This document shows positions 1 to 64,000 of a stretch of DNA of 64,000 nucleotides, one piece after another. The position numbers and the translations under genes were made by a program. Source of the DNA: a virus. Location: the IMG/VR virus record IMGVR_UViG_3300045988_159010. One strand, given 5' to 3'. Position 1 is the first letter of the stretch. Each line of letters opens with the position of its first letter. The notes under the pieces were generated by a model, which did no database searches, was not told the origin of the DNA, and saw only the letters and a program-made list of their open reading frames with translations.

Positions 1-600
1 TGTAGCCATCTTAATAAATCACCTGTTGGCTTTTCTTTGGTAAATGTAATTGTATTATAAGCCTAATTTTCCCAAGATATTTCTTTGTAATTAATAGTAG
101 AATTATCTTGAGGATTATGACCAACACAAGTGGTATCATAATATAACATATCTTCAAGAATAATACCATCTTTCTTGGGCTAAGTATTTTTTTTATATTC
201 TATAGAAGAATAAGTTATTCCATTAGAAACAAATTCAATATTACTTTTAAAATAGAAAGATGGGGCTTTATGAATAATCCAGGTTTCACTTAAATCATTT
301 TCTTCATTACCATTAAATTTTGCTTCTAACATTTTAGTATGATTTTTTAAATCATCTAATGTTACATATTCTAATTTAGCTAGTTCACTTTTTAATTCAT
401 TTCTAAATACAATTTCTTCAGTCTTTGGAGCGTTATTTAAATCTTTATAATTGCCACTAAATAAATCATTTTGATAAGCTATCCCACCATTGAATTCTAT
501 ATGAGTTAATAAATCCTATAATTCATTAACAGTTAGTTTAACAAGGTATCGATCTTCTAAGCCTGGCATTTTCAAAGATTTTAATTGTTTATCTGCCAAT
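1..600 (-). CDS. tail-fibre-like protein, N-terminal part only (gene continues beyond position 1); TTG start at 598-600; three in-frame TAG codons read as sense
   Basis: AGGAGGAACTTTCA precedes TTG by 8 nt; N-terminus LADKQLKSLK resembles the MADKTLN starts of downstream fibre genes; frame open to window edge if TAG is sense. Confidence 0.4.
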
Positions 601-692
601 GAAAGTTCCTCCTTTCAATGTTTCTTATTCTAAAATTATATAAAAAATAAAAATATTAAATTATTTAAATTAGTCCAGATAAAAAAAAATAA

Positions 693-716
693 AGACTCCA
701 TTTTGGAGTCTTTATT
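693..716 (-). terminator. hairpin AAAGACTCCA-N4-TGGAGTCTTT followed by T-run on minus strand
   Basis: perfect 10-bp inverted repeat immediately 3' of gene 718-1059 with poly-T on the transcribed strand. Confidence 0.5.
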
Positions 717-717
717 G

Positions 718-1059
718 TTATATATTTACAGTTGAAGAACCGCAATCAAAAATTACATAGTTGGCATCAGGGTTAGCGCCTATTTCATCAAGGGTATAGG
801 ATGGCTTTGTAGGTGCCTTAGCCCATGCCGGAACATCTGCTCCAAGCCCTGCACCCCAAGGTAGGTTTTCCCATGTGGTCGTACCATCGCCAACTTTAAA
901 TAATACAGTAGGAGCTGTGGTTGTTGTACCAGATGTAAGTGCTGGTACATAACAAAATCCCACTTCACCGGCAAGTAAAACTTTTGATTTGTTTGCAGTC
1001 CAATTAGCAAGTGTATCGTATTTAGACTTAATACGAATATTTAAAGTTTTATCAGCCAT
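718..1059 (-). CDS. tail-fibre protein with conserved phage fibre N-terminal domain (113 aa)
   Basis: ORF with GGAGGATTGGA-ATG RBS; MADKTLNIRI...GDGTTTWENLPW motif shared with 3775-4995, 5008-5533, 5549-6610. Confidence 0.6.
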   Translation of the reverse strand: MADKTLNIRIKSKYDTLANWTANKSKVLLAGEVGFCYVPALTSGTTTTAPTVLFKVGDGTTTWENLPWGAGLGADVPAWAKAPTKPSYTLDEIGANPDANYVIFDCGSSTVNI

Positions 1060-1107
1060 TCCAATCCTCCTAATAGAAAGGGGAGATTTCTCTCCCCTTA
1101 TGATTTA

Positions 1108-3750
1108 TTAAATTAAAGTACTAGCGTTACCACCATTAAGAACAAGGGTAAGTGTACCCTATTCAAGAAGATCAGTAGAAACTGCCTTTACGCTAAGAGT
1201 ATGATTAGCATTATTCTCAATAGAAGTGCCATCACCCTTATAGCTTTCAAGAGCTATTGTCTTCTTAGTAGGAGTCTGTTCTGTACCATTAACTGTAATC
1301 TTTTCAATTACGTTAACTTGAGCACCTTCAGCAATACCATCAAGTTTAGTAATCTTGGTATCAGCAATTAAGCTCTTACCAGTTTCCTTCTTAACAACAT
1401 CAGCATCTTTTGCGTACTGAGTGATATCGAGAGCATCGACTGCATCCTTAACTGTCTTAGCTACAGAGCCTTCAACAGTATCAGCACCTTCAAGAGTAGT
1501 AAGACGAGTAGCTAAGCCACTTTCAATACCCTTTGCACGAGCAGCTTCATCGGTAATTGCAGTATTAAGCTTTGTTTCTTCACCCTTGGCACGAGTTTCT
1601 TCAGTTTTAATAGCTGCTTCATTCGCACTAATCTTAGCAGTCCAGCCCGCAGCTTCAGTACCATGATTTGTAATATAATCTTGTAATTCTTTTAAGGTGT
1701 CAACAGCATTAGTAGTAAGATCTGCATCGGCAAGGAAGGTATCAACACGAGATTTGACACTAGCAATAGCAGTAGCATTTGCTTGTTCTTTACCTTCTGC
1801 ACGTGCCTGTTCAGCAGCAACTGCATCCTTAACTGTTTTAGCCACAGAGCCTTCAACAGTATCAGTGCCATTTAACTTAGTAATAGCATCAGCATTAGCT
1901 TTGATACTTGCCTTAACAGTGCTATCATCATAAGTAGCAGCTGCTTGGGCATCAGCAATCATCTGAACAATTGTCTTATCTGCTGGGACAGTACCAACTT
2001 TATCGCTTAATGCATTAACAGAAGTTTGAGCATTAGTGCTAGCTTTCTTTGCATCAGCAACAGCAGTGTCAACTTCAGTCTTAACTGCATAACCCTTGGC
2101 TTCGACTTCTTTCATTGTAGTCTTAGAAGCAGCAAGTTCATAAGCTTCTTTTACAGTGCCAGTATGTCCTTCACCAAGAATAGCGGTTTTAGCAGTTGCA
2201 ATTTTAGTATCAGCATTAGTACCTGCAGTATTAATAGCTTCGGTCTTAGCTGTATCAATTGCACCACTTACGCTATCAACATCAACCTTACCTTCAAGAG
2301 CGGCAACTTTCTTACCAATGGCAGAAGTATCGCCAACTAAACCATCAGCATAAGTTTTAGCAGAAGCAAGAGTAGTCTTACCGACTTCATCTGCATACAT
2401 CTTTGTACCATGGATGGTATTGCTATCCTTGGTATCAATATCAGTCTTACCATCTTCGCCGCCAAGAGTATGAATTAAATTATCAACAGCAGTATTAACA
2501 GTGCTTTCAGTAGCAACTTTGTTAGTGCCAGCATTATAAGCACCCTCAAATGTTAAATTATTCTGCTTAGCATCAAGAGCACCTTGAAGACCATCAATCT
2601 TGGAAATGCCAAGAGTAGGAATGTCAGAAACGGCAAGATTTTCACCCTTAGTTACAAGACCTTTAGCATCATAGGTAATCTTAGTAGCCGTAGCACCAGT
2701 AATTGCGGTATTAGCAACAACAGCAGCATCAGCCGTCTTTTTCACAGCAGCAATAGCAGTTGCATTATCGTTATCAGCTTTTTCAAGAGCTGCTACTTTA
2801 GTATCGTAAGCAGATTGATCAACAAAATTACCAGCATTTTGCTTTGCGTTCCACTTTTCAATATCTTCAGCAGTAATACCAGCTGCAGGAAGTTTTTCAA
2901 CTACACTCACGCGTCCGGCAAGAGTAGTTAAATCAGCAGCCTTAGCATAATCCTCAATCTTAAGAGCCTTAATAGCGCCATCAATATAAGCCTTTACTTC
3001 AGGAGATTGACCTTCAGCAGTACCAAATCCTTTAAGAATAGCTTTTAATTTATTAATATCGCCAGTTAAACCATTAACAATTTCTGGATGGGTTGCGACC
3101 CAATCGACTAATTCCTTGAAGGTATCAATAGTACCATTATTAGTAGCCTTGGTAGCAAATGCATCAATAGCATCATTAACAGCCTTCGCGACTGAACCTT
3201 CACCAGTGCCCTTTAGAACACCAATAGCATCTTCATTAGTCTTAATACGTTTACGAAGACCAGCAGTATCATCAGCACCAACAATAGTTTCAAGGGCATC
3301 TACGTCTTTCTGTGCTGCAACAGCCTTACCATCAGCAGTCTTTGCATCAGTAACACCCTTATCTGCTTGCTTTTGAGCTGCTTCAATTAATGCGTATAAG
3401 CCAGTTGCTGCGGTTTCGCCTTCCTTGGCTGCACCGACCTTCTCAATAAGAGAAGCAACTTTACCTTGTAATGTAGAAACATCAGAAGCAAGATCACCAG
3501 AAGCAGTAGTAGAAGCAAGCTTAACAAGAGTGCCAGCTTCGTTGCTGATCATATAAGCTTCGCAAGATTTATTAGTTTCATCGACTAATGTAATAATCTG
3601 ACCAACATAAGCAGTTACGCCAGATTTAGCATAAGTTTCCATCGTAGCTCTGTCATAATATACAGAACTATCGTCAAGAGGAATGGGGTTACCACGTTGA
3701 ATATTCATGGGGAGGCCCATGAAATTACCATCTTTTTTAATTAATGCCAT
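1108..3750 (-). CDS. Ala/Thr/Lys-rich coiled-coil tail fibre (about 880 aa) with internal repeats (GADTVEGSVAKTVKDAV twice); TAG at 1159-1161 read through to TAA at 1108
   Basis: 863-aa track ORF extended 17 codons past TAG; GGAGGAATAAATTGTT-ATG RBS; repeat-rich fibrous composition. Confidence 0.55.
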
Positions 3751-3774
3751 AACAATTTATTCCTCCTTTATAAA

Positions 3775-4995
3775 TTAACCAATTACAATACTGTAGCTCT
3801 GAGTGCTTGGAATAGAAGCAGGCTCAAAAACCCAAACAGTGTAAGGAGCAGAAGTGTAGCCCTCAGCGCCTTCAACAGCGACAGTGCCAGCCTGCTTTAC
3901 GAAGTCAGCAGTAGCATCAGCACCCATAGCAGAAGGAAGAGTAACTTTAGTCACATTGTGACCCGCAGGGCAAGCAACGATAACCTTAACCGTGCCTTCA
4001 CCAGCAGTAAATGTGCCAATGGTCTTTTTAGCAGCGGTTTCATGCTTTAAGCTACGAATATTAGCAGAGTTAAGTTCAAAATCAGCAGACTTAACAACAC
4101 CATAGAACATATGACGAACGCCAACTAAACTATCACTATCTTTAGAAGCAGAACCAGCAGTAATCTTACCAGCAGGATAAGGATTACCAAGATTGGTCAC
4201 AGGAATACTACCTTCGCCATAAGTAGCAGTAGCAGTAATCTTCTTAGGTGTCGCTTCAGCAATGACATTTTCAAAAGTACCTGTTGCAGTAGCCTTAGCT
4301 TCATCAATACCAGTGCATTTTACATTCCAACTCTGAGCCGTAATACCAGTAGGTGGGCCATAAGTATAACCACCAGCAGATAGTGCCGCTGTATATGTCA
4401 GATTCTTCTTAGTACCAATCTCAAATGTGCCAAAACCACCCTGTGCGCTGAAACTAACAGCAGGATTAGTCTTGGATGGGTTAGCTTCCTGTGCCATTAA
4501 CTTGGACAGAACATATTCAACACTCTTGCCTTTTGCCGCGAATTTAGCAGAACCCGAAGGCTTAGAAAGAGTACCAATAGCAACGGTATAAGTAATGTCA
4601 TCATCAAAATAAACATTATCAGCACGATAGTTGCCATCCATGGCCTTCCATTCGCCGTCATATACATAGGCAGTATAAGAAATCTTATCGCCAGTAATAG
4701 CACGCTTTACAATAGCAGTATCGCCATTATGAAGTTCTGCGGAAGCTACAACACGAGTAATAGCCTGAACATCAGTTTCCTCATTTTTTGGAGTAGCTTC
4801 AAAATTTTGAGCTTCATCGCCGCCAACAAACTTTAAATTGCCCAAGGCAGTAGTGCCATCACCAATCTTCATCTTGCGATTAGTTTGGTCATAAACGATT
4901 TCGCCTTTAAGAGGGACGGCAGTACTCTTTTTTTCAAGAGCTTCAGCAGTATCATTTAATACTTGAATACGAGTATTAAGAGTTTTATCAGCCAT
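3775..4995 (-). CDS. tail-fibre paralogue (406 aa) with the shared N-terminal domain
   Basis: MADKTLNTRIQ...KIGDGTTALGNL; TAGGAGGAAAATGATTT-ATG RBS; TAA stop. Confidence 0.6.
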   Translation of the reverse strand: MADKTLNTRIQVLNDTAEALEKKSTAVPLKGEIVYDQTNRKMKIGDGTTALGNLKFVGGDEAQNFEATPKNEETDVQAITRVVASAELHNGDTAIVKRAITGDKISYTAYVYDGEWKAMDGNYRADNVYFDDDITYTVAIGTLSKPSGSAKFAAKGKSVEYVLSKLMAQEANPSKTNPAVSFSAQGGFGTFEIGTKKNLTYTAALSAGGYTYGPPTGITAQSWNVKCTGIDEAKATATGTFENVIAEATPKKITATATYGEGSIPVTNLGNPYPAGKITAGSASKDSDSLVGVRHMFYGVVKSADFELNSANIRSLKHETAAKKTIGTFTAGEGTVKVIVACPAGHNVTKVTLPSAMGADATADFVKQAGTVAVEGAEGYTSAPYTVWVFEPASIPSTQSYSIVIG

Positions 4996-5007
4996 AAATC
5001 ATTTTCC

Positions 5008-5533
5008 TCCTATAAAATTAATTAAGAGTATTTGCGTCGCCGCCATTGAGAATATTATAACTATCTTCTCCATATTGAATAGGTACAAGATCATTATTTA
5101 CATCTACAATATAAGGCAACCATTTATTATTCTAAAAGATAGATACAATTTGACCAACACAATTATGCTAAGTGATATAGTTAATTGCATCTACTAAAGA
5201 ATTGAAAGAATTTTGTGCTGAAGAAGAAGTTTCTGTAGTTGTCCATTTACCATCATAAATATATAATTTACCATCATAAATACACATTTCTCCATCTTCA
5301 GCAGTAGCTGGAAGTGTATCAACTGTGCCTAAAAATTCCATTACATTATCAGGAAGATCAATTGTACCACTTTCGCCACCGATATATGGTAAATCATTCC
5401 ATAAGGTTTTACCATCACCAATTTTCAGTTTATGAGTATCTAATTCAAATCCAGGTTCGCCATCCTTAAGTAATAAGTTTTTTTCGCGCCATGTAGTTGA
5501 TCGACCTCTTTTGAACTTGATGATATCAGCCAT
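5008..5533 (-). CDS. tail-fibre N-domain protein (about 174 aa), two in-frame TAG codons (5168-5170 and about 5140)
   Basis: MADIIKFKRG...ELDTHKLKIGDGKTLWNDLPY; track ORF stops at TAG but the frame continues coherently to TAA at 5008-5010. Confidence 0.5.
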
Positions 5534-5548
5534 AGATTATTCCTCCTT

Positions 5549-6610
5549 CTAGACAGTATAGAAGCCATTGACAAGTATTTGTCTATAGCCAGGAGCCAAA
5601 TAAGAAGGATCTAATTCTCTATTAAAACGACCACCACTAATTTCAATATGAGGATCGCCCTCAACCTTGAAATTCTTATCTTGTGCAGTAATAAATGTAC
5701 CGCCACTAATATATGTATTTTGAGGATTTAAATCTTCACTTAATTTACGAAGATAAAAATTATATTCGCCTTGACTTGGCTTACTATTTTCAAAATACCC
5801 ATCAGTGATAGTCATTGACTTACCATTAGCAAGAATAGTATTATAGAATGTGCCGCCATTAATATTTAAAATAGCATTATCGTCATTTTTTATAGCATAT
5901 AAACCGCCAGCAAATGTACCATCATTAATAGTTAATGTAGGTGCTTCAGCATTTTGACCTTGAACATAGCCATTAGTAGTATTACCAGCGTGATAATCCC
6001 AATAGCCATTTTCAATCATACTGGAAAATTCGCCACCACTCATAAACATGCCGCCATTGATTGTCATAGTGCCATGATTAACAGCAGTATAATAACCATT
6101 ACCTGATACATCAGTAGTACGTTGTAATTTACCATTATTAATAGTAATATTACCATTATTAAAAACTGCGGCATTTTCATTCTTATTACATTCAATAGTA
6201 CCTTGGCCCTTAATAGTTAAATCGCCGTTTGCTTTGATATCTATTGGAGTTTTTTCATTATTAATAATATCATTACCATTTAATTCAATAGTCAATGCTT
6301 TATCAATAGAAACACTGTTATCAAAGTTAGCATTAAGACGAATTGTACTTCCTGCTGGAGCCTTCATAAATGCTACATCAATAGATTGATAAGGCACGCC
6401 ATCTACAACTGCTGGATTATCAGTGTATTCTTGAACATTAACAACTTTAGTTCCGCCTACATAAGATAGTTCATTCCAAGGGGTTGAACCATCGCCGACT
6501 TTAATCTAATGTGTATTAAGTTCTACGCCGATTTCACCAGCTGCCAGGACTATATTCTTTTTAGACCAACTAGTTGATTTACCGCGTCTTAACTTAATAA
6601 TTTCAGCCAT
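5549..6610 (-). CDS. tailspike-like protein: fibre N-domain plus right-handed beta-helix (pectate-lyase-like) repeats; in-frame TAG at 6506-6508
   Basis: N-terminal MAEIIKLRRGK...ELNTH-TAG-IKVGDGSTPWNELSY aligns with ELDTHKLKIGDGKTLWNDLPY of the neighbouring gene; Asn/Gly-rich repeats (NGG.F, TINGG) downstream; AAGGAGAACACGAG-ATG RBS. Confidence 0.55.
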
Positions 6611-6635
6611 CTCGTGTTCTCCTTTCTTTAATCAT

Positions 6636-6761
6636 CATCTATAGAGCCGCCATCCCAGCCGCCTGTTGACTTGGAAGTATCTTCTTTGTCAATATCGCCG
6701 CCATCTTTGCCGCCCTTATATGAAAGAATAAACATTTTCATATTGTCCTTCTCCTTTCATA
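6636..6761 (-). CDS. small Gly/Asp-rich ORF (41 aa)
   Basis: AAGGAGAAGGACAAT-ATG RBS; MKMFILSYKGGKDGGDIDKEDTSKSTGGWDGGSIDDD. Confidence 0.25.
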
Positions 6762-6905
6762 TTTAAAATTATTTTATATTGCTCTATACCTGTTGGACCG
6801 AAAATTTCTTAAATGGAATTTTAATTCAAGCATTCGGTTTTAATGGTCCAAGCCGGCCCGAGCACCTATAACCTACTGTCTTTAAAATATATAAAAAAAA
6901 AGATG

Positions 6906-6945
6906 GACTGATTAATCTAATCAGTCCATCTTTATAGAAAGGATG
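6906..6945 (-). terminator. strong intrinsic terminator (13-bp stem GATGGACTGATTA/TAATCAGTCCATC) with A-run on one side and T-run on the other
   Basis: perfect inverted repeat flanked by AAAAAAAAA and TTT; ends the minus-strand tRNA region transcripts. Confidence 0.55.
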
Positions 6946-7338
6946 AAATGCAATGAACGAATTTGAAACGAGTGGCGCGGAACTGAGGTGTCGATCCCCA
7001 TCCCTTTCATAGGACCACTTGTTTTCAAGACAAGGCTTACCGCCGGGCAAGTTAATTCCGCATATCATAATTGGCTATAGACCCTTAGCTATCTATGATT
7101 TAAATACGCCACAATTACTATGAAGCTTAGCGATACCAATTATTTTAATAAACAAGACTCATTGAAAAGCCAAAATAAAAACGCGGAATTTAGCTTACTA
7201 AATCAGCTAAAAAGAAAAAACTTTTCAAAATATACTTTATTTTCTTTATTATACTTTTTCATCTATTAGTAATAAATAAGTATTGTAGAGCCTTTACAGG
7301 CAAAAGTTTGCTGAAAATGAGTCTTAATACGTATGGCA

Positions 7339-7419
7339 TAGGAGCAAGGGATTCGAACCCTGGATGTGCAGCTACAATTAGTTTTGGAGACTAACCCAAT
7401 CGACCACTCTGGCACTCCT
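7339..7419 (-). tRNA. tRNA with anticodon loop CUCCAAA (anticodon CCA, Trp-like) and an unusually long variable arm
   Basis: reverse complement gives 7-bp acceptor stem with two G-U pairs, stem TTAGT/ACTAA around loop CTCCAAA, T-arm GGGTTCGAATCCC; no encoded CCA. Confidence 0.4.
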
Positions 7420-7427
7420 ACATATAA

Positions 7428-7514
7428 TGGCGGAATCGCCGCGACTCGAACGCGGACTACCCAAGAGGTAGGATGGATTAGCAATCCATTGGAATACCAT
7501 TATCCCACGACTCC
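7428..7514 (-). tRNA. tRNA-Ser (anticodon GCU), type II, CCA encoded
   Basis: GGAGTCGTGGGATAATGG...stem ATGGA loop TTGCTAA stem TCCAT; long variable arm; T-arm GCGTTCGAGTCGC; 3' CCA. Confidence 0.65.
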
Positions 7515-7673
7515 AAATATAGAAAAATAGATAGTAAAAAACAAGCATTGCACCAAGGCGTAAAAACTCTATCTATTGTATAGTTTTTGTTCCTTACATA
7601 TTTAAATATATAAGAAAGGATTACCGGTAGCCTGCCGCCTAATAGCAGGATTTCCTATAACCGGACTTTATAT

Positions 7674-7859
7674 TCACACCGTGGCCTCGGTGGAACGAAC
7701 TTTTACAAAATGTTCAGCCAGATGTTTTGGCATCCAAATCAGAGTACCGTCATAAAATCTGAAAAGATAAGTCATAAAATTGTCCTTATCATCAATCTTG
7801 CGGCACTTACCCTTACCATACCTCTTACACCAGACCTTATCTCCTGGATTAAACTTCAT
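7674..7859 (-). CDS. hypothetical protein (61 aa)
   Basis: ORF only. Confidence 0.3.
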   Translation of the reverse strand: MKFNPGDKVWCKRYGKGKCRKIDDKDNFMTYLFRFYDGTLIWMPKHLAEHFVKVRSTEATV

Positions 7860-8051
7860 TATTTTCTCCTTAACAATTTTAACAAAGCCCTAAAATCATT
7901 TGCTGGATTTGAACCAACTCTAAAAAATTTTTGCAGAATTTCTTATTTATCCTATTAAAAATTGCTGTGTGGGCTTTTCATAAAACATTATTAATTATAC
8001 TCATTTAATCAATTAGCGTTACCCAAGATACACCACGTGGAGGTTTGATTA

Positions 8052-8122
8052 ATGTATCTCTTGCGGGAGTGGGATTCGAACCCACGATAACCAGTTTATG
8101 AGGCTGGTGTCTTAACCACTTG
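8052..8122 (-). tRNA. tRNA-Met (anticodon CAU)
   Basis: GCGGGATCGTCAAGTGGTTAAGACACCAGCCTCATAAACTGG...GGGTTCGAATCCCACTCCCGCA; loop CTCATAA. Confidence 0.6.
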
Positions 8123-8189
8123 ACGATCCCGCAATATTAACAAGACAATTTTTATACGTTGCGCTACCAATTACGCTATATCCGATCTT

Positions 8190-8262
8190 CGACCAGACAG
8201 TAGGACTCGAACCTACAACACACGGCTCCCAAAGCAAATTTATAATTGCTGTATTGTCTTTC
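8190..8262 (-). tRNA. degenerate tRNA-like element (T-arm GTAGGTTCGAGTCCTAC present, acceptor pairing poor)
   Basis: T-arm consensus on minus strand but no convincing acceptor stem or anticodon arm. Confidence 0.25.
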
Positions 8263-8267
8263 ATAAA

Positions 8268-8341
8268 TGGTGGAGCCAGAGGGAATCGCACCCTCGACTT
8301 TGAATTAAATTCAACGTTTTCCTACCATAAACTATGTCCCC
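8268..8341 (-). tRNA. tRNA with anticodon UUA (tRNA-Sup(TTA)-like; would decode UAA and by wobble UAG) - candidate suppressor, needs tRNAscan-SE
   Basis: GGGGACATAGTTTATGGTAGGAAAACGTTGAATTTAATTCAAAGTCGAGGGTGCGATTCCCTCTGGCTCCACCA; palindromic anticodon arm TTGAATTTAATTCAA centred on TTA; acceptor 6/7 pairs; CCA encoded. Confidence 0.4.
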
Positions 8342-8415
8342 AAATATGATGGTTATAAAACTTAATCTAATGCAGGCATCAGACTAATAGAACGCTCCAT
8401 CAAGTTCTATGCACC
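8342..8415 (-). promoter_or_regulatory. conserved about 70-nt element upstream of tRNA 8268-8341 containing palindrome ATAGAAC-N10-GTTCTAT (copy 1 of 2)
   Basis: near-identical copy at 9508-9585 upstream of tRNA-Ala. Confidence 0.4.
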
Positions 8416-8445
8416 AGTTGAGTTGTATGTTTTCCGCGAGTGCGG

Positions 8446-8521
8446 TGGCGGATGCAGAAGGGTATGATCCTCCGACCCATTGATTAACAGTCAATTGCTC
8501 TACCAACTGAGCTATGCATCC
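8446..8521 (-). tRNA. tRNA-Asn (anticodon GUU), CCA encoded
   Basis: GGATGCATAGCTCAGTTGGTAGAGCAATTGACTGTTAATCAAT...TGCATCCGCCA; loop CTGTTAA. Confidence 0.6.
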
Positions 8522-8593
8522 ATATTCATAGGGAAGGCTTCTAGAAAACCCGTGTGCTTACCACCCTACGTGTTTGGAATATATCACACTTAA

Positions 8594-8636
8594 TGGTGGA
8601 ACTTGCGAGAGTCGAACTCGCTTTGCCTCAAGCTCC
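8594..8636 (-). ncRNA. 43-nt tRNA minihelix (acceptor stem plus T-arm plus CCA, no D or anticodon arms)
   Basis: GGAGCTTGAGGCAAAGCGAGTTCGACTCTCGCAAGTTCCACCA: acceptor GGAGCTTG/CAAGTTCC, T-stem GCGAG/CTCGC, loop TTCGACT. Confidence 0.3.
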
Positions 8637-8659
8637 AAATATTATAAATTTTTCATAAA

Positions 8660-9331
8660 TTAATAAGAAATAATTTTTTCCCTATTAATTAATTTATATT
8701 TATGAGAAGTTAATTTTTTATGACAAATAGGACATAATATGATTAAATTCTCTAATTCATTGTGTTCTCTATTTTCATTAATATGATGAACTTCTAAAAT
8801 ATCTTTATCTTCATCCCAACCACAGATAGCACATTTATGAGGATAATATTTAAAAGCATTTTTACGATAAGTATATATACTTTCAATATTATTTCCATAA
8901 TGATTTGGTTGAATTTCTTTCAAACCAAACTCTATCCGTTGAGCTAAATCTTTATGTTCTCTACAGCAAAAATATATTCCACTTTTTGAATTATTCAATT
9001 TAGAATTTGGACGAATAAATTTCTTTCCACAATAAGCACATTCTAATTCAGTTCTATTTGCAGAAAATTTTTCATTTTTCTTTTCTTCTGAACATTTAGG
9101 GCAAGAGCATCTTACTTCTTTTGGACCTCGCATAAAACATTCTGCGGATGCTTGAAAAACAATATCATGAATATTGCATTTTAAATCTATTGGTTTAGAT
9201 TTTCCTTTATATTCACTTATAACAAAATATTTATCCCCTACACATTCATAAACTCTTTGTTCAAATTCTTCTTGAGTTAATTTTCTAGGCATTTGATTCA
9301 ACTCCTTTTTTCCTTCTATTATATTTAGCAA
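8660..9331 (-). CDS. HNH homing endonuclease (223 aa)
   Basis: HHINENREHNELENLIILCPICH HNH motif plus Cys-rich Zn fingers; embedded in tRNA array. Confidence 0.7.
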   Translation of the reverse strand: MLNIIEGKKELNQMPRKLTQEEFEQRVYECVGDKYFVISEYKGKSKPIDLKCNIHDIVFQASAECFMRGPKEVRCSCPKCSEEKKNEKFSANRTELECAYCGKKFIRPNSKLNNSKSGIYFCCREHKDLAQRIEFGLKEIQPNHYGNNIESIYTYRKNAFKYYPHKCAICGWDEDKDILEVHHINENREHNELENLIILCPICHKKLTSHKYKLINREKIISY

Positions 9332-9431
9332 AATTTTTGAGGAGTTTAATTAACTTTGCCCGATTTTTATTTTTGTCCACTATTAGCATTACCCATCATC
9401 TACCTCGTGGCGGTTGTGGATCTTAGATGAC

Positions 9432-9507
9432 TGGAACACATGAGAATCGAACTCATCTGCTTTTCTCCTTGCAAGGGAGACGACCACTCCATGCAGTCCC
9501 GTGCCCC
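9432..9507 (-). tRNA. tRNA-Ala (anticodon UGC) with G3:U70 identity pair
   Basis: GGGGCACGGGACTGCATGGAGTGGTCGTCTCCCTTGCAAGGAGA...ATGAGTTCGATTCTCATGTGTTCCA; loop CTTGCAA. Confidence 0.55.
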
Positions 9508-9585
9508 AAATATGATAGTTATAAAACTTAATCTAACCAGATTAATAGAACGCTCTATCAAGTTCTATGTAACAAAATCGCTTAT
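9508..9585 (-). promoter_or_regulatory. second copy of the conserved palindrome-containing element upstream of a tRNA
   Basis: CCCCAAATATGATAGTTATAAAACTTAATCTAA...AATAGAACGCTCTATCAAGTTCTATG matches 8342-8415. Confidence 0.4.
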
Positions 9586-9599
9586 ATCGAGAAAACGAA

Positions 9600-9676
9600 T
9601 GGCGATGCTAAGGGGACTCGAACCCCTGACCTTCGGAGAGACAGTCCGACATTCTAGCCAACTGAACTATAGCACC
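9600..9676 (-). tRNA. tRNA-Asp (anticodon GUC), CCA encoded
   Basis: GGTGCTATAGTTCAGTTGGCTAGAATGTCGGACTGTCTCTCCGAAGGTCAGGGGTTCGAGTCCCCTTAGCATCGCCA. Confidence 0.65.
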
Positions 9677-9690
9677 ATATAAGAATAATT

Positions 9691-10314
9691 TTAATTATTT
9701 TCAATAAATTTCCATTTATAACCATAAGCACTTTGTCTTTTACCTAAACATACAGCGCTTATATGAGTAATATCAGGTTTATTAATAGCTCTACCTGCAC
9801 TTCCAATAGATGGAAATATATTTAAAATTTTTCCAGTTTTTTTATCACATTGAGCAACTTTTTTACCTGATTTAACTAAATTAACTTCTTGTTGAGAATA
9901 AATTTTTTCTTTTTTTTCTTTAAGAATTCTTTCTACACTATCAGAAGAAATTCCTAATTTACGAGCAGTTTCTTCAATATTTTTAATTTCTTGATAAGAA
10001 GCAATAATTAAATCATAATCAAGATACTTTTTACCATCTCCGCCTATTGTAGCATTATATCCCCATTTAAAAGAACCTAATTTTTCAATCCAATAAGTTT
10101 CTCGATTATTAGCATCATCAGTTTCTTCAATTAGTTCAATATGAAAATGTTCTACTCCATATTTTCGCATTGCTGAATATAATGGACGTTTTTCATTGCG
10201 CTCTCTAAAAGCATCTTTACAATGTTCTTTAAAACGTTTTTCAATAGAAAATTCAGTTTTACCAACATAAATTTTCTAATTTATATCATTAATAATCTAA
10301 TAAATGTATGCCAT
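9691..10314 (-). CDS. GIY-YIG homing endonuclease (about 207 aa) with two in-frame TAG codons in the GIY-YIG motif region
   Basis: AAAAAGGAG-N11-ATG; MAYIY-TAG-IINDIN-TAG-KIYVGKTEFSIEKRFKEH (GIY-YIG) continuous with track ORF 9691-10170 (YGYKWKF C-terminal domain). Confidence 0.6.
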
Positions 10315-10398
10315 AATTAAACAGCTCCTTTTTATTTACTTTATTCTACATTAGTTAAAACAAGATACACCGCGTGAAGGTTGTAGAATTTGTATCTC

Positions 10399-10471
10399 TA
10401 CTCCCAGCCGGATTTGAACCGGCGACTCCAGCGTGAAAGGCTGGTGACTTAGACCACTTGTCGATGGGAGC
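10399..10471 (-). tRNA. tRNA-Glu (anticodon UUC)
   Basis: GCTCCCATCGACAAGTGGTCTAAGTCACCAGCCTTTCACGCTGG...GCCGGTTCAAATCCGGCTGGGAGTA; loop CTTTCAC. Confidence 0.6.
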
Positions 10472-10475
10472 ATAT

Positions 10476-10643
10476 TTATTCATCAGAAATCATTTTTTCA
10501 GATTTTTCTTTTTCCTTCGCTCTATCATATTCCATGCCCTTACCTTTCTTGGCAGGCACAATTGATCTACGACGGCGGAACAGAAGATACTCGTTCAACT
10601 CTGTGCTGTCCATTTTAATTGCAGGTTTCTTAGTAGTTGCCAT
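10476..10643 (-). CDS. small basic protein (55 aa)
   Basis: TAAAGGAGATATTTGAA-ATG; MATTKKPAIKMDSTELNEYLLFRRRRS... Confidence 0.3.
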   Translation of the reverse strand: MATTKKPAIKMDSTELNEYLLFRRRRSIVPAKKGKGMEYDRAKEKEKSEKMISDE

Positions 10644-10708
10644 TTCAAATATCTCCTTTATTATTATATATATATTATATAATATTTTTTTTAAATTTTC
10701 AAATTTAT

Positions 10709-10785
10709 TGGTGCAGGATATTGGATTCGAACCAATGACCTCTTGGGTGTAAACCAAACGCTCTAACCAACTGAGCTAATCCCGC
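10709..10785 (-). tRNA. tRNA-Val (anticodon UAC), CCA encoded
   Basis: GCGGGATTAGCTCAGTTGGTTAGAGCGTTTGGTTTACACCCAAGAGGTCATTGGTTCGAATCCAATATCCTGCACCA. Confidence 0.65.
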
Positions 10786-10991
10786 ATACAGTCTATTTAA
10801 CTAAACTACCAAGAAAAATTAAATAGACCTTTATAAAAATTCCTCATTGGGTATGGAGGGTGTATTAAACTGGCTTTTACAGTAAGCCCAGTAAAATGGA
10901 CCTGCCTGACTTCCACAATAATGGTACTATCGGTCCATCTGTCCGCCTGATTTTACAGGGAGTTTATAAGATTTATACTTTTTAACTCAAA

Positions 10992-11124
10992 TGGTGCGCC
11001 AGGCGGGGATCGAACCCGCGTTGCCCTGCTTATGGTGCGGAATATTGGATTTGAACCAATACATTAAAATGCTACTTACATCAATTCCACAAAGGCAGGT
11101 GCCATACCACTTGGCCACTGGCGC
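10992..11124 (-). tRNA. tRNA-Gln (anticodon UUG) interrupted by a 58-nt tRNA-like insertion in the anticodon loop (insert about 11032-11089)
   Basis: Outer gene GCGCCAGTGGCCAAGTGGTATGGCA-CCTGC-CTTTG[insert]AA-GCAGG-GCAAC-GCGGGTTCGATCCCCGC-CTGGCGCACCA has a perfect acceptor and Gln-type D-arm; the insert GTGGAAT...TTGGTTCAAATCCAAT-ATTCCGCACCA has its own acceptor-like stem and T-arm. Confidence 0.45.
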
Positions 11125-11475
11125 ATATCGCATTTTAGAGGTTCCGGACCCTCCTGAGCAGCGTCACTCAAATAAGATTTTGCCACCTAACCTTTAAAAT
11201 CTTATCAAAAAACAAACCGGTTTTTTAGCTGAACCTTTAACTCCCTTTCCGCTTTTACTTATATGTCAAGAAACAGCCAAAGAGTAAGTATAAAAAGACA
11301 ACATATGAAGAATTTGTTTATAGACAAGCTTCAAACACTCGTCTTGCGGCCATATTATTTTATAGTCAAGTAAGTAATAACTTCAACCGCATTTCTTTAA
11401 CTTAAATAACCTTTAATAATAGTCCTATGTTAAATAATTAGTTATGGGCGACTATTATTTCCCAGCTTTAATTAA

Positions 11476-11545
11476 TCCTTCTATTGGAATTGAACCAATA
11501 CCTCTACCTCTTTCAGGCAGCATGCTTCCATTACACCAAGAAGTA
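11476..11545 (-). tRNA. tRNA-like locus, anticodon not assignable by eye
   Basis: T-arm ATTGGTTCAATTCCAAT on minus strand; acceptor 6/7; anticodon arm ambiguous. Confidence 0.3.
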
Positions 11546-11629
11546 ATATACATATGGCTTATTTACATAACGATGGAGCCACCAACCATCGAGCCTTGAT
11601 TATAGTGAGTATAGCTACTACTTCACTGT

Positions 11630-11659
11630 TGGTACCGGTGAAAGGATTCGAACCTTCAC
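11630..11659 (-). ncRNA. tRNA 3'-half fragment (T-arm plus acceptor 3' strand plus CCA) without a 5' half
   Basis: GTGAAGGTTCGAATCCTTTCAC-CGGTACCA; no complementary GGTACCG upstream. Confidence 0.25.
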
Positions 11660-11669
11660 ACCTTATATA

Positions 11670-11945
11670 TTAAATATTTTTCCAATCTTCATCAGAAATT
11701 TTTTTAATTTTTAATGACTAATAAGGTAAATCATAATTTTTACACCATTTTCTGACAGCATTATCAGAAACTTCATACATTTTCCCTATAGTTACAAATG
11801 GTGTAGTTCTAATTAATTCTTTTAAAATTTCTCTATCTGGAGATTTAGAATTTTGTCTAAATTTAGATGCACAAGATTTACATCTAATAGCTTTTAAACA
11901 TATCTCTTTTCCACAATCACAACAATAATTTTTCTTTTGAATATG
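11670..11945 (-). pseudogene. orphan C-terminal fragment of a homing-endonuclease-like DNA-binding domain (Zn finger CxxC...CxxC plus HTH), no start codon, abuts tRNA-Leu
   Basis: frame ...CCDCGKEICLKAIRCKSCASKF...MYEVSDNAVRKWCKNYDLPY-TAG-SLKIKK... begins inside the tRNA with no ATG/GTG/TTG plus RBS. Confidence 0.25.
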
Positions 11946-12030
11946 ATTGGTGCGGGATGAGGGACTCGGACCCTCACACCTGTCGGCCTCACCGTCTAAA
12001 GATGAGTTGTCTACCTATTCCAGCAATCCC
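11946..12030 (-). tRNA. tRNA-Leu (anticodon UAG), type II, CCA encoded
   Basis: GCGGGATTGCTGGAATAGGTAGACAACTCATCTTTAGACGGTGAGG...GGGTCCGAGTCCCTCATCCCGCACCA; loop TTTAGAC; 85 nt. Confidence 0.55.
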
Positions 12031-12483
12031 GCGTATTTACCGATATTTGCTCCACTATTTCCATTTTGAATTGAATGACAATTAGGACATAAAATTTGTA
12101 GATTATTTAAATCATTATCAAAATGGTTTCCATTTTTATGATGTAATTCTAAAGGTAATTTAATTCCTTGCCACATAGAAATACCACAAATTTCACATTT
12201 GTCTTTTTTCAATCCATCTTTTACTAATTTTTGTCTTAAAACAGAAGAGCTAATATACTTATGATTATCAATATAATAAATAGCTGGCTTATAACATCGA
12301 GGATTTTTATTCTATCCTTTTTTATAAGGCTATCCCTTATATTCAATATTCATTTTCTCCAAATAAGAATTTAAAGTTTCAGGTTTACAATGCAACTATT
12401 CACATATATAACGTTTAGATTTTTCTTCGTTTATCCACTAACGAATTTCTTTTTCTTTTTCTAAAATATCTGAACGAGCCATA
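12015..12483 (-). CDS. HNH endonuclease (about 155 aa) with four in-frame TAG codons; 3' end overlaps tRNA-Leu
   Basis: AAAGGAGAGATTGTT-ATG; MARSDILEKEKEIR-TAG-WINEEKSKRYICE-TAG-LHCKPE...-TAG-...-TAG-...KDKCEICGISMW...ELHHKNGNHFDNDLNNLQILCPNCH (HNH); track shows only the last 65 aa. Confidence 0.55.
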
Positions 12484-12812
12484 ACAATCTCTCCTTTCAT
12501 AATATATTAGAAATTAAAAATTATTCATTAATGGAATTGAACCAAAAAATTTTCAGTTCAATTCCATTCGCCTATGCCATTCGGCTACACCGGCTTATGG
12601 TGGAAAGAAGTATTTCACCTTTTATAGCACGCTTCTCCCCGTTCCCGTGCTACCTCTCTCCCAATTAGCTTGATTACAAGAGGATTTCATTATGAAGTTC
12701 ATCATAACTACCCGATTTCCCTTTGCCTCAGTTTATTTTTAATTGGTCTATTGCCAACGGCAGGTGACTAATCTGCCTAGTTCAAATCGGAAACCCCATG
12801 TGTAAGACCAAA

Positions 12813-12890
12813 TGGTGGGACAGGGAGGTATCGAGCCTCCATCCTTTGGTTTTTCAGACCAATGCTCCGACCTCGTAAGCTACTGTCCCA
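12813..12890 (-). tRNA. tRNA-Phe (anticodon GAA), CCA encoded
   Basis: GGGACAGTAGCTTACGAGGTCGGAGCATTGGTCTGAAAAACCAAAGGATGGAGGCTCGATACCTCCCTGTCCCACCA. Confidence 0.6.
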
Positions 12891-12920
12891 TACAAATGAG
12901 AATTTATTTCTCATTTATTT

Positions 12921-12960
12921 TGTATATATATTTTATAATATTTTTTTTAATTTTTCAATT
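12921..12960 (-). promoter_or_regulatory. copy of the recurrent AT-rich promoter-like motif (TATATATATTTTATAATATTTTTTT...) upstream of tRNA-Phe
   Basis: same about 40-bp motif as at 24348, 36089, 41538, 43975, 50881 and others. Confidence 0.45.
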
Positions 12961-13581
12961 TTTCAATTTTTCTTTAATTACAATATGCCAAGTCATATTA
13001 TTAGTATTACTTCTTTTTCTTAATTCACCAGTTGTTTTACTGATAAAATAATCAAAAGGATTAAATACTGAACAATAAGTACCAAATAAATTTTGATCAG
13101 AACAAAAAACTTTATTATTTTCTTGATAAAATGCTGTATTAAATTTTAAAAGAGTTTCTTTATCTTTAATTGGAGCCGATGAAGTGCCGCTTCTTTTGCA
13201 ATAAGGCTTTTGAATTTCAAAAGTATAATTATTAAAAAAATCATCAAAAGCCACAAGAGAAATATTATTATTATTAATAACAATAAAAGCCCCTACTTGT
13301 TTAGCTCTATAATGTTCTTTTACAAAATTTATACAAGTTTCTTCATCATTTTTACCCAAATAAATAGCTTCAGCATATGGGTTATTACTGATGGTACTTT
13401 TAGTAAATTGCCCGCATCGAGCACCATTAGTAATATCTTTTACTTCAATATAATAATTATATAAAGGAGAATAAATATCTGAAATAGTAGAATCATTACG
13501 TCCTTGGTAAACTGCATCATTATCATAGTTATTTTTAAACCATTCAAATGCTTTCTTTTCACTTTTCTCCCAATTCATCAT
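12955..13581 (-). CDS. hypothetical protein (208 aa) translationally coupled downstream of the C5-MTase; possible restriction or MTase-associated partner
   Basis: AAAGGAACAATATT-ATG; start overlaps MTase stop region; no recognisable motif. Confidence 0.4.
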   Translation of the reverse strand: MMNWEKSEKKAFEWFKNNYDNDAVYQGRNDSTISDIYSPLYNYYIEVKDITNGARCGQFTKSTISNNPYAEAIYLGKNDEETCINFVKEHYRAKQVGAFIVINNNNISLVAFDDFFNNYTFEIQKPYCKRSGTSSAPIKDKETLLKFNTAFYQENNKVFCSDQNLFGTYCSVFNPFDYFISKTTGELRKRSNTNNMTWHIVIKEKLKN

Positions 13582-14518
13582 AATATTGTTCCTTTATCCC
13601 TTTAAAAATATGAATTAACACATTTCTATCAATGGCATTGCCCAAGCAAAAACCCACTTCTCTAGGGGTTAAAACAGAACAAATCTTTTCTGCTTCTGCT
13701 TTAGTCCAACCCATTACTTTACAAATCTCAATTGGAGTAAGTTTATAAATACTATTATTACGAAGATACAAACCACCGCTTGATCCGGCTTTTCCTCCAC
13801 CAGAAGCAGTTAATGTAACTCCTTGTCCAAATATAGAATAAATTCGATTTCCTTGACCACCATTTTTATAATCACAGAGTTTTTTAGCTCCATTATAATA
13901 TGGTGTAGTAATATCACTTGGGCCATCATAACTATCAATGAAATATTCTTCGTTAATTGGCTCTAAAAAATCTTTTAAAGTAGTTTTAACATTTTCAGCT
14001 AAAGGGAAAATAAACTTTTTTAAAGGAGAAATTACTGAAACCATGAATACACGATCCCTAATAGTTGCTCCGCCATATTCATAAGCTTTTATTTTCTTCC
14101 AACTAGATACATAACCTAATTCAGCTAAACTATTAATCCACTCTTGAAATTTTGGCATAAAAGTATTATTACAAATATTGGCCACATTTTCCATTAAAAG
14201 AATTTTTGGCTTTGGAGAAGAAAGCAAGAGACGATATACCTCATAAATTAATGAAGAATTTTTTCCTTGAAAACCTTCTTGCTTCCCTGCAATAGATAAA
14301 TCAGTACAAGGGAAAGAATAAGTCCAAATATCTGCATAGGGTAAAATATCAATTTTTGTGATATCACCAAAATTATTATATTCACCATTCAAAACTTTAT
14401 ATGCTTTCAATGGTCGTTCATCAATTTCGCTAATACCTATTGATCTAATATTTGGATCAATTTTAACCAAAGCTGAAATCTATGTCCCAATTCCCGCAAA
14501 TAATTCAATAATAGTCAT
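13559..14518 (-). CDS. DNA cytosine-5 methyltransferase (Dcm-type, about 319 aa); in-frame TAG at 14480-14482
   Basis: GAGGGAAAGA-ATG; motif I ELFAGIGT-TAG-ISALV, motif IV FPCTDLSIAG, ENV motif LLMENV; track ORF truncated at TAG. Confidence 0.65.
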
Positions 14519-14573
14519 TCTTTCCCTCACTCTCTATATAATATAATAATATTTTTATTAAAAATCAAATTTA

Positions 14574-14813
14574 TTAAACTTCAGAATGACGAACAAAAAA
14601 TTCAATAAATAAACCTTCATCTTGCTTACTATCACAAAAAAGTTCCAGTTCATCGCCATGCTGACCAAGTAATGCACCAAGTGCAATATACTGTGAAAGT
14701 GCAGATTTCATATTGTATCTATCGCCCTGCGGACTAACCAGCCATACATTACTATGAGCACGATTAACTGCTGAAATAAAATCTTCAACCTGCTTAATAT
14801 TTGTCAACTTCAT
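14574..14813 (-). CDS. hypothetical protein (79 aa)
   Basis: ORF, moderately GC-richer than surroundings. Confidence 0.4.
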   Translation of the reverse strand: MKLTNIKQVEDFISAVNRAHSNVWLVSPQGDRYNMKSALSQYIALGALLGQHGDELELFCDSKQDEGLFIEFFVRHSEV

Positions 14814-14829
14814 TATTTTAATTCCTTTC

Positions 14830-14988
14830 TATTGGAATATGGTGCTCCCGTCGGGATTTGAACCCACATCTGGCGATTTGGCCCAAAATGTTAGATTTGA
14901 ACTTACATCTTTCTTGCGCATAAACTATTTTACCATTTAAACTAATTTTGGATAAGTCGCCGGCTCTGACCAATTGAGCTACGAGAGC
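14830..14988 (-). tRNA. tRNA (Ile-like, anticodon UAU if spliced as CTTAT...AA) interrupted by about 73-nt insertion (about 14879-14951) in the anticodon loop
   Basis: GCTCTCGTAGCTCAATTGGTCAGAGCC-GGCGA-CTTAT[insert CCAAAAT...ATTTTGG]AA-TCGCC...GTGGGTTCAAATCCCGACGGGAGCACCA; insert has terminal 7-bp inverted repeat and an internal GTTCAAATC T-loop-like motif. Confidence 0.4.
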
Positions 14989-15079
14989 ATTTATTTAATT
15001 TCTTATTGATTACTTATATATTATATTATATTTTTTTAATTTTTTCAAATTAAGAAATTTACCCAAGACTTTTTATACT

Positions 15080-15154
15080 TGGCTCCAAGGAAGGAATTTG
15101 AATCCTTATTTTCAGAATTAACTCTGATGAATTATCCAGTTATTCGACCACGGA
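15080..15154 (-). tRNA. tRNA-like gene with palindromic anticodon arm TCAGAGTTAATTCTGA (possible UAA-anticodon Leu or degenerate)
   Basis: T-arm AGGATTCAAATTCCT, CCA encoded, acceptor 6/7; anticodon loop apparently 6 nt. Confidence 0.3.
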
Positions 15155-15260
15155 AAAAAGTTTAAGTTGCTGTAAAAGCCTTTCTCTTTTCATATAAATA
15201 TTATATAATATTTTTTATTAAAAATCAAATAATTATTTTATTCAAACAAGACTTATTTGG

Positions 15261-15345
15261 TTTGGTTCCGCTGGGTTTAACCGCTTCCCTACCTCCGCCA
15301 TATAGTGGTGGGGAGGGCAGGATTCGAACCTGCGTAGCATTCGCG
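15261..15345 (-). ncRNA. rearranged tRNA halves: a 3'-half (T-arm plus CCTCCCCACCA) lies upstream of a 5'-half-like segment (GGCGGAGGTAGGGAAGCGGTTAAACCC)
   Basis: T-arm GCAGGTTCGAATCCTGC plus CCA at 15306-15333 with no 5' partner; 5'-half-like sequence on the wrong side. Confidence 0.2.
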
Positions 15346-15423
15346 ACGGATTTACTGTCCATTTCTTTGCTGTTAAAGTCTTTATTTTCTTTATTTTGTA
15401 TATATATTATATATTAATTTTTA

Positions 15424-16125
15424 TTAAATATCAAATTTATAAATTTTTTCTTGTGAATGATTATCAATAATTTCAATTAATTCATTAAGATAATTTTTAT
15501 TTTCTGCAACTTTATCAATTTCAATAGCTAAATTTAAAGCTGTATAACTAAAAGAGAGCTATTCTTTAATTCCAGGAATTTTTTTTATTTCTTCAGTAAA
15601 TTGCTATAAATTACTTTTATTCAAATAAAAATTTCCCAACAATAAAAATAAATTAGTTTTACCATTAATTAAAAAATAAATCTAATCTAAAATTTTCCAA
15701 AATTGTTTATCTATTTTTTTAAAATTATTAAATAGTAATTTTAAACAATAATTTATATAACTAATATTTTGTTCAAAATTAAAATTATTAAAATCAGTGT
15801 ATATTAACTAATTATCAAAATTATAATTATTATTAATAATCTACAATAATAATTTATATCTATTAATAAAAATTTTATCTTGAATTTCCATAATTTTATA
15901 TAATTCTATACCTTTATATTGTTTTAATATATCTTTATGTAAAATATACTTTTGAAATAAATATTCATAAATAGATAAAATCTAAATATCCATATCATAT
16001 TTTTGAAAGTTTATATTTTTATAATCACTTATACAAAATAAAATATTATTTTGTATAAGATACATATAATATATTTTACAATTATATATATTTTCAATAA
16101 ATGTTTTTAAATTATAATGGTTCAT
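15424..16125 (-). CDS. Asn/Ile/Lys-rich hypothetical protein (about 233 aa) with at least 7 in-frame TAG codons; last gene of the rSAM cassette
   Basis: continuous frame MNHYNLKTFIENIYNCKIYY...KYDMDI-TAG-ILSIYEY...IEIIDNHSQEKIYKFDI-TAA only if TAG is sense; start assignment uncertain. Confidence 0.35.
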
Positions 16126-16762
16126 TCCTACCAGTTCCACTACATGTGCCAGTACAACTTGTGCATAATCCAGAACAACTTCCTCCACACAATCCAGTAC
16201 AATCGTTAGCACAATGTCTTGTACAGCTACCGCTGCATCCGCTACACCCAGTCTGGCATCCACCTGAGCAAGAACCACTGCATCCATCACAACTGCCACT
16301 ACAACTGCTTCGACATCCGCCTCTGCAAGTGTTTTGGCAGCCTCCTTGGCAAGTATTCTTACAACTGCCTAAACAAGTTCCCTGACATTGTACTCCACAA
16401 CTTTCACTACAACTAGTAGAACATAATCCAGTGCAATAAGCTGAACATCCAGTATTCGAATCAGTTAATCCCATAGCTTGATAAGCTGTAATTTTTGCCT
16501 CTAATGTACTTAAATCATCATCTTTAATAACATTTATATTTTCATTCTGATTTTCAATATTTATTGCCGCCATAGGTTCTACCAGTTTTGTTATATGTTC
16601 TTTTGAAATAACTTTTCCATTATTAGGCTAAGTAGTATAATCATAAGAAGTCCCTCCATATGAACTTACACTACCTATATATTTACGACGTAAACATTCA
16701 GCCTTTATTTTTTTCTTTAATTCATTGAATCTATCAGAAGTTATTGTCGTGCCTATTTTCAT
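16112..16762 (-). CDS. Cys-rich repeat protein (about 216 aa): about 100-aa N-domain followed by about 28 tandem CxxxC repeats; one in-frame TAG (about 16631)
   Basis: AAGGAGGCAATGACAA-ATG; ...GGTSYDYTT-TAG-PNNGKV...CSAYCTGLCSTSCSESCGVQCQGTCLGSC...CTGTCSGTGRNEPL; immediately downstream of rSAM/SPASM gene. Confidence 0.55.
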
Positions 16763-18074
16763 TTGTCATTGCCTCCTTTATTATATTATATTCATCCTAA
16801 GAGATAATTTTTAATGCTTTTTCCATATCTCCATTAAATTTAAATCGTTTATTCGAGTTTATTTTTTTTAAAATAGAATTTAAATAATATAAAGAAGCTA
16901 GAACTATAGCATAATGCATATCACAAATATAAGTAACTCTTTTATTAACATTACCTGTTTCTTGATAATTATAAGCTGTACACCAAGAGCATCCTCCAGA
17001 AATTTCACAATCTAAACATTTTTGAGGAGATTGACTAATAACTGTTATTTCAGATAAATCTTTTAATCTATTGATGGTTAAATTATCTTGGCCTATTCCC
17101 TAATAAATATCTCCAATATAATATTCTGGCTGATTACTTATGCTATCTTCCATATAACGTAAACAGGGATAATATTTACCTTTCCAATTTAAGGCTAACA
17201 TACGACCATTCCCGCCGCACCAATTATCATTAGATAAATTTTTACTTCCATCATTAATATAAAAAATAGATAAATAAACTTTATCCCACAAATCATTATT
17301 TAATAAATAATCAGCAATTTTTTTTAACTAATAATATAATGTAGTGGCATGGTTAAGTTCCCAACCTTTTTCATACACACAATTTAGATTGATTTGACTA
17401 TAACCATTGTTTATCATTTCTAAAACAGCGTCATATAAATAATCTATATTAAATGGAGAGATAGTCATTTTACTCCCGATCCATTTGTTATAATTATGGC
17501 TATAATGTAATGCGGCGGACAATGCTTTATCATAACTACCACTACCATCAGGGAAAACTCTACAAGCATCATGTAATTTTTTATTTCCATCAATAGAAAT
17601 TGATAAACTTAAATTTTCATTATTTTTTTTAATATACTCTTGTACTTTTGGTTCAAAATATAAAATACCATTAGAACTAATTGAAATTTTATATTTAGTG
17701 ACCCAAGGATGCCGCAATTCAATCATTTTATTAATAAAATAATCAGTAATCTAATCAATTAATTCAATTTCTAAAAATGGCTCTCCACCTATAAATTCTA
17801 TTACTACTCCTGGTATTTTATAAGAGTCAATATAATTAATAACTTTACTGTCTCTTGTTAGTATCTAATCAATCATCTATTTAGCTGTATTAAAGGATAA
17901 TTTATGTTTTCCTTTATGTCCTTGATAACAATAAACACAATTTAGACAACAATCATCTGTAACCTAAAAAGTTAATGTAAATACAGCCTAAGAATTTAAG
18001 CAATCATTAGAATATAAACGACTTATAAAATCAGAAAATTCTTCAGGAATATTAACTATCTTAGGAAATAACAT
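16735..18074 (-). CDS. radical SAM enzyme with SPASM-type C-terminal domain (about 446 aa), about 8 in-frame TAG codons
   Basis: GAGGTAAATATTG-ATG; CxxxCxxC at VTDDCCLNCVYCYQGH; ISISSNG...SISIDGNKKLHD core; C-terminal Cys cluster CGGNGRMLALNWKGKYYPCLRYMED...CLDCEISGGCSWCTAYN; track shows three separated fragments joined only by reading TAG as sense; ends TGA at 16735. Confidence 0.65.
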
Positions 18075-18342
18075 CAATATTTACCTCGTTTGTCTAAAAA
18101 TCTAAATTCCAATTACAAGTTTGATTTCCAATTACTGGTTTAATATAATTATTTTCTAATTCTAATTTAGCTAATTCATATTCAGCAAATAATTCTATAT
18201 ACTCATTATGATAATCATCAAAAGCTTTATTTCTAATATTTTGTCTAATTAAAAATTGACATAAATTTTTTCTAGCTTCAATTTCATAATTTAATTTCTA
18301 AAGATAATTTACTTCTTCTTGAGGAATTATAATCTTCTTCAT
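18061..18342 (-). CDS. small protein (about 93 aa, two in-frame TAG) immediately upstream of and overlapping the rSAM start; possible precursor or partner peptide
   Basis: TAAGAAAGGAATAAAAAT-ATG; MKKIIIPQEEVNYL-TAG-KLNYEIEARKNLCQFLIRQN...NQTCNWNLDF-TAG-TNEVNIDVIS-TAA. Confidence 0.4.
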
Positions 18343-18449
18343 ATTTTTATTCCTTTCTTATATAAGAAATTTAATTATTTAATTAATATAATATGCCCTA
18401 TATAAATAATTATAACATAAAAATAAGAGAAAGTCAATTTGACTTTCTC

Positions 18450-18758
18450 TTACAAACCAAGCTTTTCAATTAAAGCTTTTAAATTTTCTTCTTCTTCTGG
18501 ACTAATTTCTGTAGCCTTTTTCGCAGGCTGAATTGTTGCTCCATCTTCAAAATTAAGTTCATTATTACCAAAATCCATAGAACCAAAAGATTCAACTGGA
18601 GTTTTTGGACAAGTCAGACTAATTGCAATCTGAATATATTGTCCATTTTCTTTAGCTCGCACATAATACTTTTTATCATAAGATCCGAGGAAATCTTCGC
18701 CAAATGCTTCTGCAATTTTTTCTACAACAGCATCTTTAGCAATACTACCTTTTGCCAT
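18450..18758 (-). CDS. hypothetical protein (102 aa)
   Basis: ORF; start overlaps upstream stop in TAATG arrangement. Confidence 0.45.
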   Translation of the reverse strand: MAKGSIAKDAVVEKIAEAFGEDFLGSYDKKYYVRAKENGQYIQIAISLTCPKTPVESFGSMDFGNNELNFEDGATIQPAKKATEISPEEEENLKALIEKLGL

Positions 18759-20083
18759 TATTCATTATTCTCCCTATCAAATAAAATTTCATCATAACAA
18801 GCTTCACAGTAGTAAGCATTGTTTTCTTTATCATAAATTAAATCTTTTTTATCATAATACATATTACAATTATCACATATCTAATAATTGTCTCCGCAAC
18901 TGCGGCATACATAACCATCATCATCATCTAATGATATTGCTTCAGGAATATAGATACGTCTACCACATTCTCTACAGAAAGTAAAATCTTCTGTTTCTTC
19001 TGTACCATATTTAAGTTCGCAATCAATACAAAGCATTGTATCTGTTAAAACACAATCATTTTTACCACAAATACAACATTTTACATCATGTCCTATATTA
19101 ACTTTAGTAGTAGTACGAGTTCTTGGAAGAATTAATTTATCTTGCGGAATACCTTCTTCATGCCAATAAGGTTCACTATAAGCAATACTAAACCAATAGT
19201 CATATACAGTAGAATGAAGAGGGTCATTATAATGTAAAGGATTTTTTGGGTCAACAATAACCTTAATATCTGGAGTCATTACATATCCAGTAGGCAATAA
19301 ACGGCTATCATTAGAGAAAATTTTATCATTTATTGTAAATGTATTATACTTTTCATGACACCAATCAGTAAAACGGTATCCTTGCCCGAAAAATGTTTCA
19401 TATAATTCAAGAGCAAAATCTTGCAATCCTTTACTTTCATAAGGATAATGCCGACCTGAAATAACCATAGTGTCATCATCAGATACATGAAGAAGCATAC
19501 GCCACTTCTTATCTGCCCATGGTACATCATCTGGGAATCTAGGTAAAACCGCATCATGTTCACTCTTAATATAGCATATAATTGTACAATTATCTGCCAT
19601 ATAAGATAAATTACCAGCACGGTATTCTCCATCAAGGGCATGGCATGACCGCCAATTATGTGTATTTTCACTCAAACTAAGATAATCCAATGGATGAACT
19701 GACATACAAAAATATCCACTAATTTTTGTATTTTGAATAAGCATACTAGCTTTATCTTGTATTTCAGTAAGAATTTCCTTATCTTCTACAAAATATTTAA
19801 ATGCTTTAATTATTTTCATTCCTTTTGGAATAACAGTTCCATTATTCATTGAATAATCTTCATTTAAAATATTATTATAAAAATTTTTTCTATTATTTTC
19901 AACAAAATCTCTTAATTCAAATAAGCCATAACGCCAACGAATATTATCAATAAAACAATCTAATTCAGCTTTTTTATCATCTTCTGAAATAGACATTGTA
20001 ATAGGTGTATGGCTTTGATAAATTAATTTATTACCAGGAAGCCTACTATAAAATTTGCATTTATTCTCTTCCCAATCATTCAT
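18758..20083 (-). CDS. large paralogue A of a three-member family (about 441 aa) with HPLDY motif and C-terminal multi-CxxC Zn-ribbon tail; TAG at 18881-18883
   Basis: SVHPLDYLSLSENTHNWRSCHALDGEYRAGN conserved with 22678-24321 and 29751-31415; C-terminal CCICGKNDC...CIDCE...CREC...CRSCGDNY-TAG-ICDNCNMYY...CEACYDE. Confidence 0.55.
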
Positions 20084-20163
20084 TAATTTATCAATATTTA
20101 AAAGGTTAATGTCCAGCCCCTATGAATAGGCAATAACCTTCTTTACTTGTTCTTTAATTTCAT

Positions 20164-21162
20164 TTAAATTACAACAGGGACTCGACATTTATCACATACT
20201 CTTTCTCTCATATTATTTGAATAAAATAAATTATAGCACTTTTCACATTGATGAATATTAGGATCAAGGGCCAAACATTCAGGACATACATGAACTTTTA
20301 CTCCATCAATATCAAGAGGAAAATCTTCCCACTCATAATACAACTGATTACAAAAACTACAATTAAGAAGTTTATCATCATCAAAATCATAAGGCATATG
20401 ATATTTATTAGTTAATGTAATCCACTGAAGATATTCCTTACTAGGAATAAACTTATATTTATCTGCATTTTCGATATCATCAAGCATTTTACATACTTTA
20501 TTAATTGTATTATACAATGTTCTAATATGTAAATCTTCATTTTGAGTATGTTCATGATGATAGCCAACTGATAAATTTACTCCGGCAATTTCCCATTCAG
20601 GCATAATAATACTAATATCTGTAAATGATCCAATTGCTTGCCTAAAACCAAAACTTTCAACATAATCTACAAATGTAAAATTTTCACATTCATAGAAAAC
20701 ACAATCTTTTTCACCAGCTCTATCCAGCTCAATCATATATTTAATATCTGGGGCTACTGGATGTGCTTCAATGAACATATGGGCACCATAACCGCCCATT
20801 TCTTCATCTGTTGTAAAAAGGACATAAGGTCTATACTTCTTACGCAAAATTTGAATAATCGCAAAAACACCTGCTCTATCGTCTGCTCCAAGACCTTCCT
20901 TGCCTTTATAAACAGCTCTTTTCTCATTATAAGTAAATTGACGAATTGGCTGTCTAAATACAGTATCTACGTGTGCGATAAGCATTACAGGAATATTGCC
21001 TTCAGCGTATACATAATCTTCTGTAATTTCTACATTAGAATATTTATTAGATACAAAATCACCAAGAGCTTTTAAAAGACCTACTTCACTAATCTTGAAT
21101 AGCCCTTCCAAAAGCCCTCTACAATTTTCAGTAAAATCAGGAACTAAAACTTTTTTACCCAT
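20164..21162 (-). CDS. M20/M28/M42-family zinc metallopeptidase with C-terminal Zn-ribbon tail (332 aa)
   Basis: HVDTV, GADDRAG, TTDEEMG metal-ligand motifs; C-terminal CSFCN...CPEC...CEKC...CDKC. Confidence 0.6.
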   Translation of the reverse strand: MGKKVLVPDFTENCRGLLEGLFKISEVGLLKALGDFVSNKYSNVEITEDYVYAEGNIPVMLIAHVDTVFRQPIRQFTYNEKRAVYKGKEGLGADDRAGVFAIIQILRKKYRPYVLFTTDEEMGGYGAHMFIEAHPVAPDIKYMIELDRAGEKDCVFYECENFTFVDYVESFGFRQAIGSFTDISIIMPEWEIAGVNLSVGYHHEHTQNEDLHIRTLYNTINKVCKMLDDIENADKYKFIPSKEYLQWITLTNKYHMPYDFDDDKLLNCSFCNQLYYEWEDFPLDIDGVKVHVCPECLALDPNIHQCEKCYNLFYSNNMRERVCDKCRVPVVI

Positions 21163-21216
21163 TTCTTATTCCCTTCTATTATTATATAAATATTATATAA
21201 TAATTTTATTAAATAA

Positions 21217-22044
21217 TCAATTAGGGCTTATCTGTTCTTGGTCTTCTCCCTCATGTTCAGCAATGTACTCCTTGGCCCATTGACGTCCGGCCCGTTCGAA
21301 ATATAATACTTTATCACACATTTGACAATAAGGTTTTGGCGTTTCACATACTTGTTTACAATTAAGACGCATTTCATCAAGACCTTCATATACTAATCTA
21401 TCATCAATATTAGTATTAAGACCAAAAATTAATGAATTCATGTCATTCGGCCAAGACTTATCTTCAAAATAAATGCGGTAGAAGGCTCGTTCTTGGGTGG
21501 GTCCATCATTTTCAAATTCACAAACATCAAAATATGGCTCATAAATATCAAGTTTTTCTGGACGGACCCAAGTGCCATGTAACCCACTCATTTGTGGAAT
21601 ATGACCTTGGATATATGCCCGATTTGGCACAAGTCTTAATGGAATATCTATTTTTTTTACTTCATTTAAATCAAAGAAAATAGGAGCATCAATATAAGCA
21701 TATGATACACCTAATTTTTTTAGATTATACAGCTCATAATATGTTTTTACTGGTTCACTATAAAAAAATTTAAAATCGTATTTCTCCATCCAGCGTAATG
21801 TAAGCAAAGGATTTAGATCATGCAGCCGAATATAGAAGGTATGACCCTAATGCAGGCCGGCCTTGCATGCGGCTATACTTTTCCAATCCATTGGTTTGCC
21901 TTTTGGAGCATCTATAATAAAATCTTTATCAGGATATTTCTCTACCAAATCAAGAAGATGGTCAATAAATGCCCATTTAACCTCTACCTATTCTGCCTTT
22001 TGGAGATACTGTTCTTCTTGATTATGTCTTAAACAAACTTTCAT
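21217..22044 (-). CDS. hypothetical protein (about 275 aa) with two in-frame TAG and a C-terminal Cys cluster
   Basis: AAAAGGAGTAGATAAAA-ATG; MKVCLRHNQEEQYLQKAE-TAG-VEVKWAF...GLH-TAG-GHTFYIRLHDLNPLLTLRWMEKY... continuous with track ORF 21217-21807. Confidence 0.45.
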
Positions 22045-22210
22045 TTTTATCTACTCCTTTTTATATTATTTTACCATATTATTAGCATTTAGTCAAAAAA
22101 ATTCTTAAACCACTTTTCAATTTGGATGTTCGGTATAGACGCTTGACCTTGGCCGGAGCAGCACCCTAAAATGGCAAAACAAAAGGGTCGGTTTCCCGAC
22201 CCTTCATTTA

Positions 22211-22606
22211 TTAAGCTCTTGCGTAACACATGGCGTGCCGCGTCTTCTCACCCTCGCCGCCGGGGACCTTCATCTCCTGCTTCTTCACCAGACCATCGCG
22301 GACAAGACCGGCCAGACGATGACGAACCTTACCAAGGGTAATCTCTTCATCATCAATGGTATCGTGAATTACATCAGCAGTGCGGAACTGCTCATCAACT
22401 GCGGCAAATACCTTCTCGCGTGCAACATCAGGCTCAGCCTTCTTAGCTTCACGCTTCTCACGGTCCTTGGCATTACGCTGGTCAATACGGTCAATCTCTG
22501 ACTGACAAAAATCAACCAGAGTCTGTGCATCAACCTCAACCTCTTCACCACACAGCTTGCCAATCAGAGCATCATACAGCTCACGCTTCGTAAACTTCTT
22601 TTCCAT
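22211..22606 (-). CDS. GC-rich island gene (131 aa); family shared with 51594-51971 and 54422-54808 in the GC-rich block
   Basis: C-terminal ...LVRDGLVKKQEMK... parallels ...LVEDGRVIKTTEKRRVYYTKA; flanked by GC-rich hairpin AAGGGTCGGTTTCCCGACCCTT; driven by an AT-rich phage promoter motif at about 22630. Confidence 0.5.
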   Translation of the reverse strand: MEKKFTKRELYDALIGKLCGEEVEVDAQTLVDFCQSEIDRIDQRNAKDREKREAKKAEPDVAREKVFAAVDEQFRTADVIHDTIDDEEITLGKVRHRLAGLVRDGLVKKQEMKVPGGEGEKTRHAMCYARA

Positions 22607-22677
22607 AATTTAATAACTCCTTTTATTTTTCCTTTATTTTATGTATATATTATATTATTTTATTTTTAAAATTTCAA

Positions 22678-24321
22678 TTAAATCGCAATTGGCGTATTGC
22701 CATTATAGAAACGCTCAGGATAACGACGAATAGCATAAGGATAATTGTTAATTATAGTAGAATAAGGATCATTAGAAATTATCTTTTTAGCTTCTACATT
22801 TAAATCATCTTCTTCAATCAAGAGAGCTGTCATACCATAATAAGGACCGCCATCTAATCGAATTGTTTCAGCTCTAATATCAATATCTCCTAGATACTTT
22901 AAATATTCTTTATTGGCAAGACAATCAGCACAAATATAATGTTCATCATAGTCAACATTAATAGTTTGATTATCGATGTGTCCAACGAATACCGGAGTAA
23001 AATCATCCTCAAAATGAGCATCTTCACAGCACATACATCTAGGCAAATCATGATAACAATCTTCACAAACTAATTCGCCATCTACTTCAATTGAATTACT
23101 TGCATTAATTCGTTCGCCACAGCAATAACAATACTCAGGTGGATCGCATTCTTCGCAAACAACTGCTTCAGTATCATCATCCCAATAATCTTTTCCGCCG
23201 CAACACATACAAGTCATTAAACCAGAATAATTAATTGCGAATGTACGATATTTATTGTCTGGTGGATTAATTGAAAAAATTCCATAATTTTCTGTATTAC
23301 CAAAATCATTATACATTTCATTTGTTTCAAAATCCAACAGGAAACGATTATCTTCATCTTCTTTATCTTGCCAAGCTTCGATATAAGAGCAACTATCTAA
23401 ACTTTCTTGTGGCTTTTTTCTATTATAACGCCATTCGGTTTTTTCTTCAACCAAATTAGCAAGCCAATTCACAAGAGCTTTATCAAATGCAATATTGTAA
23501 TAAGGATAAGATTTTACAGAACAAATAGCTTTTGGATGAACAATAATCAATTCTCTCCAACTTTTGGAAGTCCACTCAATTGAAGTATTTGCTGGATAAT
23601 AAGGTTTAGTAGTAATATATGCTACAACAACTAATGGACTATTCATCATTTCAATAGTACCAGCACGATAACTTCCCGGTCCTTGAGTCCAATTCATACA
23701 ACTTTCCCAACAATTTGCATTATCGCTCATAGTCATATAATCCAAGGGATGAATAGACAAAGTAAATTTAATTTTAGATTTACGTACTTCAGTAATACGT
23801 GAAACATGATTGCGAAAAATTTCAAAATCAGGCAAATCAAATTCTTTAGCCATTTTCTGAAGAACTTTCATTACCTTAGCTCCTTCTGGAACTTTAACTA
23901 CTTTACCATCTTTATTGTGATAAGTAAATCCTTTAACAACTCTATTAGTAAAAAGTTGATAAGCTTGAGTTAAATTATATATCGCATGCCTTGTTGCATA
24001 AGTATTTTCAAAATAAGTAGTATCAGATTCAAATAATCTACGAAGATTTGTAATAAAATTGATACCAGGATTAGTGCTATAGAGATACTCATTAACTTCT
24101 CTTACTTTTTTGTTATCTCCATCTTCAACCTGGATTTCCTTCTCCAACATTAACTTTTCGCCAAAAATATTAAATAGAGTTTGTTTACTCTTATTCCATT
24201 CTCGAAGGATATAATCAAGAGATGCTTTGAGTTTAATAGGGGAATTAACGCCACCCCATGTTTCAATATATTCAGTAATATATTTCTTATCTTGTGCCGT
24301 TAATGCTTCATAAGGTGTCAT
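22678..24321 (-). CDS. large paralogue B (547 aa) with HPLDY motif and C-terminal multi-CxxC tail
   Basis: SIHPLDYMTMSDNANCWESCMNWTQGPGSYRAGTIEMMNSP; CMCCGGKDYW...CEECDPPEYCYCCGE...CEDCYHDLPRCMCCE. Confidence 0.55.
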   Translation of the reverse strand: MTPYEALTAQDKKYITEYIETWGGVNSPIKLKASLDYILREWNKSKQTLFNIFGEKLMLEKEIQVEDGDNKKVREVNEYLYSTNPGINFITNLRRLFESDTTYFENTYATRHAIYNLTQAYQLFTNRVVKGFTYHNKDGKVVKVPEGAKVMKVLQKMAKEFDLPDFEIFRNHVSRITEVRKSKIKFTLSIHPLDYMTMSDNANCWESCMNWTQGPGSYRAGTIEMMNSPLVVVAYITTKPYYPANTSIEWTSKSWRELIIVHPKAICSVKSYPYYNIAFDKALVNWLANLVEEKTEWRYNRKKPQESLDSCSYIEAWQDKEDEDNRFLLDFETNEMYNDFGNTENYGIFSINPPDNKYRTFAINYSGLMTCMCCGGKDYWDDDTEAVVCEECDPPEYCYCCGERINASNSIEVDGELVCEDCYHDLPRCMCCEDAHFEDDFTPVFVGHIDNQTINVDYDEHYICADCLANKEYLKYLGDIDIRAETIRLDGGPYYGMTALLIEEDDLNVEAKKIISNDPYSTIINNYPYAIRRYPERFYNGNTPIAI

Positions 24322-24347
24322 GATTATTTACTCCCTTTATTTTTTCT

Positions 24348-24385
24348 ATAAATATTTTATAATATTTTTTTATAAAAATAAAAAA
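24348..24385 (-). promoter_or_regulatory. AT-rich promoter-like motif copy with adjacent terminator hairpin GGGATAAAGAATCAAATCTTTATCCC (24386-24411)
   Basis: TTTTCTATAAATATTTTATAATATTTTTTTATAAAAATAAAA upstream of gene 22678-24321. Confidence 0.45.
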
Positions 24386-24424
24386 GGGATAAAGAATCAA
24401 ATCTTTATCCCTTTTTATCTATGT

Positions 24425-24925
24425 TTAATTATCTTTTTTCTGATTATATGTCACAATAGGTTCACAAACGAAGCAACACATAGCACAAGAAACTTTAACA
24501 GCTTCTTCTGAATCATGTCCAAGATGAAGTGCTGTCAAAGCATAAGGAGCACCAGCACCGATGGCATAATAATCTTTAATTTCTCTAACCAAATATCCAC
24601 AAATCTGGAAAAGATGACCTTCAAAAGCCATTAAATAACTATTCTTAATATCACGAGTATTAGCAATATCGCCTTTCCATTTACCAAATTCAGCAAAATA
24701 ATTAAGAATTTCTCTCTCTGTAGCATTAAGCGGCTGATGATTTTCCATATATAGCCACATAAGGCTACATTCATCTGCATTACCAACACTACCAACAATC
24801 ATATCATTTAAAGAAATAATTTTAGTAAAGTTAGTATTAGGGTCTTTTTCCCATCCATTAGTTAAAATACTATCTGCAGACATTTGAATATTATTATCAT
24901 ATACCTTCGCGGCAACTACGCTCAT
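24425..24925 (-). CDS. HslV/proteasome-beta-like Ntn-hydrolase (166 aa)
   Basis: YAIGAGAPYALTALHLG parallels HslV IAIGSGGPYAQAAARAL; DMIVGSVGNAD Gly-rich strand; N-terminal MSVVAAK. Confidence 0.45.
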   Translation of the reverse strand: MSVVAAKVYDNNIQMSADSILTNGWEKDPNTNFTKIISLNDMIVGSVGNADECSLMWLYMENHQPLNATEREILNYFAEFGKWKGDIANTRDIKNSYLMAFEGHLFQICGYLVREIKDYYAIGAGAPYALTALHLGHDSEEAVKVSCAMCCFVCEPIVTYNQKKDN

Positions 24926-24951
24926 TTTATATTACCTCATTTAATATTATT

Positions 24952-25539
24952 TTATTTATAAATTATTCCTTTTAACAAATCGGGTAATTCATTATTAAGG
25001 ACTTCTTTCCACCCAATTATGTTACCTTCAAAGCCTTCAAGGTCTTTGAAATTGCCAGTTGGGCAAGTTTGACTAATCTTACTATCTACAACAAGCTCAA
25101 TTAATTCATCACAAATAATACCGTGAATTAAATCCCAGTTTTTTGTATGGCGGTCTTGCTTTTCATCAGCTTTAACTACCTTAATTTCTGAACCATCTTC
25201 ACAAATAAAAATCCATTTTGAACCAATCTTACCGAAATACCTTCCAAGAGCACAAGCAGTATAGCCATCATCAGTAGCTAATGTGCCGTTTTCCTAAACA
25301 GTTAAATAATTATGAATTAAATCCCATTGAGGACTATCAGTAGATGTAATATCAGTCCACCATTCAAAGGGTTTATTAGTATGGTCGATTCCGCAATTAC
25401 AATATTCTGTAGGACCGTATTCGATTTCTGACCTGCTTCCGCCATCAGCACTATAATTTATTACGTTAAAAGCATTTACTGGCATCATCATTAAAGCAAT
25501 CATAGCGATTACAAGAATGACATTTAAGAATTTTCGCAT
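24952..25539 (-). CDS. secreted protein (about 195 aa) with signal peptide; in-frame TAG at 25294-25296
   Basis: MRKFLNVILVIAMIALMMMPVNA signal; frame continues ...NYLTV-TAG-ENGTLATDDGYTACALGRYFGKIGSKWIFICEDG...LLKGIIYK-TAA. Confidence 0.45.
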
Positions 25540-25632
25540 ATTAATTCTCCTTTAATATAAAATAAATAACTAGTAAATAATACTATATTTTATATGAAAA
25601 GTCAAATTTAATAGCTAAAAAGAATTGACCGT

Positions 25633-26412
25633 TTAGATGCGGTCAATGTTATTTACAGTATCATCCATTTTATCATGCCAGAGAAAAATATCCTCTAATG
25701 GGTCCATACAGTTAAAATAAAAGATATTATGTCTATTTACAAAGCGGTCAACATGATGATGCCCGCTGAGCCACACATCATATGTAATCATATTCTTAAT
25801 AGTTTCAAGCCACTCTTCCATAGATGTATCTACAGTAGATTGGTCTACTACTGAAAGAAATTTATCAACTGGCCTAAGAGAATAAGGGCAAGTGTGCGAG
25901 AGCACAAGGTCAAAATGCTTGTTAGTCTGCCGAATAAGTCTCTCTACTTCTGACTTCTCTGCATCAGTCAACTGCTCATCTTCCCACCAGAGCAGATTAT
26001 TTTTAAGACGGTAATATTTATCAACAGAGTAAGCCCCGCAGATGACCAACGTGCGATATTCTCTATCTTCTGTTTTAAGATAATAAACCCCATAATTATC
26101 AAAATATTTAATCAAAGGGTAGGCCGGCTCATACCATACGTTAGCTTGGACATTACTATCCCAAATGCGTTCCATACCTTCAACATTCTCAGGACGTACC
26201 TCATGGTTACCACGCACGCAATAGATAGAATATCCAAACTGGCTTGCATACTTTTTCTTCATATCATCCCGGAATGTATTGCCACTATTGAAACCTACAT
26301 CACCAAGGATAATAATTGCGTAGTCTTTTGGATTTAAAATTCTAAACATTCTTGCGTTAAGCCATGTGAAATCGCCATGACAATCGCCTCTAATCAGATA
26401 GTCCTTGAACAT
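25633..26412 (-). CDS. calcineurin-like metallophosphoesterase (259 aa)
   Basis: GDCHGD, LGDVGFNSG, RGNHE motifs. Confidence 0.65.
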   Translation of the reverse strand: MFKDYLIRGDCHGDFTWLNARMFRILNPKDYAIIILGDVGFNSGNTFRDDMKKKYASQFGYSIYCVRGNHEVRPENVEGMERIWDSNVQANVWYEPAYPLIKYFDNYGVYYLKTEDREYRTLVICGAYSVDKYYRLKNNLLWWEDEQLTDAEKSEVERLIRQTNKHFDLVLSHTCPYSLRPVDKFLSVVDQSTVDTSMEEWLETIKNMITYDVWLSGHHHVDRFVNRHNIFYFNCMDPLEDIFLWHDKMDDTVNNIDRI

Positions 26413-26425
26413 TAAAGGTCCCTCC

Positions 26426-26617
26426 TTACGTATTTTCTTCTTTAGCCAACTCTTCCTTTAATTCTTCTACTTTTTCTATAACTGCACTAAGCACAACAGC
26501 TTGAGCACCAAATCTGGTAAAATGTTCAGTCAGCCATTTACCAAGATCATCAAAATTATTTTCAATTTCTTCAATATCTCGACTATCAATTTCAATAGTC
26601 ATATTATCTTCAGACAT
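26426..26617 (-). CDS. small acidic protein (63 aa)
   Basis: ORF. Confidence 0.4.
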   Translation of the reverse strand: MSEDNMTIEIDSRDIEEIENNFDDLGKWLTEHFTRFGAQAVVLSAVIEKVEELKEELAKEENT

Positions 26618-27425
26618 TTAACATTTCCTTTACAATTCTTTTTTTCATAATAAGATAAACAATCTTATTCATAAAATCTTCAAGCTCTTCATTACCTTCA
26701 TCCTTGGTCTTAGAACAATAATCATCAGCTACTCTTGTAATATTACTAATAGCAGTATTGGCTACAATTCGTGCAGTTTCAAGATTATAATGATAATTTT
26801 TTACATCAAGAAGATAATCACCCATTGGGGCTTGAAGACAATCTGCATATTTAACACCATCAATATAACGTCCAAGGTATCTTTCAATACGAAGTAGATG
26901 CATAAGCTGCTTGCTATCATAACCATATGTATCAATCAGATGGGCCTTAGTAGGATATCTATGTTCCATTGCATGGTATTTTTCCATAGCAATACCCTTC
27001 ATTGTCTTAACTGCCTTGTAAGGATTATAGCGTGCAATAGCTTCACGCTCATTAAGCAGTGCCTGCCACTCATTCCAATACGTACTTGATGCCATTTTAT
27101 AAGGCGTGAAGATACATTCAAGATAAGCCATATTCTGTTTCTTCAAACAATCAATAAACAAACGAATATCTTTAAAATCAATATGTTCATCATTAGGAAG
27201 AATCTTGGTATAAGATACCGGCTTCTTATTCAATACAATATCTTCAAATGAAGGAAGAACAATAAGGCGGGTATCTACATCAGAATTTTGAGTATCAAGA
27301 CCATAATTCTGGCTACCATAAGCCATTAAACTAACCCAATTTTCGCTTCTAATATTAGCTGCTTCTAAATGAGTTTCTACCTTATCCATAACCCATTTAT
27401 CTGAATGGTAATTCATAATTATCAC
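26610..27425 (-). CDS. Pol-beta-superfamily nucleotidyltransferase (271 aa)
   Basis: YGSQNYGLDTQNSDVDTRLIV matches hG[GS]-x9-13-DhD NTase signature. Confidence 0.5.
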   Translation of the reverse strand: MIIMNYHSDKWVMDKVETHLEAANIRSENWVSLMAYGSQNYGLDTQNSDVDTRLIVLPSFEDIVLNKKPVSYTKILPNDEHIDFKDIRLFIDCLKKQNMAYLECIFTPYKMASSTYWNEWQALLNEREAIARYNPYKAVKTMKGIAMEKYHAMEHRYPTKAHLIDTYGYDSKQLMHLLRIERYLGRYIDGVKYADCLQAPMGDYLLDVKNYHYNLETARIVANTAISNITRVADDYCSKTKDEGNEELEDFMNKIVYLIMKKRIVKEMLNV

Positions 27426-27661
27426 TCTCCATACATAATTTCAATTAAATCTCTGGTCAAAGCCGCTTCATTTTCAAGGCTATTAACCTTATTCATATAT
27501 CCATCAGCATCCCAATCCAAATCTCTGGCTCTGGTACGAAGCTGAACAGGTGTCATATCCAGAAGTTCAGGATGCTCTTTAACCAAATCAAGAATATCTT
27601 CTTTCTGATATTTATTCCAATCAGTTTTTTCAACCAGTTTAATCAATTCTGCTATATTCAT
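27422..27661 (-). CDS. small protein (about 80 aa; track ORF 5' extension probably spurious)
   Basis: MNIAELIKLVEKTDWNKYQKEDILDLVKEHPELLDM... Confidence 0.3.
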   Translation of the reverse strand: MNIAELIKLVEKTDWNKYQKEDILDLVKEHPELLDMTPVQLRTRARDLDWDADGYMNKVNSLENEAALTRDLIEIMYGE

Positions 27662-27890
27662 CGTCTTCAAAAATCCCTTCATATACAAATCCAATAGTAT
27701 CAGAATAAACATTATCAATAGCATCATACTCTCGCACGTGTGAATAGCCCCAATAATATCTACTCTCTCCGGCGGCTTTCCGAATAATTTGATTAGCATA
27801 TTCAGCATCAAGGGCAGCAACTAGACTAAATCCATGCCAACCCACCTGCGGCGGAACCAGATATACTTTACATTTATATTCAGTCATCAA
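27639..27890 (-). CDS. hypothetical protein (83 aa)
   Basis: ORF. Confidence 0.35.
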   Translation of the reverse strand: MMTEYKCKVYLVPPQVGWHGFSLVAALDAEYANQIIRKAAGESRYYWGYSHVREYDAIDNVYSDTIGFVYEGIFEDDEYSRID

Positions 27891-28152
27891 TAGTCTCCTT
27901 TACAACCCATTTGTATTCATTTTCCTCAGTAGCATTTCTGCAATGAAAATCTGGACAATAGCCATAACTTTCAGCAATCATCTGATGGTCGCTATCCTTA
28001 TGGAGTGAACAACCATATGGTCCACCATTTACAATCTGCATATTTCCATCTTTATCTTTCTCAAAAAAATAATCTAGAATAACATATTTACAAACATTAC
28101 AACAGGCCAAGCGGAGACATTCTTCTGAGCATGCAATCATTTTATGAATCAT
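27880..28152 (-). CDS. small Cys-rich protein (90 aa)
   Basis: CSEECLRLACCNVC...CSLH...CPDFHC. Confidence 0.4.
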   Translation of the reverse strand: MIHKMIACSEECLRLACCNVCKYVILDYFFEKDKDGNMQIVNGGPYGCSLHKDSDHQMIAESYGYCPDFHCRNATEENEYKWVVKETIDD

Positions 28153-28313
28153 TTTTCTTCTCCTTATAATAAGGGCATTTTGAACAAGTCCAAGAAAAAA
28201 TTTCTTTTTTCTTTTTATTCTTTAAACAATAATACTTATAATCAGGATGATCGAACACATCACCGTGCCAAGGAGTCGTATCTTCATAACTAAAATATTT
28301 ACATTCAGCCATA

Positions 28314-28544
28314 TTACTCCTTAATAAAATGAATAATTAAATCATATCCATCTTCTGTTTCAATCATTTCATAAGGATGCATTGTATTAATTTTATAACC
28401 ATCACGTTTCTGAATTTCAACACCCTGAGAACCAAAGGTATTAGGAAAAATACGAATTTTATTAGAAGTATATTTCCAAGACGAAATAAGAAGTAATCCA
28501 ACAGTTACAACTAATAGAATAGTTACAATACATTTTTTAAACAT
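28314..28544 (-). CDS. small membrane protein (about 76 aa)
   Basis: MFKKCIVTILLVVTVGLLLISSW TM helix. Confidence 0.3.
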   Translation of the reverse strand: MFKKCIVTILLVVTVGLLLISSWKYTSNKIRIFPNTFGSQGVEIQKRDGYKINTMHPYEMIETEDGYDLIIHFIKE

Positions 28545-28779
28545 CTGACATATCCTTCCAAGAGCAAGTATTAAGCCAATATCTTGTATGGTTATTTTCA
28601 TCCTTAGAACTACCAGCCAAGCCTTGACCAATGAGACCACGCATTACACCCGAGGCACCCTGTGGTGTAATGTCAAAATCATACTTACGTTTAGCAAATG
28701 CAGAAATCTGTTTTGCGGTCAGAGTACCGCACTCACTCAAAACTTTAATTACAATCTTTTTCTTTTCCATTACATCCAA
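28537..28779 (-). CDS. small putative DNA-binding protein (80 aa)
   Basis: ORF; LTAKQISAFAKRKY HTH-like. Confidence 0.4.
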   Translation of the reverse strand: MDVMEKKKIVIKVLSECGTLTAKQISAFAKRKYDFDITPQGASGVMRGLIGQGLAGSSKDENNHTRYWLNTCSWKDMSDV

Positions 28780-29234
28780 TCCTCACTTGTTCTGTCATCA
28801 TCAGGTCTTTCAAGATTTTCCATATCATTAATTCGGATAGGTTCCCAATTATAATGTGCGTGATGCAGCCAATCTTCCTTGCTCCAATTGACTACTTCTT
28901 CTTTAATCTCTTGGATTTGCTGAAGTCTATTGCGTGTTTCTATAATTTTTCGTTCACACTGATTGAAATTATTTTTAGAAGCTTCTTTACTTAACTGTCC
29001 ATGTTTTGGAGCATGAAGATAGAAATTACAGCTTTGAATATATCTATCAAGACTTTCTTTGTAATCTTTCTCTGTCTCATTGATACCATCAAGATGATTA
29101 TGCTTATGCTGTTCCATCCAAGAGCTATTGTAAACAGCATTGAGATATTCTTCCAACTTATCTTCTGTAAGATAAGCAATGTCATATTCATCCCAAGCAT
29201 TGCCGCGGCTTACCTTATAAATTGTCATTAGCAA
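28770..29234 (-). CDS. hypothetical protein, paralogue pair member 1 (154 aa)
   Basis: C-terminal WLHHAHYNWEPI shared with 29228-29671 (WLHWADYNWEPI). Confidence 0.45.
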   Translation of the reverse strand: MLMTIYKVSRGNAWDEYDIAYLTEDKLEEYLNAVYNSSWMEQHKHNHLDGINETEKDYKESLDRYIQSCNFYLHAPKHGQLSKEASKNNFNQCERKIIETRNRLQQIQEIKEEVVNWSKEDWLHHAHYNWEPIRINDMENLERPDDDRTSEDWM

Positions 29235-29671
29235 TCCTCCTCATTAACTTGTCTGATTACATTAAGTTCAATCGGCTCCCAATTATAATCAGCCCAATGA
29301 AGCCAATCAACTGCCGTCCATTTCTTGCATTCCTCAAGCAGCATATCCGCTTTCTTCATTTGCCATTTACAATCAATGATAATGCGTTCATATTTCTTAT
29401 ATTCTTTCTTGGCATTCCTATATTCAGGACTTGCTTTGCCTTCCTGAAGGATGGGAAGATATTTATTCATATCCTGAATAGCATTATAACGCTTGGTTGC
29501 ATATCTAATCTTTTCTGCTCGGAGAGTTTCAAAATGACTATGAATACTATCTTTCATCAGAGTTGAATGAAACAACTCTTCAAGATAATCATTCAGCTTA
29601 TCTTCTGTAAGATAACCAAGTTTCTGTTCTTCATAGTCAGAACCATAAGTCAATTTATAAATGCGTTCCAT
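29228..29671 (-). CDS. hypothetical protein, paralogue pair member 2 (147 aa)
   Basis: shared motif with 28770-29234. Confidence 0.45.
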   Translation of the reverse strand: MERIYKLTYGSDYEEQKLGYLTEDKLNDYLEELFHSTLMKDSIHSHFETLRAEKIRYATKRYNAIQDMNKYLPILQEGKASPEYRNAKKEYKKYERIIIDCKWQMKKADMLLEECKKWTAVDWLHWADYNWEPIELNVIRQVNEEDC

Positions 29672-29750
29672 ATCTCTCCCATCCTTTCTATATATATTAT
29701 ATCAAATTTTTTATAAATTTTCGAGTATTCAATTTTGGCAAGAATTTAAA

Positions 29751-31415
29751 CTAAACATAATCATCAGGGTAAGTTGCCTTTAGCCGCACCTTGGCATCAG
29801 CAATTCTTTCAAGGGACAGAAATGGCTCCCATACCTTCTTATCTACCTTGTCAACATCAATATATTGAAAATCTCCCCACAAGTCTGGTTCCTTTGGTAC
29901 ATCATCGAAACAATAATCTTCATAGCAATCATCACAGACATCAATCGGATTTCCAATATCTCGACGATGCTTACCATTAGGAGTTTTTACTTCAAACATA
30001 TATGGAAGAGCCTGCTTCTTGAAATCATAATCAAGCCATTTAGTTTCTCCGCAGCAGCTACAAACCTGGGTGCGACCCTCTGCACACCAACTACAATAAG
30101 TTGCACCATCTTCACTACAAAACCAAGCATCTTCACTATCAATCCAAGCACCGCAATCATCGCACTGGACTTTGCCTTCGCAGGTTGCACATACGACTTT
30201 ATCACATTCTACAAATGCATCTACATTTCCACTCGGGTCAGCTTCATAGCCTTTGCCGCAACACATACATTCAGCTACACCAGAATAACAAACTTCTACT
30301 TCTTTGACTTCTGGATTGATATAAGCATAATGATTATCATAATAATCATTATACATAGCTCCAGTCCTCATGCGGATATAAACCTGACCAAAATCAGTAT
30401 CATTAGGTTGATTCTGCCAAACCTCATACATTTTATCATCATAATGCCAGCCCATATTCTGTTCAGCCAACTGCTTAATCTTATTCAGCACATAGTCACG
30501 CAGATAAATGTTATTATAAGGATACTGTTTGATTTCAGTGATAATATCCTTATTAACAATATAAAGACACCGCCAACGCTTATTGCTCCAAGTTCTATTA
30601 TCACGGTCAATAGGACAATAAGGATGTTCGGACTCAACATATGCTTCAAGGATAACAGGGGAGTTCATCATTTCAACAGTACCAAGACGATAATCGCCAC
30701 CCTGATACCAGTTCATACAGCTCTCCCAATCACAAGCATTGTCACTCATAGTAAGATAGTCAAGCGGATGAATAGATAGTACAATATCAGCATTAATCAT
30801 ACGATCATTCAAAACACGCGAATGAAGAATGCGGAACTGCTCAAATGCTTCTTTATCCAGTTCAAACCAATCAACAATTTTAGCCATCATTCGCATCAAC
30901 TTCATATCACTCTTCAGTTCAAGCGGCTTCGAAGTATCTGCATGCGGACCACGGCGAATAGTAACAGATTTGCGACCCCAATCAAACATATACACATTTT
31001 TATTGGCCACGAGAGATTCACTATCAAGGCAATGCTCAATCATGCTACAACAATTAACACGTTCATCCTTATCAAGAGTGGCATCCATCCAAGAATAATA
31101 AATATTAGTAATCTGCTCATAAGAGTCAATGAATTTTTTAACGTTTGCTAATTCAGGATTATTATAAATTTCTTCATACATTTCACTGAACTTATCCATC
31201 AAATCCTCTTCAGATGCCTGATAGGAAATATGGTCTTTAACCATCAGATTCTTACCAAGCAACTCATACAGGTCAAGCTTTTCAGCAGCCCAAAACCGCA
31301 GAAGATGATTAATTTCATCTACTGTACAGTAATTATCAGAATGAAGGTACTCTTTAATATAATCGTGCAGCAGGTTCTTTTCTTCTTCTGGAATAAGAGT
31401 CCTCAAATCTGTCAT
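29751..31415 (-). CDS. large paralogue C (554 aa) with HPLDY motif and C-terminal multi-CxxC tail
   Basis: SIHPLDYLTMSDNACDWESCMNWYQGGDYRLGTVEMMNSP; CYSGVAECMCCGKGYE...CATCEGKVQCDDCG...CSWCAEGRTQVCSCCGE. Confidence 0.55.
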   Translation of the reverse strand: MTDLRTLIPEEEKNLLHDYIKEYLHSDNYCTVDEINHLLRFWAAEKLDLYELLGKNLMVKDHISYQASEEDLMDKFSEMYEEIYNNPELANVKKFIDSYEQITNIYYSWMDATLDKDERVNCCSMIEHCLDSESLVANKNVYMFDWGRKSVTIRRGPHADTSKPLELKSDMKLMRMMAKIVDWFELDKEAFEQFRILHSRVLNDRMINADIVLSIHPLDYLTMSDNACDWESCMNWYQGGDYRLGTVEMMNSPVILEAYVESEHPYCPIDRDNRTWSNKRWRCLYIVNKDIITEIKQYPYNNIYLRDYVLNKIKQLAEQNMGWHYDDKMYEVWQNQPNDTDFGQVYIRMRTGAMYNDYYDNHYAYINPEVKEVEVCYSGVAECMCCGKGYEADPSGNVDAFVECDKVVCATCEGKVQCDDCGAWIDSEDAWFCSEDGATYCSWCAEGRTQVCSCCGETKWLDYDFKKQALPYMFEVKTPNGKHRRDIGNPIDVCDDCYEDYCFDDVPKEPDLWGDFQYIDVDKVDKKVWEPFLSLERIADAKVRLKATYPDDYV

Positions 31416-31561
31416 TTTAATTCACCTTTTCCTTTTAATTTATATATATATTTTATTATATTTTTTTATAAAAATAAAATAGACCCCGGATAACCGAGGT
31501 CTATTTCGTAAAGGAAGTGATTTTCTAAACTGGCAAATATTTAGAAATATCTATACTAACC

Positions 31562-33184
31562 TTACTTCTTCATATTCATCATAAGAAGAAGAGGAAGCAT
31601 ACTTTCATCATCACCCTTGCCGTCCTTCATCATGAAGTACAGCATCATCGGGTCCATTGTGCTGCCAGCCTTACCATTCATCAGCATCATCATCGGCAGC
31701 ATATCTTTCATAGAGGAATTGTCATCCATCATTGCAAACATCCACATATTACCAAAAGGATTATCAGCAGAAGGAGTATCGCCGAACATATTGTCTGCTA
31801 GAGACATAACCTTCGTAATGAAATTAAAGCCAAACGGGCTACGTGTCGGCATGATAGTCTTCTTCTCACCCATTGCAATATCAATTGCAATCACATCACC
31901 CTGCTCGGAGAAACCAAAGACAAAGCACGGGCGTCTGTTAAAGATGATTACATCGCCGGCTTCAATTGCATCAATGCCAACAGGAATCTTGAAGAACATA
32001 TTATCAGCCTTGAAGTTGAAAACATCAACATCCATAATCTCACCATTCTTCTTATCATATGCCTGATAAGTACCATTAACATTCTTAACAGCCAGACCAT
32101 ACGGCGACATACGAATAGCATCATTATCCTTAATCGGACCAAAATCAAAATTAAACATCTTCATATTATTTCCTTTCCCTTTCACATCATGATTGTTTGT
32201 TTCAAGTTTATTAATTCTTTCTTCCATTGTATCAATACGATGAGTTAAGTTATCATCAATTGAAATAGTGGCTGTGCCATAAGAACCATCATTACTGATT
32301 TTAATAGTGGAAAAATCAGAGACTCCTCCACCAACAATAGGTACTGTCTTAGCAGTAGATGTATTATACTTCCAATCAGTTGATGCAGTTGCTGTAGAAG
32401 CTTCAGTAGAAATTTGACAATTTAGAAAATCCTGAACTGCCTGCTGTGCTTCATCCTTCGTAATCGCTCTAATAGGATTAACGTTAACATTTGCACAATC
32501 TGACACTGAAGTCTTTACTCTATCTACATCTTTGTAAACAGTATTAAGCCACTCTTTATTACTATCTTTATAGAAATTATAACAATTATTAAGAATTTCA
32601 GTAGTTTTATCAAATTCATAACTAAGATTCTTAATACTATCATTCACATTTTCAAAAATCATTTTACCGGGTTTGCCCTCCACCGCAGGATTAAGTGCCC
32701 AGCTGAGAGCACGCCAACCGATATTATCCTCTGAACCATATGCTCCTAAATTATTCAAGCCAAATAATCTATAATCATCTGTCTTTCCAGTAGTTTCCAT
32801 ACAATCAAAATAATCATAGAATAGCATATCAGCCAAATATGCACCAAATGAATAAGCCTCAGAAGTATCATACTTCTTATCAGTACCTACCATTCTAAAA
32901 TTATCTGAATCTTTTAAATATTTAAATTCCTGAATATGAGCTACCGTAGGAGCCAGATATACATTATCAATTTCAAACCAGACTACCTTGTAATCTCCAT
33001 CCATCAGATGAAGAATTCTCCAATCAGCATAAGGTAATTTGCTATAAGTTCCTACTTTAACATTCTCGTTAAAATCTTCTAATAGTTTTTCCCAAGCTTC
33101 TTTATCATAAACCTTAGCATCATAAACTGGACTATAAGTTCTTTTCTTGTCCATCGGCCATATGTCTTTTAAATAAACTTTCAT
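31562..33184 (-). CDS. large hypothetical protein (540 aa) with Met-rich C-terminal tail (LPMMMLMNGK...MMLYFMMKDGKG...LLLMMNMKK)
   Basis: ORF; ATGA overlap with upstream gene. Confidence 0.5.
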   Translation of the reverse strand: MKVYLKDIWPMDKKRTYSPVYDAKVYDKEAWEKLLEDFNENVKVGTYSKLPYADWRILHLMDGDYKVVWFEIDNVYLAPTVAHIQEFKYLKDSDNFRMVGTDKKYDTSEAYSFGAYLADMLFYDYFDCMETTGKTDDYRLFGLNNLGAYGSEDNIGWRALSWALNPAVEGKPGKMIFENVNDSIKNLSYEFDKTTEILNNCYNFYKDSNKEWLNTVYKDVDRVKTSVSDCANVNVNPIRAITKDEAQQAVQDFLNCQISTEASTATASTDWKYNTSTAKTVPIVGGGVSDFSTIKISNDGSYGTATISIDDNLTHRIDTMEERINKLETNNHDVKGKGNNMKMFNFDFGPIKDNDAIRMSPYGLAVKNVNGTYQAYDKKNGEIMDVDVFNFKADNMFFKIPVGIDAIEAGDVIIFNRRPCFVFGFSEQGDVIAIDIAMGEKKTIMPTRSPFGFNFITKVMSLADNMFGDTPSADNPFGNMWMFAMMDDNSSMKDMLPMMMLMNGKAGSTMDPMMLYFMMKDGKGDDESMLPLLLMMNMKK

Positions 33185-33405
33185 CCTCGGCTATACATCT
33201 CCCATACCATATCTTCTTCGGCAGGTGTAATATCTTCAATCCCGCACTCTTCACACATAATATTAAAATTTTCCTCAACATACCATCGAGGACTTTCTTG
33301 CATCTTACGTACCAGAGTATTAATACATCCAGTACGAGTGTTTACCATTCCAGTACCCTCTGCTTCATTCATGAACAGAAAATAGCTATCATCAAAACCA
33401 AACAT
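33181..33405 (-). CDS. hypothetical protein (74 aa)
   Basis: ORF. Confidence 0.4.
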   Translation of the reverse strand: MFGFDDSYFLFMNEAEGTGMVNTRTGCINTLVRKMQESPRWYVEENFNIMCEECGIEDITPAEEDMVWEMYSRG

Positions 33406-33465
33406 ATTAATTACTCCTTATCTTTTATATAAATATTATATAATATTTTTTTATTTTTTTCAAAT

Positions 33466-34065
33466 TTACGAGCAAGTAATAGAACCTTCCGGCTGTTTAC
33501 TCAATTGTGCAGTTGCAGTATAATCATATTTAACAAGTTCAACAGTGCCATCTTCATTAACTACACACTTATAAATATGTTTAAGTTCAGCATCATTTTC
33601 AACCGTTTGCTTAATAAGCTTGGCACTATTGATCGCCGCTTTACGGATTGCCTCTTGGCTTTCTTCTTTAAGAGCACGGCAATCTTCTCTTATAAGCTTG
33701 CAGAATTCAAGACCTTTAAGCAGTTCGTCTTCTTGCTTTGCTTTAGTTTTTTTATTTTCCCACCATTGGATAAATTTACGATATTCCTTATAAGAACTAA
33801 AATACACATAAAAATTATTTTCGCCACCATTACGAGTACGCTTACCAGTCTTATAAGAAATGCTATTACCAGTAACACACCATTTATCAGGTTTAATAGC
33901 AGAGTATTTCATTACTTCATCGAAGGTAAGCTCAACAGTTTTTTCATGCCATTTAATAGCTCCTTCTTTAAAACCCTGATAATTTTCCCAATCTTTGAAA
34001 TAACTAAATACTGTAAAACAGATAATAGCAAATACAATAAAAATACCTAAAACAATCAAAAACAT
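33466..34065 (-). CDS. membrane-anchored hypothetical protein (199 aa)
   Basis: N-terminal TM MFLIVLGIFIVFAIICFTVF. Confidence 0.45.
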   Translation of the reverse strand: MFLIVLGIFIVFAIICFTVFSYFKDWENYQGFKEGAIKWHEKTVELTFDEVMKYSAIKPDKWCVTGNSISYKTGKRTRNGGENNFYVYFSSYKEYRKFIQWWENKKTKAKQEDELLKGLEFCKLIREDCRALKEESQEAIRKAAINSAKLIKQTVENDAELKHIYKCVVNEDGTVELVKYDYTATAQLSKQPEGSITCS

Positions 34066-34610
34066 TACTTATTATCCCCCTTCTCCTGCCGCAAGTCATG
34101 GTCTTCACCATCGTAAATTTCACGATATTTAGTGAACAGAGAACCATCATTGTAATAATATCTAATATTATTCCAACCATTATAATGGTCAGTCAAATTA
34201 GGCCAGTCTACAATACGTGCCTGCCGTTCAAGCTCCTGCTGCGGCACTACTCTATGTCTCTGGGAGTTCCATTCCTTTGAATTTTCTACGCTAGCAATAA
34301 TAACCATAAGCTGATAGTTATCGAAATGGGGGAAACGGCTTCTGATTTCTTCTCTCTGTCCAAGAGTCAAACAGTTAGTATCAATGATAATATCTGCATT
34401 GTCCAGTTCTGCACAATGTACAATCTGATACAATGTCTGCCAAACTTCGAACTTATGACTACGGTTGCATTCATCACCATTAAAGACAGCATACAATTCA
34501 TCAGGGTTTACATACCGGATGTGATTCATCTTTGCGAAGGATTTCGCGAATGTAGTCTTTCCATTTGCACTCAAGCCGCACATCATATATAGAGTCGCCA
34601 TCAACTTCAT
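34065..34610 (-). CDS. P-loop kinase (polynucleotide/nucleoside kinase-like, 181 aa)
   Basis: Walker A GLSANGKTT; size and context like phage Pnk kinase domains. Confidence 0.5.
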   Translation of the reverse strand: MKLMATLYMMCGLSANGKTTFAKSFAKMNHIRYVNPDELYAVFNGDECNRSHKFEVWQTLYQIVHCAELDNADIIIDTNCLTLGQREEIRSRFPHFDNYQLMVIIASVENSKEWNSQRHRVVPQQELERQARIVDWPNLTDHYNGWNNIRYYYNDGSLFTKYREIYDGEDHDLRQEKGDNK

Positions 34611-34929
34611 CTCCTCTCATTCTGCTTGCCAATATATATTCCATATAGATAGAATCTACTGTTGGATTTTCTATTCTTTCTATACTAATTACATCTATTT
34701 CTGATATAATTACAATATAAAAATCATTAAGACATTTAACTAATGCTTTATACCATTCATGACCATGCCAACACCAATAGTCTTCAAGAATAACTCTGCC
34801 TGATTTAAGAAGCATATGGTATTTATTTAATGTGTCTTCTTTCTTAATACGACCCATTAAAAAATCCATCTGATTAAATACAAAAGGATTGCCTGGACCA
34901 GACATTACCTTGCTCATATCAAATTCCAA
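34501..34929 (-). CDS. hypothetical protein (track ORF; 3' portion overlaps kinase gene in another frame, true extent uncertain)
   Basis: ORF. Confidence 0.3.
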   Translation of the reverse strand: MEFDMSKVMSGPGNPFVFNQMDFLMGRIKKEDTLNKYHMLLKSGRVILEDYWCWHGHEWYKALVKCLNDFYIVIISEIDVISIERIENPTVDSIYMEYILASRMRGDEVDGDSIYDVRLECKWKDYIREILRKDESHPVCKP

Positions 34930-35195
34930 TTACTCAATTCAATCCTCTCATTATAACTTTTCTTGTCAGAAATCGGCTCACAAAAAATAACTATTCCATT
35001 ACGCATCCAATCTGCATAAACCATATCATCCCAAAGGATTATACGCAAACGATAATAGTTTCCATTCTCTTCACTCTGTAAATCAATAGCAATCTTGCCA
35101 TATTTAAGAACATTAGAATGCTTTTCATTAACCATATGCTGATAAACTTCTTCAGCATATGCATCAAATACATCCATCCAATTATCCAACTTCAC
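34914..35195 (-). CDS. hypothetical protein (93 aa)
   Basis: ORF. Confidence 0.4.
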   Translation of the reverse strand: MKLDNWMDVFDAYAEEVYQHMVNEKHSNVLKYGKIAIDLQSEENGNYYRLRIILWDDMVYADWMRNGIVIFCEPISDKKSYNERIELSNWNLI

Positions 35196-35892
35196 TACAC
35201 CTCGTCAAATAAGTAATTTTCTGCTTCTGGTAAGTTCCAAGAGACTTAATAGTGCCCTTAATAGTAAGTTCCTTACCAATTTCCCAATTCTTGGCAGCTG
35301 TACTCCAACAGTACAGATTCTCATTGGCATCAATGAATGTCATAATATGGTTAACACCATAATAATTTTCTGCTTCAATGTTTTTAATTACTTTTACATC
35401 ACGCTCAATCTTGTCCCCAACTTCACCCTGATAGCGGCTATTGCCTTCATCATAAATAAGGTTTTCAACTACCTTATTAATAACTACTGTATCTTTCAGA
35501 GTGCCGTCGTCATCACCTACAAGCTCCCAAGGCAGCTGCACTGGCGTAATGCCGTCAGGCACATCTGCCGGAACTTCTTCTGTAGAAACAACATACCACT
35601 TAAACATAGTGTGGAAACGAGCATTAGAGCGTTCAAACCATTCAAAATTTTCATAGGTATTACCCTTAAACAGAGTAATATATCCATTATCAAAACCAAG
35701 AATATGCTTACGATTACCAGGCTTAATAATTTTCACAGAAGGATAATAGCGGTCATACTCTGACTGGGTGTACGATTTAACTTTTTTGACCTTGCCATCC
35801 TTGGTACGCACATCACAATAACGCTTGCCATTTTCAATATAAGTATCGCGGACAATTTCCAAATCCTGATAAGACTTAGCAACAAGAGCCAT
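35182..35892 (-). CDS. hypothetical protein (236 aa)
   Basis: ORF. Confidence 0.5.
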   Translation of the reverse strand: MALVAKSYQDLEIVRDTYIENGKRYCDVRTKDGKVKKVKSYTQSEYDRYYPSVKIIKPGNRKHILGFDNGYITLFKGNTYENFEWFERSNARFHTMFKWYVVSTEEVPADVPDGITPVQLPWELVGDDDGTLKDTVVINKVVENLIYDEGNSRYQGEVGDKIERDVKVIKNIEAENYYGVNHIMTFIDANENLYCWSTAAKNWEIGKELTIKGTIKSLGTYQKQKITYLTRCSEVG

Positions 35893-36086
35893 TATCTATC
35901 ACCCTCCTCAAAAAGCTGCTTATAAAGAATATCAAGAGCCATGTCAATTTCTTCTGCTTCATCATTGTCAATATACTCATAATTACTTACACAGAGATCA
36001 ACGACCTTATTATAAGCATTGACAACTTCTTCATTTCTAATCTTGTCCATAGTATCGTCTCCTTTAAAATTCTTTATATCTCTCAT
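35892..36086 (-). CDS. small acidic protein (64 aa)
   Basis: ORF. Confidence 0.4.
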   Translation of the reverse strand: MRDIKNFKGDDTMDKIRNEEVVNAYNKVVDLCVSNYEYIDNDEAEEIDMALDILYKQLFEEGDR

Positions 36087-36088
36087 TT

Positions 36089-36131
36089 CTTTATATATAT
36101 ATTTTATAATATTTTTTTATAAAAATAAAAG
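36089..36131 (-). promoter_or_regulatory. AT-rich promoter-like motif CTTTATATATATATTTTATAATATTTTTTTATAAAAATAAAAG followed by hairpin GAGGAGTCTC-N7-GACTCCTC (36131-36155)
   Basis: identical 43-mer at 41538-41580; close variants elsewhere. Confidence 0.5.
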
Positions 36132-36143
36132 AGGAGTCTCTTA

Positions 36144-36554
36144 TCAAGACTCCTCTGTATAATCAATCAATTCAATTTCTGACCAAAATGGCTGCTCATA
36201 CCAGCTTGTCCAAGGATTACTCCTATAAAACTGGTGAAAACGTACTTTCTCATTAAACTCTTTTACTTGAGTATAATACAATTCATTTACACCAACTCTT
36301 GAAGTCTCAAGAAAACTATCATGATGTTCTACCTGATAAACAATAACATCACGTTCGGCTTCAATATTTGCACGGTCAATAGGTTCTCTGACTCCTTGAC
36401 TGATAAAAACAATAGTGCTAATAAATACTACAAGAGTCGTCATAAAACCTACTGTGAATGGAAGAACACTCCAATCACTAAAATTATCACTTAAAATTTT
36501 TCCAATGATAAAACAAACTACGCAAACAACAATAGCCAACAAATACAATAACAT
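36144..36554 (-). CDS. membrane protein (136 aa)
   Basis: two TM helices. Confidence 0.45.
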   Translation of the reverse strand: MLLYLLAIVVCVVCFIIGKILSDNFSDWSVLPFTVGFMTTLVVFISTIVFISQGVREPIDRANIEAERDVIVYQVEHHDSFLETSRVGVNELYYTQVKEFNEKVRFHQFYRSNPWTSWYEQPFWSEIELIDYTEES

Positions 36555-36556
36555 AA

Positions 36557-36853
36557 TTATTCCTCCACTGTTCTATAACCTTCAACATCTACATCAGCCA
36601 TATCGCTAATGTCGAAATCATCATCATCTTCTGGAACATTATAATCTGCTTTGGCCGCATCAATAAAATCTCTAATAGATGCACCGTACCAATCCCAATT
36701 GTCAACGCCGCCACAGTCTAATGCCTGAAGCCGCAAACTATCATAGAGCAAATCTTTTAGTTCATCTTTTGGAACGAGGCAATAAATCATATTAATACTT
36801 GGTTCCTTTCTTATAGTTATAAAAATACAATCCGCCAATGACAACAATAGCAA
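36557..36853 (-). CDS. acidic hypothetical protein (98 aa)
   Basis: ORF. Confidence 0.4.
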   Translation of the reverse strand: MLLLSLADCIFITIRKEPSINMIYCLVPKDELKDLLYDSLRLQALDCGGVDNWDWYGASIRDFIDAAKADYNVPEDDDDFDISDMADVDVEGYRTVEE

Positions 36854-36879
36854 TAACCAGAATAATTACGGGGTCCATA

Positions 36880-39003
36880 TTAGTTCTCCTTTTTAAAATC
36901 AAAAATTGTTTTTAATTCTTCTACTTTATCGAGCTGTTCCCAAGGGCTATTGCATTCAATGCGACCAAAATGACCGAAGCAAGCATAGGGCAGATAACGA
37001 GTATGCTTTAAATCAAATTTATGAATAATACTGCGTGGTGCAAAATCAAATGTCTGATTAACTGCATCAAGAATTTCAGCAATAGGTTTCTTCTCTGTGC
37101 CAAAACAATTAATATCAATAGATGCAGGTTCTGTCTGCCCAATGATATAAGCAACTTGAATCATGCACTTATCGCAAACGCCAGAAGCTACAAGATTTTT
37201 AGCTACATAACGTGCCATATATGCACCACTACGGTCTACCTTACTGGGGTCTTTGCCGCTAAAACAATTGCCTGTAATAAAAACTCGATTATTATATCTT
37301 AATACAAGATTATGAGAAGGTACATTAATACAATACATCCAAGGATCATTATCTTCATAATCTTCAATAGTTAGATTGGCAATTGAAGAACCTGAAGTTC
37401 TGAATGGAGTAGAATATTTATATTTACCTTGTCTTACTTCATAACAAATACTTCTACGAGTATAATTTTCACTGAATGTTTCACCTATTCTATCATCAAT
37501 AGAAAAATGAGAAGATGTGCCATAAACTGCCATAAAAATAAATTGAATAAAATCGGCTTCATCTTTATGTGTGGTTCTAAAAACACAATCTCTATCTCCA
37601 TCCCATTTAATTACTTCATCAGCAATTATTTGAGCTTGATGCAAATTGCATTTAGATAAACATTCATTCATTTTTTTATTTACGAAGGAAGGCTTATACC
37701 AAAAAATACTACAATCATTATCTGGGGTTTCCTTATAATCAAGTCCTGTTGAAGCGAATAGTTTTCTTAATGCCTCTTTTTTATATTTCTTTTTAACTCT
37801 AATTCTTCCAGTCCATCCTGAATTCTCTTTTAGAATAGTACCATCTGCACAAAATGCTACTTGAAGTCTAATTTCATCATCAGTTAAATCAAGGCCAGGA
37901 TTATCCTTAAAATCATAAGTAAAATAAATAGGGATTTGAATACTTCTAAACCCATTATTTTTATAATAATAGTCTAAAATTTCTTGACAAGTTTTCTTCT
38001 GATAATTTCCTTTAGATGTTTTATAGAGAACATTATGATTATCAGATAATATCATATCCAATGATTTATTAGTAGCAATATGATACATTTTAGTTTTAGG
38101 TAGCCTTACAAATTCACCATTAACAAATGAAATCTTGCCATCATCCCATTGAGCTACTTTATCATCTGAAGAAAATTCAGAGATTTTTTTCCACCCATTA
38201 AGGGTTAAAAATTCTGTATCTCCATTTACGCATCCACCACCATGCGGAGCGTAGCCACCATATGTATCTACAACGATTTTACGTCCTGTTAATCCAGTAT
38301 CAGCCTGGGGACCGCCCTTCACAAACTTACCTGTTGGGTTAATATAAAATTTACAATCTTTTTTAATGGCATAACCTTGAAGGGCAATATTACAAATGTT
38401 CGTAATATCGGGCGTTATTTCCTTAATACTATACTTGTCTTTGTGTTGGGCCGATACGACAATTGTATCTACCCCTTCAAAGTTGCCATCATCATCGTAT
38501 TGGACAGTTATCTGGCATTTGCCGTCAGGTAATGCCCAAGGTAGCAAATCATTTTTATACTTACTAAACATAATGACCGAGATATTGTTAGCAAGTTGCT
38601 GAGCGATAGGCATATAATTTTCTGTTTCATTGGTTGCATAACCAAACATCATGCCTTGGTCGCCAGCACCATCCCTATCAACACCCGCAGCGATGTCAGG
38701 GGATTGATTTACTACATTAATAATATATGAACAAGTGTCGCAGTTAAATCCTGCTTCATCATTGTCATAACCAATAAATCTTAAAGTCTCTCTTGCAATT
38801 TCCTGATAAGGAATAGATTGTTCTGTTTTAGCTGTAATTTCTCCCATAATATGGAAGATGCCTGGGCTAATAGTACATTCACAAGCTACTCGTGCATCAG
38901 GGTCAAGCTGGAGGACATAATCCAGAATAGCATCACTTACCTAATCACAAACCTTATCAGGGTGACCGGCAAAAACACTCTCACTGGTAAATAAATAACT
39001 CAT
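36880..39003 (-). CDS. metK: S-adenosylmethionine synthetase (MetK) interrupted by an intein; one in-frame TAG (38941-38943) aligning with conserved Gln
   Basis: GGAGGAAATATTAT-ATG; N-terminus [30 protein letters not shown] versus E. coli GHPDKIADQISDAVLD; GAGDQGMMFGYATNET; C-extein CFSGKDPSKVDRSGAYMARYVAKNLVASG...QVAYIIG...YACFGHFGR; host split at HGGG^(A/C)FSGKD. Confidence 0.7.
37267..38232 (-). mobile_element. intein (about 322 aa) with LAGLIDADG-type homing-endonuclease domain inside metK
   Basis: starts CVNGDTEFLTLNG (block A), contains LQVAFCADGTILKE, ends ...VLRYNNRVFITGN followed by Cys plus-1 (CFSGKD). Confidence 0.55.
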
Positions 39004-39049
39004 ATAATATTTCCTCCTTTATTATATAAATATTATATAATATTATTTT

Positions 39050-39490
39050 TTATTTTTCAATTTTTTCTATTACACAATAACAAGCGTTATAGAAATCTTC
39101 TTTTTCATCGTATTCATCACGATGTTCCGGCCACCAATCAGCTGTTAGTTCTTCTTTCATCCAATGCTCAAATTGCTCTACACTATTAGAACCATTAGCA
39201 ATAAGCCAAGTGCTATATTCTCCATAAGGAGTATAACCTGTAAGTCTAAAACAATCTTTATCCTTTTTATAACAAGCTTCATCTGTAATTAAAGTTTTAG
39301 TATAATAACACTGACTCAATACATCAGCTACATCGCGATACTTATCTGAATGTTTCTCATAGCAATCACAAGCTACATCCATTAACATGCTGCCAGTGAT
39401 ATCATATCTTCGTGCTTCGGCAGGTGTTGCACACACTTTCTTATAATCGCCTTCTGGCGACCAAAATTCATATAAATAGTCCTATGACAT
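39050..39490 (-). CDS. Cys-rich hypothetical protein (about 146 aa), in-frame TAG at codon 3
   Basis: GGAGGACAAT-ATG-TCA-TAG-GACTAT... continuous with track ORF 39050-39436. Confidence 0.4.
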
Positions 39491-39681
39491 ATTGTCCTCC
39501 TTTGCCCAAAATGGTTTGACATAATTAAAATTTTTTTGTATAATATATTTAGAAAATAGTTCTATATAAAATTTAATCTTCTAAATGTAAACGTAAATAA
39601 ATAGCTACTCCTAATAGAATTAGACCCGGAATGAGAAACCATAGCGGGTCTATTGTAGAATGGATAATTGCCAACATTAAT

Positions 39682-40143
39682 TTAATGACCAAAATACAAC
39701 CACCACTTTGCCGTAGATACTTCTGCAAGGGCAAGTTTACAATTCTTAATGCTCACTAGATAATTATTGTAAATTTCCAACTGCCGTTTAACTAATTCAC
39801 TACTGGACAATTCAGGATAAATAGATGCGAAGATAATAGCATTTTCAGGAGTCAATGCAGCATATGTATCTTTTTCGTGGTCAAGATAATTAGCGACTAC
39901 ATCATTAATTGTCACTTGGATGGTTTGCATTTCAGTTTCATATACTTCAATTTTCTTATTGTATTCAGGCACTTTACTAATTGATAGAGCACAAACGATA
40001 ATGCCAACAGCTGCAAAAAATGCGAGGATGCCGCCAACTACTACCCAGCCTACGCCTTTTTCTTCATAAGAGCCATATCTTAAATTAAGCATGACACCAA
40101 CAATAATAAGAATAATGCCAATAACAAGAGCCACAATAGTCAT
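39682..40143 (-). CDS. membrane protein (153 aa)
   Basis: two N-terminal TM helices. Confidence 0.45.
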   Translation of the reverse strand: MTIVALVIGIILIIVGVMLNLRYGSYEEKGVGWVVVGGILAFFAAVGIIVCALSISKVPEYNKKIEVYETEMQTIQVTINDVVANYLDHEKDTYAALTPENAIIFASIYPELSSSELVKRQLEIYNNYLVSIKNCKLALAEVSTAKWWLYFGH

Positions 40144-40497
40144 TTATTTATCCTCCATATTGCAATCACAAACGAATTGATTTACCCATTCCCAGAAATG
40201 ATACCCATTGAACATAGTAAAATCAAGGTCATCAAATCTTTTACTGCCAAGTAGTTTCTTTTCTTTATCCCAAATAGTTAGATATACAATGGCATAATTG
40301 CCGCTGCCATCTTCATAAGTTGCATGGAAAATATCATCACAATGAACTACAAATCTGCCTTTCCATAGAGGGTCGTCGTGCAAATTTTTGTTCATCTTCT
40401 TGATACGATGAATAATCTTACGTTTCAGATTCTTCTTACTATTGGAACTGTGAGAACTTTCCCAGTACTTGTCATTCTTCTCCATTACTTCTTCCAC
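40144..40497 (-). CDS. hypothetical protein (117 aa)
   Basis: ORF. Confidence 0.45.
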   Translation of the reverse strand: MEEVMEKNDKYWESSHSSNSKKNLKRKIIHRIKKMNKNLHDDPLWKGRFVVHCDDIFHATYEDGSGNYAIVYLTIWDKEKKLLGSKRFDDLDFTMFNGYHFWEWVNQFVCDCNMEDK

Positions 40498-40820
40498 TCC
40501 TTAATTCTGTACTGATACATACCTTTAGAATAATCTGTTGGGTCTTTTACTACAACAAAAATTGCATCATAATAAGGCGGATTATCAATAACAGTATAAT
40601 CAATATCCTTATGATAGCCGCATCTATCAAGTGCAATTTTAACTGTCTGTACCATGCCTTCACGCACAATCCAAATGCTATGAGTATTGGCCAGGTTTGC
40701 CTGTACCATCATGGCACTATCAGGAATAGATTTTAATGCTTTATAAATAACTCTACTCGCACAATCCTTTTCGCCGATTACGCCTTCTGCAATCAGTCTC
40801 TCTTCATCAGTCTTTACCAT
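40485..40820 (-). CDS. hypothetical protein (111 aa)
   Basis: ORF. Confidence 0.45.
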   Translation of the reverse strand: MVKTDEERLIAEGVIGEKDCASRVIYKALKSIPDSAMMVQANLANTHSIWIVREGMVQTVKIALDRCGYHKDIDYTVIDNPPYYDAIFVVVKDPTDYSKGMYQYRIKEWKK

Positions 40821-41146
40821 TGTTTTACATCCTCCACATAAATAAATTCAATAAATTTGTCTACATAAGACATAAATGCCAATTTACCTTCGCCCAAGAG
40901 ACAAGCAGTTTCATAGAGGAACCATTGCTCTGTTGCTTCCAGACTTGTTTCATACATTTGCTTTTGGATGTAATAGATAAGTTCATCTGCTACATCTTCT
41001 ACAACTGCCCGCCGCACTTCTTCAATTTCGGCAAATGTCTCTTTCCATGTCGGTTTGCGTTCAAGAGCAATGAAATCATAGGTGTCCATAAAATCATAAT
41101 TGCCTTCATCAAGCGGTAAATGATTAATAACAATTAAGCCATCCAT
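40814..41146 (-). CDS. hypothetical protein (110 aa)
   Basis: ORF. Confidence 0.45.
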   Translation of the reverse strand: MDGLIVINHLPLDEGNYDFMDTYDFIALERKPTWKETFAEIEEVRRAVVEDVADELIYYIQKQMYETSLEATEQWFLYETACLLGEGKLAFMSYVDKFIEFIYVEDVKQW

Positions 41147-41535
41147 TAATATGCCCTCTCTACAATATAGTTACTAAAAATCGGCGGATATTCGCCAAAC
41201 ACTTCATTAAACTTTTTTTCCATTTCGTGTTCCTTATTTACATCAATTTCAAAATGGTTAAGGCGATTATAATTAAATGACGAATCAAGGTCAATACTAA
41301 AAAGACGATAACCAAAAAAGATATGATCCAGCCAATCATAGCCATAACAATCAGAAATTACAAGGTCATCTTCTTGAAGAATTTCAAATGCTTCATAAGG
41401 ATCAATCTTTACTCGTTCACAATATTCTTTAAATGTAGGAACGTTATCTTCACCAAACATAAAACCGCGGCCTACAAATGCTTCATACTCAACACTCATG
41501 ATATATGCCTCCTTGTTAATTTTTTTATTTCTCAT
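41146..41535 (-). CDS. hypothetical protein (129 aa)
   Basis: ORF. Confidence 0.45.
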   Translation of the reverse strand: MRNKKINKEAYIMSVEYEAFVGRGFMFGEDNVPTFKEYCERVKIDPYEAFEILQEDDLVISDCYGYDWLDHIFFGYRLFSIDLDSSFNYNRLNHFEIDVNKEHEMEKKFNEVFGEYPPIFSNYIVERAY

Positions 41536-41537
41536 TT

Positions 41538-41580
41538 CTTTATATATATATTTTATAATATTTTTTTATAAAAATAAAAG
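41538..41580 (-). promoter_or_regulatory. AT-rich promoter-like motif, identical to the 36089-36131 copy, followed by hairpin AAGCCGA-N14-TCGGCTT
   Basis: exact 43-mer repeat. Confidence 0.5.
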
Positions 41581-41606
41581 AAGCCGAATGGCGTTAACCA
41601 ATCGGC

Positions 41607-42104
41607 TTATGTAATAGGTTTATAAATTCCAGGAGGAAGTGTAATAAATGTTTCATCACTAAGGGCATTCCAGAGACAAAGCCATTGACGATAATCATTA
41701 TATTTTGTATAATTAATTGTTTTTACATTAGGTACTTCGCCATCGGCACAGGTCTTAATAAATACTGAACTATTATCAAGCTTATATGTCTGATAATAAC
41801 CATTATCTAAAAGAACAATTGCGGAATTGTCGCTACCCCATTGGATATAAGTACCTTCTGACATAGGCTTAAGTTCATGATAATTTTCTATTTTAGTTAC
41901 TGAATGTTCTTTGCCACTGGGACTATCACAATAAATAACAGCTAATAGTCCACTGATAGCGATAGCGACCATACAAGTACAAACGGCTGCCCATAGAAAT
42001 TCGGACTTAAACCACTTCCAAATTTTTGAAAAATTATAATATTTAATATACTGCTGAATACTATAAACAATAGTGATAGCTATGGCGATCAAGAAAAAAA
42101 TCAT
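41607..42104 (-). CDS. membrane protein (165 aa)
   Basis: TM helices at N-terminus. Confidence 0.45.
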   Translation of the reverse strand: MIFFLIAIAITIVYSIQQYIKYYNFSKIWKWFKSEFLWAAVCTCMVAIAISGLLAVIYCDSPSGKEHSVTKIENYHELKPMSEGTYIQWGSDNSAIVLLDNGYYQTYKLDNSSVFIKTCADGEVPNVKTINYTKYNDYRQWLCLWNALSDETFITLPPGIYKPIT

Positions 42105-42307
42105 TTTTCTACTTTTCCTCCCATAAATTCAATAAAATCGCGGTTTTCGAGAGCATTAATAGTAAGTTTATACCTTTTTGATAAAGATTCAACCATTGTT
42201 AATTCGTACAAATTTTTTTCAATTTTAATGATATACATAATAGGAATAACAGCAGTATTAACATGAATAGGATATGGATATCCTTCAGCTTTAATTTTAT
42301 AAATCAT
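42101..42307 (-). CDS. hypothetical protein (68 aa)
   Basis: ORF. Confidence 0.35.
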   Translation of the reverse strand: MIYKIKAEGYPYPIHVNTAVIPIMYIIKIEKNLYELTMVESLSKRYKLTINALENRDFIEFMGGKVEK

Positions 42308-42519
42308 ATATTACTCCCACAATTTACACAATAAATTTTATCATCTACAATAAGGACTTGATTATTTTGAAGGATAGTGCCGCACCTGGTACAATGCGGC
42401 GGGTTAGAGCAGAAGAATTTGCAGCCTGGGTCTTCATCATCGACCCGTAAGCCAGAGACGATGCGGCATTGGCCTTGAACACGATAGCCGCATCTGCCGC
42501 ATCGACGCAAATTTACCAC
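42304..42519 (-). CDS. Zn-ribbon protein (71 aa)
   Basis: CGRCGY...CKFFC...CTRCG...CVNCG. Confidence 0.45.
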   Translation of the reverse strand: MVNLRRCGRCGYRVQGQCRIVSGLRVDDEDPGCKFFCSNPPHCTRCGTILQNNQVLIVDDKIYCVNCGSNI

Positions 42520-42743
42520 AGCACATTCTCCTGAATTGCATCAAGTGCTTCGGCACTTACTTCAAGACAATCATCAGGAGCGAATGCTTCAAGCTCTACT
42601 TTATTGATGCTATCAAAATACTGACAGATCTTTTCCATAGCATCAGTATATCCTTCATCAACGTCATTATCAGAATACACAAGTCCTGTCTCATCTTTTG
42701 ACTTGTCATCAAAATTCCAGTTTACTTTATATCTAAAATACAT
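42513..42743 (-). CDS. hypothetical acidic protein (76 aa)
   Basis: ORF. Confidence 0.4.
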   Translation of the reverse strand: MYFRYKVNWNFDDKSKDETGLVYSDNDVDEGYTDAMEKICQYFDSINKVELEAFAPDDCLEVSAEALDAIQENVLW

Positions 42744-42745
42744 AT

Positions 42746-43021
42746 TTAATCCTCCAAACTTGGAATAGCTCTAATGTAGTAATTAATTCCGCCAAAGAAA
42801 AGAGCAATGCATTCATTACTACATTGATATTTCTTCCACCAATCACGTAATGTATCTGTATATTCTTCAAGAGTATCGGCATCATCAAGTTTGTTAATGC
42901 CATAATTATATTCGATAAATGCTTCTTCCTCGGCGATAGATAGAACAAGTTCTTCGGCAGAAATTCGGTTATCACAGCAAATTAAATCATCATTACAGCT
43001 ATTCCAAACAATATATTTCAT
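42746..43021 (-). CDS. tandem paralogue 4 of 4 (91 aa) of small Cys-containing acidic proteins
   Basis: MKYIVWNSCNDDLICCDNRISAEELVLSIAEEEA. Confidence 0.5.
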   Translation of the reverse strand: MKYIVWNSCNDDLICCDNRISAEELVLSIAEEEAFIEYNYGINKLDDADTLEEYTDTLRDWWKKYQCSNECIALFFGGINYYIRAIPSLED

Positions 43022-43297
43022 TTAATATTCTCCTAATTCTTCAATAATAAATCGACCACTCATAAACCAAAGAGCTGTGCCATAATGAGTTTTACATTTC
43101 ACTTCTGGATGGCGGGATCTTCTGAAAGCAAAACTATAAGTAAAGAAATCATCTACGCCATCGTACATTGCTTGATTATATACATCTTCTTCAGTTATTG
43201 CAAGAATAAGTTCTTCGGCGTCTGCCCGAGTGTTGCAAATATATCGAGGGATTTCGCAACAAGCATCATCATCAATTTCAGAAATTAAATATTTCAT
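43022..43297 (-). CDS. tandem paralogue 3 of 4 (91 aa)
   Basis: MKYLISEIDDDACCEIPRYICNTRADAEELILAITEED. Confidence 0.5.
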   Translation of the reverse strand: MKYLISEIDDDACCEIPRYICNTRADAEELILAITEEDVYNQAMYDGVDDFFTYSFAFRRSRHPEVKCKTHYGTALWFMSGRFIIEELGEY

Positions 43298-43630
43298 TTA
43301 ATACTCCTCTCCAATAGAATAATTATAATATTCACCAGCCATAAGAAGAGTCCAACCATAGAAAGAAATATTTTTATCGTCAAATGGAAATCTAAATTTA
43401 TTATACTCTTTCCAGTCAAGAATTTTATCATTGAGATAAACTTCAATAGGATTTTCACCAGGCTCTACTGTAATTCCTGTTTCATCATAATAATAATCAT
43501 CAAGGAATGCATTATATGCTTCTTCTTCAGCTGCTGCGAGAATCAACTCTTGTACATCGGCTTCAGTATTGCAAATACCAAGAATACCAGGATAGAAGTT
43601 ATCAAAATAATCATAAGCAACATATTTCAT
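43298..43630 (-). CDS. tandem paralogue 2 of 4 (110 aa)
   Basis: MKYVAYDYF...ICNTEADVQELILAAAEEEA. Confidence 0.5.
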   Translation of the reverse strand: MKYVAYDYFDNFYPGILGICNTEADVQELILAAAEEEAYNAFLDDYYYDETGITVEPGENPIEVYLNDKILDWKEYNKFRFPFDDKNISFYGWTLLMAGEYYNYSIGEEY

Positions 43631-43632
43631 TA

Positions 43633-43959
43633 TTAATAGCCCTCCACTTCACAAATATAATAACTCATAGATAAATCATAAAGGATATATGCTTCCATAC
43701 TTAAAGAGTTTTTCTTCTTATGGGACGCATAATTTAGGTATTCGTTATGCCATTCAGTGCGATTTTTCCAAGTATCAAGATAAGTTTGCATAGGGTTTTG
43801 GATACAAATTCTTGCTATATATTCATAGAAGAAATTTTCATAATCTTGTCCTTCAACAAGAGCAAGGAGAAATTCTTCTGCGTCTGCTCTTGTATCACAT
43901 ACAGTTTCGATTTCAGCATCATCTTGCCATTCCTGATGATATACAACATAACGTTTCAT
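43633..43959 (-). CDS. tandem paralogue 1 of 4 (108 aa)
   Basis: MKRYVVYHQ...VCDTRADAEEFLLALVEGQD. Confidence 0.5.
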   Translation of the reverse strand: MKRYVVYHQEWQDDAEIETVCDTRADAEEFLLALVEGQDYENFFYEYIARICIQNPMQTYLDTWKNRTEWHNEYLNYASHKKKNSLSMEAYILYDLSMSYYICEVEGY

Positions 43960-43974
43960 TTATTTTCTCCCTCA

Positions 43975-44019
43975 TTTTTATATATATATTTTAACAAATT
44001 TTTTTATAAAAATAAAAGA
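43975..44019 (-). promoter_or_regulatory. AT-rich promoter-like motif copy with terminator hairpin AGAGCCAGA-N5-TCTGGCTCT (44019-44041)
   Basis: TTTATATATATATTTTAACAAATTTTTTTATAAAAATAAAAG. Confidence 0.45.
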
Positions 44020-44043
44020 GCCAGATTTGTTCTGGCTCTTTGG

Positions 44044-44346
44044 TTATTTATTTACTTCTTCAACGATTACAATAGCATTATGAATTACAATACGATTACC
44101 ATTATAATCAAAGAATGTTTCATTTTCTGACTCGCTAATGTCAATCATTGTCGGACCGTATTCTCGCAAAAGATTACCATTGTAATCATAGACAGACACA
44201 ATACGATAAAGGCCGCCCGTGTAATTACTTCTCCAACTCTTGATGGTACGTTGGAAATTCGCACCACTGAAAGTAAGAACCAAAAGGCCAAGTACAAGAA
44301 TAATTACAACAAGAATTACTGCGACACTACCACTTCTACTTCTCAT
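44044..44346 (-). CDS. membrane-anchored protein (100 aa)
   Basis: N-terminal TM AVILVVIILVLGLLVLTF. Confidence 0.45.
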   Translation of the reverse strand: MRSRSGSVAVILVVIILVLGLLVLTFSGANFQRTIKSWRSNYTGGLYRIVSVYDYNGNLLREYGPTMIDISESENETFFDYNGNRIVIHNAIVIVEEVNK

Positions 44347-44569
44347 ATTAATTCTCCTTATAAATCATTTGTTTTACAGAATAAATACATTACAAATGCA
44401 ATGATTATAAAACCAAAAATAAGTATTTTAATCATTATATAAACTGCCAAGAGCATAAAAGATAAGACAAATAAAAATGGTTAAGAAAAATAGTCCCATT
44501 AATCAGTAGCCCTCGCTAATACAATTCCTACAATTGCACCAATTAAAACGCAAATCATTCCAATAATCA

Positions 44570-45979
44570 TTAATTATCCTCCAGAGTCATTTCTTCTTCA
44601 ATTTCTTCCATGTCCGGCACTTCGGCATCAACCTTAATTAGATTCTCAAGTACCTTAAAATTATAAGATTTATCTTTTGCAACGTCGAAACGTGTACCAT
44701 TCATCTTGCGAATAACTACACCTTCAATTACATGAGAAGAATCAATCGTAGAAGGAATATCCTCATACTTGGCAATCCGTGCGAGGAAATCCTCTTCAGT
44801 GGTGTAGATGAAACGTTCCAGTTCAGGCACAGTTTCAAAACCCATCTGTTCTGCACGCTGCTTAACAAGGTCCCAAGGATATTCAATTACTACACCTTCA
44901 GGAGTAGTATAAGTCATACGGTAAACAAAATAGCGGTTAAGCGGTCTTTCTTCATGAGTACCATCACCATAAGTGTAATAACCAGTTTCAGTACATCCAT
45001 AAGAAAAAGTGGTAGTCTTACCATACTGCTTAATAAATTGCTTATCTTTTGTTTTAGTATTATCTCCACGAGACATAATAGGAACTGCACCGCCATAATT
45101 ATCTTTGTAGAAGCCTGCAATTTCACCGAAGCATTCCTCATTAGGCAGAAGCTTACCCTTGAAACGCTCGCCCCAAGCCTTACGGAAGTCATCATTGCCA
45201 TAAAAGCCGCCGGTGCTATTGTTAGTAAGGACAGTGCGGCGAGTACCAATCAGATAACGCATTTCAGTTTTAGGGGTAAGGTGAGACTGTGCGGACATAC
45301 GCCACTTCTTCGGCAGCCAGTTGCTATGTGCAATAAGCTTGGTAAGGAAGAAACCGTTTTCGCCAACAATTGCAGTCTGATATGCGTTTCGAGAACTGGT
45401 ACCATGGACCTTCTCGGTCAAGCAGATAATGTCGCCCGGCTTAAACATATCCATATTAAAACGAAGCTGGGGAGTATCAATATGTTCTGCGAAGAATGGA
45501 TACTTAATGCGGCATTTCTTTGCAGACTTATGGTTGTGTTCGCCGCGTGCAGTAGACTCTGAAACTCTGGGCTTATGCATCGGCACATACTTCTCGGCGA
45601 TTACATGACCATTGAAGGTAGATACAATATCACCTTCGGCCAGATTACTGATGTCACCAAAAGGTGTAAGGCAAGTAAGTGGAAGGATAAGACCTTCGGA
45701 CTTATTACCGCGAAGACGAATTGCACCAATATTACGCTTCACAGGGTCAATGAAACCGCCCGCCGGATTACCATTCTCATCCTTGCGGCGGAAGAGGTCA
45801 TTTGCCTTACCAAACTCTTCACTAATTTGACCATCCGTGGGGAAATAGACGTAGAGGTCATTTTCATTCACGGATTTATCAACAATGGTAGTAATACCAA
45901 ATACTTCACAGGCATTCAGACGATTAGCATTCTCCGCAGGTCTAATGTTTTTTACTTTACAAACATATACATTATACAT
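44570..45979 (-). CDS. ATP-dependent RNA ligase-family nucleotidyltransferase (469 aa)
   Basis: motif I KVHGTS (KxHGT), motif IV EGVVIRK; N-terminal extra domain. Confidence 0.55.
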   Translation of the reverse strand: MYNVYVCKVKNIRPAENANRLNACEVFGITTIVDKSVNENDLYVYFPTDGQISEEFGKANDLFRRKDENGNPAGGFIDPVKRNIGAIRLRGNKSEGLILPLTCLTPFGDISNLAEGDIVSTFNGHVIAEKYVPMHKPRVSESTARGEHNHKSAKKCRIKYPFFAEHIDTPQLRFNMDMFKPGDIICLTEKVHGTSSRNAYQTAIVGENGFFLTKLIAHSNWLPKKWRMSAQSHLTPKTEMRYLIGTRRTVLTNNSTGGFYGNDDFRKAWGERFKGKLLPNEECFGEIAGFYKDNYGGAVPIMSRGDNTKTKDKQFIKQYGKTTTFSYGCTETGYYTYGDGTHEERPLNRYFVYRMTYTTPEGVVIEYPWDLVKQRAEQMGFETVPELERFIYTTEEDFLARIAKYEDIPSTIDSSHVIEGVVIRKMNGTRFDVAKDKSYNFKVLENLIKVDAEVPDMEEIEEEMTLEDN

Positions 45980-46006
45980 TTACGTCTATTCCTTTCTTAA
46001 TTTTAG

Positions 46007-46159
46007 TTAGTTTTCTACTGGAGTAAAGAAGTTGAGGCTTTCGGTTAGCCATCTATTTGCTTCGGGATCAAAGTAAAGGACACGGAAATATCCGCTATCG
46101 TCTCGGAAGATTTGTGCGATCGTGTAAGTCTTACCGGAGACATTGTTTTTCATTTTCAT
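46007..46159 (-). CDS. small protein (50 aa)
   Basis: MKMKNNVSGKTYTIAQIFRDDSGYFRVLYFDPEANRWLTESLNFFTPVEN; below track length cutoff. Confidence 0.3.
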   Translation of the reverse strand: MKMKNNVSGKTYTIAQIFRDDSGYFRVLYFDPEANRWLTESLNFFTPVEN

Positions 46160-46161
46160 AA

Positions 46162-46437
46162 TTAAATCCTTTCGTTATAGGGGATGCGGCTATAACCCAT
46201 AATCATAGGCCATAACATCTTAATCAAATCTGGATAAGAAGTTAGAGTGCTTAAATATTCTATCTTCTTTTCTTCTACTATTGGTGTATATGCCGGACGA
46301 GAATGTTCTTTTTTAAGTTCTACCAAGTTTTTTGCCAATTGAACTCTTTCGTCCAAAAGGCGTACTATCTTCTCATCATATGCGGCAATCTCGTTTCGCA
46401 TTTCAGTTGCACGATCAAGGTATTCATCAAGGTTCAT
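46162..46437 (-). CDS. AroQ-class chorismate-mutase-like protein (91 aa)
   Basis: MRNEIAAYDEKIVRLLDERVQLAKNLVELKKE aligns with E. coli CM [30 protein letters not shown] (R11, D18-E19-K20, R28, K39 equivalents conserved). Confidence 0.5.
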   Translation of the reverse strand: MNLDEYLDRATEMRNEIAAYDEKIVRLLDERVQLAKNLVELKKEHSRPAYTPIVEEKKIEYLSTLTSYPDLIKMLWPMIMGYSRIPYNERI

Positions 46438-46724
46438 GCGTCACGCCACCTAACAATCATTGTATTATCTTGGAAATATTGAGTTGTAAAGTTATTAGAA
46501 TTAAGAATTTCTTGAAGTTTCTTAACGGTATAATTGTTCGACGAGGGAGTATCATCGGGAGAAATGACAATGGTATAAGCATAAGCACCATTTGTTGCCG
46601 CTTGCAGCATGGCTGGGGTATTATTTGCGATGATTTGTTCTGCCTTTTCAGTTGCCCGACGCTCTTTATTGACTTCTGCTTCTGATGTAAGAGTAGTAAG
46701 CTTAGCGAATAAGGTTTTATCCAT
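46434..46724 (-). CDS. hypothetical protein (96 aa)
   Basis: ORF. Confidence 0.4.
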   Translation of the reverse strand: MDKTLFAKLTTLTSEAEVNKERRATEKAEQIIANNTPAMLQAATNGAYAYTIVISPDDTPSSNNYTVKKLQEILNSNNFTTQYFQDNTMIVRWRDA

Positions 46725-46784
46725 TTCTTATTTCTCCTCTATTCTTTATATATATATTTTATAATATTTTTATTTATTTTTCAA

Positions 46785-46985
46785 TTAAAACGGATATTGA
46801 ATGTTTCGGCGAAGTCTCTCATATGCAGCAATATAATAGATTCTATCATCACATTTGTATTTAGCTTTTCTGCCGCTCCAAAAGGTAACATAAATAGTAT
46901 TAGTAGTATTGTTGCCTTTTACGAAGCGAATGTCATTTTTTACCTGATGTTTGCGTTGAAGGCCTGTATAGATAGTAATTACCAT
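46785..46985 (-). CDS. hypothetical protein (66 aa)
   Basis: ORF. Confidence 0.35.
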   Translation of the reverse strand: MVITIYTGLQRKHQVKNDIRFVKGNNTTNTIYVTFWSGRKAKYKCDDRIYYIAAYERLRRNIQYPF

Positions 46986-47272
46986 GGGTCAACATCTCCA
47001 TAACTACCATAATATCTCATACTGGTATTATTTGCTGCTTCATTACGGGCCGCACGCATAAGGTCCATCCATTTTTCTTGGGCAACATCCCAATATTTTT
47101 TATCTTGGAAGGAATAAACAGCTATAGTTTCATCAGTATCTCCTGTGACTTGGATTTGCATTTTATATTTTTCATTTGGGTCAGTATAGAAACTAACGTA
47201 GATGATACTTGATGTTTTATAGCAGCAGAGGTTTTTATTATCTGTTGTAAATGTGAAGTAAGGATTAATCAT
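46979..47272 (-). CDS. hypothetical protein (97 aa)
   Basis: ORF. Confidence 0.4.
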   Translation of the reverse strand: MINPYFTFTTDNKNLCCYKTSSIIYVSFYTDPNEKYKMQIQVTGDTDETIAVYSFQDKKYWDVAQEKWMDLMRAARNEAANNTSMRYYGSYGDVDPW

Positions 47273-47466
47273 AGGTCATTAAATACCTCAACTGCATATT
47301 CCCAATCTTTTGGATTATCAAAAACAAATGTTTCAATGCCATGAGATTTAGTTGTAAGGTCCATAGAGAGTTCTGAACCATAGTGGAATTTTGCACTCAT
47401 AACATCATTAACAGCATAGAAAAATGTATCATTGTCATCTGTTGTAAATGTTATAAATCTTTTCAT
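47269..47466 (-). CDS. hypothetical protein (65 aa)
   Basis: ORF. Confidence 0.35.
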   Translation of the reverse strand: MKRFITFTTDDNDTFFYAVNDVMSAKFHYGSELSMDLTTKSHGIETFVFDNPKDWEYAVEVFNDL

Positions 47467-47930
47467 GCAAGGGCCTCCAAGTATTTATCTACTGTTTTAG
47501 TATAGTCGGCATAATCAATCTTTGTATTCCACTTCTGGATATCGGCAAGAATGGCGTCAATGGTTGTAAGAGTAGGTGCGTCGCCATAGTTAGTAGTATC
47601 TACTTCAAATGTGGTTTTAGGAGCAGGCTTAGGGGCGAGTGAGAACTTTTCGCACGCTGCGATATTTTTCTTGAAATTCACTTTTCCATAATTGCCCATA
47701 GTGCCAAGGCAGTAGAGGTTGTCGCGGTCATTAGGGTTAATCATATAGGCGTACATGCAGTCGGGCAGTAGCTTGTGATAGGGGTCATATTCTTTAAGGC
47801 AGTAAATGGTAGTAGCATTAAGTCCGCCCTTGGTGAGTAGCTTCTTTTGGAACTCATTACCATTAAGGACCCAGACTTTTAAGTTGTTGTAGCTACCAAC
47901 TTCGCCATTCTGTTCACGATAATTTGGCAT
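47463..47930 (-). CDS. hypothetical protein (155 aa)
   Basis: ORF. Confidence 0.4.
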   Translation of the reverse strand: MPNYREQNGEVGSYNNLKVWVLNGNEFQKKLLTKGGLNATTIYCLKEYDPYHKLLPDCMYAYMINPNDRDNLYCLGTMGNYGKVNFKKNIAACEKFSLAPKPAPKTTFEVDTTNYGDAPTLTTIDAILADIQKWNTKIDYADYTKTVDKYLEALA

Positions 47931-48145
47931 TTAAGATTTTCCTTTCTTATCTTTTATCTTATATATATTTTATCAAATTTTTTTATATTTTTCCACTATT
48001 TATAAAACCAATAGGTATATTTTTATTTCAACTTATATCAATTAAACTTGTTATAAATTACTTAAAATTTTTTGGGCCACCGCGGTTAAGAATATTGATT
48101 TAATTTTTATATATAGTAGATTAATAAAAGAAAAGGAGAATATAT

Positions 48146-48296
48146 ATGCCAAGTAAACGTGAAGGCTATCATAATATTGCAACTCGTGTTAAGGATGAAG
48201 AGAAGGCACGTATTGATGAATTCTGCAAAGAAAATGATATGAGTGTTTCGCAATTAATTAGAAAAGCCATTAAAGAATATATGGATAAGGAGAAGT
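48146..48296 (+). CDS. ribbon-helix-helix (CopG/Arc-like) DNA-binding protein (50 aa)
   Basis: AAAAGGAGAATATAT-ATG; MPSKREGYHNIATRVKDEEKARIDEFCKENDMSVSQLIRKAIKEYMDKEK. Confidence 0.5.
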
Positions 48297-48485
48297 AATA
48301 TAACAAAATGCCAAATACAAAGATTATTTATTCACTAAAAGTCCATATTTATCTTCAAGGGTTAGGATTTAAATATATTATTGAAATGTAGAATCCTCAA
48401 TATGAATGGTTAAATTGCTGGGTTTATGAAGAAACGCCTGATTTAATGTAGGCTCTTGATACGTATTTCAAGGAGGTACAAAATA

Positions 48486-49008
48486 ATGATAAAAGAATTT
48501 AAAGATACTCCTTGTTTAAAGAATAGTGGTATTATTTATGAAGATACATTTAAATCAGCAAAAGAACTATATGAATTAGACCCTGTTAGAGGGGGAGAAT
48601 TAGCTATGGCTATATTAGAAGTAGCTATGACTGGTGATTATAGTAGTGATGATGCTATGTTTAAAATTATATTAAATCCATTTATTACATAGACTAATAA
48701 GACAGATTAGACTTATAAGAAAAAGAAAGAAGAAGGCAAAGCTAAACAAGTAGCTGAATTATCATTAGATAAAATTGCTGAATATTATAATTAGGGTATG
48801 ACATAGAAATAGATTTCAGATAGATTACATGGGGCTATTACTCAACAGACAGTAAGTGCTCGTTTAAAAAAGATTAAAGAAATGTATCCTGAAATGATAA
48901 ATGAAGAAGAACATAAGAAAAATACAAGTAAAGCGAAGGTTTTACAAGATGAAAAATCTTGTATACAAGACGAAAATGCTTGTAAAAAGGCGGATTTTAA
49001 TTTTTAAG
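48486..49008 (+). CDS. HTH DNA-binding protein (about 173 aa) with six in-frame TAG codons; 3' end runs into the iteron array
   Basis: AGGAGGTACAAAATA-ATG; ...ILNPFIT-TAG-TNKTD-TAG-TYKKKKEEGKAKQVAELSLDKIAEYYN-TAG-GMT-TAG-K-TAG-ISDRLHGAITQQTVSARLKKIKEMYPEMINEE... (HTH) ...KKADFNF-TAA. Confidence 0.45.
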
Positions 49009-49330
49009 CTTGTTTTACAAGGATAGGAAATTTTTGCTTGTAAAAGTTCTTGTAAAAATCTATTTTTACAAGCAATTTTGCTTGTAAAAAATTTTTGCTT
49101 GTAAAATGCTTGTAAAATTTTAAATGAAAGACTTGATTTTTACAAGCAATTTTACAAGCATTTTTATCTACTCCTTGTATTACAAGCATTTTTATTTATT
49201 TTACAAGCAATTTTTACAAGCAATTTTAAATGTTTACAAGAAAATGGATTTTTACAAGCGATACAAGCACAATAAGAATATAAATGTAAATAAGTATTGT
49301 TTGTAAAAGTTTGTATGCTTCGCATACAAG
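49008..49330. repeat. iteron array: about 16 copies of 10-bp unit TTTTACAAGC / GCTTGTAAAA in both orientations within about 320 bp
   Basis: direct reading of repeated units spaced about 10-20 bp. Confidence 0.6.
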
Positions 49331-49500
49331 CTTTAGGGTACTTCCTTTGTGGCGGGTGTCTTCCCCGTGGTAGTGTAGGGTTGATGGGTGTAAAGAAATA
49401 TTTTAAGAAATGAATTGAAAAACGAAATCAAAAATTGAAAGGAAAATATGAATTGAAAAATTATGGATTTCATAAGAACATAAAGAACTATTAGAACTTA

Positions 49501-50070
49501 ATGAATATATATAAAACTCTTGAACCATTATCTAAATTTGTAGAGTATAGAGAATAGGCATATGGTATTCCTCGTATAGCTATGATAGTACCAAATAATT
49601 ATAAAGAGATATGTTTAGAAGATTAGAAACAATTGAGTAAACCATATTGGACTTATAATTAGAATTATTATAGATGGTTTGGCACATAGAAAGAATTTGA
49701 TGCTATGATAGCTAAAATTAAAAAAGAAGAATAGAGATAGATAAGGAAAGATAAAGGAATAAAAGATGGTGGAGTATATGGTGTATATAAAAATGGATAG
49801 TTAATTTATATAGGTAGTACTACTGATTTTAATAAGAGATGGAATGAGCATAAAAGCCATATAAGAAATAAAGATTATAAGCTATATTTTTATAAGTTAA
49901 TTAAACCAGAGGATAATATAGAATTTAAAATATTAATTGATGGTAGTAAATTAAAGGCAGATAAAGCATTAACGGCTACTGATTTAAAGACTATGGAATT
50001 TGCATTAATTACCTTATCTTAGCCTATTGGAAATATAGCAGGTAGATTGTAGCCGTTTAGATATAAATAA
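49501..50070 (+). CDS. GIY-YIG nuclease (about 189 aa) with about 10 in-frame TAG codons
   Basis: MNIYKTLEPLSKFVEYRE-TAG-AYGIPRIAMIVPNNYKEICLED-TAG-K-TAG-LSKPYWTYN-TAG-...GVYGVYKNG-TAG-LIYIGSTTDFNKRWNEHKSH (GIY-YIG). Confidence 0.45.
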
Positions 50071-50422
50071 AGTAGGCTAATATAATAATTAGTCTACTTA
50101 TCTTATAATATAAAATAAGAGTAGTATAAGGTATATTAAATTATATTATAATCAAACATTAATAAAATGTATATAAAATTATATAATTATATTAAAAAAT
50201 CATTAAAAATTGTATTAAAATTGAGCTAAATTGTGTCAAATTACTAAAAATTGAGAAAAGGGTGGCCCTACTGCACCAGTGGCACCCCTATTATTGTTAT
50301 ATCGACCGACAACAAATAATCACTACCCTAATGCAATTATATCTTTTTTTAATATTATATCATATTTTTTTATAAAAGTCAAATTTGACTTTCCAAAAAT
50401 TTCCATTTTAGGCTAAAAAGAA

Positions 50423-50440
50423 AAGGGCATAAGCCCTTTT
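50423..50440 (-). terminator. hairpin AAGGGC-ATAA-GCCCTT with T-run downstream of gene 50443-50838
   Basis: inverted repeat plus TTTTCTTTTT on minus strand. Confidence 0.5.
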
Positions 50441-50442
50441 CC

Positions 50443-50838
50443 TCACCACCCCATCATATCAAGGAACTTATCAATGACTTCATCAGCAGAGCCATTGACC
50501 TTGTATACCTTAGCCTTTACTTTCTCAGCAGGCTTCTCAACCGTCTTACCAAGGTCTTCAATAGCACGACCAATCTTATCAGCCATATCAAAAACCTTCA
50601 TCAGGTCTTCCGGCTTAACCTCAATGTCATAGCCATAGTAATCCTTTGCAAACTTCGCCAAGCCAGTGCAGATAGCCTCTGCATCCGCGGCCATTGTCTG
50701 ATCTCTCTTGGACTTTTCAGCCTGAGCCTTCAACTCTTCTGTTCTCTTGGCCTGTGCCTTGTTCAGTTCATCAGTGATGCTCTTGGCAATATCCTCTGCG
50801 GATTCACCCTTCATCAGACGATCATAAAAATCATACAT
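50443..50838 (-). CDS. hypothetical protein (131 aa), GC-richer gene driven by an AT-rich promoter motif at 50881-50920
   Basis: ORF; TGA stop; compositional contrast with the upstream motif. Confidence 0.5.
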   Translation of the reverse strand: MYDFYDRLMKGESAEDIAKSITDELNKAQAKRTEELKAQAEKSKRDQTMAADAEAICTGLAKFAKDYYGYDIEVKPEDLMKVFDMADKIGRAIEDLGKTVEKPAEKVKAKVYKVNGSADEVIDKFLDMMGW

Positions 50839-50880
50839 ATGTATATTACCTCTTTATAAAGATTTTCAGAACTCTTTATT

Positions 50881-50920
50881 CTGTATATATATTATAAAAT
50901 ATTTTTTTAAAAATTGCAAA
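50881..50920 (-). promoter_or_regulatory. last (rightmost) copy of the AT-rich promoter-like motif
   Basis: CTGTATATATATTATAAAATATTTTTTTAAAAATTGCAAATA. Confidence 0.45.
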
Positions 50921-51137
50921 TATAGTGAGCGAAGCGAACCAGTTTCGGGAAAAACATGCGGCATATGAGAGGCCGCTAGATTGAGCAAAAAATTGCCATA
51001 TGGTAGATTAAACGGAAATTCGGCACATTAGCTCGCTAACGTGCCGCTGGAATCTTATGTAAATTTACATAAATTTCCTTGGAAAAATTTTCCAATTATG
51101 ATTCCAAAAATTGGAATGGGATTTTCTCCCATTCCAA

Positions 51138-51500
51138 TTATTTCCTTGGACGCATCAGGGTCAACCGGTATTTAATTCCATTGTAAGTAAATTCCATTTC
51201 TCGTTCTGGATTTGTAATGGTAATATTACCCAAATCCAAATCGGGATAGGCATCTTCCAAAGAACTTTCCAAATACTGGATTAGCTCCCTTTTATCTTCA
51301 TCAGGCTTGCGTTCCCGTTTTACATTTTCCACTTTCTTCCGGTCAGCACGTCTTGCCTTTTTCGCTCCTGCTTCAAGCTCCGGCGGCAATTCAAACAGCT
51401 TTTCGCCCCTATCAATTCGCTTATCCATTTCCAAAACTTGGTTAGCTTCTTCAATAGAGATTTTAAGTGAATTTGCCAACTTTTCTGCGGTCATTGACAT
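51138..51500 (-). CDS. hypothetical protein (120 aa); paralogue of 53977-54375
   Basis: shared C-terminal motif ...GIKYRLTLMRPRK versus ...GERFELTLIQKRKPKS. Confidence 0.5.
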   Translation of the reverse strand: MSMTAEKLANSLKISIEEANQVLEMDKRIDRGEKLFELPPELEAGAKKARRADRKKVENVKRERKPDEDKRELIQYLESSLEDAYPDLDLGNITITNPEREMEFTYNGIKYRLTLMRPRK

Positions 51501-51593
51501 TTTACCATCCCATTAGAATTTTGTTTGCTGGGAGCTAGCTAGAACTAGCTGGGAGAAGTAAGGGGAGAAAGCTCCCCTTACTTCTTTTTCCGC

Positions 51594-51971
51594 TCATGCC
51601 TTGGTGTAATAGACACGCCGCTTTTCAGTGGTCTTAATCACCCTGCCATCTTCCACAAGGGTTTTGAGCAGATTCGCTATTTTCTGAGTGGACATATCAT
51701 TCTCATGCTTGGCATTGAAATCAGCCACAACCGGAAGCTCCTTGAGCAGTTCGGCGATAGAGTAGGTGCGGTTGGCTTCCATCTCCTGATAAATCCGCTC
51801 CACCATCTCGGCGTTCTCCACCTGCTGTGCGGTTTCCTTCTTTTCGCCGGACTTCTTGGAAACAGAGGCAAGCAGGGCTTCCAGCTTCTCCCGCACATCA
51901 GATGCAAGGACGATGTTCTCATTGTTCAGAACGGTGTTCAGAGCCTGAGCATAGGTAATCTTCTTTTCCAT
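51594..51971 (-). CDS. hypothetical protein (about 125 aa), family with 22211-22606 and 54422-54808
   Basis: conserved leader AAAGGAATTGATAATT-ATG places the start at MEKKITYAQ; C-terminal GRVIKTTEKRRVYYTKA. Confidence 0.5.
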   Translation of the reverse strand: MEKKITYAQALNTVLNNENIVLASDVREKLEALLASVSKKSGEKKETAQQVENAEMVERIYQEMEANRTYSIAELLKELPVVADFNAKHENDMSTQKIANLLKTLVEDGRVIKTTEKRRVYYTKA

Positions 51972-52199
51972 AATTATCAATTCCTTTCTAGCGGTAGGTC
52001 GCAACCCTTATTTGTTTTGTGTTCCTCTCTTGGAACAATTATATTGTATCACAAACCTATTGATTTGTCAATACCTTATTTTGAATTTTCCACGATTTTT
52101 TTTCGACTTGAATAAAGTATCGCGGAACGCTGGAAGTATTTGTCAGAATGGCAATTTCAATACCGTAGCTATGAAAATTTTGGGAGGGATGGGAGCCTT

Positions 52200-53057
52200 T
52201 TACAGCTCCCAATCACTGTCAAATCTTCCCAACTTTTTATAGGGGAAATATTCAATACCCATCTCAAACTTGTGCTTGGTCTTTTCTCCAATGAGGGCAA
52301 ACAGCATGGATTCAATAATTGCGTCTTCCAATGCAGTATGTGCTTCTTCAAAATCTTCCTGCTGGAAACAATAGGCAAATGCCTTTTCCGCGTTGGTCGG
52401 ATAGTATTTGCCGCTTGCCGTTCTCCACTCATTATCATAACACATCTGCTTATAGTCGGGATTATTCAACAGATGTTCACAAGACAAGCCCCACAGGTCA
52501 AACAGCGGATACGTCTTGCCATGGAAGCGGAAAACATCAGGTTCAAATTCTTTCTGCGAATGGGGCTTGCTTCCGTGGGCGATTGCTTCACATCTATCAT
52601 TCTGATATGCTTCCCACTCAAAGAAATCAGGAGCATAGAGCTTGGAAACATACAGATCAGTGAACGGAATAGCTTTCTTGAAGTCGAACATACTGTTATA
52701 TGCTCCAACAGCTACAACAGCATCCAAATCTTCAATCAGTTCAGCAATAGCCGTATTCCAGTCCGTCAGCTTGATTTCTCCGGCTTTCAGACGGTCAAGA
52801 TAAATCGGCCGCTTGCTTGCATAATATGCAGTATTGAAAACGGCGGGAACACTGAAAATTTCAGAAATGAGATAGGACGCACGCTTGTAGACCTTGCCCC
52901 GAATATCCACAATCTGCCATCCCAAATCATAAATCAGCGGCTTGGCGATTGCGACATCTTTTTTCTGGTTTGCGGGAAACTTTGCGGCATAAGGAAGTGT
53001 CGCAGTTTCACAATCCAGAATCAGGTAATACTTTCGACGCTTATCAAGTTTAGTCAT
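52200..53057 (-). CDS. DnaQ-like DEDDh 3'-5' exonuclease (285 aa)
   Basis: Exo I YYLILDCETATLP, Exo III AHTALEDAIIE. Confidence 0.6.
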   Translation of the reverse strand: MTKLDKRRKYYLILDCETATLPYAAKFPANQKKDVAIAKPLIYDLGWQIVDIRGKVYKRASYLISEIFSVPAVFNTAYYASKRPIYLDRLKAGEIKLTDWNTAIAELIEDLDAVVAVGAYNSMFDFKKAIPFTDLYVSKLYAPDFFEWEAYQNDRCEAIAHGSKPHSQKEFEPDVFRFHGKTYPLFDLWGLSCEHLLNNPDYKQMCYDNEWRTASGKYYPTNAEKAFAYCFQQEDFEEAHTALEDAIIESMLFALIGEKTKHKFEMGIEYFPYKKLGRFDSDWEL

Positions 53058-53290
53058 AGGGTTTCCATCCTTTTAATAATGTCAATCAGGGTTTGCCATC
53101 GCTCCCTCATTGCTCTTATATATTATCACACCTTGCCCAAAATGTCAAGAAGAATATTTATTCATTTTCAATGAATATTTATGCACGCTTTAACACTTTA
53201 ATGTGGTGAAGTGCGGCACTTTAAGGATTTAACACTTTAATCAAATGAAGCGGCAATTTGAGAAAAAAATTGGTAAAACTGGTAAATATT

Positions 53291-53325
53291 GGAAATTCTG
53301 CCCGGCTAGGTCGTGGCCGGGCAGC
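53291..53325 (-). terminator. GC-rich hairpin CTGCCCGGC-N9-GCCGGGCAG followed by CTCAAAA (conserved intergenic module)
   Basis: analogous hairpins at 55078, 57383, 58921, 61103, 62866. Confidence 0.5.
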
Positions 53326-53353
53326 TCAAAATAAAATAGGGGCATTTCTGCCC

Positions 53354-53920
53354 CTATGCGTTCGCCATTACCAAATTGTAATTATTTTCAAAAACTTGTA
53401 AATCTTCGGCAGTCGGTTCAAACGCCTCGAACCTATCGTTTGGAATAAATTTCCGAGTTTTTCTGAAATAGGCTCTCATTAGATTTTCCAGAACCTGGGC
53501 AAGATCATCATTCGGCAACTGGTAAGACTTTACAATTTCAATGTTAGAAATCTTTACCCTGCCGCCTCTTTTGTATTCATGTTTAAGAAGCCCTTGCATC
53601 CTCTTTGCAATTACATTGGCCTTACCAATTTTTGTAAAAACCCATTTACCTGCTTCATCAAACATTTTGATTAGGTAAGTGTTGCTTGTTCCTTCTTCTT
53701 TTGGCCGTCTCTTGGTAACAAACTCACCAATGGCAAGAATTACCTGGTTTACCTTATCCAGAATGTACTTTTTTGCCCAATCCTTGCAAGCGTTGAAAAT
53801 TTCTTCGCAAGCTTCAAACCAATGAGATTTCCAACGCTTGTTTGCATTGTCAAATCTTTCCTTTGCACCCTCAAAATCGTTAGACGAAACATAATCAGAA
53901 TATGTGGGATTTTTTACCAT
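53354..53920 (-). CDS. hypothetical protein (about 188 aa)
   Basis: conserved leader AAAGGTGATAAAA-ATG places the start at MVKNPTYSDY. Confidence 0.45.
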   Translation of the reverse strand: MVKNPTYSDYVSSNDFEGAKERFDNANKRWKSHWFEACEEIFNACKDWAKKYILDKVNQVILAIGEFVTKRRPKEEGTSNTYLIKMFDEAGKWVFTKIGKANVIAKRMQGLLKHEYKRGGRVKISNIEIVKSYQLPNDDLAQVLENLMRAYFRKTRKFIPNDRFEAFEPTAEDLQVFENNYNLVMANA

Positions 53921-53976
53921 TTTTATCACCTTTTTCAATTTTTTTGGAAGAAAATGGGGAAAAATCCCCATTTTCT

Positions 53977-54375
53977 TTAACTTTTCGGCTTTCTTTTCTG
54001 GATAAGGGTCAATTCAAACCGTTCACCGCCACTAGTAAACATAATTGTGCGTTCTTTGTTGGTGATTTCTTCATCCAACACTTCAAAATCTGCCATTTCT
54101 GCCAAATATTTTGACAAACCGGCGATAATCGCACCTTTAATTTCATTAGGTTTACGCGGGCGGTACACGTTGCTTTTCTTGACCGTATGCTCTTTGACAT
54201 TAGCAAGTTTCATCGCCTGCTTATGTTCTTCTGGACTCAAATCAAAATCAACCTTTTGATTGCGGTCAATAGCTTTGTCGGCGTCCAGAATGTCAACTGC
54301 TTCATCAATCGAACATTCCAGCTTGTCAACAAGATTATCGACTTTTGCCCATTCCTTTTCAGTCAATTCTCTCAT
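53977..54375 (-). CDS. hypothetical protein (132 aa); paralogue of 51138-51500
   Basis: shared motif; ORF. Confidence 0.5.
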   Translation of the reverse strand: MRELTEKEWAKVDNLVDKLECSIDEAVDILDADKAIDRNQKVDFDLSPEEHKQAMKLANVKEHTVKKSNVYRPRKPNEIKGAIIAGLSKYLAEMADFEVLDEEITNKERTIMFTSGGERFELTLIQKRKPKS

Positions 54376-54421
54376 AGGCTCTCCTTAATTAGTGGGGCGG
54401 ATTTCTCCGCCCCTTGGTTTA

Positions 54422-54808
54422 TCACGCCTTAGTGTAGAACACGCGACGCTTCTCCGTGGTCTTAATGACCTTGCCACCATCGACCAGCGGCTTCAACAGA
54501 CTTGCGAGCTTCTGAACCGACAGTTCGGTCTCATGGTTGGTGTTCCAGTCATTGACCATCGGAAGCTCCTTCATCAGCTCTGCAACACTGTACTTACGCT
54601 CGAATGCCATCTGCTCATAGATTGCATCAGAGTAGGCGGCGTTTTCTTCCTGCTCCTTAGCCTGCTTCTTGTTCTCTTTCTTGTTTTCCAGAAGCTCAAT
54701 CTGGTGATTGATGAAGTCAATCAGGTCAGTGTCTGCACCATATTGTGCGAGGAAATCAGAAACAGTAGTGAACATTTCCTTACGGGTCGGGGCTTTAATC
54801 TTTTCCAT
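54422..54808 (-). CDS. hypothetical protein (about 128 aa), family with 51594-51971 and 22211-22606
   Basis: AAAAAGGAATTGATACC-ATG; C-terminal GGKVIKTTEKRRVFYTKA. Confidence 0.5.
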   Translation of the reverse strand: MEKIKAPTRKEMFTTVSDFLAQYGADTDLIDFINHQIELLENKKENKKQAKEQEENAAYSDAIYEQMAFERKYSVAELMKELPMVNDWNTNHETELSVQKLASLLKPLVDGGKVIKTTEKRRVFYTKA

Positions 54809-54862
54809 GGTATCAATTCCTTTTTGGTTTTTAAGTGTTTCCTTCACTTGTTGACTTAATTA

Positions 54863-54940
54863 TAGCACATTAGATGGAGATTGTCAAGAGGGAATTTTAT
54901 TTTTTTTACACACGAACCTAGGAAGTTGTGTAGCCCGACT
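54863..54940 (-). promoter_or_regulatory. sigma-A promoter (TTGACA-17-TATAAT: CCCTCTTGACAATCTCCATCTAATGTGCTATAATTAAG on minus strand) bracketed by 13-bp inverted repeats TGTCAAGAGGGAA / TTCCCTCTTGACA
   Basis: canonical hexamers and spacing; the inverted repeat overlaps the -35 (operator-like). Confidence 0.5.
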
Positions 54941-55077
54941 AACTATGTCAAGCACTTTTAGTTGCTGTTCCCTCTTGACATTATGAATTATACCATGTTT
55001 CAGGATTCTTGTCTATTGGCAAAATACACAAAATTTGCATGAAAAAATTGTGTAAAATGCTTAAAAATTAAAATGCC

Positions 55078-55106
55078 GCCCAATTGCGTTGGTAATTGGG
55101 CGGCTC
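55078..55106 (-). terminator. hairpin GCCGCCCAATTGCG-TTGG-TAATTGGGCGGC followed by TCAAATG
   Basis: conserved intergenic module. Confidence 0.5.
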
Positions 55107-55125
55107 AAATGAACCGCCCATTTTT

Positions 55126-55446
55126 TTAGGAATTTTCATCCAAACCGCAAGCAATTTCCAGAAGATTACAGATGTTCAAAACATCATAAATGTCTGGCTG
55201 TTCAAAATCATCATCATCTTCCCACCATTCCCAGCAAATACAACCACAGTATTCACCATTGGCATTCAATGGATAACAATACCAGCCATTTTCAATTTTT
55301 GATGCTTCTCCTAAATTTTTTGGAAACCAGTAATCTTTTACCGTGGTATTATAACTTATAACGGGAAGACCATCTGCACCATAAATTACAACTGGCATTT
55401 CATTTCTTCTAAACCAAGCCATAATAACCTTAATAAAAAAAGCCAT
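55126..55446 (-). CDS. hypothetical protein (about 106 aa)
   Basis: ORF; GGAGGATTGAAA-ATG. Confidence 0.45.
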   Translation of the reverse strand: MAFFIKVIMAWFRRNEMPVVIYGADGLPVISYNTTVKDYWFPKNLGEASKIENGWYCYPLNANGEYCGCICWEWWEDDDDFEQPDIYDVLNICNLLEIACGLDENS

Positions 55447-55448
55447 TT

Positions 55449-55598
55449 TCAATCCTCCACCAGATTTTCCCTGATAAATTCATCATCTTCATAGAAGTAT
55501 TCGCCCCAAGAGTATTGGCAAATCCACAAGGCGTCTGTATCATCCCACTGGATGACTTGGGCGGTATAACCGCCCTTGTTAAATCTCTTTCCTCTCAT
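55449..55598 (-). CDS. small protein (49 aa)
   Basis: GAAGGATTTTAACGA-ATG; MRGKRFNKGGYTAQVIQWDDTDALWICQYSWGEYFYEDDEFIRENLVED. Confidence 0.3.
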   Translation of the reverse strand: MRGKRFNKGGYTAQVIQWDDTDALWICQYSWGEYFYEDDEFIRENLVED

Positions 55599-55870
55599 TC
55601 GTTAAAATCCTTCTTTCCGTCAAGAATTGCTTCAATTTCAGAAGTGGTCAGGCGGTCAACCTTTTCTTCAATCTCATTGAGAATTTCTCCGTCATCCCCG
55701 CAGATTTCATCGGTGATGTTCAACCATTCATCATAGATGTGAAGCAGGACAAAATCGCCCGATTCGATTGTTGCACCACAACAGCCGCAGATAATTTCAT
55801 CTCTGTCCTGATTCCAGATACCCGTTTGAACAGTTCCTTCATTGTCCATGAAAATAACCTGATAATTCAT
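55595..55870 (-). CDS. hypothetical protein (91 aa) with CxxC pair
   Basis: ORF. Confidence 0.45.
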   Translation of the reverse strand: MNYQVIFMDNEGTVQTGIWNQDRDEIICGCCGATIESGDFVLLHIYDEWLNITDEICGDDGEILNEIEEKVDRLTTSEIEAILDGKKDFNE

Positions 55871-55925
55871 TGTATCATTTCCTTTCCTTTTGATAAATCA
55901 ATTATATCACAGGTCAAGGGGCTTG

Positions 55926-56336
55926 TCAAGCCCCTTGATTAAATTTCTTGCCAATTTCCTGAATATCTTCAAGAACTTCTTCATAAGACCGCCACTCGCC
56001 ATAATGGTATTCAGGGTCATAATACCACAGACCATAGTAGTCAATCAGTCCCATGACAATTTTAATGGGAACTTCATAGCCCATTTCATCAAAATAATCA
56101 TTGATGAATTGTGCTTGGGCATAAGAATGAATTTCCACCGCCCCAATTTCATCACATTTAGGATAATTAAATCCCTCAATTTCCTTGCCTTCAAGGTCGA
56201 ACAGCGTCAACGGCTCGCAATTTTCAGATTTACATAAATCTTCGTATCTGCATTTCCATTCGTGATGAATACATTCTTCTTCATCGTTGAACACCTGCCC
56301 GCAGAAGTCGCACTCATAGGTTGTAATTTCAGTCAT
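55926..56336 (-). CDS. hypothetical protein (about 136 aa) with N-terminal Zn-finger-like CDFCG...C-x2-H-x3-C
   Basis: conserved leader GAAAGGAATTGATAAAC-ATG at MTEITTYECDFCG. Confidence 0.45.
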   Translation of the reverse strand: MTEITTYECDFCGQVFNDEEECIHHEWKCRYEDLCKSENCEPLTLFDLEGKEIEGFNYPKCDEIGAVEIHSYAQAQFINDYFDEMGYEVPIKIVMGLIDYYGLWYYDPEYHYGEWRSYEEVLEDIQEIGKKFNQGA

Positions 56337-56351
56337 GTTTATCAATTCCTT

Positions 56352-56513
56352 TCACTTAATTTCACCATTTTTGAAATATCCAGTTGCTGGTACTAACTTT
56401 ACTTCTTTTGGATTTATCCAATGCTCTTTCATGTATTTTTCCGCTGTTTCTTCATCTTCAAAAACAAGTCCTGTGAATCTTAACCCACATTCATATTTCA
56501 TCAATGCTATCAT
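56352..56513 (-). CDS. small protein (53 aa)
   Basis: MIALMKYECGLRFTGLVFEDEETAEKYMKEHWINPKEVKLVPATGYFKNGEIK; GAAAGGAATTGATACT leader. Confidence 0.3.
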   Translation of the reverse strand: MIALMKYECGLRFTGLVFEDEETAEKYMKEHWINPKEVKLVPATGYFKNGEIK

Positions 56514-56619
56514 AGTATCAATTCCTTTCCTTTTGGTACTATTATTATATCAAATTTTTTTTAATTTGTCAAGCCGGTTGGGAATTTTTTTTTATAATTT
56601 TTTTCCCAACCGGCATTTT

Positions 56620-56943
56620 TTATTTCATGATTGAAGAAAATTCTTCTGTGTGTCCACAACTATCGCAAGTATAGTAATAATCTTTTGAACCGCGATAATT
56701 TGTAGCACTTGAAAATTGATACTGACCGCCACATTCACAATAACCATTATTCCAGCGGTCATGATTGCTTTCTTGTTCTTTGTACAATAGAGTTGCAACG
56801 CCAAAACCAATAGCAATCGCAATCAGAACAGCAACAACTCTACCATGCCAAGTTTCAGGGGCAACAATGGCGATCATTAAAGGAAGAATGGTTAAAACTA
56901 ACCAAGCAAAATAAAAACCCGGATTTGTAAGCATTTGTATCAC
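56620..56943 (-). CDS. membrane protein with C-terminal Zn-ribbon (107 aa)
   Basis: two TM helices; CECGG...CDSCGH. Confidence 0.45.
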   Translation of the reverse strand: MIQMLTNPGFYFAWLVLTILPLMIAIVAPETWHGRVVAVLIAIAIGFGVATLLYKEQESNHDRWNNGYCECGGQYQFSSATNYRGSKDYYYTCDSCGHTEEFSSIMK

Positions 56944-56946
56944 TCC

Positions 56947-57258
56947 TTAAATATAAATGATTCCATTGCCACCAGCAGGCGGATTCAGATTGTCTACGGT
57001 GATGTCAGTAGCCGCGTCCTGGCCATCTTCGTCTTCATACTCAACATGGAATGTCAAATCTCCAACATTATCCAGATAATCCTGAACAGACTTGATGATT
57101 GCGGCCATGTATTTTGCTTCTTTCTCTTGGTCTAACTGGTTAATTCTTTCCTTGGCTAATGCAATTAAGGTCTGTAATTCTTCCGGCTTCCTGTTATTTA
57201 TGTAGTCGTTCAAGTCCTGCAAATTCATTGCTTTAACAATAGCGGCGTCCATAATCAT
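56947..57258 (-). CDS. hypothetical acidic protein (about 103 aa)
   Basis: AAGGAATTGATAAAA-ATG leader. Confidence 0.45.
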   Translation of the reverse strand: MIMDAAIVKAMNLQDLNDYINNRKPEELQTLIALAKERINQLDQEKEAKYMAAIIKSVQDYLDNVGDLTFHVEYEDEDGQDAATDITVDNLNPPAGGNGIIYI

Positions 57259-57382
57259 TTTTATCAATTCCTTTCTTAATTTGTATCTTAATTATACACG
57301 GTTTCAGGATTTTTGTCTATTGGCAGAATAACCAAATTTGTGAGTAAAAAATTGTGCAATGTGCCAAAAATCTAAAAATCCT

Positions 57383-57410
57383 CGCGGCTGGACCGTGGCC
57401 GCGAGGCTCA
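57383..57410 (-). terminator. hairpin CCTCGCGGC-N9-GCCGCGAGG followed by CTCAAAAAA
   Basis: conserved intergenic module. Confidence 0.5.
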
Positions 57411-57460
57411 AAAAATAACACAAGGGACTTATTTTATCAAGCCCCTTGTGTTATTTTTTT

Positions 57461-57910
57461 TTAATCCTCAATTACAGTACCAAGGTAGCGGGCAATCATC
57501 ATCACTTCACAGCCCATGTCTTGTGAATCGCAAACCACATATCCCACGCGGTCACCATCTGCGTCAATCGGGTAAACGCCGTAAGTGGCATTGTATTCAA
57601 ATGGTTCGTCTTCATCTTCCCAGGTCTTTGAGACATAGGACGGAAAGTTTTCCATACCTCGCAATTTTGTATCAGCGTCATAAATTGCAATAGGACGCAA
57701 ACCGGAATTTGATGCCATTTTAATAGCAATTCGTAAGGGTTCTTCTGCAAGGGAACCAAGTGTTGAATACTTCTGAAAATAAACGCCGTTATTTTCAATA
57801 AAGATTTCAAGTGGGTCACCCTCATGAATCTTTAAGCTACGGCGAATTTCTTTCGGAATAACAACACGTCCAAGGTCATCAATTCTGCGAATAATGCCAG
57901 TTGCTTTCAT
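57461..57910 (-). CDS. AbrB/SpoVT-family transition-state-regulator-like DNA-binding protein (about 149 aa)
   Basis: MKATGIIRRIDDLGRVVIPKEIRRSLKIHEGDPLEIFIENNGVYFQKY closely parallels B. subtilis AbrB MKSTGIVRKVDELGRVVIPIELRRTLGIAEKDALEIYVDDEKIILKKY; conserved leader. Confidence 0.6.
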   Translation of the reverse strand: MKATGIIRRIDDLGRVVIPKEIRRSLKIHEGDPLEIFIENNGVYFQKYSTLGSLAEEPLRIAIKMASNSGLRPIAIYDADTKLRGMENFPSYVSKTWEDEDEPFEYNATYGVYPIDADGDRVGYVVCDSQDMGCEVMMIARYLGTVIED

Positions 57911-57946
57911 TTTTATCAATTCCTTTCTTTTGATAGCCCTATTGTA

Positions 57947-58318
57947 TCACAATAGGGCTTTATTCTCTTTCTTAATGGTATAATAAGTTTTATTTCTTTT
58001 GTGAGTACAGTTAAGTTTGTTATCAAAATAGGCAAGCTGAATAGCATACCATGCGATAGCCTGACAAGGAATTTCTTCGTTGACTGCTCGGTAAATATCA
58101 AACTGCATATCTGTCGGAGTCAATGCTTTATCTGCATGATTCAAAACCAAAAGGATTAGACCCTTAATCTTTTCAGCTTTTTCTGCCTGAATAGCGTGCC
58201 GACGTTCAAGTTCTTCTTCATGCTTTTGACAAGCTCTTTCAAGAACGTACTTGTCATAGCTTGATAATTCAGAACCCTCGGTGAGTTTTTTCAATACAGA
58301 GTAAATTCCATAATTCAT
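57947..58318 (-). CDS. hypothetical protein (123 aa)
   Basis: ORF with conserved leader. Confidence 0.45.
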   Translation of the reverse strand: MNYGIYSVLKKLTEGSELSSYDKYVLERACQKHEEELERRHAIQAEKAEKIKGLILLVLNHADKALTPTDMQFDIYRAVNEEIPCQAIAWYAIQLAYFDNKLNCTHKRNKTYYTIKKENKALL

Positions 58319-58386
58319 GGTATCAATTCCTTTCTTAATTTGTATAGTTATTGTATCACATTAGGGGTTGTTTGTCAACCCCTAAT

Positions 58387-58800
58387 TTATTTAATCATCG
58401 GGCAAGTGTTCATTCCATTGTCTTTCATCCAGCGGATAAAATCTTCTGCGGACAATTCTCCCGACAACTTCTTGAAACTCATGTCATAATCAATTGGTTT
58501 ATAAATTGTTTCACGTGAAACAGGGAAACTGATTTTTTCGGGCTTGTATTCTTCGCCTTTCCAGTATCTCATATCCTCGATATGGAATTTTTTGATTCTT
58601 CTGTCAAAAGTTCCACGCTTAATAGAACCATTGACATAGTTACTGCAAATAGCTACTGCAAGGTTTGTTGTGTTTTTAATTGTCAATACTTCATTTTCAG
58701 GCGGTTCGGGGCGATAAACAAGTTGCGGGTCCCAATTCAGAATAGGCTCTTGACCATCATTCATTTTCATGTAAATGCGTTTCCAATACAGATTTTTCAT
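58387..58800 (-). CDS. hypothetical protein (137 aa)
   Basis: ORF. Confidence 0.45.
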   Translation of the reverse strand: MKNLYWKRIYMKMNDGQEPILNWDPQLVYRPEPPENEVLTIKNTTNLAVAICSNYVNGSIKRGTFDRRIKKFHIEDMRYWKGEEYKPEKISFPVSRETIYKPIDYDMSFKKLSGELSAEDFIRWMKDNGMNTCPMIK

Positions 58801-58920
58801 AGTTCATTCTCCTTACTTATTATCTCTTGGAACAATTATAGTATAACAGGTATCGGGAAAAAAGTCAACTGTCATTTTGCACAAAATTTGGGGTAAAAAA
58901 TTGGTGAAAATGCTGAAAAT

Positions 58921-58955
58921 CTAAAATGCCTGCCGCGGCGTGGGATCGCGGCAGG
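58921..58955 (-). terminator. hairpin GCCTGCCGCG-N11-CGCGGCAGGC followed by TCAAATAG; near-identical to 61103-61132
   Basis: conserved intergenic module. Confidence 0.5.
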
Positions 58956-59030
58956 CTCAAATAGAATTTCCATTTAATTCCAATAGACAAGTAAGAAAAT
59001 GGGAATCCAAAATCTGGATTCCCAAATTTT

Positions 59031-59318
59031 TCAAATAGGAAGTGAATTGAGAGGACAAGGAAAAACTGTAATACCAACATTTGGTTTCAGCAAGAATTTG
59101 GCATCTTCTCCGATATAATCAAAACTGAAAACTGCCCATTCAGTTTCGATATCTTCATCATCCAGCATCAGATTTTGCCAAGCAGGATTTACTGTGGAAA
59201 CCTTGTCAAAAATTGTCTGGACTGCTTCTTTCGCTTTCTCAAAACTGTCGAATGCACAATCCAAATCGTTGAAATCTGCTTCTTCAAAATGAACTACCCA
59301 AATAACCTTTGTTTCCAT
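59031..59318 (-). CDS. hypothetical acidic protein (about 95 aa)
   Basis: ORF; start placed at METKVIWVVHF. Confidence 0.4.
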   Translation of the reverse strand: METKVIWVVHFEEADFNDLDCAFDSFEKAKEAVQTIFDKVSTVNPAWQNLMLDDEDIETEWAVFSFDYIGEDAKFLLKPNVGITVFPCPLNSLPI

Positions 59319-59392
59319 TTTTATCCATCCAGCCCAAGGCAATCAAAATTTTAATGTCCGTTGCTTCTTCAAGCAAAATGTCAAGCTGTTCG

Positions 59393-59590
59393 TCATTCAT
59401 TTGATTCTTCTCCCCAAGTAATAATTTTTGTGTAGGTCTTTACTCCGAACATAAGTCTTTTCATGTCTAAAATAAATGAATCGGCATCACGTTCTGTGCG
59501 AAAATCTAATTCATTGTTATAATATACTCTTTTTTCATCATAGCCTGAATATTTGACAGTAATTTTTTTAGGAATCATCATCTTCATCGT
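59393..59590 (-). CDS. hypothetical protein (about 65 aa)
   Basis: start MKMMIPKK overlapping upstream stop. Confidence 0.35.
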   Translation of the reverse strand, partial: TMKMMIPKKITVKYSGYDEKRVYYNNELDFRTERDADSFILDMKRLMFGVKTYTKIITWGEESNE

Positions 59591-59786
59591 CTCCCCAAAT
59601 GGCAACAGCCAAAGTATAACAGTCATTTTGTAAATCAGAATGAATTTCAAACAGTTTATCACTTAATTCTTGTGCGTTTGTAAAATCATAAGGATTTGAG
59701 ATATTCTTTTTTTCACAGTAAACTTTTCCAGCTAATTTTCCGATTCGATTTGCTAAATCGGCAAGTTCTTTAAGAATATCATTCAT
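59568..59786 (-). CDS. hypothetical acidic protein (72 aa)
   Basis: AAGGGGAAAATAAA-ATG. Confidence 0.4.
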   Translation of the reverse strand: MNDILKELADLANRIGKLAGKVYCEKKNISNPYDFTNAQELSDKLFEIHSDLQNDCYTLAVAIWGDDEDDDS

Positions 59787-59810
59787 TTTATTTTCCCCTT
59801 ATGGGCTGGA

Positions 59811-60284
59811 TTATTCCAGCCCATTCAAAATTTCTTTCAATACTTCCAGAATGTCAACCTTAGTTGGGTCGATTGCTCCGCCCAAGTTCCAATCTCTGCG
59901 GACTCTTGCATCATCATCAAAAATCAGGGCTTCTTCATCATCAGCAAGTCGTGCGGCTTCAACCTTATGCTTCGGCGTTCCATAAGCTACACAGCGAAGA
60001 CTGTCAAATGGAAAACCATATTCTTTCAGCCAAGCACGCTTCGCTTTTCTGACTTCATCATCATACTGCTTGTTCGGCTCTTTTGACAGCCAAGTGATAA
60101 CTGCAACATTGATACCGCAATTCTGCAAGCTACGGAGCAGACAGGCAAGTTCTGCCATATCAACCAGCGGTTCGGCGGTCTGATAGGGTGTAGGGTCATA
60201 GGCTCGAATTTTATCAAGCCAATCTTCCACACCATAGAGGTCAACCAGAGTTCCATCAAGATCGAAACACAATTCCTTAATCAT
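59811..60284 (-). CDS. HAD-superfamily phosphatase (157 aa), nucleotidase-like
   Basis: motif I FDLDGTLVD; small cap-less HAD size typical of phage 5'(3')-nucleotidases. Confidence 0.55.
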   Translation of the reverse strand: MIKELCFDLDGTLVDLYGVEDWLDKIRAYDPTPYQTAEPLVDMAELACLLRSLQNCGINVAVITWLSKEPNKQYDDEVRKAKRAWLKEYGFPFDSLRCVAYGTPKHKVEAARLADDEEALIFDDDARVRRDWNLGGAIDPTKVDILEVLKEILNGLE

Positions 60285-60355
60285 TTTATCATTTCCTTTC
60301 TCTTTTGGAGTATCTTTATTATAACAGGTTCAACCAAATTTGTCAAGTGTTTTTT

Positions 60356-60739
60356 TCAAACTAATTTAATATTTTTATAGTTTTCAATAGCCCAAGCACT
60401 TGCAAATGGCATAATAGACATATCTTTTACACCATTATTTACACTCATTTGGATATTTTTCCCAAGAGCATAAGCATATCCGATTTCCCAAGCTGTTCCA
60501 GAATCAGAATACAGACCATCATATACGACAAACACCATGTCACATTCTTGAATGGCGGCAATATCCATTTTGAAAACTTCCCTTGCCCAATCCTCTTGTG
60601 ACATTTCCCAAGCATTTGGAACTGTATGTTCTTGCGGCACAAATACATCATACCCAAGCCGCCGGAAACCAGCCGCATATGAATCAATTCTTGATTTTGT
60701 CTCAGGGCGGAAGAACGCACCTGCCATATAGATTTTCAT
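60356..60739 (-). CDS. nucleoside 2-deoxyribosyltransferase / dNMP N-hydrolase-family protein (about 127 aa)
   Basis: MKIYMAGAFF...PQEH...YDGLYSDSGTAWEIGYAYALGK family signature; GAAAGGAGAATCTGAT-ATG. Confidence 0.5.
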   Translation of the reverse strand: MKIYMAGAFFRPETKSRIDSYAAGFRRLGYDVFVPQEHTVPNAWEMSQEDWAREVFKMDIAAIQECDMVFVVYDGLYSDSGTAWEIGYAYALGKNIQMSVNNGVKDMSIMPFASAWAIENYKNIKLV

Positions 60740-60753
60740 ATCAGATTCTCCTT

Positions 60754-60921
60754 TCAAGAACCGATTGACAAAATATTTCCATTTTTGTCAAATTCAAACA
60801 TAATGTCTTCGCCTAAACAGGCGTTCTCAATTTCGACATATACATCAGTGCTGGTAATAATAGGTTGTAGGCTTTTGTTCAGATGTTCCAAAATCTGGTT
60901 GAGGGCTTCGCGGTCAGTCAT
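60754..60921 (-). CDS. small protein (55 aa)
   Basis: GGAAAGGAAATAAATCAA-ATG; MTDREALNQILEHLNK... Confidence 0.4.
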   Translation of the reverse strand: MTDREALNQILEHLNKSLQPIITSTDVYVEIENACLGEDIMFEFDKNGNILSIGS

Positions 60922-61102
60922 TTGATTTATTTCCTTTCCTCTTGGATTGTTTATAGTATAGCACAGGGCAAGCCAAATGTCAAGACATAAAATGGAAAAT
61001 GTTTTCGTCAAATTGCACAAAGATTTTGGGAAAAATTTCCAAGAGCTGGGCTGGAAGGATTTGGAAAACTTTTTTACGTTAGCACTTTAATTCGCGAAAT
61101 TC

Positions 61103-61132
61103 CGGCCGCGGCGTGGGATCGCGGCCGGCTCA
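61103..61132 (-). terminator. hairpin GCCGGCCGCG-N10-CGCGGCCGGC followed by TCAAATG
   Basis: conserved intergenic module. Confidence 0.5.
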
Positions 61133-61312
61133 AATGAATTTCCAAATTATGGGATTGCCAAAATTTTCCGCATTTGATTTTTCGACTGGAAAATTATAGA
61201 ATTGAAACAGAAATAAAAATTATTTTTTTTATATAAAAAATTATATTATTTTTTTCTATAATTTTCAAATAAGAATTTCCTCCCAAAATATGGGAGGAAA
61301 CTCAAATTGATT

Positions 61313-61531
61313 TTAGAATTTATAATGCGGAATTTCGGAAGCGTCAAGAACTCTTGCGATAGGTTCATCATTTTCGACTAACATATAGTCTTTTCCACAG
61401 TGCTTCTGAATATGGGATTCAGCTTCTGAACGGCACGAGGCATCTACAAAAAACAGACGCGGCCAGTCTTTTGTGGGGAAGAAGTTAATTACCAGATATT
61501 TCCACGTCTTATCTCCTTCCATTTTTACCAC
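61313..61531 (-). CDS. hypothetical protein (72 aa)
   Basis: ORF. Confidence 0.4.
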   Translation of the reverse strand: MVKMEGDKTWKYLVINFFPTKDWPRLFFVDASCRSEAESHIQKHCGKDYMLVENDEPIARVLDASEIPHYKF

Positions 61532-61755
61532 TCCTTAATATTCAGTGTAGCTTCTACGGCGTAGACTTTTGCATCATCAGGGAAACAGTCAAATTCTCCG
61601 GTAGCTAAATCAATTGCGTTAATTTCATCGCCCTCATTGTCGATACATTCTGTTTTCATATGAATTGTGTCTGTCCTTGGGTCGCGGAAAACAGTTCCAA
61701 CTTCCAAGGAAGCGAAATGTCTAAATTCTTTTTTCTGTGCAAATTCGATTTTCAT
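61525..61755 (-). CDS. hypothetical protein (76 aa)
   Basis: ORF. Confidence 0.4.
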   Translation of the reverse strand: MKIEFAQKKEFRHFASLEVGTVFRDPRTDTIHMKTECIDNEGDEINAIDLATGEFDCFPDDAKVYAVEATLNIKEW

Positions 61756-61757
61756 TT

Positions 61758-62081
61758 TTATTTTTCCTTTCTATGTTTAATTAGCTTTTTTGCCATGTTC
61801 TTCTGAATTGCGTCATATACCACTTTCGGCATTTTCATCTGCCCGTTTCGTCTGAAAATTGCAGTTGCTTTGTCCATGTTGACATAATATAATGTGATTA
61901 GAAATTCCATCCGGCTATCTGTAATCAAAATCACTCCTGTACTTGTAATAATTTGCCATTTGTCCTCATATTTGAATTTTGCAACAGGTTCGCCAAGTCC
62001 GGTATTCATTTGAATTTCAACATATCTATCCAAGCGGTCTTCCTTGATATGCTGACTAACTTGCAATTTTGTGATATCCAT
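61758..62081 (-). CDS. hypothetical protein (107 aa)
   Basis: ORF. Confidence 0.45.
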   Translation of the reverse strand: MDITKLQVSQHIKEDRLDRYVEIQMNTGLGEPVAKFKYEDKWQIITSTGVILITDSRMEFLITLYYVNMDKATAIFRRNGQMKMPKVVYDAIQKNMAKKLIKHRKEK

Positions 62082-62111
62082 TTTAATTTCCTCCTTTTGG
62101 AAGAGGGCTTT

Positions 62112-62303
62112 TTAGCCCTCATTCCTATCATCTTCAATCCAACGGTTAAGGAACTGTTCGCAAGATTCATCCGGATTATCAATAACCGCTTTCTCACAAG
62201 CCTTCTGAAAAGGACAGGCTTCACAAGAAGGAAGGTGTTTAATAAGTTCAATCAGCATTTTCTTATCAAGAATGTTATTTGCAAATTCAGACATTTTCAT
62301 TTT
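62112..62303 (-). CDS. small Cys-containing protein (about 63 aa)
   Basis: GGGGGGGGGAAAATAAAA-ATG at MKMSEFANN; CEACPFQKACE...C. Confidence 0.4.
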   Translation of the reverse strand, partial: KMKMSEFANNILDKKMLIELIKHLPSCEACPFQKACEKAVIDNPDESCEQFLNRWIEDDRNEG

Positions 62304-62319
62304 TATTTTCCCCCCCCCC

Positions 62320-62460
62320 TTAATCAATATAAGTAGACATTAGACAAACCCATTCGCGGTTCTCATACTTTGGGCTTCTTTCCCTAGCGTCTGCTAGGGA
62401 ATAGCCATATGCAGTTTCAATTTCACCCGTGTTGACGTTGTACATTTCAAATTCAAACAT
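62320..62460 (-). CDS. small protein (46 aa)
   Basis: GAGGAGGACTAACATC-ATG; MFEFEMYNVNTGEIETAYGYSLADARERSPKYENREWVCLMSTYID. Confidence 0.35.
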   Translation of the reverse strand: MFEFEMYNVNTGEIETAYGYSLADARERSPKYENREWVCLMSTYID

Positions 62461-62464
62461 GATG

Positions 62465-62626
62465 TTAGTCCTCCTCGATGCAACCGCAGACTGTGTACCA
62501 CAGACCCATATACTCGTCATAATTACGGGCATATGTATTGCAGAAGTCATTGATGGATTCCGCACTGAAATCATGGTCATTATCAATCCATTCGTTCAGC
62601 AGTTCAGCGATTCTTTCAGTAGTCAT
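62465..62626 (-). CDS. small acidic Cys-containing protein (53 aa)
   Basis: TGGAGATACAAAAA-ATG; MTTERIAELLNEWIDNDHDFSAESINDFCNTYARNYDEYMGLWYTVCGCIEED. Confidence 0.35.
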   Translation of the reverse strand: MTTERIAELLNEWIDNDHDFSAESINDFCNTYARNYDEYMGLWYTVCGCIEED

Positions 62627-63038
62627 TTTTTGTATCTCCATTTCATTTTTTATCTGTTCCCTTGGAACAATTATATATTAGCACACCCTATGGCAAATGT
62701 CAATAGGAAAGTCAAATTTTTTTATTCGTCAATATGCACAAAGATTTTGGAAATAAATGGTATGGAATTATATACCATAAGCTGGTAGGATATGGGAAAT
62801 GGAACATAATGTCAGATATGGTAAAATTTGACTGGAAATATTCGGAATTGGTATTAAATGGAAAATGCGGGGCGTGGCGAGCCTGCTGTGGATATAGCAA
62901 TTTCGCCACGCCCCGGCGAGGAACTTCATTTGATTAAAGTGATGATGAATTAAAGAAAATGAATATTCATTTTGAAATGTATAAATATTCATTTCCAAAA
63001 GATAGAAAAATGGGGCTGATTTCCAGCCCCATATGGAA

Positions 63039-63350
63039 TTAAATGTAAAGGCAAGCCGGATTGCCACGCCATCTGTAAATCGAAAGCTGATTACATTTCT
63101 TGCCAATTTCAACCGCCTCGCGTTTTGTGGAAACTCGTTTGGAAATGTCAATGTAATATCTGCCATTTTCAACCCAAACGCCGCATGTGCCCTTGAACTC
63201 TCGAACCGCCTGTATTGCCATTTCAGGGCTTATGACCTCGACGCCATTAGTAGCTACCTGATAGCCGCTCTTGTACCTCTTGATTTTTCCATTTTTAAGA
63301 GTCAGGCCATCGCCGTCAGCCAGTTTCTTGATTGTGCGAATGTTAATCAT
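63039..63350 (-). CDS. hypothetical protein (103 aa)
   Basis: AACAGAAAGGAATTGATAAT-ATG leader. Confidence 0.45.
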   Translation of the reverse strand: MINIRTIKKLADGDGLTLKNGKIKRYKSGYQVATNGVEVISPEMAIQAVREFKGTCGVWVENGRYYIDISKRVSTKREAVEIGKKCNQLSIYRWRGNPACLYI

Positions 63351-63383
63351 ATTATCAATTCCTTTCTGTTGGTGAAGAGGGTC

Positions 63384-63626
63384 TTACCCCTCTTCACTCC
63401 AATTTGCCCTAGACCTATCAAGGTCTACCTTAAAGACTTCCCAATGCTGGGGAATGATTTCAAACTCCCGTGTTGAGAGGTTGAAAGCATTAGAGCCATC
63501 CGCCCAGCCTTCTGCACCAACTGGGATATAGAGAATATCATCCCATTCCCCGTTGAGAGTAAAGAGGTCATGTGCTCCAAGGGCTCCTTCCTGTGTCCAT
63601 TCACCAGACCATTTATGATTTTTCAT
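63384..63626 (-). CDS. hypothetical protein (80 aa)
   Basis: ORF. Confidence 0.4.
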   Translation of the reverse strand: MKNHKWSGEWTQEGALGAHDLFTLNGEWDDILYIPVGAEGWADGSNAFNLSTREFEIIPQHWEVFKVDLDRSRANWSEEG

Positions 63627-63627
63627 T

Positions 63628-63780
63628 TTAATCCTCCATCATCACGAAAAAGTTCCAAGAGGGATATTCAGGTCTGCCGCCAGCAGGATTATTGTGGCGG
63701 ACCACCTGACAAAATGAAACAGAAATCCAGAGCATAATGATAATGCCGGATAGGGTCAACGCGAGTTTGAGATTTTTCAT
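63628..63780 (-). CDS. small secreted or membrane protein (about 50 aa)
   Basis: CGGAAAGGAATTTTTGAA-ATG; MKNLKLALTLSGIIIMLWISVSF signal/TM. Confidence 0.4.
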   Translation of the reverse strand: MKNLKLALTLSGIIIMLWISVSFCQVVRHNNPAGGRPEYPSWNFFVMMED

Positions 63781-64000
63781 TTCAAAAATTCCTTTCCGAA
63801 AATTCAATTCATGTGCTCGATTGTGCGGTTGGTAAGCGGTAGAGGGACTCAAATGTCCCTCACCACTAACGTCAAATGGTCTGCCATATGTTCAATACAC
63901 TGCACCATCTGATAGCTTGTGAAATGATAAGTTGTCAGCAGGCCAGAGGTAAATACCGCAGACCGACTGCCGAACCCTACAATTTCCAGTTCCTGCATGA

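What the first reader, a model, noticed from the sequence alone, without database searches (positions are those of the whole stretch)
8268..8341. tRNA with anticodon UUA (possible ochre/amber suppressor) and no CUA-anticodon tRNA found in the array
The anticodon loop and its reading:
- The 74-nt gene (CCA-encoded) has a palindromic anticodon arm TTGAATTTAATTCAA.
- Folded canonically this gives loop ATTTAAT with anticodon 5'-UUA-3', which pairs with UAA and, by U34 wobble, UAG.
- In a genome where TAG is sense but TAA is clearly used as a stop, an unrestricted UUA suppressor would be paradoxical.
- So either U34 is modified or restricted, the arm folds differently, or this is not the decoding tRNA.

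What I could and could not find elsewhere:
- I found no tRNA with a CUA anticodon in the 7.3-15.4 kb array.
- The only CUA-loop-like sequence (TTCTAGA at 8549-8555, next to the minihelix 8594-8636) lacks a complete cloverleaf.
- The dedicated TAG decoder may lie outside this window.
- A second tRNA-like gene (15080-15154) has a similar palindromic arm TCAGAGTTAATTCTGA.
Basis: partly seen in the sequence, partly recalled or inferred. Interest (0 to 1): 0.6.

Follow-up and report, generated by a model that had tools for sequence, protein, structure and literature searches.

The report
Alanine-type phage tRNA with short anticodon arm
A gut phage that reads the stop codon TAG as glutamine carries a conserved tRNA-like gene that would have a stop-reading UUA anticodon only in a non-standard fold. 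It looks like an alanine tRNA, its anticodon arm is two bases too short, and recoded relatives do without it, so it is very unlikely to be the missing TAG decoder.

Summary
A tRNA-like gene does lie at 8268-8341, on the minus strand, with CCA encoded (Rfam tRNA 48.5 bits; default ARAGORN misses it).

- **Anticodon arm.** It has 15 nt instead of 17. The covariance model aligns 5 bp plus a 5-nt loop (UUUAA). The loop AUUUAAU with anticodon UUA appears only if the last A-U pair opens, which leaves a limb one layer short.
- **Conservation.** Six variants from about 150-214 kb human-gut phage contigs keep every stem through A-U, G.U and G-C changes.
- **Identity.** Acceptor end GGGG...CUCC-A with G3.U70 matches the phage's own tRNA-Ala. 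The same conserved ~70-nt leader directly precedes both genes.
- **Code.** TAG is sense and means Gln (log-odds +7.1, against -13.7 for Ala). TAA ends 64 of 88 gene models.
- **Dispensability.** Three TAG-recoded relatives lack the gene: one precise deletion, one chimera, and one with no tRNA in the 20 kb examined.
- **CUA decoder.** None was found in the window, in 10 kb beyond its left end, in about 8 kb beyond its right end, or in the related loci scanned. About 100 kb of the genome was not examined.

Verdict: an accessory alanine-type tRNA paralogue or mimic, not the TAG->Gln decoder. A weak Ala-inserting suppressor is not excluded. The surrounding array holds more striking tRNA oddities.

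The parts
8268..8341 (-). Non-canonical tRNA-like gene, 74 nt. Acceptor GGGGACA/TGGCTCC with G3.U70 (8339/8274) and a constant A5.G68 mismatch (8337/8276). D arm GTTT-ATGGTAGGA-AAAC. T arm GAGGG-TGCGATT-CCCTC, with G where U55 is usual (8289). Discriminator A, then encoded CCA (8268-8270).
   Evidence: Rfam RF00005 48.5 bits. ARAGORN calls it only at -ps80. Six sequence variants keep all stems.
8300..8314 (-). Anticodon arm of 15 nt, TTGAA-TTTAA-TTCAA, with loop UUUAA at 8305-8309. The alternative fold is 4 bp plus the loop A-UUUAA-U, with UUA at positions 34-36.
   Evidence: Covariance-model alignment with two loop positions deleted. ARAGORN alternative fold. The fourth stem pair changes A-U -> G.U -> G-C among relatives, and the innermost A-U pair and the loop never vary.
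8342..8412 (-). Conserved ~70-nt leader that abuts nt 1 of the gene: CATAGAAC..GTTCTAT hairpin, a variable hairpin, then AGTTTTATAACCATCATATTT.
   Evidence: Nearly invariant in relatives, and kept in L004 where the tRNA is deleted. A second copy directly precedes tRNA-Ala in the same arrays.
9431..9569 (-). Paralogous unit used for comparison: a second copy of the leader (about 9509-9569) followed by tRNA-Ala(UGC), GGGGCAC..., at 9431-9508.
   Evidence: tRNA-Ala of relatives reads GGGGCTT...AAGCTCCACCA.

Best explanation
This is an accessory, alanine-type paralogue of the phage's tRNA-Ala whose anticodon arm has lost two nucleotides. It is a tRNA mimic, or at best a poor decoder, and not the UAG->Gln decoder.

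**Shown**
- It lies on the minus strand inside the phage's array of tRNAs and tRNA-like RNAs.
- Its first nucleotide abuts the same conserved leader that precedes tRNA-Ala, and its CCA end is encoded.
- Its stems are kept by pair-preserving substitutions.
- Apart from the 15-nt anticodon arm, a G at position 55 and a constant A5.G68 mismatch, its cloverleaf is standard.

**Inferred**
- It is probably released from a polycistronic transcript by tRNA-processing enzymes.
- G1-C72, G2-C71, G3.U70, G4-C69 and A73 make it a substrate for the host alanyl-tRNA synthetase, which ignores the anticodon.
- With the A-U pair closed, the loop has 5 nt and cannot present an anticodon.
- With that pair open, the loop AUUUAAU would present UUA on a limb one base-pair layer too short. 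Any reading of UAA or UAG would then be inefficient and would insert Ala.
- Its selected role therefore more likely depends on tRNA shape or aminoacylation than on reassigning a stop codon. Candidate roles, none tested, are a processing signal in the array transcript, a decoy or ligand for tRNA-binding proteins, or a low-level Ala suppressor.
For: - **Structure.** The covariance model gives 5 bp plus a 5-nt loop. ARAGORN needs a relaxed threshold and a non-standard junction to read UUA.
- **Constraint.** Six variants show only pair-preserving stem changes: the fourth anticodon-stem pair A-U/G.U/G-C, T-stem 49-65 G-C/G.U/A-U, and acceptor 2-71 G-C/G.U. Between the window and the L006 lineage the gene is 90.5% identical. 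Canonical tRNAs between the same two lineages range from 60 to 97%, and the spacers are poorly alignable.
- **Alanine ancestry or identity.** Positions 1-4, 69-73 and the CCA are identical to the phage's tRNA-Ala. The same leader precedes both genes. In L034 the gene follows a tRNA-Ala remnant directly.
- **Not the TAG decoder.** TAG aligns with an invariant Gln column (118 of 120 homologues). Log-odds are Gln +7.1 and Ala -13.7. L004 has the gene precisely deleted yet keeps in-frame TAGs, up to 7 in one gene. L009/L012 carry a chimera whose acceptor strands no longer pair. L033 has no tRNA in 20 kb yet 1-8 TAGs in most genes.
- **An efficient UAA reader would be costly.** 64 of 88 gene models end in TAA, as do 20 of 21 in L033.
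Against: - The loop AUUUAAU has U33, a purine at 37 and U38, as expected for an ochre suppressor derived from tRNA-Gln (own knowledge of E. coli tRNA-Gln loops). The loop is invariant in all variants.
- The anticodon stem shows a compensatory change, which a pure acceptor/T-arm mimic would not need.
- Ribosomes tolerate some non-standard tRNAs, so decoding cannot be excluded from sequence alone.
- The covariation statistics are weak. There are six variants at 96% mean identity, and 53 of 500 shuffles do as well.
- G3.U70 alone is not decisive. The window's tRNA-Val(UAC) also has G3.U70, with C2-G71.
- No concrete non-decoding function is demonstrated.
- Relatives that lack the gene at this site could carry a copy elsewhere in their genomes.
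Confidence: 0.5

Rival explanations
1. It is a working ochre/amber suppressor. The terminal A-U pair opens on the ribosome, UUA reads UAA and, by wobble, UAG, and it inserts Ala (or Gln through anticodon recognition). Efficiency would be low to moderate, for example for programmed read-through or to disturb host termination.
For: - ARAGORN at a relaxed threshold folds it as tRNA-Stop(tta) with U33 and A37.
- The loop is invariant and the adjacent stem pair covaries.
- The genome is TAG-recoded and no CUA tRNA was detected.
- TAG suppressors were detected in only about 40% of TAG-recoded phages, which the authors attributed to possible non-canonical tRNAs (Borges et al. preprint).
Against: - The anticodon limb is one layer short, or the loop has 5 nt.
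- There is a G at position 55 and an A5.G68 mismatch.
- The acceptor is alanine-type while TAG means Gln.
- TAA ends 73% of gene models.
- The gene is lost in TAG-recoded relatives.
Confidence: 0.25
2. It is the phage's dedicated UAG->Gln decoder, the code-15 suppressor, in a non-canonical guise.
For: It is the only gene in the array whose loop can be read as complementary to a stop codon. U34, U35, A37 and U38 resemble a tRNA-Gln loop (own knowledge).
Against: - A73, G1-C72 and G3.U70 are alanine determinants and run against Gln identity.
- L004 and L033 lack the gene where examined and still use TAG heavily. L009/L012 carry only a chimeric copy, but their TAG use was not checked.
- UUA would also read the main stop codon, TAA.
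Confidence: 0.07
3. It is a decaying tRNA duplicate with no function, still recognisable only because the array module spread recently.
For: - It deviates from the tRNA consensus in three ways.
- It has been lost repeatedly.
- Its thermodynamic fold is no better than that of shuffled sequence, z = -0.17.
- The covariation statistics are weak.
Against: - Every stem substitution preserves pairing, with G.U intermediates observed.
- It is 90.5% identical between lineages whose radical SAM proteins are only ~65% identical and whose spacers are poorly alignable.
- All 24 non-chimeric copies retrieved are intact.
Confidence: 0.13

Closest known systems
Phage-encoded suppressor tRNAs of stop-codon-recoded gut phages (Sup-CUA, Sup-UCA, and occasional Sup-UUA predictions)
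   Same: It is encoded in the tRNA array of a low-GC, ~185-kb human-gut phage that uses TAG as Gln. Read with a 7-nt loop, its loop is complementary to stop codons. Surveys tabulate TAA suppressors and note that many recoded phages lack a detectable TAG suppressor. Lak phages were reported to carry several suppressor types.
   Different: It has a 15-nt anticodon arm, an alanine-type acceptor and no CUA anticodon. It is dispensable in recoded relatives. The standard detector does not call it.
tRNA-Ala and other alanyl-tRNA synthetase substrates defined by G3.U70 (including minihelices and the tRNA-like domain of tmRNA)
   Same: It has G1-C72, G2-C71, G3.U70, G4-C69, A73 and CCA, identical to the phage's tRNA-Ala. 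It also shares that gene's 5' leader.
   Different: The D arm, anticodon arm and T arm are unrelated in sequence to tRNA-Ala, and there is no UGC anticodon. Unlike tmRNA it has full D and anticodon arms and no message-like part. The tmRNA models score far below threshold.
E. coli ochre suppressors such as supB (tRNA-Gln UUG->UUA), from own knowledge
   Same: The loop would be N-U-UUA-A-U, which reads UAA and more weakly UAG.
   Different: Those suppressors keep a canonical 17-nt arm and Gln identity. This gene has neither.
tRNA mimics of the Y-RNA-like YrlA type
   Same: It is a tRNA-shaped RNA without a usable anticodon loop. A YrlA-like RNA lies immediately 3' of it (Rfam 29 bits, below threshold; covariation).
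   Different: The target has free 5' and 3'-CCA ends in the normal order. It is not permuted and has no basal stem.

Membership tests
Canonical elongator tRNA (Rfam RF00005 cloverleaf) | Covariance-model score above the curated threshold | tested here: met
   48.5 bits against 29.
Canonical elongator tRNA (Rfam RF00005 cloverleaf) | 5-bp anticodon stem closing a 7-nt loop with U33 and a purine at 37 | tested here: not met
   The arm has 15 nt. The model aligns 5 bp plus a 5-nt loop. A 7-nt loop is possible only with 4 Watson-Crick pairs and no nt 26.
Canonical elongator tRNA (Rfam RF00005 cloverleaf) | T loop T54-U55-C56-R57-A58 and a fully paired 7-bp acceptor stem | tested here: not met
   The T loop is TGCGATT or TGCAATT, with G at 55. 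A5.G68 is unpaired in all six variants.
Canonical elongator tRNA (Rfam RF00005 cloverleaf) | Stems supported by covariation | tested here: inconclusive
   Two pairs have double changes and none is broken by substitution, but 53 of 500 shuffles do as well.
Code-15 suppressor tRNA (decodes UAG as Gln) | Anticodon able to pair with UAG in a functional loop | tested here: inconclusive
   UUA appears only in the non-canonical fold.
Code-15 suppressor tRNA (decodes UAG as Gln) | Glutamine identity consistent with the inferred meaning of TAG | tested here: not met
   TAG means Gln. The acceptor end is alanine-type: A73, G1-C72, G3.U70. The Gln identity rules are from own knowledge of E. coli GlnRS.
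Code-15 suppressor tRNA (decodes UAG as Gln) | Present wherever related phages use in-frame TAG | tested here: not met
   L004 (deleted) and L033 (no tRNA in the 20 kb examined) still carry in-frame TAGs. L009/L012 carry only a chimeric copy; their TAG use was not checked.
Code-15 suppressor tRNA (decodes UAG as Gln) | Demonstrated aminoacylation and decoding | not testable with these tools
   Needs tRNA sequencing, proteomics or reporter assays.
Alanyl-tRNA synthetase substrates | G3.U70 wobble pair with A73 and G-C pairs at 1-72, 2-71 and 4-69 | tested here: met
   Present in all variants, with G2.U71 in L030. Identical to the phage's tRNA-Ala. Caveat: the window's tRNA-Val also has G3.U70.
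Alanyl-tRNA synthetase substrates | Actual charging with alanine | not testable with these tools
   An in vitro or in vivo aminoacylation assay is required.
tmRNA (one-piece or permuted) | tRNA-like domain joined to a tag-encoding message and pseudoknots | tested here: not met
   Only 18-24 bits against the permuted tmRNA model, whose threshold is 47, and the match covers just the T arm. ARAGORN finds no tmRNA.
Ochre suppression or TAA reassignment | In-frame TAA codons in conserved genes | tested here: inconclusive
   All 88 gene models, which were built with TAA and TGA as the only stops, end in TAA (64) or TGA (24), and in-frame stops usually follow within a few codons. Long TAA-read-through frames are explained by adjacent genes in the same frame. 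No homology test of extensions was done.

The most novel reading that the evidence does not exclude
The truncated anticodon loop may be deliberate. In that reading the gene belongs to a phage system that cuts and re-joins tRNA anticodon loops.

The same genome has three relevant features:
- tRNA genes interrupted inside the anticodon by CCA-ended mini-tRNAs;
- permuted Y-RNA-like tRNA mimics;
- an ATP-dependent RNA ligase, an RlaP-type nucleotidyltransferase and a metallophosphoesterase.

The 5-nt loop of this Ala-type RNA would be opened, extended and resealed after transcription. That would create a functional stop-codon decoder only once the phage enzymes are made, giving a timed switch for the genetic code.
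Probability: 0.05. Interest if true: 0.9.

Novelty: new variant of a known kind. Interest (0 to 1): 0.45.

Why it matters
Most TAG-recoded phages have no detectable amber suppressor, so any stop-complementary tRNA in such a genome is a candidate answer. This candidate looks like an alanine-type mimic rather than the decoder, which keeps the question open for this phage clade. It also shows that anticodon calls in these arrays cannot be trusted without checking the fold and comparing relatives. Two further tRNAs here were mis-called because mini-tRNAs interrupt their anticodons. If the RNA is charged with alanine and does enter the ribosome, it would be a natural alanine-inserting stop-codon reader in a phage.

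Tried and rejected
- **Close phage relatives.** Megablast of 25 kb against the 50,697 deposited phage records found no match. A tblastn search with the radical SAM protein found only relatives at 36% identity or less. No annotated complete relative could therefore be scanned.
- **Isotype by similarity.** blastn of the 74 nt against phage records matched only T arms of unrelated tRNAs: Phe, Gly, Ala and Arg. Global alignment to all tRNAs of the related loci found no close paralogue.
- **TAG = Ala.** I considered this because of G3.U70. The alignment columns reject it.
- **ARAGORN's alternative call.** It reported a tRNA-Lys with a 69-nt intron across 8191-8341. I rejected it because the acceptor stem has G.G mismatches and the supposed 3' half belongs to the Y-RNA-like element.
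- **Two-piece tmRNA.** Rejected because the scores are far below threshold and the cloverleaf is complete.
- **The arm as a repeated motif.** The 15-nt palindrome does not occur more often in the window than chance predicts.
- **More distant homologues.** Three pattern scans of viral contigs and one of metagenomes returned only this narrow clade. A scan of 185,579 bacterial and archaeal species genomes found nothing.
- **Theta-ribozyme paper.** A search of its supplements for these sequences found nothing.
- **The TTCTAGA element.** Rfam on 8515-8600 gave no hit, so calling it a theta ribozyme remains an inference from its position.
- **Right end of the window.** One exact-protein look-up there failed.

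Full report
**What is at the coordinates.** All tRNA genes of the window lie on the minus strand. The reverse complement of 8268-8341 is GGGGACATAGTTTATGGTAGGAAAACGTTGAATTTAATTCAAAGTCGAGGGTGCGATTCCCTCTGGCTCCACCA.
- The Rfam tRNA model scores it at 48.5 bits against a threshold of 29, with E = 2.6e-7 for the whole window.
- Default ARAGORN does not report it.
- The covariance model aligns a normal acceptor stem, D arm, nt 26, 4-nt variable loop and T arm. In the anticodon arm it aligns UUGAA/UUCAA as the 5-bp stem and deletes two loop positions, leaving the 5-nt loop UUUAA.
- ARAGORN at -ps80 calls tRNA-Stop(tta). To do so it removes nt 26, uses a G.A pair at 27-43 and accepts a 3-nt variable loop.

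Both descriptions are the same molecule. Either the loop has 5 nt, or the loop is AUUUAAU and the anticodon limb is one stacking layer short. Two further deviations are a G at T-loop position 55 and a constant A5.G68 mismatch. The minimum-energy fold is not a cloverleaf and is no better than shuffled sequence, z = -0.17. That is common for tRNAs and carries little weight.

**Is it a real, maintained gene?** Pattern scans retrieved the gene from viral and metagenomic contigs of 150-214 kb, several of them labelled human gut.
- 24 non-chimeric copies fall into six sequence variants.
- The substitutions are: the fourth anticodon-stem pair A-U -> G.U -> G-C; T-stem pair 49-65 G-C -> G.U -> A-U; acceptor pair 2-71 G-C -> G.U; and nt 26 (G/A), nt 15 (U/G) and nt 57 (G/A), which vary in tRNAs generally.
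- No substitution breaks a pair, but with six variants the shuffle control is weak: 53 of 500 shuffles do as well.
- The gene is 90.5% identical between the window and the L006 lineage. Their radical SAM proteins are about 65% identical, canonical tRNAs range from 60 to 97%, and the spacers are poorly alignable.

I conclude that it is under structural constraint, with moderate confidence.

**Genetic code.** The 446-aa radical SAM maturase gene at 16734-18080 (minus strand) has eight in-frame TAGs, and an HNH gene has six.
- Among 120 homologues, one TAG column is Gln in 118 and another in 80.
- A log-odds calculation over 109 more distant homologues gives Gln +7.1, Glu +3.9 and Ala -13.7.
- Of 88 minus-strand gene models, 64 end in TAA and 24 in TGA.

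**Identity of the RNA.** Positions 1-4 and 69-73 (GGGG...CUCC-A, with G3.U70) and the CCA are the same as in the phage's own tRNA-Ala(UGC), GGGGCTT...AAGCTCCACCA.
- The ~70-nt leader that abuts nt 1 of the target (8342-8412) occurs a second time in each array, directly in front of tRNA-Ala. In the window that copy is at about 9509-9569, before 9431-9508.
- In L034 the target follows a tRNA-Ala remnant directly.

The simplest reading is a diverged duplicate of the leader-plus-tRNA-Ala unit that has kept the part alanyl-tRNA synthetase recognises. That G3.U70 is the major alanine determinant and that AlaRS ignores the anticodon is established knowledge, not tested here. One caveat is that the window's tRNA-Val(UAC) also has G3.U70, next to C2-G71.

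**Is it the TAG decoder?** Three relatives argue against it.
- L004, from a 179-kb contig, has the tRNA precisely deleted while the leader and the downstream RNA remain. Its genes still carry in-frame TAGs, seven in one gene.
- L009/L012 carry a chimera in which the 5' two-thirds is fused to the T arm and acceptor strand of another tRNA, so the acceptor stem cannot form. Their TAG use was not checked.
- L033, from a 168-kb contig that shares an identical 113-aa protein with the window, has no tRNA in 20 kb. Yet it has 1-8 TAGs in most genes, and 20 of 21 genes end in TAA.

Together with the alanine-type acceptor and TAG = Gln, this makes the decoder role unlikely. No CUA tRNA was found in any of these places:
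- the window;
- 10 kb beyond its left end and about 8 kb beyond its right end;
- the related loci L001-L008 and L011-L020.

About 100 kb of the genome remains unexamined.

**Mis-called neighbours, which matter for the "no CUA" claim.** Two long ARAGORN/Rfam hits are tRNAs interrupted inside the anticodon by mini-tRNA-like inserts. Each insert runs exactly from its own acceptor nt 1 to an encoded N73-CCA.
- An empty site proves this. L002 has the uninterrupted tRNA-Lys loop CCTGCCTTTTAAGCAGG, while L010/L013 has the same body with a 58-nt insert between TTT and TAA.
- Removing the inserts gives canonical tRNA-Lys(UUU) from 10992-11124 and tRNA-Ile(UAU) from 14840-14988. A relative yields tRNA-Glu(UUC) in the same way.
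- None yields CUA.
- tRNA introns, one of which may itself encode a tRNA, were reported as enigmatic in Lak megaphages (PMC6784885; PMC13037316).

- The minihelix at 8594-8636 is the 3' remnant of the tRNA-Ala that is intact in L001. An HNH gene (8660-9331) and a replacement tRNA-Ala lie beside it.
- TTCTAGA lies in the loop of a small hairpin inside a ~70-nt element that is almost invariant. In relatives the element sits directly after the CCA of several different tRNAs and directly before the next tRNA. That placement is the one described for theta (HDV-like) ribozymes (PMC10879173), but Rfam gives no hit there.
- 15080-15154 is embedded in a basal stem with an ACAGCAA motif. It belongs to a four-member family in the window.
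- The member immediately 3' of the target (8135-8262) is a permuted, YrlA-like tRNA mimic. Five of its base pairs covary.

**Mechanism and ranking.**
1. Best supported, about 0.5: an alanine-type tRNA paralogue or mimic that decodes poorly or not at all.
2. About 0.25: a weak ochre/amber suppressor, probably inserting Ala.
3. About 0.13: a decaying duplicate.
4. About 0.07: the true UAG->Gln decoder.

The steps shown are the structure, the conservation, the alanine-type end, the shared leader, the code and the dispensability. Processing, charging by AlaRS and poor decoding are inferred.

Noticed in passing
window 10992-11124 (-), insert 11033-11090; window 14840-14988 (-), insert 14879-14951; L006:19021-19156; L010/L013 compared with L002:2026-2100: tRNA genes are interrupted inside the anticodon, between nt 34/35, 35/36 or 36/37, by mini-tRNA-like inserts. 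Each insert runs exactly from its own acceptor nt 1 to an encoded CCA. An empty-site comparison and in-silico removal give canonical tRNA-Lys(UUU), tRNA-Ile(UAU) and tRNA-Glu(UUC). ARAGORN had called two of them Met(CAU) and Trp(CCA). The same insert sits in different outer tRNA bodies. This suggests excision by tRNA end-processing enzymes followed by resealing by an RNA ligase. Related 'enigmatic' tRNA introns were reported in Lak phages (PMC6784885).
   Followed up: partly
window 8135-8262 (-); also about 7885-7990, 15060-15190 (contains 15080-15154) and 15245-15380 (all -): This is a family of structured RNAs with a basal stem (AAGAC../..GTCTT) and an ACAGCAA hairpin enclosing a tRNA-like domain. 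8135-8262 is permuted (T arm, closed acceptor hairpin, D arm), hits Rfam YrlA at 29 bits (below threshold) and has five covarying pairs. 15245-15380 has T arm, acceptor strand and ACCA followed by the 5' half, like a permuted tRNA gene.
   Followed up: partly
window 8522-8593 (-); window 8005-8060 and 9364-9431 (-): A ~70-nt, almost invariant element containing TTCTAGAA sits directly 3' of the CCA of several different tRNAs in relatives and directly 5' of the next tRNA. Two other spots directly 3' of tRNA-Met and tRNA-Ala give sub-threshold hits to the HDV-like ribozyme model (about 25 bits against 44). All three are placed like theta ribozymes. Rfam is negative for the first.
   Followed up: partly
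window 8594-8636, 8660-9331 and 9431-9508 (-); window 12530-12596, 11670-12506, 11948-12032 and 11630-11664 (-): HNH homing-endonuclease genes are inserted into tRNA genes. Each leaves a remnant of the old tRNA and brings a replacement. One case involves tRNA-Ala. In the other, a class-I tRNA with anticodon UAG (intact in L001:4643-4718) is split, and a class-II tRNA-Leu(UAG) lies inside the insert. These endonuclease genes are rich in in-frame TAG.
   Followed up: partly
window 7334-7421 (-): An 88-nt tRNA has an 8-bp acceptor stem, a short T stem, a long variable arm and anticodon CCA. It resembles allo-tRNA or tRNA-Sec (tRNA-Sec model 38.8 bits against 47). It always lies next to tRNA-Ser(GCU). 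Its anticodon stem covaries among relatives while the loop CTCCAAA stays fixed. Its body type and its anticodon do not match.
   Followed up: partly
window 11475-11545 (-): A conserved tRNA-like gene (36.7 bits) has the loop TGAAAGA, with G at position 33, and no encoded CCA. ARAGORN calls it Phe(AAA). Its anticodon stem covaries among relatives.
   Followed up: no
window 44570-45979, 26610-27425 and 25633-26412 (-): A set of RNA-repair-type genes is present: an ATP-dependent RNA ligase (PF09414), an RlaP nucleotidyltransferase of the RNA repair pathway (PF10127) and a calcineurin-like phosphoesterase (PF00149).
   Followed up: no
window 8342-8412 and about 9509-9569 (-): The same ~70-nt leader (a conserved hairpin, a variable hairpin with compensatory changes, then AGTTTTATAACYATCATATTT) ends exactly at G1 of both the target and tRNA-Ala. 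Its function is unknown. A promoter or a 5'-processing element is possible.
   Followed up: partly
window 47930-50443, densest at 48950-49310: A 2.5-kb stretch has no ORF of 90 aa or more on either strand. It holds more than 15 copies of GCTTGTAAAA/TTTTACAAGC in both orientations, like the iterons of a replication origin.
   Followed up: no
window 16734-18080 (-), 15424-16287 (-) and 36880-38847 (-): There is a radical SAM peptide maturase of the CXXX-repeat-target family with eight in-frame TAGs. Relatives have a Cxxx-repeat target gene next to it. There is also an S-adenosylmethionine synthetase split by a ~340-aa insert that matches PhoH-like and terminase-like phage families.
   Followed up: no
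window 10709-10785 (-): The phage tRNA-Val(UAC) has G3.U70 and A73, with C2-G71. Relatives have G-C at 3-70.
   Followed up: no

Follow-up and report, generated by a model that had tools for sequence, protein, structure and literature searches.

We identified, in a 64,000-nt stretch of viral DNA (IMG/VR record IMGVR_UViG_3300045988_159010; hereafter the window), a gene that is by its sequence a tRNA-Lys(UUU), with its anticodon split between U35 and U36 by a 58-nt insert that itself resembles a small tRNA. The insert belongs to what is apparently a widespread and previously undescribed family of tRNA-shaped mobile introns. In the model that we modestly favour, RNase P and a 3' tRNA endonuclease would excise the intron and a phage ligase would join the exons.

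The window genome is AT-rich. The interrupted tRNA locus occupies 133 nt of its minus strand (11124..10992), and its outer tRNA comprises acceptor GCGCCAG/CTGGCGC, D-arm GCCAAGTGGTATGGC, anticodon stem CCTGC/GCAGG, T-arm GCGGGTTCGATCCCCGC and a 3' CCA, while the insert contributes an inner helix GTGGAAT/ATTCCGC, an inner T-arm ATTGGTTCAAATCCAAT and an ACCA end. All of these elements, first described in an earlier note on this DNA, were recovered at 10992-11124 on the minus strand. With a 7-bp acceptor, D, anticodon and T arms, and a 7-nt anticodon loop after removal of the insert, the outer gene has the features expected of a tRNA. ARAGORN in default mode does not call the interrupted gene at 10992-11124; with its intron search, a check that the earlier note had proposed, it reports a tRNA at c[10992,11124] with a 58-nt intron. 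When the two exons (Table 1) are joined, the resulting 75-nt tRNA is called as tRNA-Lys(ttt) by default ARAGORN.

Table 1. Coordinates of the nested tRNA genes and of the candidate RNA sealing and repair genes in the window.
Feature	Coordinates	Strand	Sequence or parts	Basis
5' exon of tRNA-Lys(UUU)	11091..11124	-	GCGCCAGTGGCCAAGTGGTATGGCACCTGCCTTT; acceptor 5' strand, D-arm, anticodon stem 5' strand, loop C32 U33 U34 U35	sequence, L006 alignment, ARAGORN intron search
58-nt tRNA-shaped intron, no ORF	11033..11090	-	acceptor GTGGAAT, TG, D-like hairpin ATGT-AAGTA-GCAT, 8-nt linker replacing anticodon arm, T-arm ATTGG-TTCAAAT-CCAAT, acceptor ATTCCGC, discriminator A, CCA	L006 gap, Rfam, MFE fold, shuffles, covariation
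3' exon of tRNA-Lys(UUU)	10992..11032	-	U36 A37 A38, anticodon stem 3' strand, variable loop, T-arm, acceptor 3' strand, A73, CCA	sequence, L006 alignment
Nested tRNA-Ile(UAU)	14840..14988	-	exons 14952-14988 and 14840-14878; intron 14879-14951	
Calcineurin-like phosphoesterase	25633-26412	-		Pfam Metallophos, 52 bits
RlaP nucleotidyltransferase	26610-27416	-	adjoins phosphoesterase gene	PF10127, 30.7 bits (gathering score 23)
P-loop kinase	34065..34610	-		Pfam AAA_33, 48.8 bits
RNA ligase, candidate exon sealer	44570..45979	-		Pfam RNA_ligase PF09414, 30.1 bits (gathering score 27)

Sliding a 58-nt cut along the locus yields four loops, CUUUGAA (Gln), CUUUUAA (Lys), CUUAUAA (Ile) and CUCAUAA, the last of which, with anticodon CAU, is the loop chosen by ARAGORN for 10992-11124. 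The boundaries were fixed by a syntenic relative, L006, whose intron-less ortholog reads CCTGC CTTTTAA GCAGG, with anticodon UUU, and scores 77 bits against the Rfam tRNA model (RF00005). Because the L006 loop is CTTTTAA and the gap in the alignment to L006 corresponds exactly to GTGG...CACCA, beginning with the +1 G of the inner mini-tRNA and ending with its CCA, the insert is assigned to 11033-11090 and the gene to tRNA-Lys(UUU); the placement at 11032-11089 in the earlier note was off by one. The anticodon UUU, discriminator A73 and the homology with uninterrupted tRNA-Lys genes all fit a tRNA predicted to be charged with lysine, and the tRNA-Lys of MT836296 has an identical anticodon arm. 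Two automated calls were set aside: the ARAGORN tRNA-Met(CAT) at 10992-11124, which depends on an arbitrary cut placement and is contradicted both by the empty site of L006 and by the family rule described below, and an Rfam tRNA match at 11036-11124 (30.7 bits), a chimera of the outer 5' half and the inner 3' half whose acceptor strands are unpaired.

The locus had originally been read as a tRNA-Gln(UUG), with an insert whose conceivable regulatory role was tied to recoding of TAG to Gln, and we now regard this as very improbable. The cut at 11032-11089 also leaves a legal loop (CUUUGAA), the D-arm is like that of bacterial tRNA-Gln, the form spliced in this way matches phage tRNA-Gln genes in BLAST, and some members of the intron family are labelled Gln by ARAGORN. 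However, the empty-site ortholog in L006 carries UUU, the supposedly Gln-type D-arm is shared with the uninterrupted tRNA-Lys(UUU) genes of the related phages L006 and L013, and the family-wide excision rule and the ARAGORN call for the spliced form both give Lys. Furthermore, the ARAGORN label for one and the same family shifts among Gln, Met, Thr, His, Stop and Lys with cut placement, and the discriminator is A73, which we take to be typical of Lys rather than Gln. With the outer gene being a tRNA-Lys(UUU), the suggested regulatory link to TAG recoding loses its basis. TAG itself seems to be a sense codon in the phage group of the window: the intron ORF of L010 contains nine in-frame TAG codons, four of which align with Gln, and proteins were translated with TAG as Q for our Pfam scans.

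Examined alone, the insert scores 33.0 bits against RF00005 (gathering score 29; E = 4.8e-6; aligned 11036-11090), with the acceptor, D and T arms aligning and the anticodon arm absent. Judged from this alignment and its predicted fold, it is the "top half" of a tRNA, consisting of a 7-bp acceptor on a 5-bp T-arm, a D-like hairpin, a discriminator and CCA, and in larger family members an HNH homing-endonuclease gene takes the position of the lost anticodon arm. All 12 base pairs of this geometry were reached in 13 of 200,000 shuffles of the insert. Together with the ARAGORN intron call, these results bear out the earlier proposal of a mini-tRNA nested in the anticodon loop of a high-quality tRNA, although default ARAGORN calls neither this insert nor the 73-nt insert described below as a decoding tRNA. 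An exact DNA pattern search of viral sequences returned a single close homolog, L001, and BLAST against INPHARED phages gave generic tRNA similarity and nothing more. The L001 and window inserts differ by one A to G change, which keeps its pair as G-U. An assembly artefact, such as a collapsed tandem of tRNA fragments, had been named as a possible refutation; the unusual layout is all that speaks for it, and it is almost certainly not the explanation, as the same structure is present in the independent assembly L001 at ~95% identity, and identical architecture recurs across independent assemblies of several projects with divergence and compensatory substitutions.

Comparison with homologous phages, also suggested in the earlier note, revealed one site in three states: empty (L006), occupied by a 58-nt insert (the window and L001), and occupied by a 735-nt insert with an HNH ORF (L010, L014 and L015). 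The 735-nt version has the same tRNA-like ends as the 58-nt version, the flanks are near-identical across the three states, and L006 and L010 show one base difference in their exons. The L010 intron ORF matches Pfam HNH and HNH_2, from which endonuclease activity is predicted. With alleles that are either empty or filled at precisely the same site, and an endonuclease gene in some of the filled ones, the insert has the sequence hallmarks of a mobile (homing) intron. HNH-bearing versions would spread by homing into empty tRNA alleles, with the 58-nt version as a passenger lacking its own endonuclease gene.

We found about 20 instances of the family in independent metagenomes, more than 10 of these metagenomes being additional to those of the window and L001. 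Host tRNAs include Lys (interrupted at 34/35 or 35/36), Asn, Ile(UAU) and the class II Leu(UAA), and in nearly all members excision of the inner tRNA from +1 to N(CCA) leaves a loop of 7 nt that has U33, a purine 37 and an anticodon suited to the tRNA body. Among 17 distinct members in different outer tRNAs, the acceptor-like and T-like helices are present throughout; 97.2% of cells in these helices are paired, versus 61.7% in shuffles and ~40% in slid controls, and 16 of 17 pairs have changed on both sides. The outer tRNAs are all intact cloverleaves, with an anticodon stem that is 100% paired and covaries at 5/5 pairs across hosts. The smallest members (44 nt; L028-L030) are reduced to a bare acceptor/T-arm minihelix with ACCA. 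Two members are imperfect: L027 has a UG tail and a degenerate T-loop, and L033 retains 5/7 acceptor pairs. The HNH proteins of the intron lineages are 44-68% identical to each other, a divergence from which we judge the lineages to be old; a scan of a genome collection with an HNH profile found distant HNH relatives in MAGs only and gave no clue to the host.

The window itself holds a second nested gene, a tRNA-Ile(UAU) with a 73-nt tRNA-like intron (type B) between positions 36 and 37, running from CCAAAAT to ATTTTGG G CCA. The outer gene scores 42.7 bits against Rfam tRNA with a 76-nt insertion and is also found by the ARAGORN intron search, while the type B insert alone scores 35.5 bits. 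Its spliced form is called tRNA-Ile(tat) by ARAGORN, and the anticodon arm resembles that of the uninterrupted tRNA-Ile(UAU) of L035; ARAGORN's Trp(CCA) assignment for 14840-14988 again reflects an arbitrary cut placement and is contradicted by the family rule. Among relatives, acceptor stem changes in the type B insert are compensatory (A-U, G-C, G-U), and one change breaks a degenerate anticodon-arm region.

The tRNA array to which the locus belongs also bears on whether such genes are functional. In the window, a 906-bp HNH cassette carrying its own tRNA-Leu(UAG) has broken a tRNA(UAG) gene (11630-12594) whose 76-nt counterparts in L001, L006 and L010 are intact, clearly demonstrating that tRNA genes of this array can be destroyed by HNH cassettes without rescue. 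By extension, the tRNA-Lys insert might be an unspliced scar, in which HNH cassettes insert tRNA-derived DNA, the tRNA-Lys is dead, and its intact look reflects a recent insertion; phage tRNA genes are, moreover, often dispensable. We nevertheless consider this reading quite unlikely. The intron lineages are old, yet their outer tRNAs remain perfect cloverleaves with fully paired, covarying anticodon stems, and in the ORF-less minis (44-60 nt) exactly the acceptor/T minihelix and NCCA are preserved, through compensatory changes, even as the rest degenerates. Insert boundaries also always restore a 7-nt loop. Lastly, the ARAGORN intron search found no second tRNA-Lys gene within the window, though AAA is its fifth commonest codon (50 per 1000).

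Two established intron classes were considered. Searches of the window region and of nine HNH-bearing or mini-intron relatives yielded no match to a group I core or to any other Rfam intron or ribozyme. As the group I criterion is a conserved P3-P9 catalytic core, typically of 200 nt or more, group I is excluded because there is no ribozyme family match and a length of 44-60 nt lies far below the size of that core. The earlier view that the insert is neither group I nor of a recognised bacterial or phage intron class therefore stands. The bulge-helix-bulge (BHB) motif, in which the two splice sites lie in 3-nt bulges on opposite strands with a 4-bp helix between them, was absent by inspection and folding; instead, unpaired segments of 4 nt and 7 nt face each other in the predicted fold, forming a 4x7 internal loop between the outer anticodon stem and the inner acceptor stem.

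Under the RNase P-based model, the pre-tRNA would fold as a cloverleaf nested in a cloverleaf. RNase P would cut 5' of the inner G+1, leaving a 3'-OH on the 5' exon, and an RNase Z/BN-type enzyme would cut past the inner CCA (or past the discriminator in a CCA-less intron), leaving a 5'-phosphate on the 3' exon. The exon halves would stay together through the outer acceptor and anticodon stems, and the ATP-dependent ligase would seal the break, with the kinase, phosphoesterase and RlaP as back-up end healers. The product would be a 75-nt tRNA-Lys(UUU) in which ...CCUGCCUUU is joined to UAAGCAGG..., giving a predicted exon-exon junction of GGCACCTGCCTTT and TAAGCAGGGCAACGCGGG. In support of this model, the insert ends coincide to the base with the inner mini-tRNA ends, +1 to CCA, in the L006 alignment. 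An acceptor/T-arm minihelix, such as the 44-nt members consist of, is the minimal substrate for RNase P and CCA-end enzymes, and U is the preferred -1 base for RNase P. The base preceding the intron is U in all members and the first intron base is G except in type B; sequence features of RNase P/RNase Z substrates (a coaxial 12-bp acceptor/T helix, a T-loop, a single-stranded 3' NCCA or discriminator, and U(-1)/G(+1)) occur in 15 of the 17 distinct members. Furthermore, the intron of L020, which lacks CCA, ends directly after the discriminator, the canonical RNase Z cut site.

Several considerations weigh against this route, among them the imperfect members L027 and L033 and the unrescued tRNA(UAG). 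CCA is generally an anti-determinant for RNase Z, and a cut exactly after CCA is known only for some enzymes, such as Thermotoga RNase Z and E. coli RNase BN. Also, pairing between U(-1) and the discriminator A73 could displace the RNase P cut by one nucleotide. Relatives of the window carry a second intron type (in the tRNA-Val of L006 and the tRNA-Asp of L010) with a PD-(D/E)XK-family ORF, which is not tRNA-like, lies at the same loop positions and folds as a long anticodon-intron helix; therefore, a splicing route without tRNA mimicry may exist in these phages. Such introns must use another mode of recognition, and they favour an alternative in which a different phage or host endonuclease cuts both junctions to leave a 2',3'-cyclic phosphate and a 5'-OH, after which the phage kinase and phosphoesterase heal the ends for sealing by the ligase, on the pattern of the T4 Pnkp/Rnl1 and yeast Trl1 pathways. 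Here, the tRNA shape would fold or stabilise the excised RNA (an HNH mRNA with paired ends) or would be a trace of its origin. The window does encode a full heal-and-seal set (AAA_33 kinase, Metallophos, RlaP and Rnl). However, we rate this alternative as rather unlikely: a 4x7 internal loop takes the place of a BHB motif, no candidate splicing endonuclease was identified, and both the base-exact match of the junctions to the inner +1 and CCA/discriminator and the pure-minihelix 44-nt minimal member are left unexplained.

The candidate sealing enzyme combines an N-terminal OB-fold (PHA02142, PF21189) with an adenylyltransferase domain in which the motif EKVHGT (KxxG) is visible. It thus has the architecture of Rnl5/DraRnl (DRB0094)-type ligases and is a predicted sealer of anticodon-loop breaks. 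A PDB sequence search gave one weak N-terminal match, to Naegleria RNA ligase, and no other, while homologs number 4,801 at E <= 1e-10; the contig of L006 carries a copy with 91% identity, and an exact-word search placed the ligase at at least two loci in viral contigs. The characterised activity of Rnl5-family ligases is nick sealing in duplexes (PMC1807946, PMC5397189), whereas an anticodon-loop break is single-stranded and of the type used as substrate by T4 Rnl1, which again counts against the RNase P-based model. The presence of the ligase and repair genes in the window speaks for that model, as does a reported 140-fold enrichment of the DRB0094-family ligase in gut phages whose tRNA arrays carry theta ribozymes, where its function was left unexplained (PMC10879173). 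Among the repair genes, RlaP extends damaged RNA 3' ends by 1-2 nucleotides (PMC12776372), and the AAA_33 kinase is possibly a polynucleotide 5'-kinase for end healing. Taken together, we tentatively suggest that these "tRNA-mimic introns" may represent a new class of mobile intron without catalytic RNA, excised by RNase P at the 5' end and RNase Z/BN at the 3' end, with exons rejoined by Rnl5-family ligases.

Each known system shares part of this arrangement. Group I tRNA introns (the cyanobacterial tRNA-fMet intron with I-Ssp6803I, tRNA-Leu(UAA), and those of Patescibacteria, PMC13011429) likewise occupy the anticodon loop, are present or absent at one site, and have an optional homing endonuclease and ORF-less derivatives; they are self-catalysed, whereas the phage family lacks the group I core, measures 44-60 nt, mimics a tRNA ending in NCCA and would depend on a protein or RNP for splicing. 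Archaeal and eukaryal tRNA introns (BHB; EndA/Sen with RtcB or Trl1) are also short, non-self-splicing inserts by the anticodon, removed by an endonuclease-plus-ligase logic with the halves held by the tRNA body. In contrast to these, the phage introns lack a BHB, lie at 34/35 to 36/37 rather than 37/38, occur in a bacterial virus, and are predicted to leave 3'-OH and 5'-phosphate ends, the reverse of what EndA produces. In MALAT1 mascRNA, plant mitochondrial t-elements and mitochondrial tRNA punctuation, an embedded acceptor/T-arm mimic similarly marks RNase P/RNase Z cuts, but the flanks stay unjoined, while the phage mimic lies inside a tRNA whose halves need ligation. T4 Pnkp/Rnl1 repair of PrrC-cut tRNA-Lys provides a precedent for a phage ligase resealing an anticodon-loop break in tRNA-Lys(UUU); that break, however, is host-inflicted, with cyclic phosphate and 5'-OH ends, whereas the phage intron would undergo programmed excision with an Rnl5-like ligase rather than Rnl1. 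Split and permuted tRNAs (Nanoarchaeum equitans, Caldivirga, Cyanidioschyzon merolae) also have halves parted at the anticodon loop and rejoined, but use a BHB and separate or permuted genes, with no nested tRNA mimic. A literature search on tRNA-like introns, nested tRNAs, phage minihelix introns and DRB0094, which covered subscription journals thinly, found no prior description of the family.

The only introns known from bacteria and their viruses are the self-splicing ones of groups I and II. If the proposed route is correct, enzymatic, protein- or RNP-dependent tRNA splicing would exist in the bacterial world as a counterpart of the archaeal and eukaryal route. A role would also emerge for the Rnl5/DRB0094 ligases and the RlaP, kinase and phosphoesterase sets that are strongly enriched in gut phages with tRNA arrays (PMC10879173, PMC5397189), and many phage tRNAs would at present be overlooked or given a wrong label. 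Standard tRNA finders miss such genes or give them the wrong anticodon, so that conclusions on stop-codon recoding and on the codon supply of phages are skewed. In addition, engineered RNA processing arrays flanked by tRNAs have a natural analogue in such a self-marking excision cassette of 44-58 nt. Lastly, the anticodon loops of Lys(UUU) and Asn(GUU) are targets of known anticodon nucleases, and the presence of these tRNAs among the intron hosts hints that selfish introns may exploit the tRNA-repair machinery of phages.

Every element that the earlier note had listed for the nested tRNA at 10992-11124 was found, namely an outer acceptor GCGCCAG/CTGGCGC, D-arm GCCAAGTGGTATGGC, anticodon stem CCTGC/GCAGG, and T-arm GCGGG-TTCGATC-CCCGC followed by A73 and CCA, with the anticodon-stem strands enclosing a 58-nt insert made up of a terminal helix GTGGAAT/ATTCCGC, a T-arm ATTGG-TTCAAAT-CCAAT and ACCA. 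Its description of the insert as a nested mini-tRNA also held: alone, the insert scores 33.0 bits against the Rfam tRNA model (gathering score 29), with acceptor, D and T arms matched and the anticodon arm absent; the nested cloverleaf is recovered in the minimum-free-energy fold; and all 12 pairs of its geometry form, as in only 13 of 200,000 shuffles. The gene was not detected by ARAGORN in default mode, and the intron search that had been proposed returned a tRNA, c[10992,11124], with a 58-nt intron. An identical nested structure, with an A-U to G-U change as the only difference in the insert, is present in L001, an independent assembly with ~95% identity to the window, which rules out the assembly artefact that the note had considered.

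Sliding a 58-nt cut through the locus yields four possible loops: CUUUGAA (anticodon UUG, Gln), chosen in the earlier note; CUUUUAA (UUU, Lys); CUUAUAA (UAU, Ile); and CUCAUAA (CAU), chosen by ARAGORN. Scanning for the anticodon-arm pattern located L006, a syntenic contig with flanks 93-96% identical to the window, which possesses an uninterrupted tRNA (77 bits, Rfam tRNA model) at the homologous position, with a D-arm (GCCTAGTGGTAAGGC) of the same type as the window's, an identical anticodon stem, the loop CTTTTAA, and a 3' flank matching that of L001. In the comparison with homologous phages that had been suggested, the insert is therefore present in L001 and absent from L006, and the gap in the alignment of L006 to the interrupted gene is exactly GTGGAAT...CGCACCA. 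Given this loop and exact gap, the outer gene is tRNA-Lys(UUU) rather than tRNA-Gln(UUG), and the insert spans 11033-11090, one base off the 11032-11089 assigned previously; so aligned, it is base for base a mini-tRNA from the +1 G to the CCA end and separates bases 35 and 36 of the anticodon. With its exons joined, the gene is recognised as tRNA-Lys(ttt) by ARAGORN in default mode. The D-arm described as Gln-type is present and is not Gln-specific, as it also occurs in uninterrupted tRNA-Lys(UUU), e.g. in the related contig L013; with this, and with the outer gene being tRNA-Lys, a regulatory link between the insert and TAG=Gln recoding loses its basis. TAG does appear to act as a sense codon: a conserved 204-codon HNH ORF of the relative L010 contains 9 in-frame TAGs, 4 of which align with Gln in L012, and many window ORFs lengthen under TAG read-through. 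The interrupted tRNA-Lys is likely needed by the phage, since AAA ranks fifth by frequency among the window's codons and a whole-window ARAGORN intron search identified no further tRNA-Lys gene there.

A second nested tRNA was identified in the window (see table), its outer tRNA scoring 42.7 bits in Rfam with a 76-nt insertion. Its 73-nt insert (type B) alone scores 35.5 bits as tRNA, again lacking a proper anticodon arm. ARAGORN's label of Trp(CCA) was rejected, as removal of CCAAAAT...ATTTTGG-G-CCA gives CUUAU/AA, i.e. tRNA-Ile(UAU) split between positions 36 and 37, and the anticodon arm resembles that of an uninterrupted tRNA-Ile(UAU) in L035. The insert is kept in L001, L006, L008 and L010, with compensatory changes in its acceptor stem (A-U, G-C, G-U) across L001, L006 and L008 and one uncompensated substitution in its degenerate "anticodon" region. 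In L006 the outer tRNA body around it is another one, with a compensatory pair change in the anticodon stem.

The contig L010 (~96% identical to the window) carries an L006-type tRNA-Lys body with a 735-nt interruption at the same CTTT/TAA site. This element begins GATTTAG-TA-GCAT-AAGTA-ATGC and ends ATAAG-TTCAAAT-CTTGT-TTAAATC-A-CCA, and its interior encodes an HNH endonuclease (Pfam HNH/HNH_2) whose stop codon lies inside the T-stem. Using the HNH protein as query in viral contigs and metagenomes, we found additional HNH-bearing members of 734-779 nt, in many different tRNA-Lys(UUU) bodies (L014, L015, L016, L017, L018, L020, L022 and L027, L020 being the same contig as L012) and once in tRNA-Asn (L033). 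They share with the 58-nt copy a layout of 7-bp stem, 2 nt, 4-bp hairpin (AAGTA loop), T-arm (TTCAAAT loop) and N-CCA, the 58-nt copy having 8 nt at the place of the ORF. Short ORF-less members, or minis, were also identified (see table), the 44-nt form adjoining a free-standing HNH gene. One site with near-identical flanks thus occurs in three states, empty, mini and HNH-bearing, the endonuclease gene being looped out at the place of the anticodon arm. Together with the diversity of HNH lineages (44-96% identity), this identifies a mobile intron family with tRNA-mimic RNA, and our confidence is high that tRNA-Lys(UUU) has received a mobile insertion that mimics tRNA. Free-standing genes from this HNH family lie directly by tRNA-Lys or tRNA-Asn in L013 (1328-1411), L024, L036, L037, L047 and L055, frequently where tRNA-Lys is present in two or three copies, and some of these tRNA-Lys(UUU) have an unusual long variable arm. 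Also identified, in the metagenomic relative L017, was a RAGATH-33 RNA that exceeds its gathering score with 121.8 bits and lies upstream, by ~190 nt, of a tRNA-Lys containing an intron.

Across the family, a canonical loop of 7 nt is regained once the segment from the inner +1 through NCCA is taken out; the L020 intron lacks CCA and ends immediately past the discriminator. The base 5' of the intron is U in all members, and introns other than type B start with G. We aligned the outer anticodon stem, inner acceptor stem and inner T-stem of 17 distinct members, two of which, L027 and L033, are imperfect and count as a concern for splicing. Paired cells amounted to 97.2%, compared with 61.7% in shuffles and ~40% in slid controls, with both-sided changes at 16 of 17 pairs; a pairing-maximising parser cut out the modules and biases this alignment towards structure, although positions are fixed by the T-loop and intron ends and the search space was small.

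Coordinates of features in the window and related contigs
Feature	Contig	Position	Strand	Basis or remark
Nested tRNA, Lys locus	window	11124 to 10992	minus	sequence, ARAGORN intron search, fold
Second nested tRNA, tRNA-Ile(UAU)	window	14840-14988	minus	whole-window ARAGORN with intron search
Mini, 60 nt	L015			outer tRNA-Asn(GUU), called His by ARAGORN
Mini, 44 nt	L028-L030			outer tRNA-Lys(UUU); bare acceptor, T-arm and ACCA
Mini, 50 nt	L033			outer class II tRNA-Leu(UAA)
HNH ORF	L010	2634-3248
Second intron type	L006	c[936,1492]		tRNA-Val(UAC), next to anticodon
Second intron type	L010	[4403,4941]		tRNA-Asp(GUC), next to anticodon
Broken tRNA(UAG)	window	11630-12594	minus	76-nt class I, intact in L001, L006, L010
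Insertion (~906 bp) in tRNA(UAG)	window	11659-12564
HNH ORF of insertion	window	11670-12500		open only with TAG as sense codon
tRNA-Leu(UAG), 85-nt class II	window	11948-12032		embedded in frame within that HNH ORF
RNA ligase, Rnl5/DraRnl architecture	window	44570-45979	minus	Pfam RNA_ligase above gathering score; PHA02142 OB-fold
Calcineurin-like phosphoesterase and adjacent RlaP nucleotidyltransferase	window	25633-27416	minus
AAA_33 kinase	window	34065-34610	minus
Trailers of CCA-less tRNAs	window	8005-8060, 9364-9431, ~10330-10398	minus	last one downstream of tRNA-Glu
71-nt tRNA	window	8271-8341	minus	Rfam 48.5 bits; missed by default ARAGORN; kept in L001, L006
88-nt tRNA	window	7334-7421	minus	long variable arm, anticodon CCA, called Trp
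71-nt tRNA-like gene	window	11475-11545	minus	called Phe(AAA)
YrlA-like match	window	8154-8224	minus
YrlA-like match	L001	2528-2598
YrlA-like match	L006	255-325
RAGATH-33	L017	753-879	plus
MetK-like gene	window	36880-39003	minus	707 codons
Mtd_N protein, 406 aa	window	3775-4995	minus	26.0 bits, below gathering score 26.3

That the insertion merely disrupts tRNA-Lys, leaving a dead, unspliced gene, is a reading with precedent in the same array, where tRNA(UAG) is plainly wrecked by an HNH cassette carrying its own tRNA-Leu(UAG). There, the 5' tRNA part is followed by a perfect 13-bp hairpin (AATGGAATTGAAC/GTTCAATTCCATT) and the HNH ORF, 3' of which lie the T-arm and 3' acceptor strand left from the old tRNA. 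This reading is weakened by the outer tRNAs, all intact across old intron lineages, and by the ORF-less minis, which selectively keep the minihelix. We have moderate confidence that the insert is spliced.

The conserved parts of the family introns, comprising the acceptor/T-arm minihelix, NCCA or discriminator, and U(-1)/G(+1) context, are features recognised by RNase P and tRNA 3'-end enzymes, and both junctions would be cut sites of these enzymes. RNase P would cut 5' of the inner +1, and RNase Z past the discriminator in CCA-less members; certain RNase Z/BN enzymes cut past CCA. Such cuts would leave a 3'-OH on the 5' exon and a 5'-phosphate on the 3' exon, the substrate of ATP-dependent RNA ligases. 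The ligase encoded in the window, together with the phosphoesterase, RlaP and AAA_33 kinase, would make up a suitable set of enzymes for this. Our confidence in the RNase P/RNase Z/Rnl5 route specifically is lower. RNase Z is usually inhibited by CCA, making the encoded CCA a concern for its step. For the sealing step, the concern is a break in a loop and not in a nicked duplex, which Rnl5 ligases prefer (PMC1807946, PMC5397189). Physiological roles of Rnl5 enzymes have been called uncharted (PMC5397189); DRB0094-family ligases are reported in 54.5% of gut phages with theta ribozymes beside tRNAs, a 140-fold enrichment, with no role established for the ligase (PMC10879173); and RlaP extends damaged 3' ends of RNA by 1-2 nucleotides, aiding restoration of repaired tRNAs (PMC12776372). 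A serious alternative is that another endonuclease cuts the junctions, followed by heal-and-seal repair, because relatives carry a second intron type that is not tRNA-like. These introns of 464-480 nt are nearly all ORF of the PD-(D/E)XK family (PDDEXK_5, E = 8e-26; I-Ssp6803I-family), with no space for a ribozyme, ends that are not tRNA-like, and a long anticodon-intron helix predicted by folding.

Further features were observed among the tRNA genes. The tRNA-Met, tRNA-Ala and tRNA-Glu genes of the window lack an encoded CCA, with weak Rfam matches to the F. prausnitzii HDV-like ribozyme 3' of tRNA-Met and tRNA-Ala (24.9 and 24.5 bits; gathering score 44) and trailers of tRNA-Met and tRNA-Glu both starting AGATACA; the trailers are probably "theta" ribozymes as in PMC10879173. 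The phosphoesterase, RlaP, AAA_33 kinase and Rnl5-like ligase may also heal 2',3'-cyclic phosphate ends from HDV-like ribozymes. The 71-nt tRNA at 8271-8341 has an anticodon region GTTGA-ATTTAAT-TCAAA (5-nt loop in an alternative reading) and, with a possible anticodon UUA, is a possible stop-codon suppressor; tRNA(CUA) was not found in the window and is present in relatives L008 and L017. The 88-nt tRNA has a body unusual for a Trp decoder, its best Rfam match being tRNA-Sec (38.8 bits; gathering score 47). The gene called Phe(AAA) has the loop TGAAAGA, no U33, a mismatched acceptor and no CCA, and is kept in L001, L006, L010, L014 and L015, near tRNA-Lys every time. A weak YrlA (Y RNA-like) match recurs between tRNA genes (29-30 bits; gathering score 69). 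Elsewhere, the S-adenosylmethionine synthetase (MetK)-like gene contains, from translation only, a candidate intein-like insertion (...GGGC/VNGDTEF ... VLRYNNRVFITGN/CFSGKD...), and the Mtd_N (major tropism determinant N-terminal) domain hints at a target gene of a diversity-generating retroelement.

None of the tRNA-like introns matched an Rfam ribozyme or intron family, and full-text literature searches, which were incomplete such that work in subscription journals may exist, returned no account of introns shaped like a tRNA or a minihelix, or of such nested tRNAs, in agreement with the earlier view that the class is unrecognised in bacteria and phages. The family resembles group I tRNA introns in anticodon-loop location and homing biology, although it lacks a ribozyme, and archaeal/eukaryal tRNA introns in its proposed enzymatic splicing logic, although it lacks a BHB motif and opposite end chemistry is predicted. 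It would share RNase P/Z mimicry with mascRNA and t-elements, whose flanks are not religated, and resealing of a tRNA-Lys anticodon loop with T4 Pnkp/Rnl1, which repair host-inflicted damage. In our assessment the element is real and falls outside the intron classes known so far.

What the first reader, a model, noticed from the sequence alone, without database searches (positions are those of the whole stretch)
14830..14988. Second insertion-bearing tRNA (Ile-UAU-like) with the same nested-element design
This gene repeats the design seen in the tRNA-Gln gene.
- Acceptor GCTCTCG/CGGGAGC, D-arm TAGCTCAATTGGTCAGAGC, T-arm GTGGGTTCAAATCCCGAC and CCA are intact.
- The anticodon stem GGCGA/TCGCC encloses CTTAT + about 73 nt + AA.
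- The insert (about 14879-14951) has terminal inverted repeat CCAAAAT/ATTTTGG and an internal GTTCAAATC T-loop-like motif.
- Excision would give loop CTTATAA, anticodon UAU, reading AUA. AUA is abundant in this AT-rich coding sequence.

Two independent tRNAs with structurally similar anticodon-loop inserts argue for a genuine class of small tRNA introns or mobile mini-elements rather than random damage.
Basis: seen in the sequence. Interest (0 to 1): 0.65.

Follow-up and report, generated by a model that had tools for sequence, protein, structure and literature searches.

The report
tRNA-shaped intron inside phage tRNA-Ile
A gut jumbo-phage isoleucine tRNA gene is interrupted in its anticodon loop by a 73-base insert that itself has the shape of a tRNA and ends in CCA; it belongs to a widespread family whose exact removal restores a normal tRNA, which suggests a so far undescribed splicing route that uses tRNA-trimming enzymes and an RNA ligase.

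Summary
On the minus strand, 14840-14988 is a tRNA-Ile(UAU) gene whose anticodon loop (CUUAU|AA) holds a 73-nt insert (14879-14951).

The insert is itself a tRNA mimic. It has a 7-bp acceptor stem, D arm, T arm, discriminator G and encoded CCA, but no usable anticodon arm. Alone it scores 35.5 bits on the Rfam tRNA model.

The second case in the window (10992-11124) is tRNA-Lys(UUU), not Gln. Its 58-nt insert lacks the anticodon arm altogether.

In 1.23 Mb of related gut and rumen jumbo phages I found 24 distinct inserts of this kind in Ile, Lys, Gln, Glu, Asn, Leu and amber-suppressor tRNAs:
- Each runs exactly from nucleotide +1 to NCCA.
- Removing it leaves a 7-nt loop.
- The stems covary strongly.
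- A near-identical phage carries the intron-less allele, differing by exactly these 73 nt.

Best mechanism (inferred, not shown): RNase P cuts the 5' side, an RNase Z/E-type enzyme cuts after CCA, and a phage RNA ligase (44570-45979) seals the exons.

Prior art is limited to "enigmatic" tRNA-like introns noted in Lak megaphages in 2019, with no mechanism proposed.

The parts
14840..14988 (-). Whole interrupted tRNA-Ile(UAU) gene (149 nt)
   Evidence: Rfam tRNA 42.7 bits. ARAGORN intron mode. After in-silico splicing ARAGORN calls it tRNA-Ile(tat), 76 nt, under default settings.
14952..14988 (-). 5' exon: acceptor 5' strand, D arm, anticodon-stem 5' strand GGCGA, loop nt 32-36 CUUAU
   Evidence: Sequence. 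Junction fixed by the intron-less allele and by uninterrupted homologues carrying GGCGACTTATAATCGCCAGATG.
14879..14951 (-). 73-nt tRNA-shaped insert (intron), from its nucleotide +1 to CCA-3'
   Evidence: Alone it scores 35.5 bits on the Rfam tRNA model. Acceptor, D and T arms match; the anticodon arm is replaced by 15 non-canonical nt. An exact 73-nt indel separates the L004 and L020 alleles.
14945..14951 (-). Insert acceptor stem, 5' strand CCAAAAU
   Evidence: Pairs with 14883-14889. Compensatory variants CCAAGAU/AUCUUGG and CUAAGAC/GUCUUAG in relatives.
14927..14942 (-). Insert D arm GUUU-AAAUGGUA-AAAU, preceded by U8 A9
   Evidence: Rfam alignment. U8 conserved in 22 of 24 inserts.
14890..14906 (-). 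Insert T arm GUAAG-UUCAAAU-CUAAC (A.A mismatch at the third pair)
   Evidence: Rfam alignment. The pair closing the T loop is G-C in 24 of 24 inserts.
14883..14889 (-). Insert acceptor stem, 3' strand AUUUUGG
14879..14882 (-). Insert 3' tail: discriminator G + CCA
   Evidence: NCCA tail in 23 of 24 distinct inserts.
14840..14878 (-). 3' exon: loop nt 37-38 AA, anticodon-stem 3' strand UCGCC, variable loop, T arm, acceptor 3' strand, A73, CCA
10992..11124 (-). Second interrupted gene of the same design: tRNA-Lys(UUU), loop CUUU|UAA
   Evidence: ARAGORN intron mode. Anticodon arm identical to the uninterrupted Lys tRNAs of L004 and L009, acceptor identical to the L011 Lys tRNA. Spliced form called tRNA-Lys(ttt), 75 nt.
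11033..11090 (-). 58-nt tRNA-shaped insert of the Lys gene (acceptor GUGGAAU/AUUCCGC, D arm, T arm, A + CCA; anticodon arm absent)
   Evidence: 33.0 bits on the Rfam tRNA model on its own, with 15 model positions replaced by 1 nt. The minimum-free-energy fold gives acceptor + D + T.
44570..45979 (-). Candidate exon-sealing enzyme: ATP-dependent RNA ligase with N-terminal OB domain (DraRnl/DRB0094-like). Its role here is inferred, not shown.
   Evidence: PF09414 and PF21189. TIGR02306 at 45 bits, below its cut-off. Motif I EKVHGTS. This ligase family is 140-fold enriched in theta-ribozyme gut phages, with no explained role (PMC10879173).

Best explanation
WHAT IT IS (well supported). This is a phage tRNA-Ile(UAU) gene carrying an intervening sequence between anticodon-loop positions 36 and 37. 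The intervening sequence mimics the top half of a tRNA: a 7-bp acceptor stem, D arm with U8/A14, T arm, discriminator and encoded CCA. It has no decoding anticodon arm. It belongs to a family found in gut and rumen jumbo phages (150-240 kb; relatives recode TAG as Gln). Members sit in tRNAs for Ile, Lys, Gln, Glu, Asn and Leu and in amber suppressors. Every member runs exactly from its own nucleotide +1 to its 3' NCCA, so its removal leaves a canonical 7-nt loop.

HOW IT MOST LIKELY WORKS (inferred).
1. In the precursor the insert folds as a tRNA.
2. Host RNase P cuts at its 5' end. The 5' exon then ends in ...CUUAU-3'OH.
3. An endonuclease that cuts directly after CCA frees the insert. Candidates are an RNase Z/BN-type enzyme or RNase E. 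The 3' exon then starts with 5'-P-AA....
4. The two exons stay paired through the outer acceptor and anticodon stems. They form a tRNA nicked in the anticodon loop, with 3'-OH and 5'-P ends.
5. An ATP-dependent RNA ligase seals the nick. The phage's own ligase at 44570-45979 is the candidate.

The element is present or absent between near-identical phages, so it also behaves as a mobile or exchangeable DNA module.
For: Shown:
- The outer gene matches the tRNA model at 42.7 bits. The insert alone matches at 35.5 bits through acceptor, D and T arms only. The Lys insert matches at 33.0 bits with the anticodon arm deleted.
- 24 distinct inserts: acceptor pairs 165/168, T-stem pairs 111/120, NCCA tail 23/24, U8 in 22/24, and U at -1 in 22/24 (U at -1 is the nucleotide bacterial RNase P prefers, by my recollection).
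- On an 18-sequence alignment, 97.2% of cells are paired against 62% in shuffles and 36-43% when slid. 11 of 12 pairs carry compensatory changes. The covariation score is 0.979 against 0.267, reached in 0 of 500 shuffles.
- Exact removal gives 7-nt loops with U33 and a purine at 37. All 25 spliced sequences are called normal tRNAs of 75-86 nt.
- The intron-less allele in L020 differs from L004 by exactly the 73 nt, plus a compensatory change in the outer anticodon stem. Uninterrupted homologues carry the predicted junction.
- The interrupted gene is the only tRNA with that anticodon in its locus in 33 of 34 cases.
- Junctions fall at 34/35, 35/36 or 36/37. The cut sites are therefore set by the insert, not by the outer tRNA.
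- Short NCCA-tailed tRNA mimics are almost exclusively nested: 31 nested against about 1 free.

From the literature:
- T. maritima RNase Z cuts just after an encoded CCA, and RNase E can generate the CCA end directly (PMC7479834).
- DRB0094-type ligases are unexplainedly enriched in these gut phages (PMC10879173).

From my own knowledge of the enzymes, not checked here:
- RNase P and RNase Z leave 3'-OH and 5'-P ends.

The window encodes such a ligase with an intact motif I.
Against: - There are no RNA-level data. Splicing itself is not shown.
- The Ile insert alone is not thermodynamically distinctive (minimum free energy z = -0.03; the predicted fold is not the cloverleaf) and its T stem has an A.A mismatch.
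- The 3' cutter is unknown. Many bacterial RNase Z enzymes are inhibited by CCA, and the usual exonucleolytic 3' trimming would destroy the 3' exon.
- Some related inserts have a 2-nt tail, or a mismatched first pair, instead of NCCA (the L052-L063 Gln group, L012/L013). One rule therefore does not cover all cases.
- Ligase co-occurrence could not be established. Only one of the nested-bearing IMG/VR contigs was recovered with the ligase query, and that method has low sensitivity.
- By my recollection (not checked here), DraRnl-type ligases are characterised on nicked duplexes, not anticodon loops.
- The ligase, the RlaP-type nucleotidyltransferase and the phosphoesterase in the window could instead serve repair after anticodon nucleases, or tRNA 3'-end processing linked to theta ribozymes.
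- No RNase P, RNase Z or splicing endonuclease gene was found in the window, so host enzymes must be assumed.
Confidence: 0.5

Rival explanations
1. The insert RNA is the functional product, and the outer tRNA is mainly a carrier. The insert could be a non-decoding tRNA mimic acting as a decoy or inhibitor of tRNA-targeting host nucleases, or as a regulator. In this reading the outer tRNA serves for expression or processing and may never be rejoined. Both RNAs could also be functional.
For: - The insert sequence is more conserved than its host tRNA: 90-97% identity across two outer backbones that are only 74% identical.
- It keeps CCA, U8 and the T loop, which are features of a stable RNA that can take up tRNA-binding proteins.
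- The non-canonical central segment AUGCGCAAGAAAGAU is nearly invariant.
Against: - It does not explain why removal always restores an exact 7-nt loop.
- It does not explain why the outer stems keep compensatory changes.
- It does not explain why the interrupted gene is the sole copy of its anticodon in 33 of 34 cases.
- It does not explain why the central part is freely lost, from 47 to 77 nt, while only the parts needed for end-processing are kept.
Confidence: 0.17
2. It is a selfish mobile DNA mini-element derived from a tRNA. It has inserted into anticodon loops and inactivated the tRNA genes, which are now pseudogenes in decay.
For: - Presence/absence polymorphism at one locus.
- The same insert family sits in different outer tRNAs, and homing-endonuclease-like genes (HNH 8660-9331, NUMOD1 9691-10170) lie in the tRNA array.
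- AUA is rare in the window, so loss might be tolerated.
Against: - The outer genes show no decay. All have 5/5 anticodon stems, and all spliced forms pass as normal tRNAs.
- There is a compensatory change in the outer anticodon stem between alleles.
- The genes are non-redundant in 33 of 34 cases.
- The insert boundaries always preserve a 7-nt loop, which random insertion would not do.
- The nested state is kept across phages whose neighbouring protein is only 53-60% identical.
Confidence: 0.1
3. It is a conventional intron type: an archaeal/eukaryal bulge-helix-bulge intron cut by a splicing endonuclease, a self-splicing group I intron, or a small self-cleaving ribozyme.
For: It lies in the anticodon loop, where all these intron types are known to occur. 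Weak HDV-like hits occur elsewhere in the same tRNA array.
Against: - There is no bulge-helix-bulge. The junctions lie in an asymmetric internal loop (5 x 6 nt here, 4 x 7 and 3 x 8 in others) between the outer anticodon stem and the insert's acceptor stem.
- At 47-77 nt the inserts are, by my recollection of typical group I intron sizes, too small for a group I core. No group I or ribozyme family reached E <= 10 on this stretch.
- No splicing endonuclease was found in the window.
- The junction position varies with the insert, not with the outer tRNA.
Confidence: 0.03

Closest known systems
'Enigmatic' introns in tRNA genes of Lak megaphages (Devoto et al. 2019, Nat Microbiol, PMC6784885)
   Same: - Inserts in the anticodon loops of gut-phage tRNA genes.
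- Highly conserved, and present or absent between related genomes.
[quoted passage not shown] The listed Tyr, Phe and Gly introns also end in an acceptor-like stem plus a GUUCGAAUC T arm.
   Different: - Lak introns are 79-114 nt and were predicted next to the anticodon (they start one base after it in tRNAscan's numbering).
- They begin with an extra 5' hairpin and an AAAUUAAA linker, and end in CA or CUA rather than NCCA.
- The window's inserts begin directly at acceptor position +1, end in NCCA, and sit at 34/35 to 36/37.
- No mechanism, boundary rule or covariation analysis was given there, and most were reported as 'no hit in rfam'.
tRNA-like processing signals cut by RNase P and RNase Z (mascRNA from MALAT1, mitochondrial tRNA punctuation, plant mitochondrial t-elements); from my own knowledge
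   Same: A non-decoding tRNA mimic serves only as a recognition handle for the tRNA end-processing enzymes, which release the flanking RNA.
   Different: In those systems the flanks are not rejoined. Here the flanks are the two halves of another tRNA and must be ligated for it to function.
Phage T4 tRNA repair (Pnkp + Rnl1) after anticodon-nuclease attack, and the Rnl2/Rnl5 (DraRnl) nick-sealing ligases; from my own knowledge, plus PMC10879173
   Same: A phage-encoded ATP-dependent RNA ligase reseals a break in a tRNA anticodon loop. The window encodes a DraRnl-like ligase.
   Different: In T4 the break is damage made by a host nuclease, and the ends must be healed first. Here the break would be programmed, with ends that can be ligated directly.
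Archaeal and eukaryal tRNA introns (bulge-helix-bulge, EndA/Sen + RtcB/Trl1)
   Same: Protein-catalysed excision from the anticodon loop, followed by exon ligation.
   Different: There is no bulge-helix-bulge motif. The setting is a phage whose likely hosts are bacteria (inferred from PMC10879173 and the Lak precedent, not shown here). The expected end chemistry differs, and the junction is defined by the intron's own tRNA fold.
Group I introns in bacterial and phage tRNA anticodon loops
   Same: The location, and presence/absence polymorphism between alleles.
   Different: Group I introns are self-splicing ribozymes that I recall as typically more than 200 nt. These inserts are 47-77 nt and have no catalytic core.

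Membership tests
Bacterial-type elongator tRNA (outer gene, Ile-UAU) | Cloverleaf with 7-bp acceptor, D, anticodon and T arms | tested here: met
   Rfam RF00005 at 42.7 bits against a gathering score of 29. One G.A mismatch at the base of the T stem.
Bacterial-type elongator tRNA (outer gene, Ile-UAU) | 7-nt anticodon loop with U33 and a purine at 37 in the mature form | tested here: met
   Removing 14879-14951 gives CUUAUAA. ARAGORN then calls tRNA-Ile(tat), 76 nt. Natural uninterrupted homologues and an intron-less allele have this loop.
Bacterial-type elongator tRNA (outer gene, Ile-UAU) | Charged with isoleucine and reads AUA | not testable with these tools
   Needs RNA and aminoacylation data.
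tRNA fold (the 73-nt insert) | Acceptor stem, D arm, T arm with UUCRANY loop, discriminator + CCA | tested here: met
   35.5 bits on RF00005 alone. Covariation of acceptor and T stems across 18 inserts.
tRNA fold (the 73-nt insert) | 5-bp anticodon stem with a 7-nt loop (a decoding tRNA) | tested here: not met
   The model's anticodon arm is replaced by 15 unaligned nt. It is absent in the Lys insert and reduced to short hairpins in others. The insert is a tRNA mimic, not a tRNA gene.
Lak-megaphage tRNA introns (Devoto 2019) | Insert in the anticodon loop of a gut-phage tRNA gene, containing an acceptor-like stem and a T arm | tested here: met
Lak-megaphage tRNA introns (Devoto 2019) | 5' hairpin + AAAUUAAA linker before the tRNA-like part; predicted next to the anticodon; 3' end CA/CUA | tested here: not met
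   The window's insert starts at acceptor +1, sits at 36/37 and ends in GCCA. I compared the sequences only by eye.
Archaeal/eukaryal bulge-helix-bulge tRNA intron | Two 3-nt bulges separated by a 4-bp helix at the splice sites | tested here: not met
   The junctions lie in a 5 x 6 nt internal loop between two long helices. The geometry is 4 x 7 and 3 x 8 in relatives.
Archaeal/eukaryal bulge-helix-bulge tRNA intron | Splicing endonuclease available | tested here: inconclusive
   None among the ORFs of this 64-kb window. The rest of the genome and the host were not seen.
Group I intron in tRNA | Catalytic core P3-P9 | tested here: not met
   The insert is 73 nt, well below the more than 200 nt I recall as usual for such a core. 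No group I family reached E <= 10.
Small self-cleaving ribozymes | Match to a known ribozyme family | tested here: not met
   No ribozyme family at E <= 10 in 14800-15200.
RNase P / RNase Z substrate (tRNA-like processing signal) | Coaxial acceptor + T helix (12 bp) with T loop, single-stranded 5' leader, 3' NCCA, U at -1 | tested here: met
   7 + 5 bp, UUCAAAU loop, leader CUUAU, tail GCCA, U at -1 (22 of 24 in the family).
RNase P / RNase Z substrate (tRNA-like processing signal) | Actually cleaved at these sites | not testable with these tools
   Needs an in-vitro assay or RNA end-mapping.
DraRnl/DRB0094 (Rnl5-type) RNA ligase (protein 44570-45979) | N-terminal OB domain + nucleotidyltransferase domain with the motif I lysine | tested here: met
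   PF21189 + PF09414. EKVHGTS.
DraRnl/DRB0094 (Rnl5-type) RNA ligase (protein 44570-45979) | Reaches the curated family score | tested here: not met
   TIGR02306 at 45.3 bits against a cut-off of 151. No PDB relative by sequence. This is a divergent relative, not an equivalog.

The most novel reading that the evidence does not exclude
This would be a third, protein-catalysed route of tRNA splicing, operating in bacteria infected by phages.
- The intron is a tRNA mimic. The universal tRNA end-processing enzymes cut it out: RNase P at its 5' end, and an RNase Z/E-type cut after its CCA.
- The exons are joined by a phage DraRnl-type RNA ligase. That would give this unexplainedly enriched ligase family its function.
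- The intron behaves as a mobile module.
- It may also make the supply of particular tRNAs (Ile-UAU, Lys-UUU, Gln, Glu, Asn, amber suppressor) depend on a phage enzyme. That could act as a timing switch, or as protection against anticodon nucleases.
Probability: 0.4. Interest if true: 0.9.

Novelty: new variant of a known kind. Interest (0 to 1): 0.78.

Why it matters
To my knowledge, bacterial and phage tRNA introns have so far been known only as self-splicing group I introns. The small introns seen in Lak megaphages in 2019 have stayed "enigmatic".

This work gives those introns a simple, testable rule. The intron is a tRNA top half that runs from +1 to CCA; removing it restores the loop; and natural intron-less alleles exist.

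It also gives a concrete biochemical hypothesis with defined substrates, cut sites and end chemistry: RNase P, a cut after CCA, then a phage ligase.

If the hypothesis is right, several things follow:
- It is a new splicing mechanism built entirely from housekeeping tRNA enzymes.
- It explains why DraRnl-type ligases are so enriched in recoded gut phages.
- Standard tRNA finders miss about 3-6% of tRNA genes in these genomes (63 of 1009 tRNAs carry inserts of at least 25 nt; 34 of these occurrences are of the NCCA-tailed tRNA-shaped class), including suppressor tRNAs that matter for calling the genetic code.
- It offers a compact design for conditional tRNAs in synthetic biology.

Tried and rejected
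- **Cultured-phage relatives.** blastn of 13000-17000 against INPHARED phages found none.
- **ARAGORN's own reading.** It called Trp-CCA (CU|...|CCAAA) for the Ile gene and Met-CAU for the Lys gene. I rejected both because intron-less alleles and uninterrupted homologues fix the junctions at CUUAU|AA and CUUU|UAA.
- **Gln identity for the second gene.** Rejected: all Gln tRNAs in the relatives have a CUUUGAC loop and G73.
- **Thermodynamic folding as evidence.** It is weak in these AU-rich RNAs (z -1.5 for the whole gene, -0.03 for the Ile insert), so I relied on comparative evidence instead.
- **First motif scan for CCA-tailed mini-tRNAs.** It was too permissive, with 952 spurious 'free' hits. 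I repeated it with a T-loop filter.
- **Ligase co-occurrence.**
  - A single-sequence search and an alignment-based search of IMG/VR recovered only 2 and 24 contigs. Only one of these is among the contigs carrying the nested Ile gene.
  - tblastn on the held loci found nothing, because the loci span only +/-10 kb.
  - Two look-ups of encoding contigs did not help.
  - The result is inconclusive.
- **Host identification.** The one genome-contig scan gave a single 4.4-kb contig in a 'Clostridium sp.' MAG, which is probably a mis-binned phage fragment.
- **Genetic code of the window.** The stop-to-stop ORF comparison was ambiguous. TAG-to-Gln recoding is shown only for relatives.
- **PDB sequence search with the ligase.** No hit.
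- **Conventional intron types.** Bulge-helix-bulge, group I and ribozyme explanations were rejected; see the membership tests.
- **Literature.** Eight searches found no paper that describes a mechanism.
Full report
**1. The observation**

The feature lies on the minus strand. Read 5'->3', 14988-14840 is:

GCUCUCG UA GCUC AAUUGGUCA GAGC C GGCGA CUUAU [73 nt] AA UCGCC AGAU GUGGG UUCAAAU CCCGA CGGGAGC A CCA.

- ARAGORN in its default mode does not report the gene.
- The Rfam tRNA model matches 14843-14988 at 42.7 bits against a gathering score of 29. The excess bases fall in the anticodon loop.
- ARAGORN in intron mode finds the gene, and finds one more of the same design at 10992-11124.

**2. 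What the insert is**

After its 3' strand come G and CCA, which are still part of the insert.

In between lie U8-A9, a D arm (GUUU/AAAU, loop AAAUGGUA), a 20-nt segment with no canonical anticodon arm, and a T arm (GUAAG UUCAAAU CUAAC).

- Given alone to Rfam, the insert scores 35.5 bits on the tRNA model through the acceptor, D and T arms. The anticodon arm is replaced by 15 unaligned bases.
- The insert of the second gene (11033-11090, 58 nt) scores 33.0 bits, and its anticodon arm is deleted outright.
- MAFFT aligns the two inserts with a single 15-nt gap at exactly that place.

Both inserts are therefore tRNA mimics that keep the "top half" and elbow and have lost the decoding part.

**3. 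The second gene is Lys, not Gln**

- Its anticodon arm, CCUGC CUUU|UAA GCAGG, equals that of the uninterrupted tRNA-Lys(UUU) genes of related phages (L004, L009).
- Its acceptor stem and A73 equal the Lys tRNA of L011.
- All Gln tRNAs in the relatives have a CUUUGAC loop and G73.

The insert again runs from its G+1 to ACCA.

**4. Relatives**

The 79-aa ORF just downstream of the gene (14574-14813) served as an anchor.
- It brought in 14 IMG/VR loci and 80 metagenome loci from human-gut and rumen phages of about 150-240 kb.
- In two relatives a TAG codon aligns with Gln, so the lineage includes TAG-recoded phages.
- In 1.23 Mb, ARAGORN in intron mode called 1009 tRNAs. Of these, 63 (50 distinct sequences) carry inserts of at least 25 nt.

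A junction analysis and a table of parts define 24 distinct inserts of the tRNA-mimic design, 47-77 nt long, in these outer tRNAs:

| Outer tRNA | Loop and junction |
|---|---|
| Ile(UAU) | CUUAU\|AA, and CUU\|AUAA with a different insert family |
| Lys(UUU) | CUUU\|UAA, CUU\|UUAA |
| Gln(UUG) | CUUU\|GAC |
| Glu(UUC) | CUUUC\|AA |
| Asn(GUU) | CUGU\|UAA |
| Leu(UAA) | CUU\|AAAA |
| Amber suppressor (CUA) | CUCU\|AAA |

Features shared across the 24 inserts:
- Acceptor pairs 165/168 and T-stem pairs 111/120.
- The pair closing the T loop is G-C in 24/24.
- The 3' tail is NCCA in 23/24 (UUCA in one).
- U8 is present in 22/24.
- The base before the insert is U in 22/24.

On an 18-sequence alignment, 97.2% of cells form pairs, against 62% after shuffling and 36-43% when partners are slid. 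Eleven of 12 pairs show compensatory double changes. The covariation score is 0.979 against 0.267, reached by 0 of 500 shuffles.

Within the Ile-73 family alone, three acceptor pairs change compensatorily: CCAAAAU/AUUUUGG, CCAAGAU/AUCUUGG and CUAAGAC/GUCUUAG.

Thermodynamic folding by itself is not convincing for the AU-rich Ile insert (z = -0.03). The Lys insert does fold into acceptor + D + T.

**5. The outer genes look functional, and the junction is fixed by natural alleles**

- After in-silico removal, all 25 genes are called ordinary tRNAs of 75-86 nt with the expected anticodons.
- In 33 of 34 occurrences the interrupted gene is the only tRNA with that anticodon in its locus.
- L020 (a 189-kb contig) carries an uninterrupted tRNA-Ile(UAU) at the same site, immediately upstream of the anchor ORF, where L004 carries the interrupted one.
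  - The flanks are nearly identical for more than 100 nt on each side.
  - The two alleles differ by an unambiguous 73-nt indel (CCAAGAU...GGGCCA).
  - They also differ by a compensatory change in the outer anticodon stem: GGCAA/UUGCC against GACAA/UUGUC.
- Uninterrupted Ile tRNAs with the exact junction GGCGACUUAUAAUCGCCAGAUG occur in five further IMG/VR contigs and in L090.

**6. The insert behaves as a module**

- The Ile-73 insert is 90-97% identical across two outer backbones that are only 74% identical to each other, and 65-68% outside the anticodon arm.
- Related inserts that share the D arm UAAUUCAAGUAGAAU sit in Glu at 36/37 and in Lys at 34/35.
- Short CCA-tailed tRNA mimics are almost never free-standing: 31 are nested and about 1 is free.

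**7. Mechanism (inference)**

The conserved parts of the inserts are the ones I recall being recognised by tRNA end-processing enzymes: the coaxial acceptor + T helix, the T-loop/D-loop elbow, NCCA and U at -1. The anticodon arm, which those enzymes do not need, is dispensable.

The cut sites follow the insert (34/35 to 36/37), not the outer tRNA.

The simplest route is this:
- RNase P cuts at the insert's 5' end.
- A one-step endonucleolytic cut follows directly after CCA. Precedents exist: T. maritima RNase Z cuts just downstream of an encoded CCA, and RNase E can generate the CCA end directly (PMC7479834).
- From my knowledge of these enzymes, both cuts leave 3'-OH and 5'-P. The product would be a tRNA nicked in the anticodon loop and held together by its own stems, which an ATP-dependent RNA ligase can seal directly.

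The window encodes such a ligase at 44570-45979. It has PF09414 and an N-terminal PF21189 OB domain, a weak TIGR02306/DRB0094 match, and motif I EKVHGTS.

Kienbeck et al. (PMC10879173) found DRB0094-type ligases 140-fold enriched in theta-ribozyme gut phages and could not explain why. Sealing nested tRNAs would explain it.

None of these steps is shown here. I could not establish ligase co-occurrence. Some related inserts have 2-nt tails instead of NCCA. The ligase and its neighbours could serve other RNA-repair tasks: the RlaP-type nucleotidyltransferase at 26610-27425 and the phosphoesterase at 25633-26412.

**8. Comparison with what is known**

- The only precedent I found is Devoto et al. 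2019 (PMC6784885).
  - Lak megaphage tRNAs carry "enigmatic introns", one of which "may encode a tRNA".
  - Their listed introns share an acceptor-like stem and a T arm. They differ in having a 5' hairpin and linker, in being predicted next to the anticodon, and in lacking NCCA.
  - No mechanism was proposed.
- Bulge-helix-bulge introns, group I introns and known ribozymes fail their defining tests here.
- Functionally, the nearest analogues are tRNA-like processing signals (mascRNA, mitochondrial punctuation) combined with T4-type anticodon-loop ligation.

**9. Verdict**

- The partner gene is Lys, not Gln. AUA is rare in the window (3.9 per 1000 codons).
- I rate this a new variant of a known but unexplained kind.
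- Its main value is a precise structural rule, natural intron-less alleles, and a directly testable splicing mechanism.

Noticed in passing
window 15080-15154 (-); also L002 9660-9734: A conserved tRNA-like gene (acceptor UCCGUGG/CCUUGGA, T arm AAGGA-UUCAAAU-UCCUU, G + CCA). Its anticodon stem UCAGA/UCUGA encloses only 6 nt (GUUAAU). ARAGORN calls it 'tRNA-??? (ta)' only at a relaxed threshold, and Rfam does not call it.
   Followed up: partly
window 8005-8060 (-) and 9364-9431 (-): Weak Rfam matches to the HDV-like F. prausnitzii ribozyme (24.9 and 24.5 bits, E about 0.5). They lie immediately 3' of the CCA-less tRNA-Met (8060-8134) and tRNA-Ala (9431-9508). This is the arrangement described for theta ribozymes in recoded gut phages (PMC10879173).
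   Followed up: no
window 8268-8341 (-): A tRNA found by Rfam (48.5 bits) but not by ARAGORN. Its anticodon loop reads AUUUAAU, so the anticodon is UUA, a possible ochre (UAA) suppressor. Homologues occur in L001 2642-2715, L023 and L037.
   Followed up: partly
window 6973-7061 (-): An 89-nt class-II-like tRNA (loop CUUGAAA, anticodon UGA = Ser, long variable arm, CCA) with an unusual T loop AUCGACA. ARAGORN misses it, and Rfam gave only a weak non-tRNA hit there. It is conserved in L001, L004 and L005.
   Followed up: no
window 7334-7421 (-): An 88-nt tRNA with anticodon CCA (Trp) but a long variable arm like class II tRNAs. Rfam scores it better as tRNA-Sec (38.8 bits) than as tRNA (33.8 bits).
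   Followed up: no
L051 1471-1592, L056 148-268, L059-L061, L065, L071; L034, L039; L010 5362-5613, L082, L086, L092: A different class of tRNA insert that is not tRNA-like. It is 36-52 nt and shares motifs such as GUCUUGAAAAAG...GCAA or AACAGCAAGUUU. It mostly lies between the D arm and an intact anticodon arm, including in tRNAs with anticodon UUA (ochre-suppressor type).
   Followed up: no
L052-L063 group (e.g. L056 5064-5194); L012 4530-4668, L013 3735-3873: tRNA-mimic inserts in Gln and Asn tRNAs that lack CCA. One group has a 2-nt tail (CUU|GGGAAUG...CAUUCUC UC|UGAC). The other has a G.A first pair plus one nt. The 3' junction rule is therefore not uniform.
   Followed up: partly
L021 9770-9840, L029 9868-9932, L037 825-895, L082, L011; regular tRNAs L090 5285-5360, L036 3333-3424: An unusual T loop, GGCAGNA/GGCGGUA, replaces UUCRANY in one family of inserts and also in some ordinary tRNAs of these phages.
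   Followed up: no
L015 5139-5195: The only clearly free-standing short (57-nt) CCA-tailed tRNA mimic found. Its flanks are not tRNA halves.
   Followed up: partly
L004 10022-10024, L006 10022-10024 (codon 8 of the anchor ORF): An in-frame TAG aligns with Gln (CAG) of the window and other relatives. Part of this phage lineage therefore reads TAG as Gln. Whether the window's own phage does so was ambiguous.
   Followed up: partly
window 36880-38847 (-): An S-adenosylmethionine synthetase whose central and C-terminal domains are separated by about 340 residues with no Pfam match. This could be an intein or an inserted domain.
   Followed up: no
window 8660-9331 (-), 9691-10170 (-): HNH and NUMOD1/HTH proteins of the free-standing homing-endonuclease type lie between tRNA genes of the array. 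They could be linked to the presence/absence polymorphism of the inserts.
   Followed up: no
window 25633-26412 (-), 26610-27425 (-): A calcineurin-like phosphoesterase and an RlaP-type ('RNA repair pathway') nucleotidyltransferase sit side by side. Together with the ligase at 44570-45979 they look like an RNA end-healing and sealing kit.
   Followed up: partly
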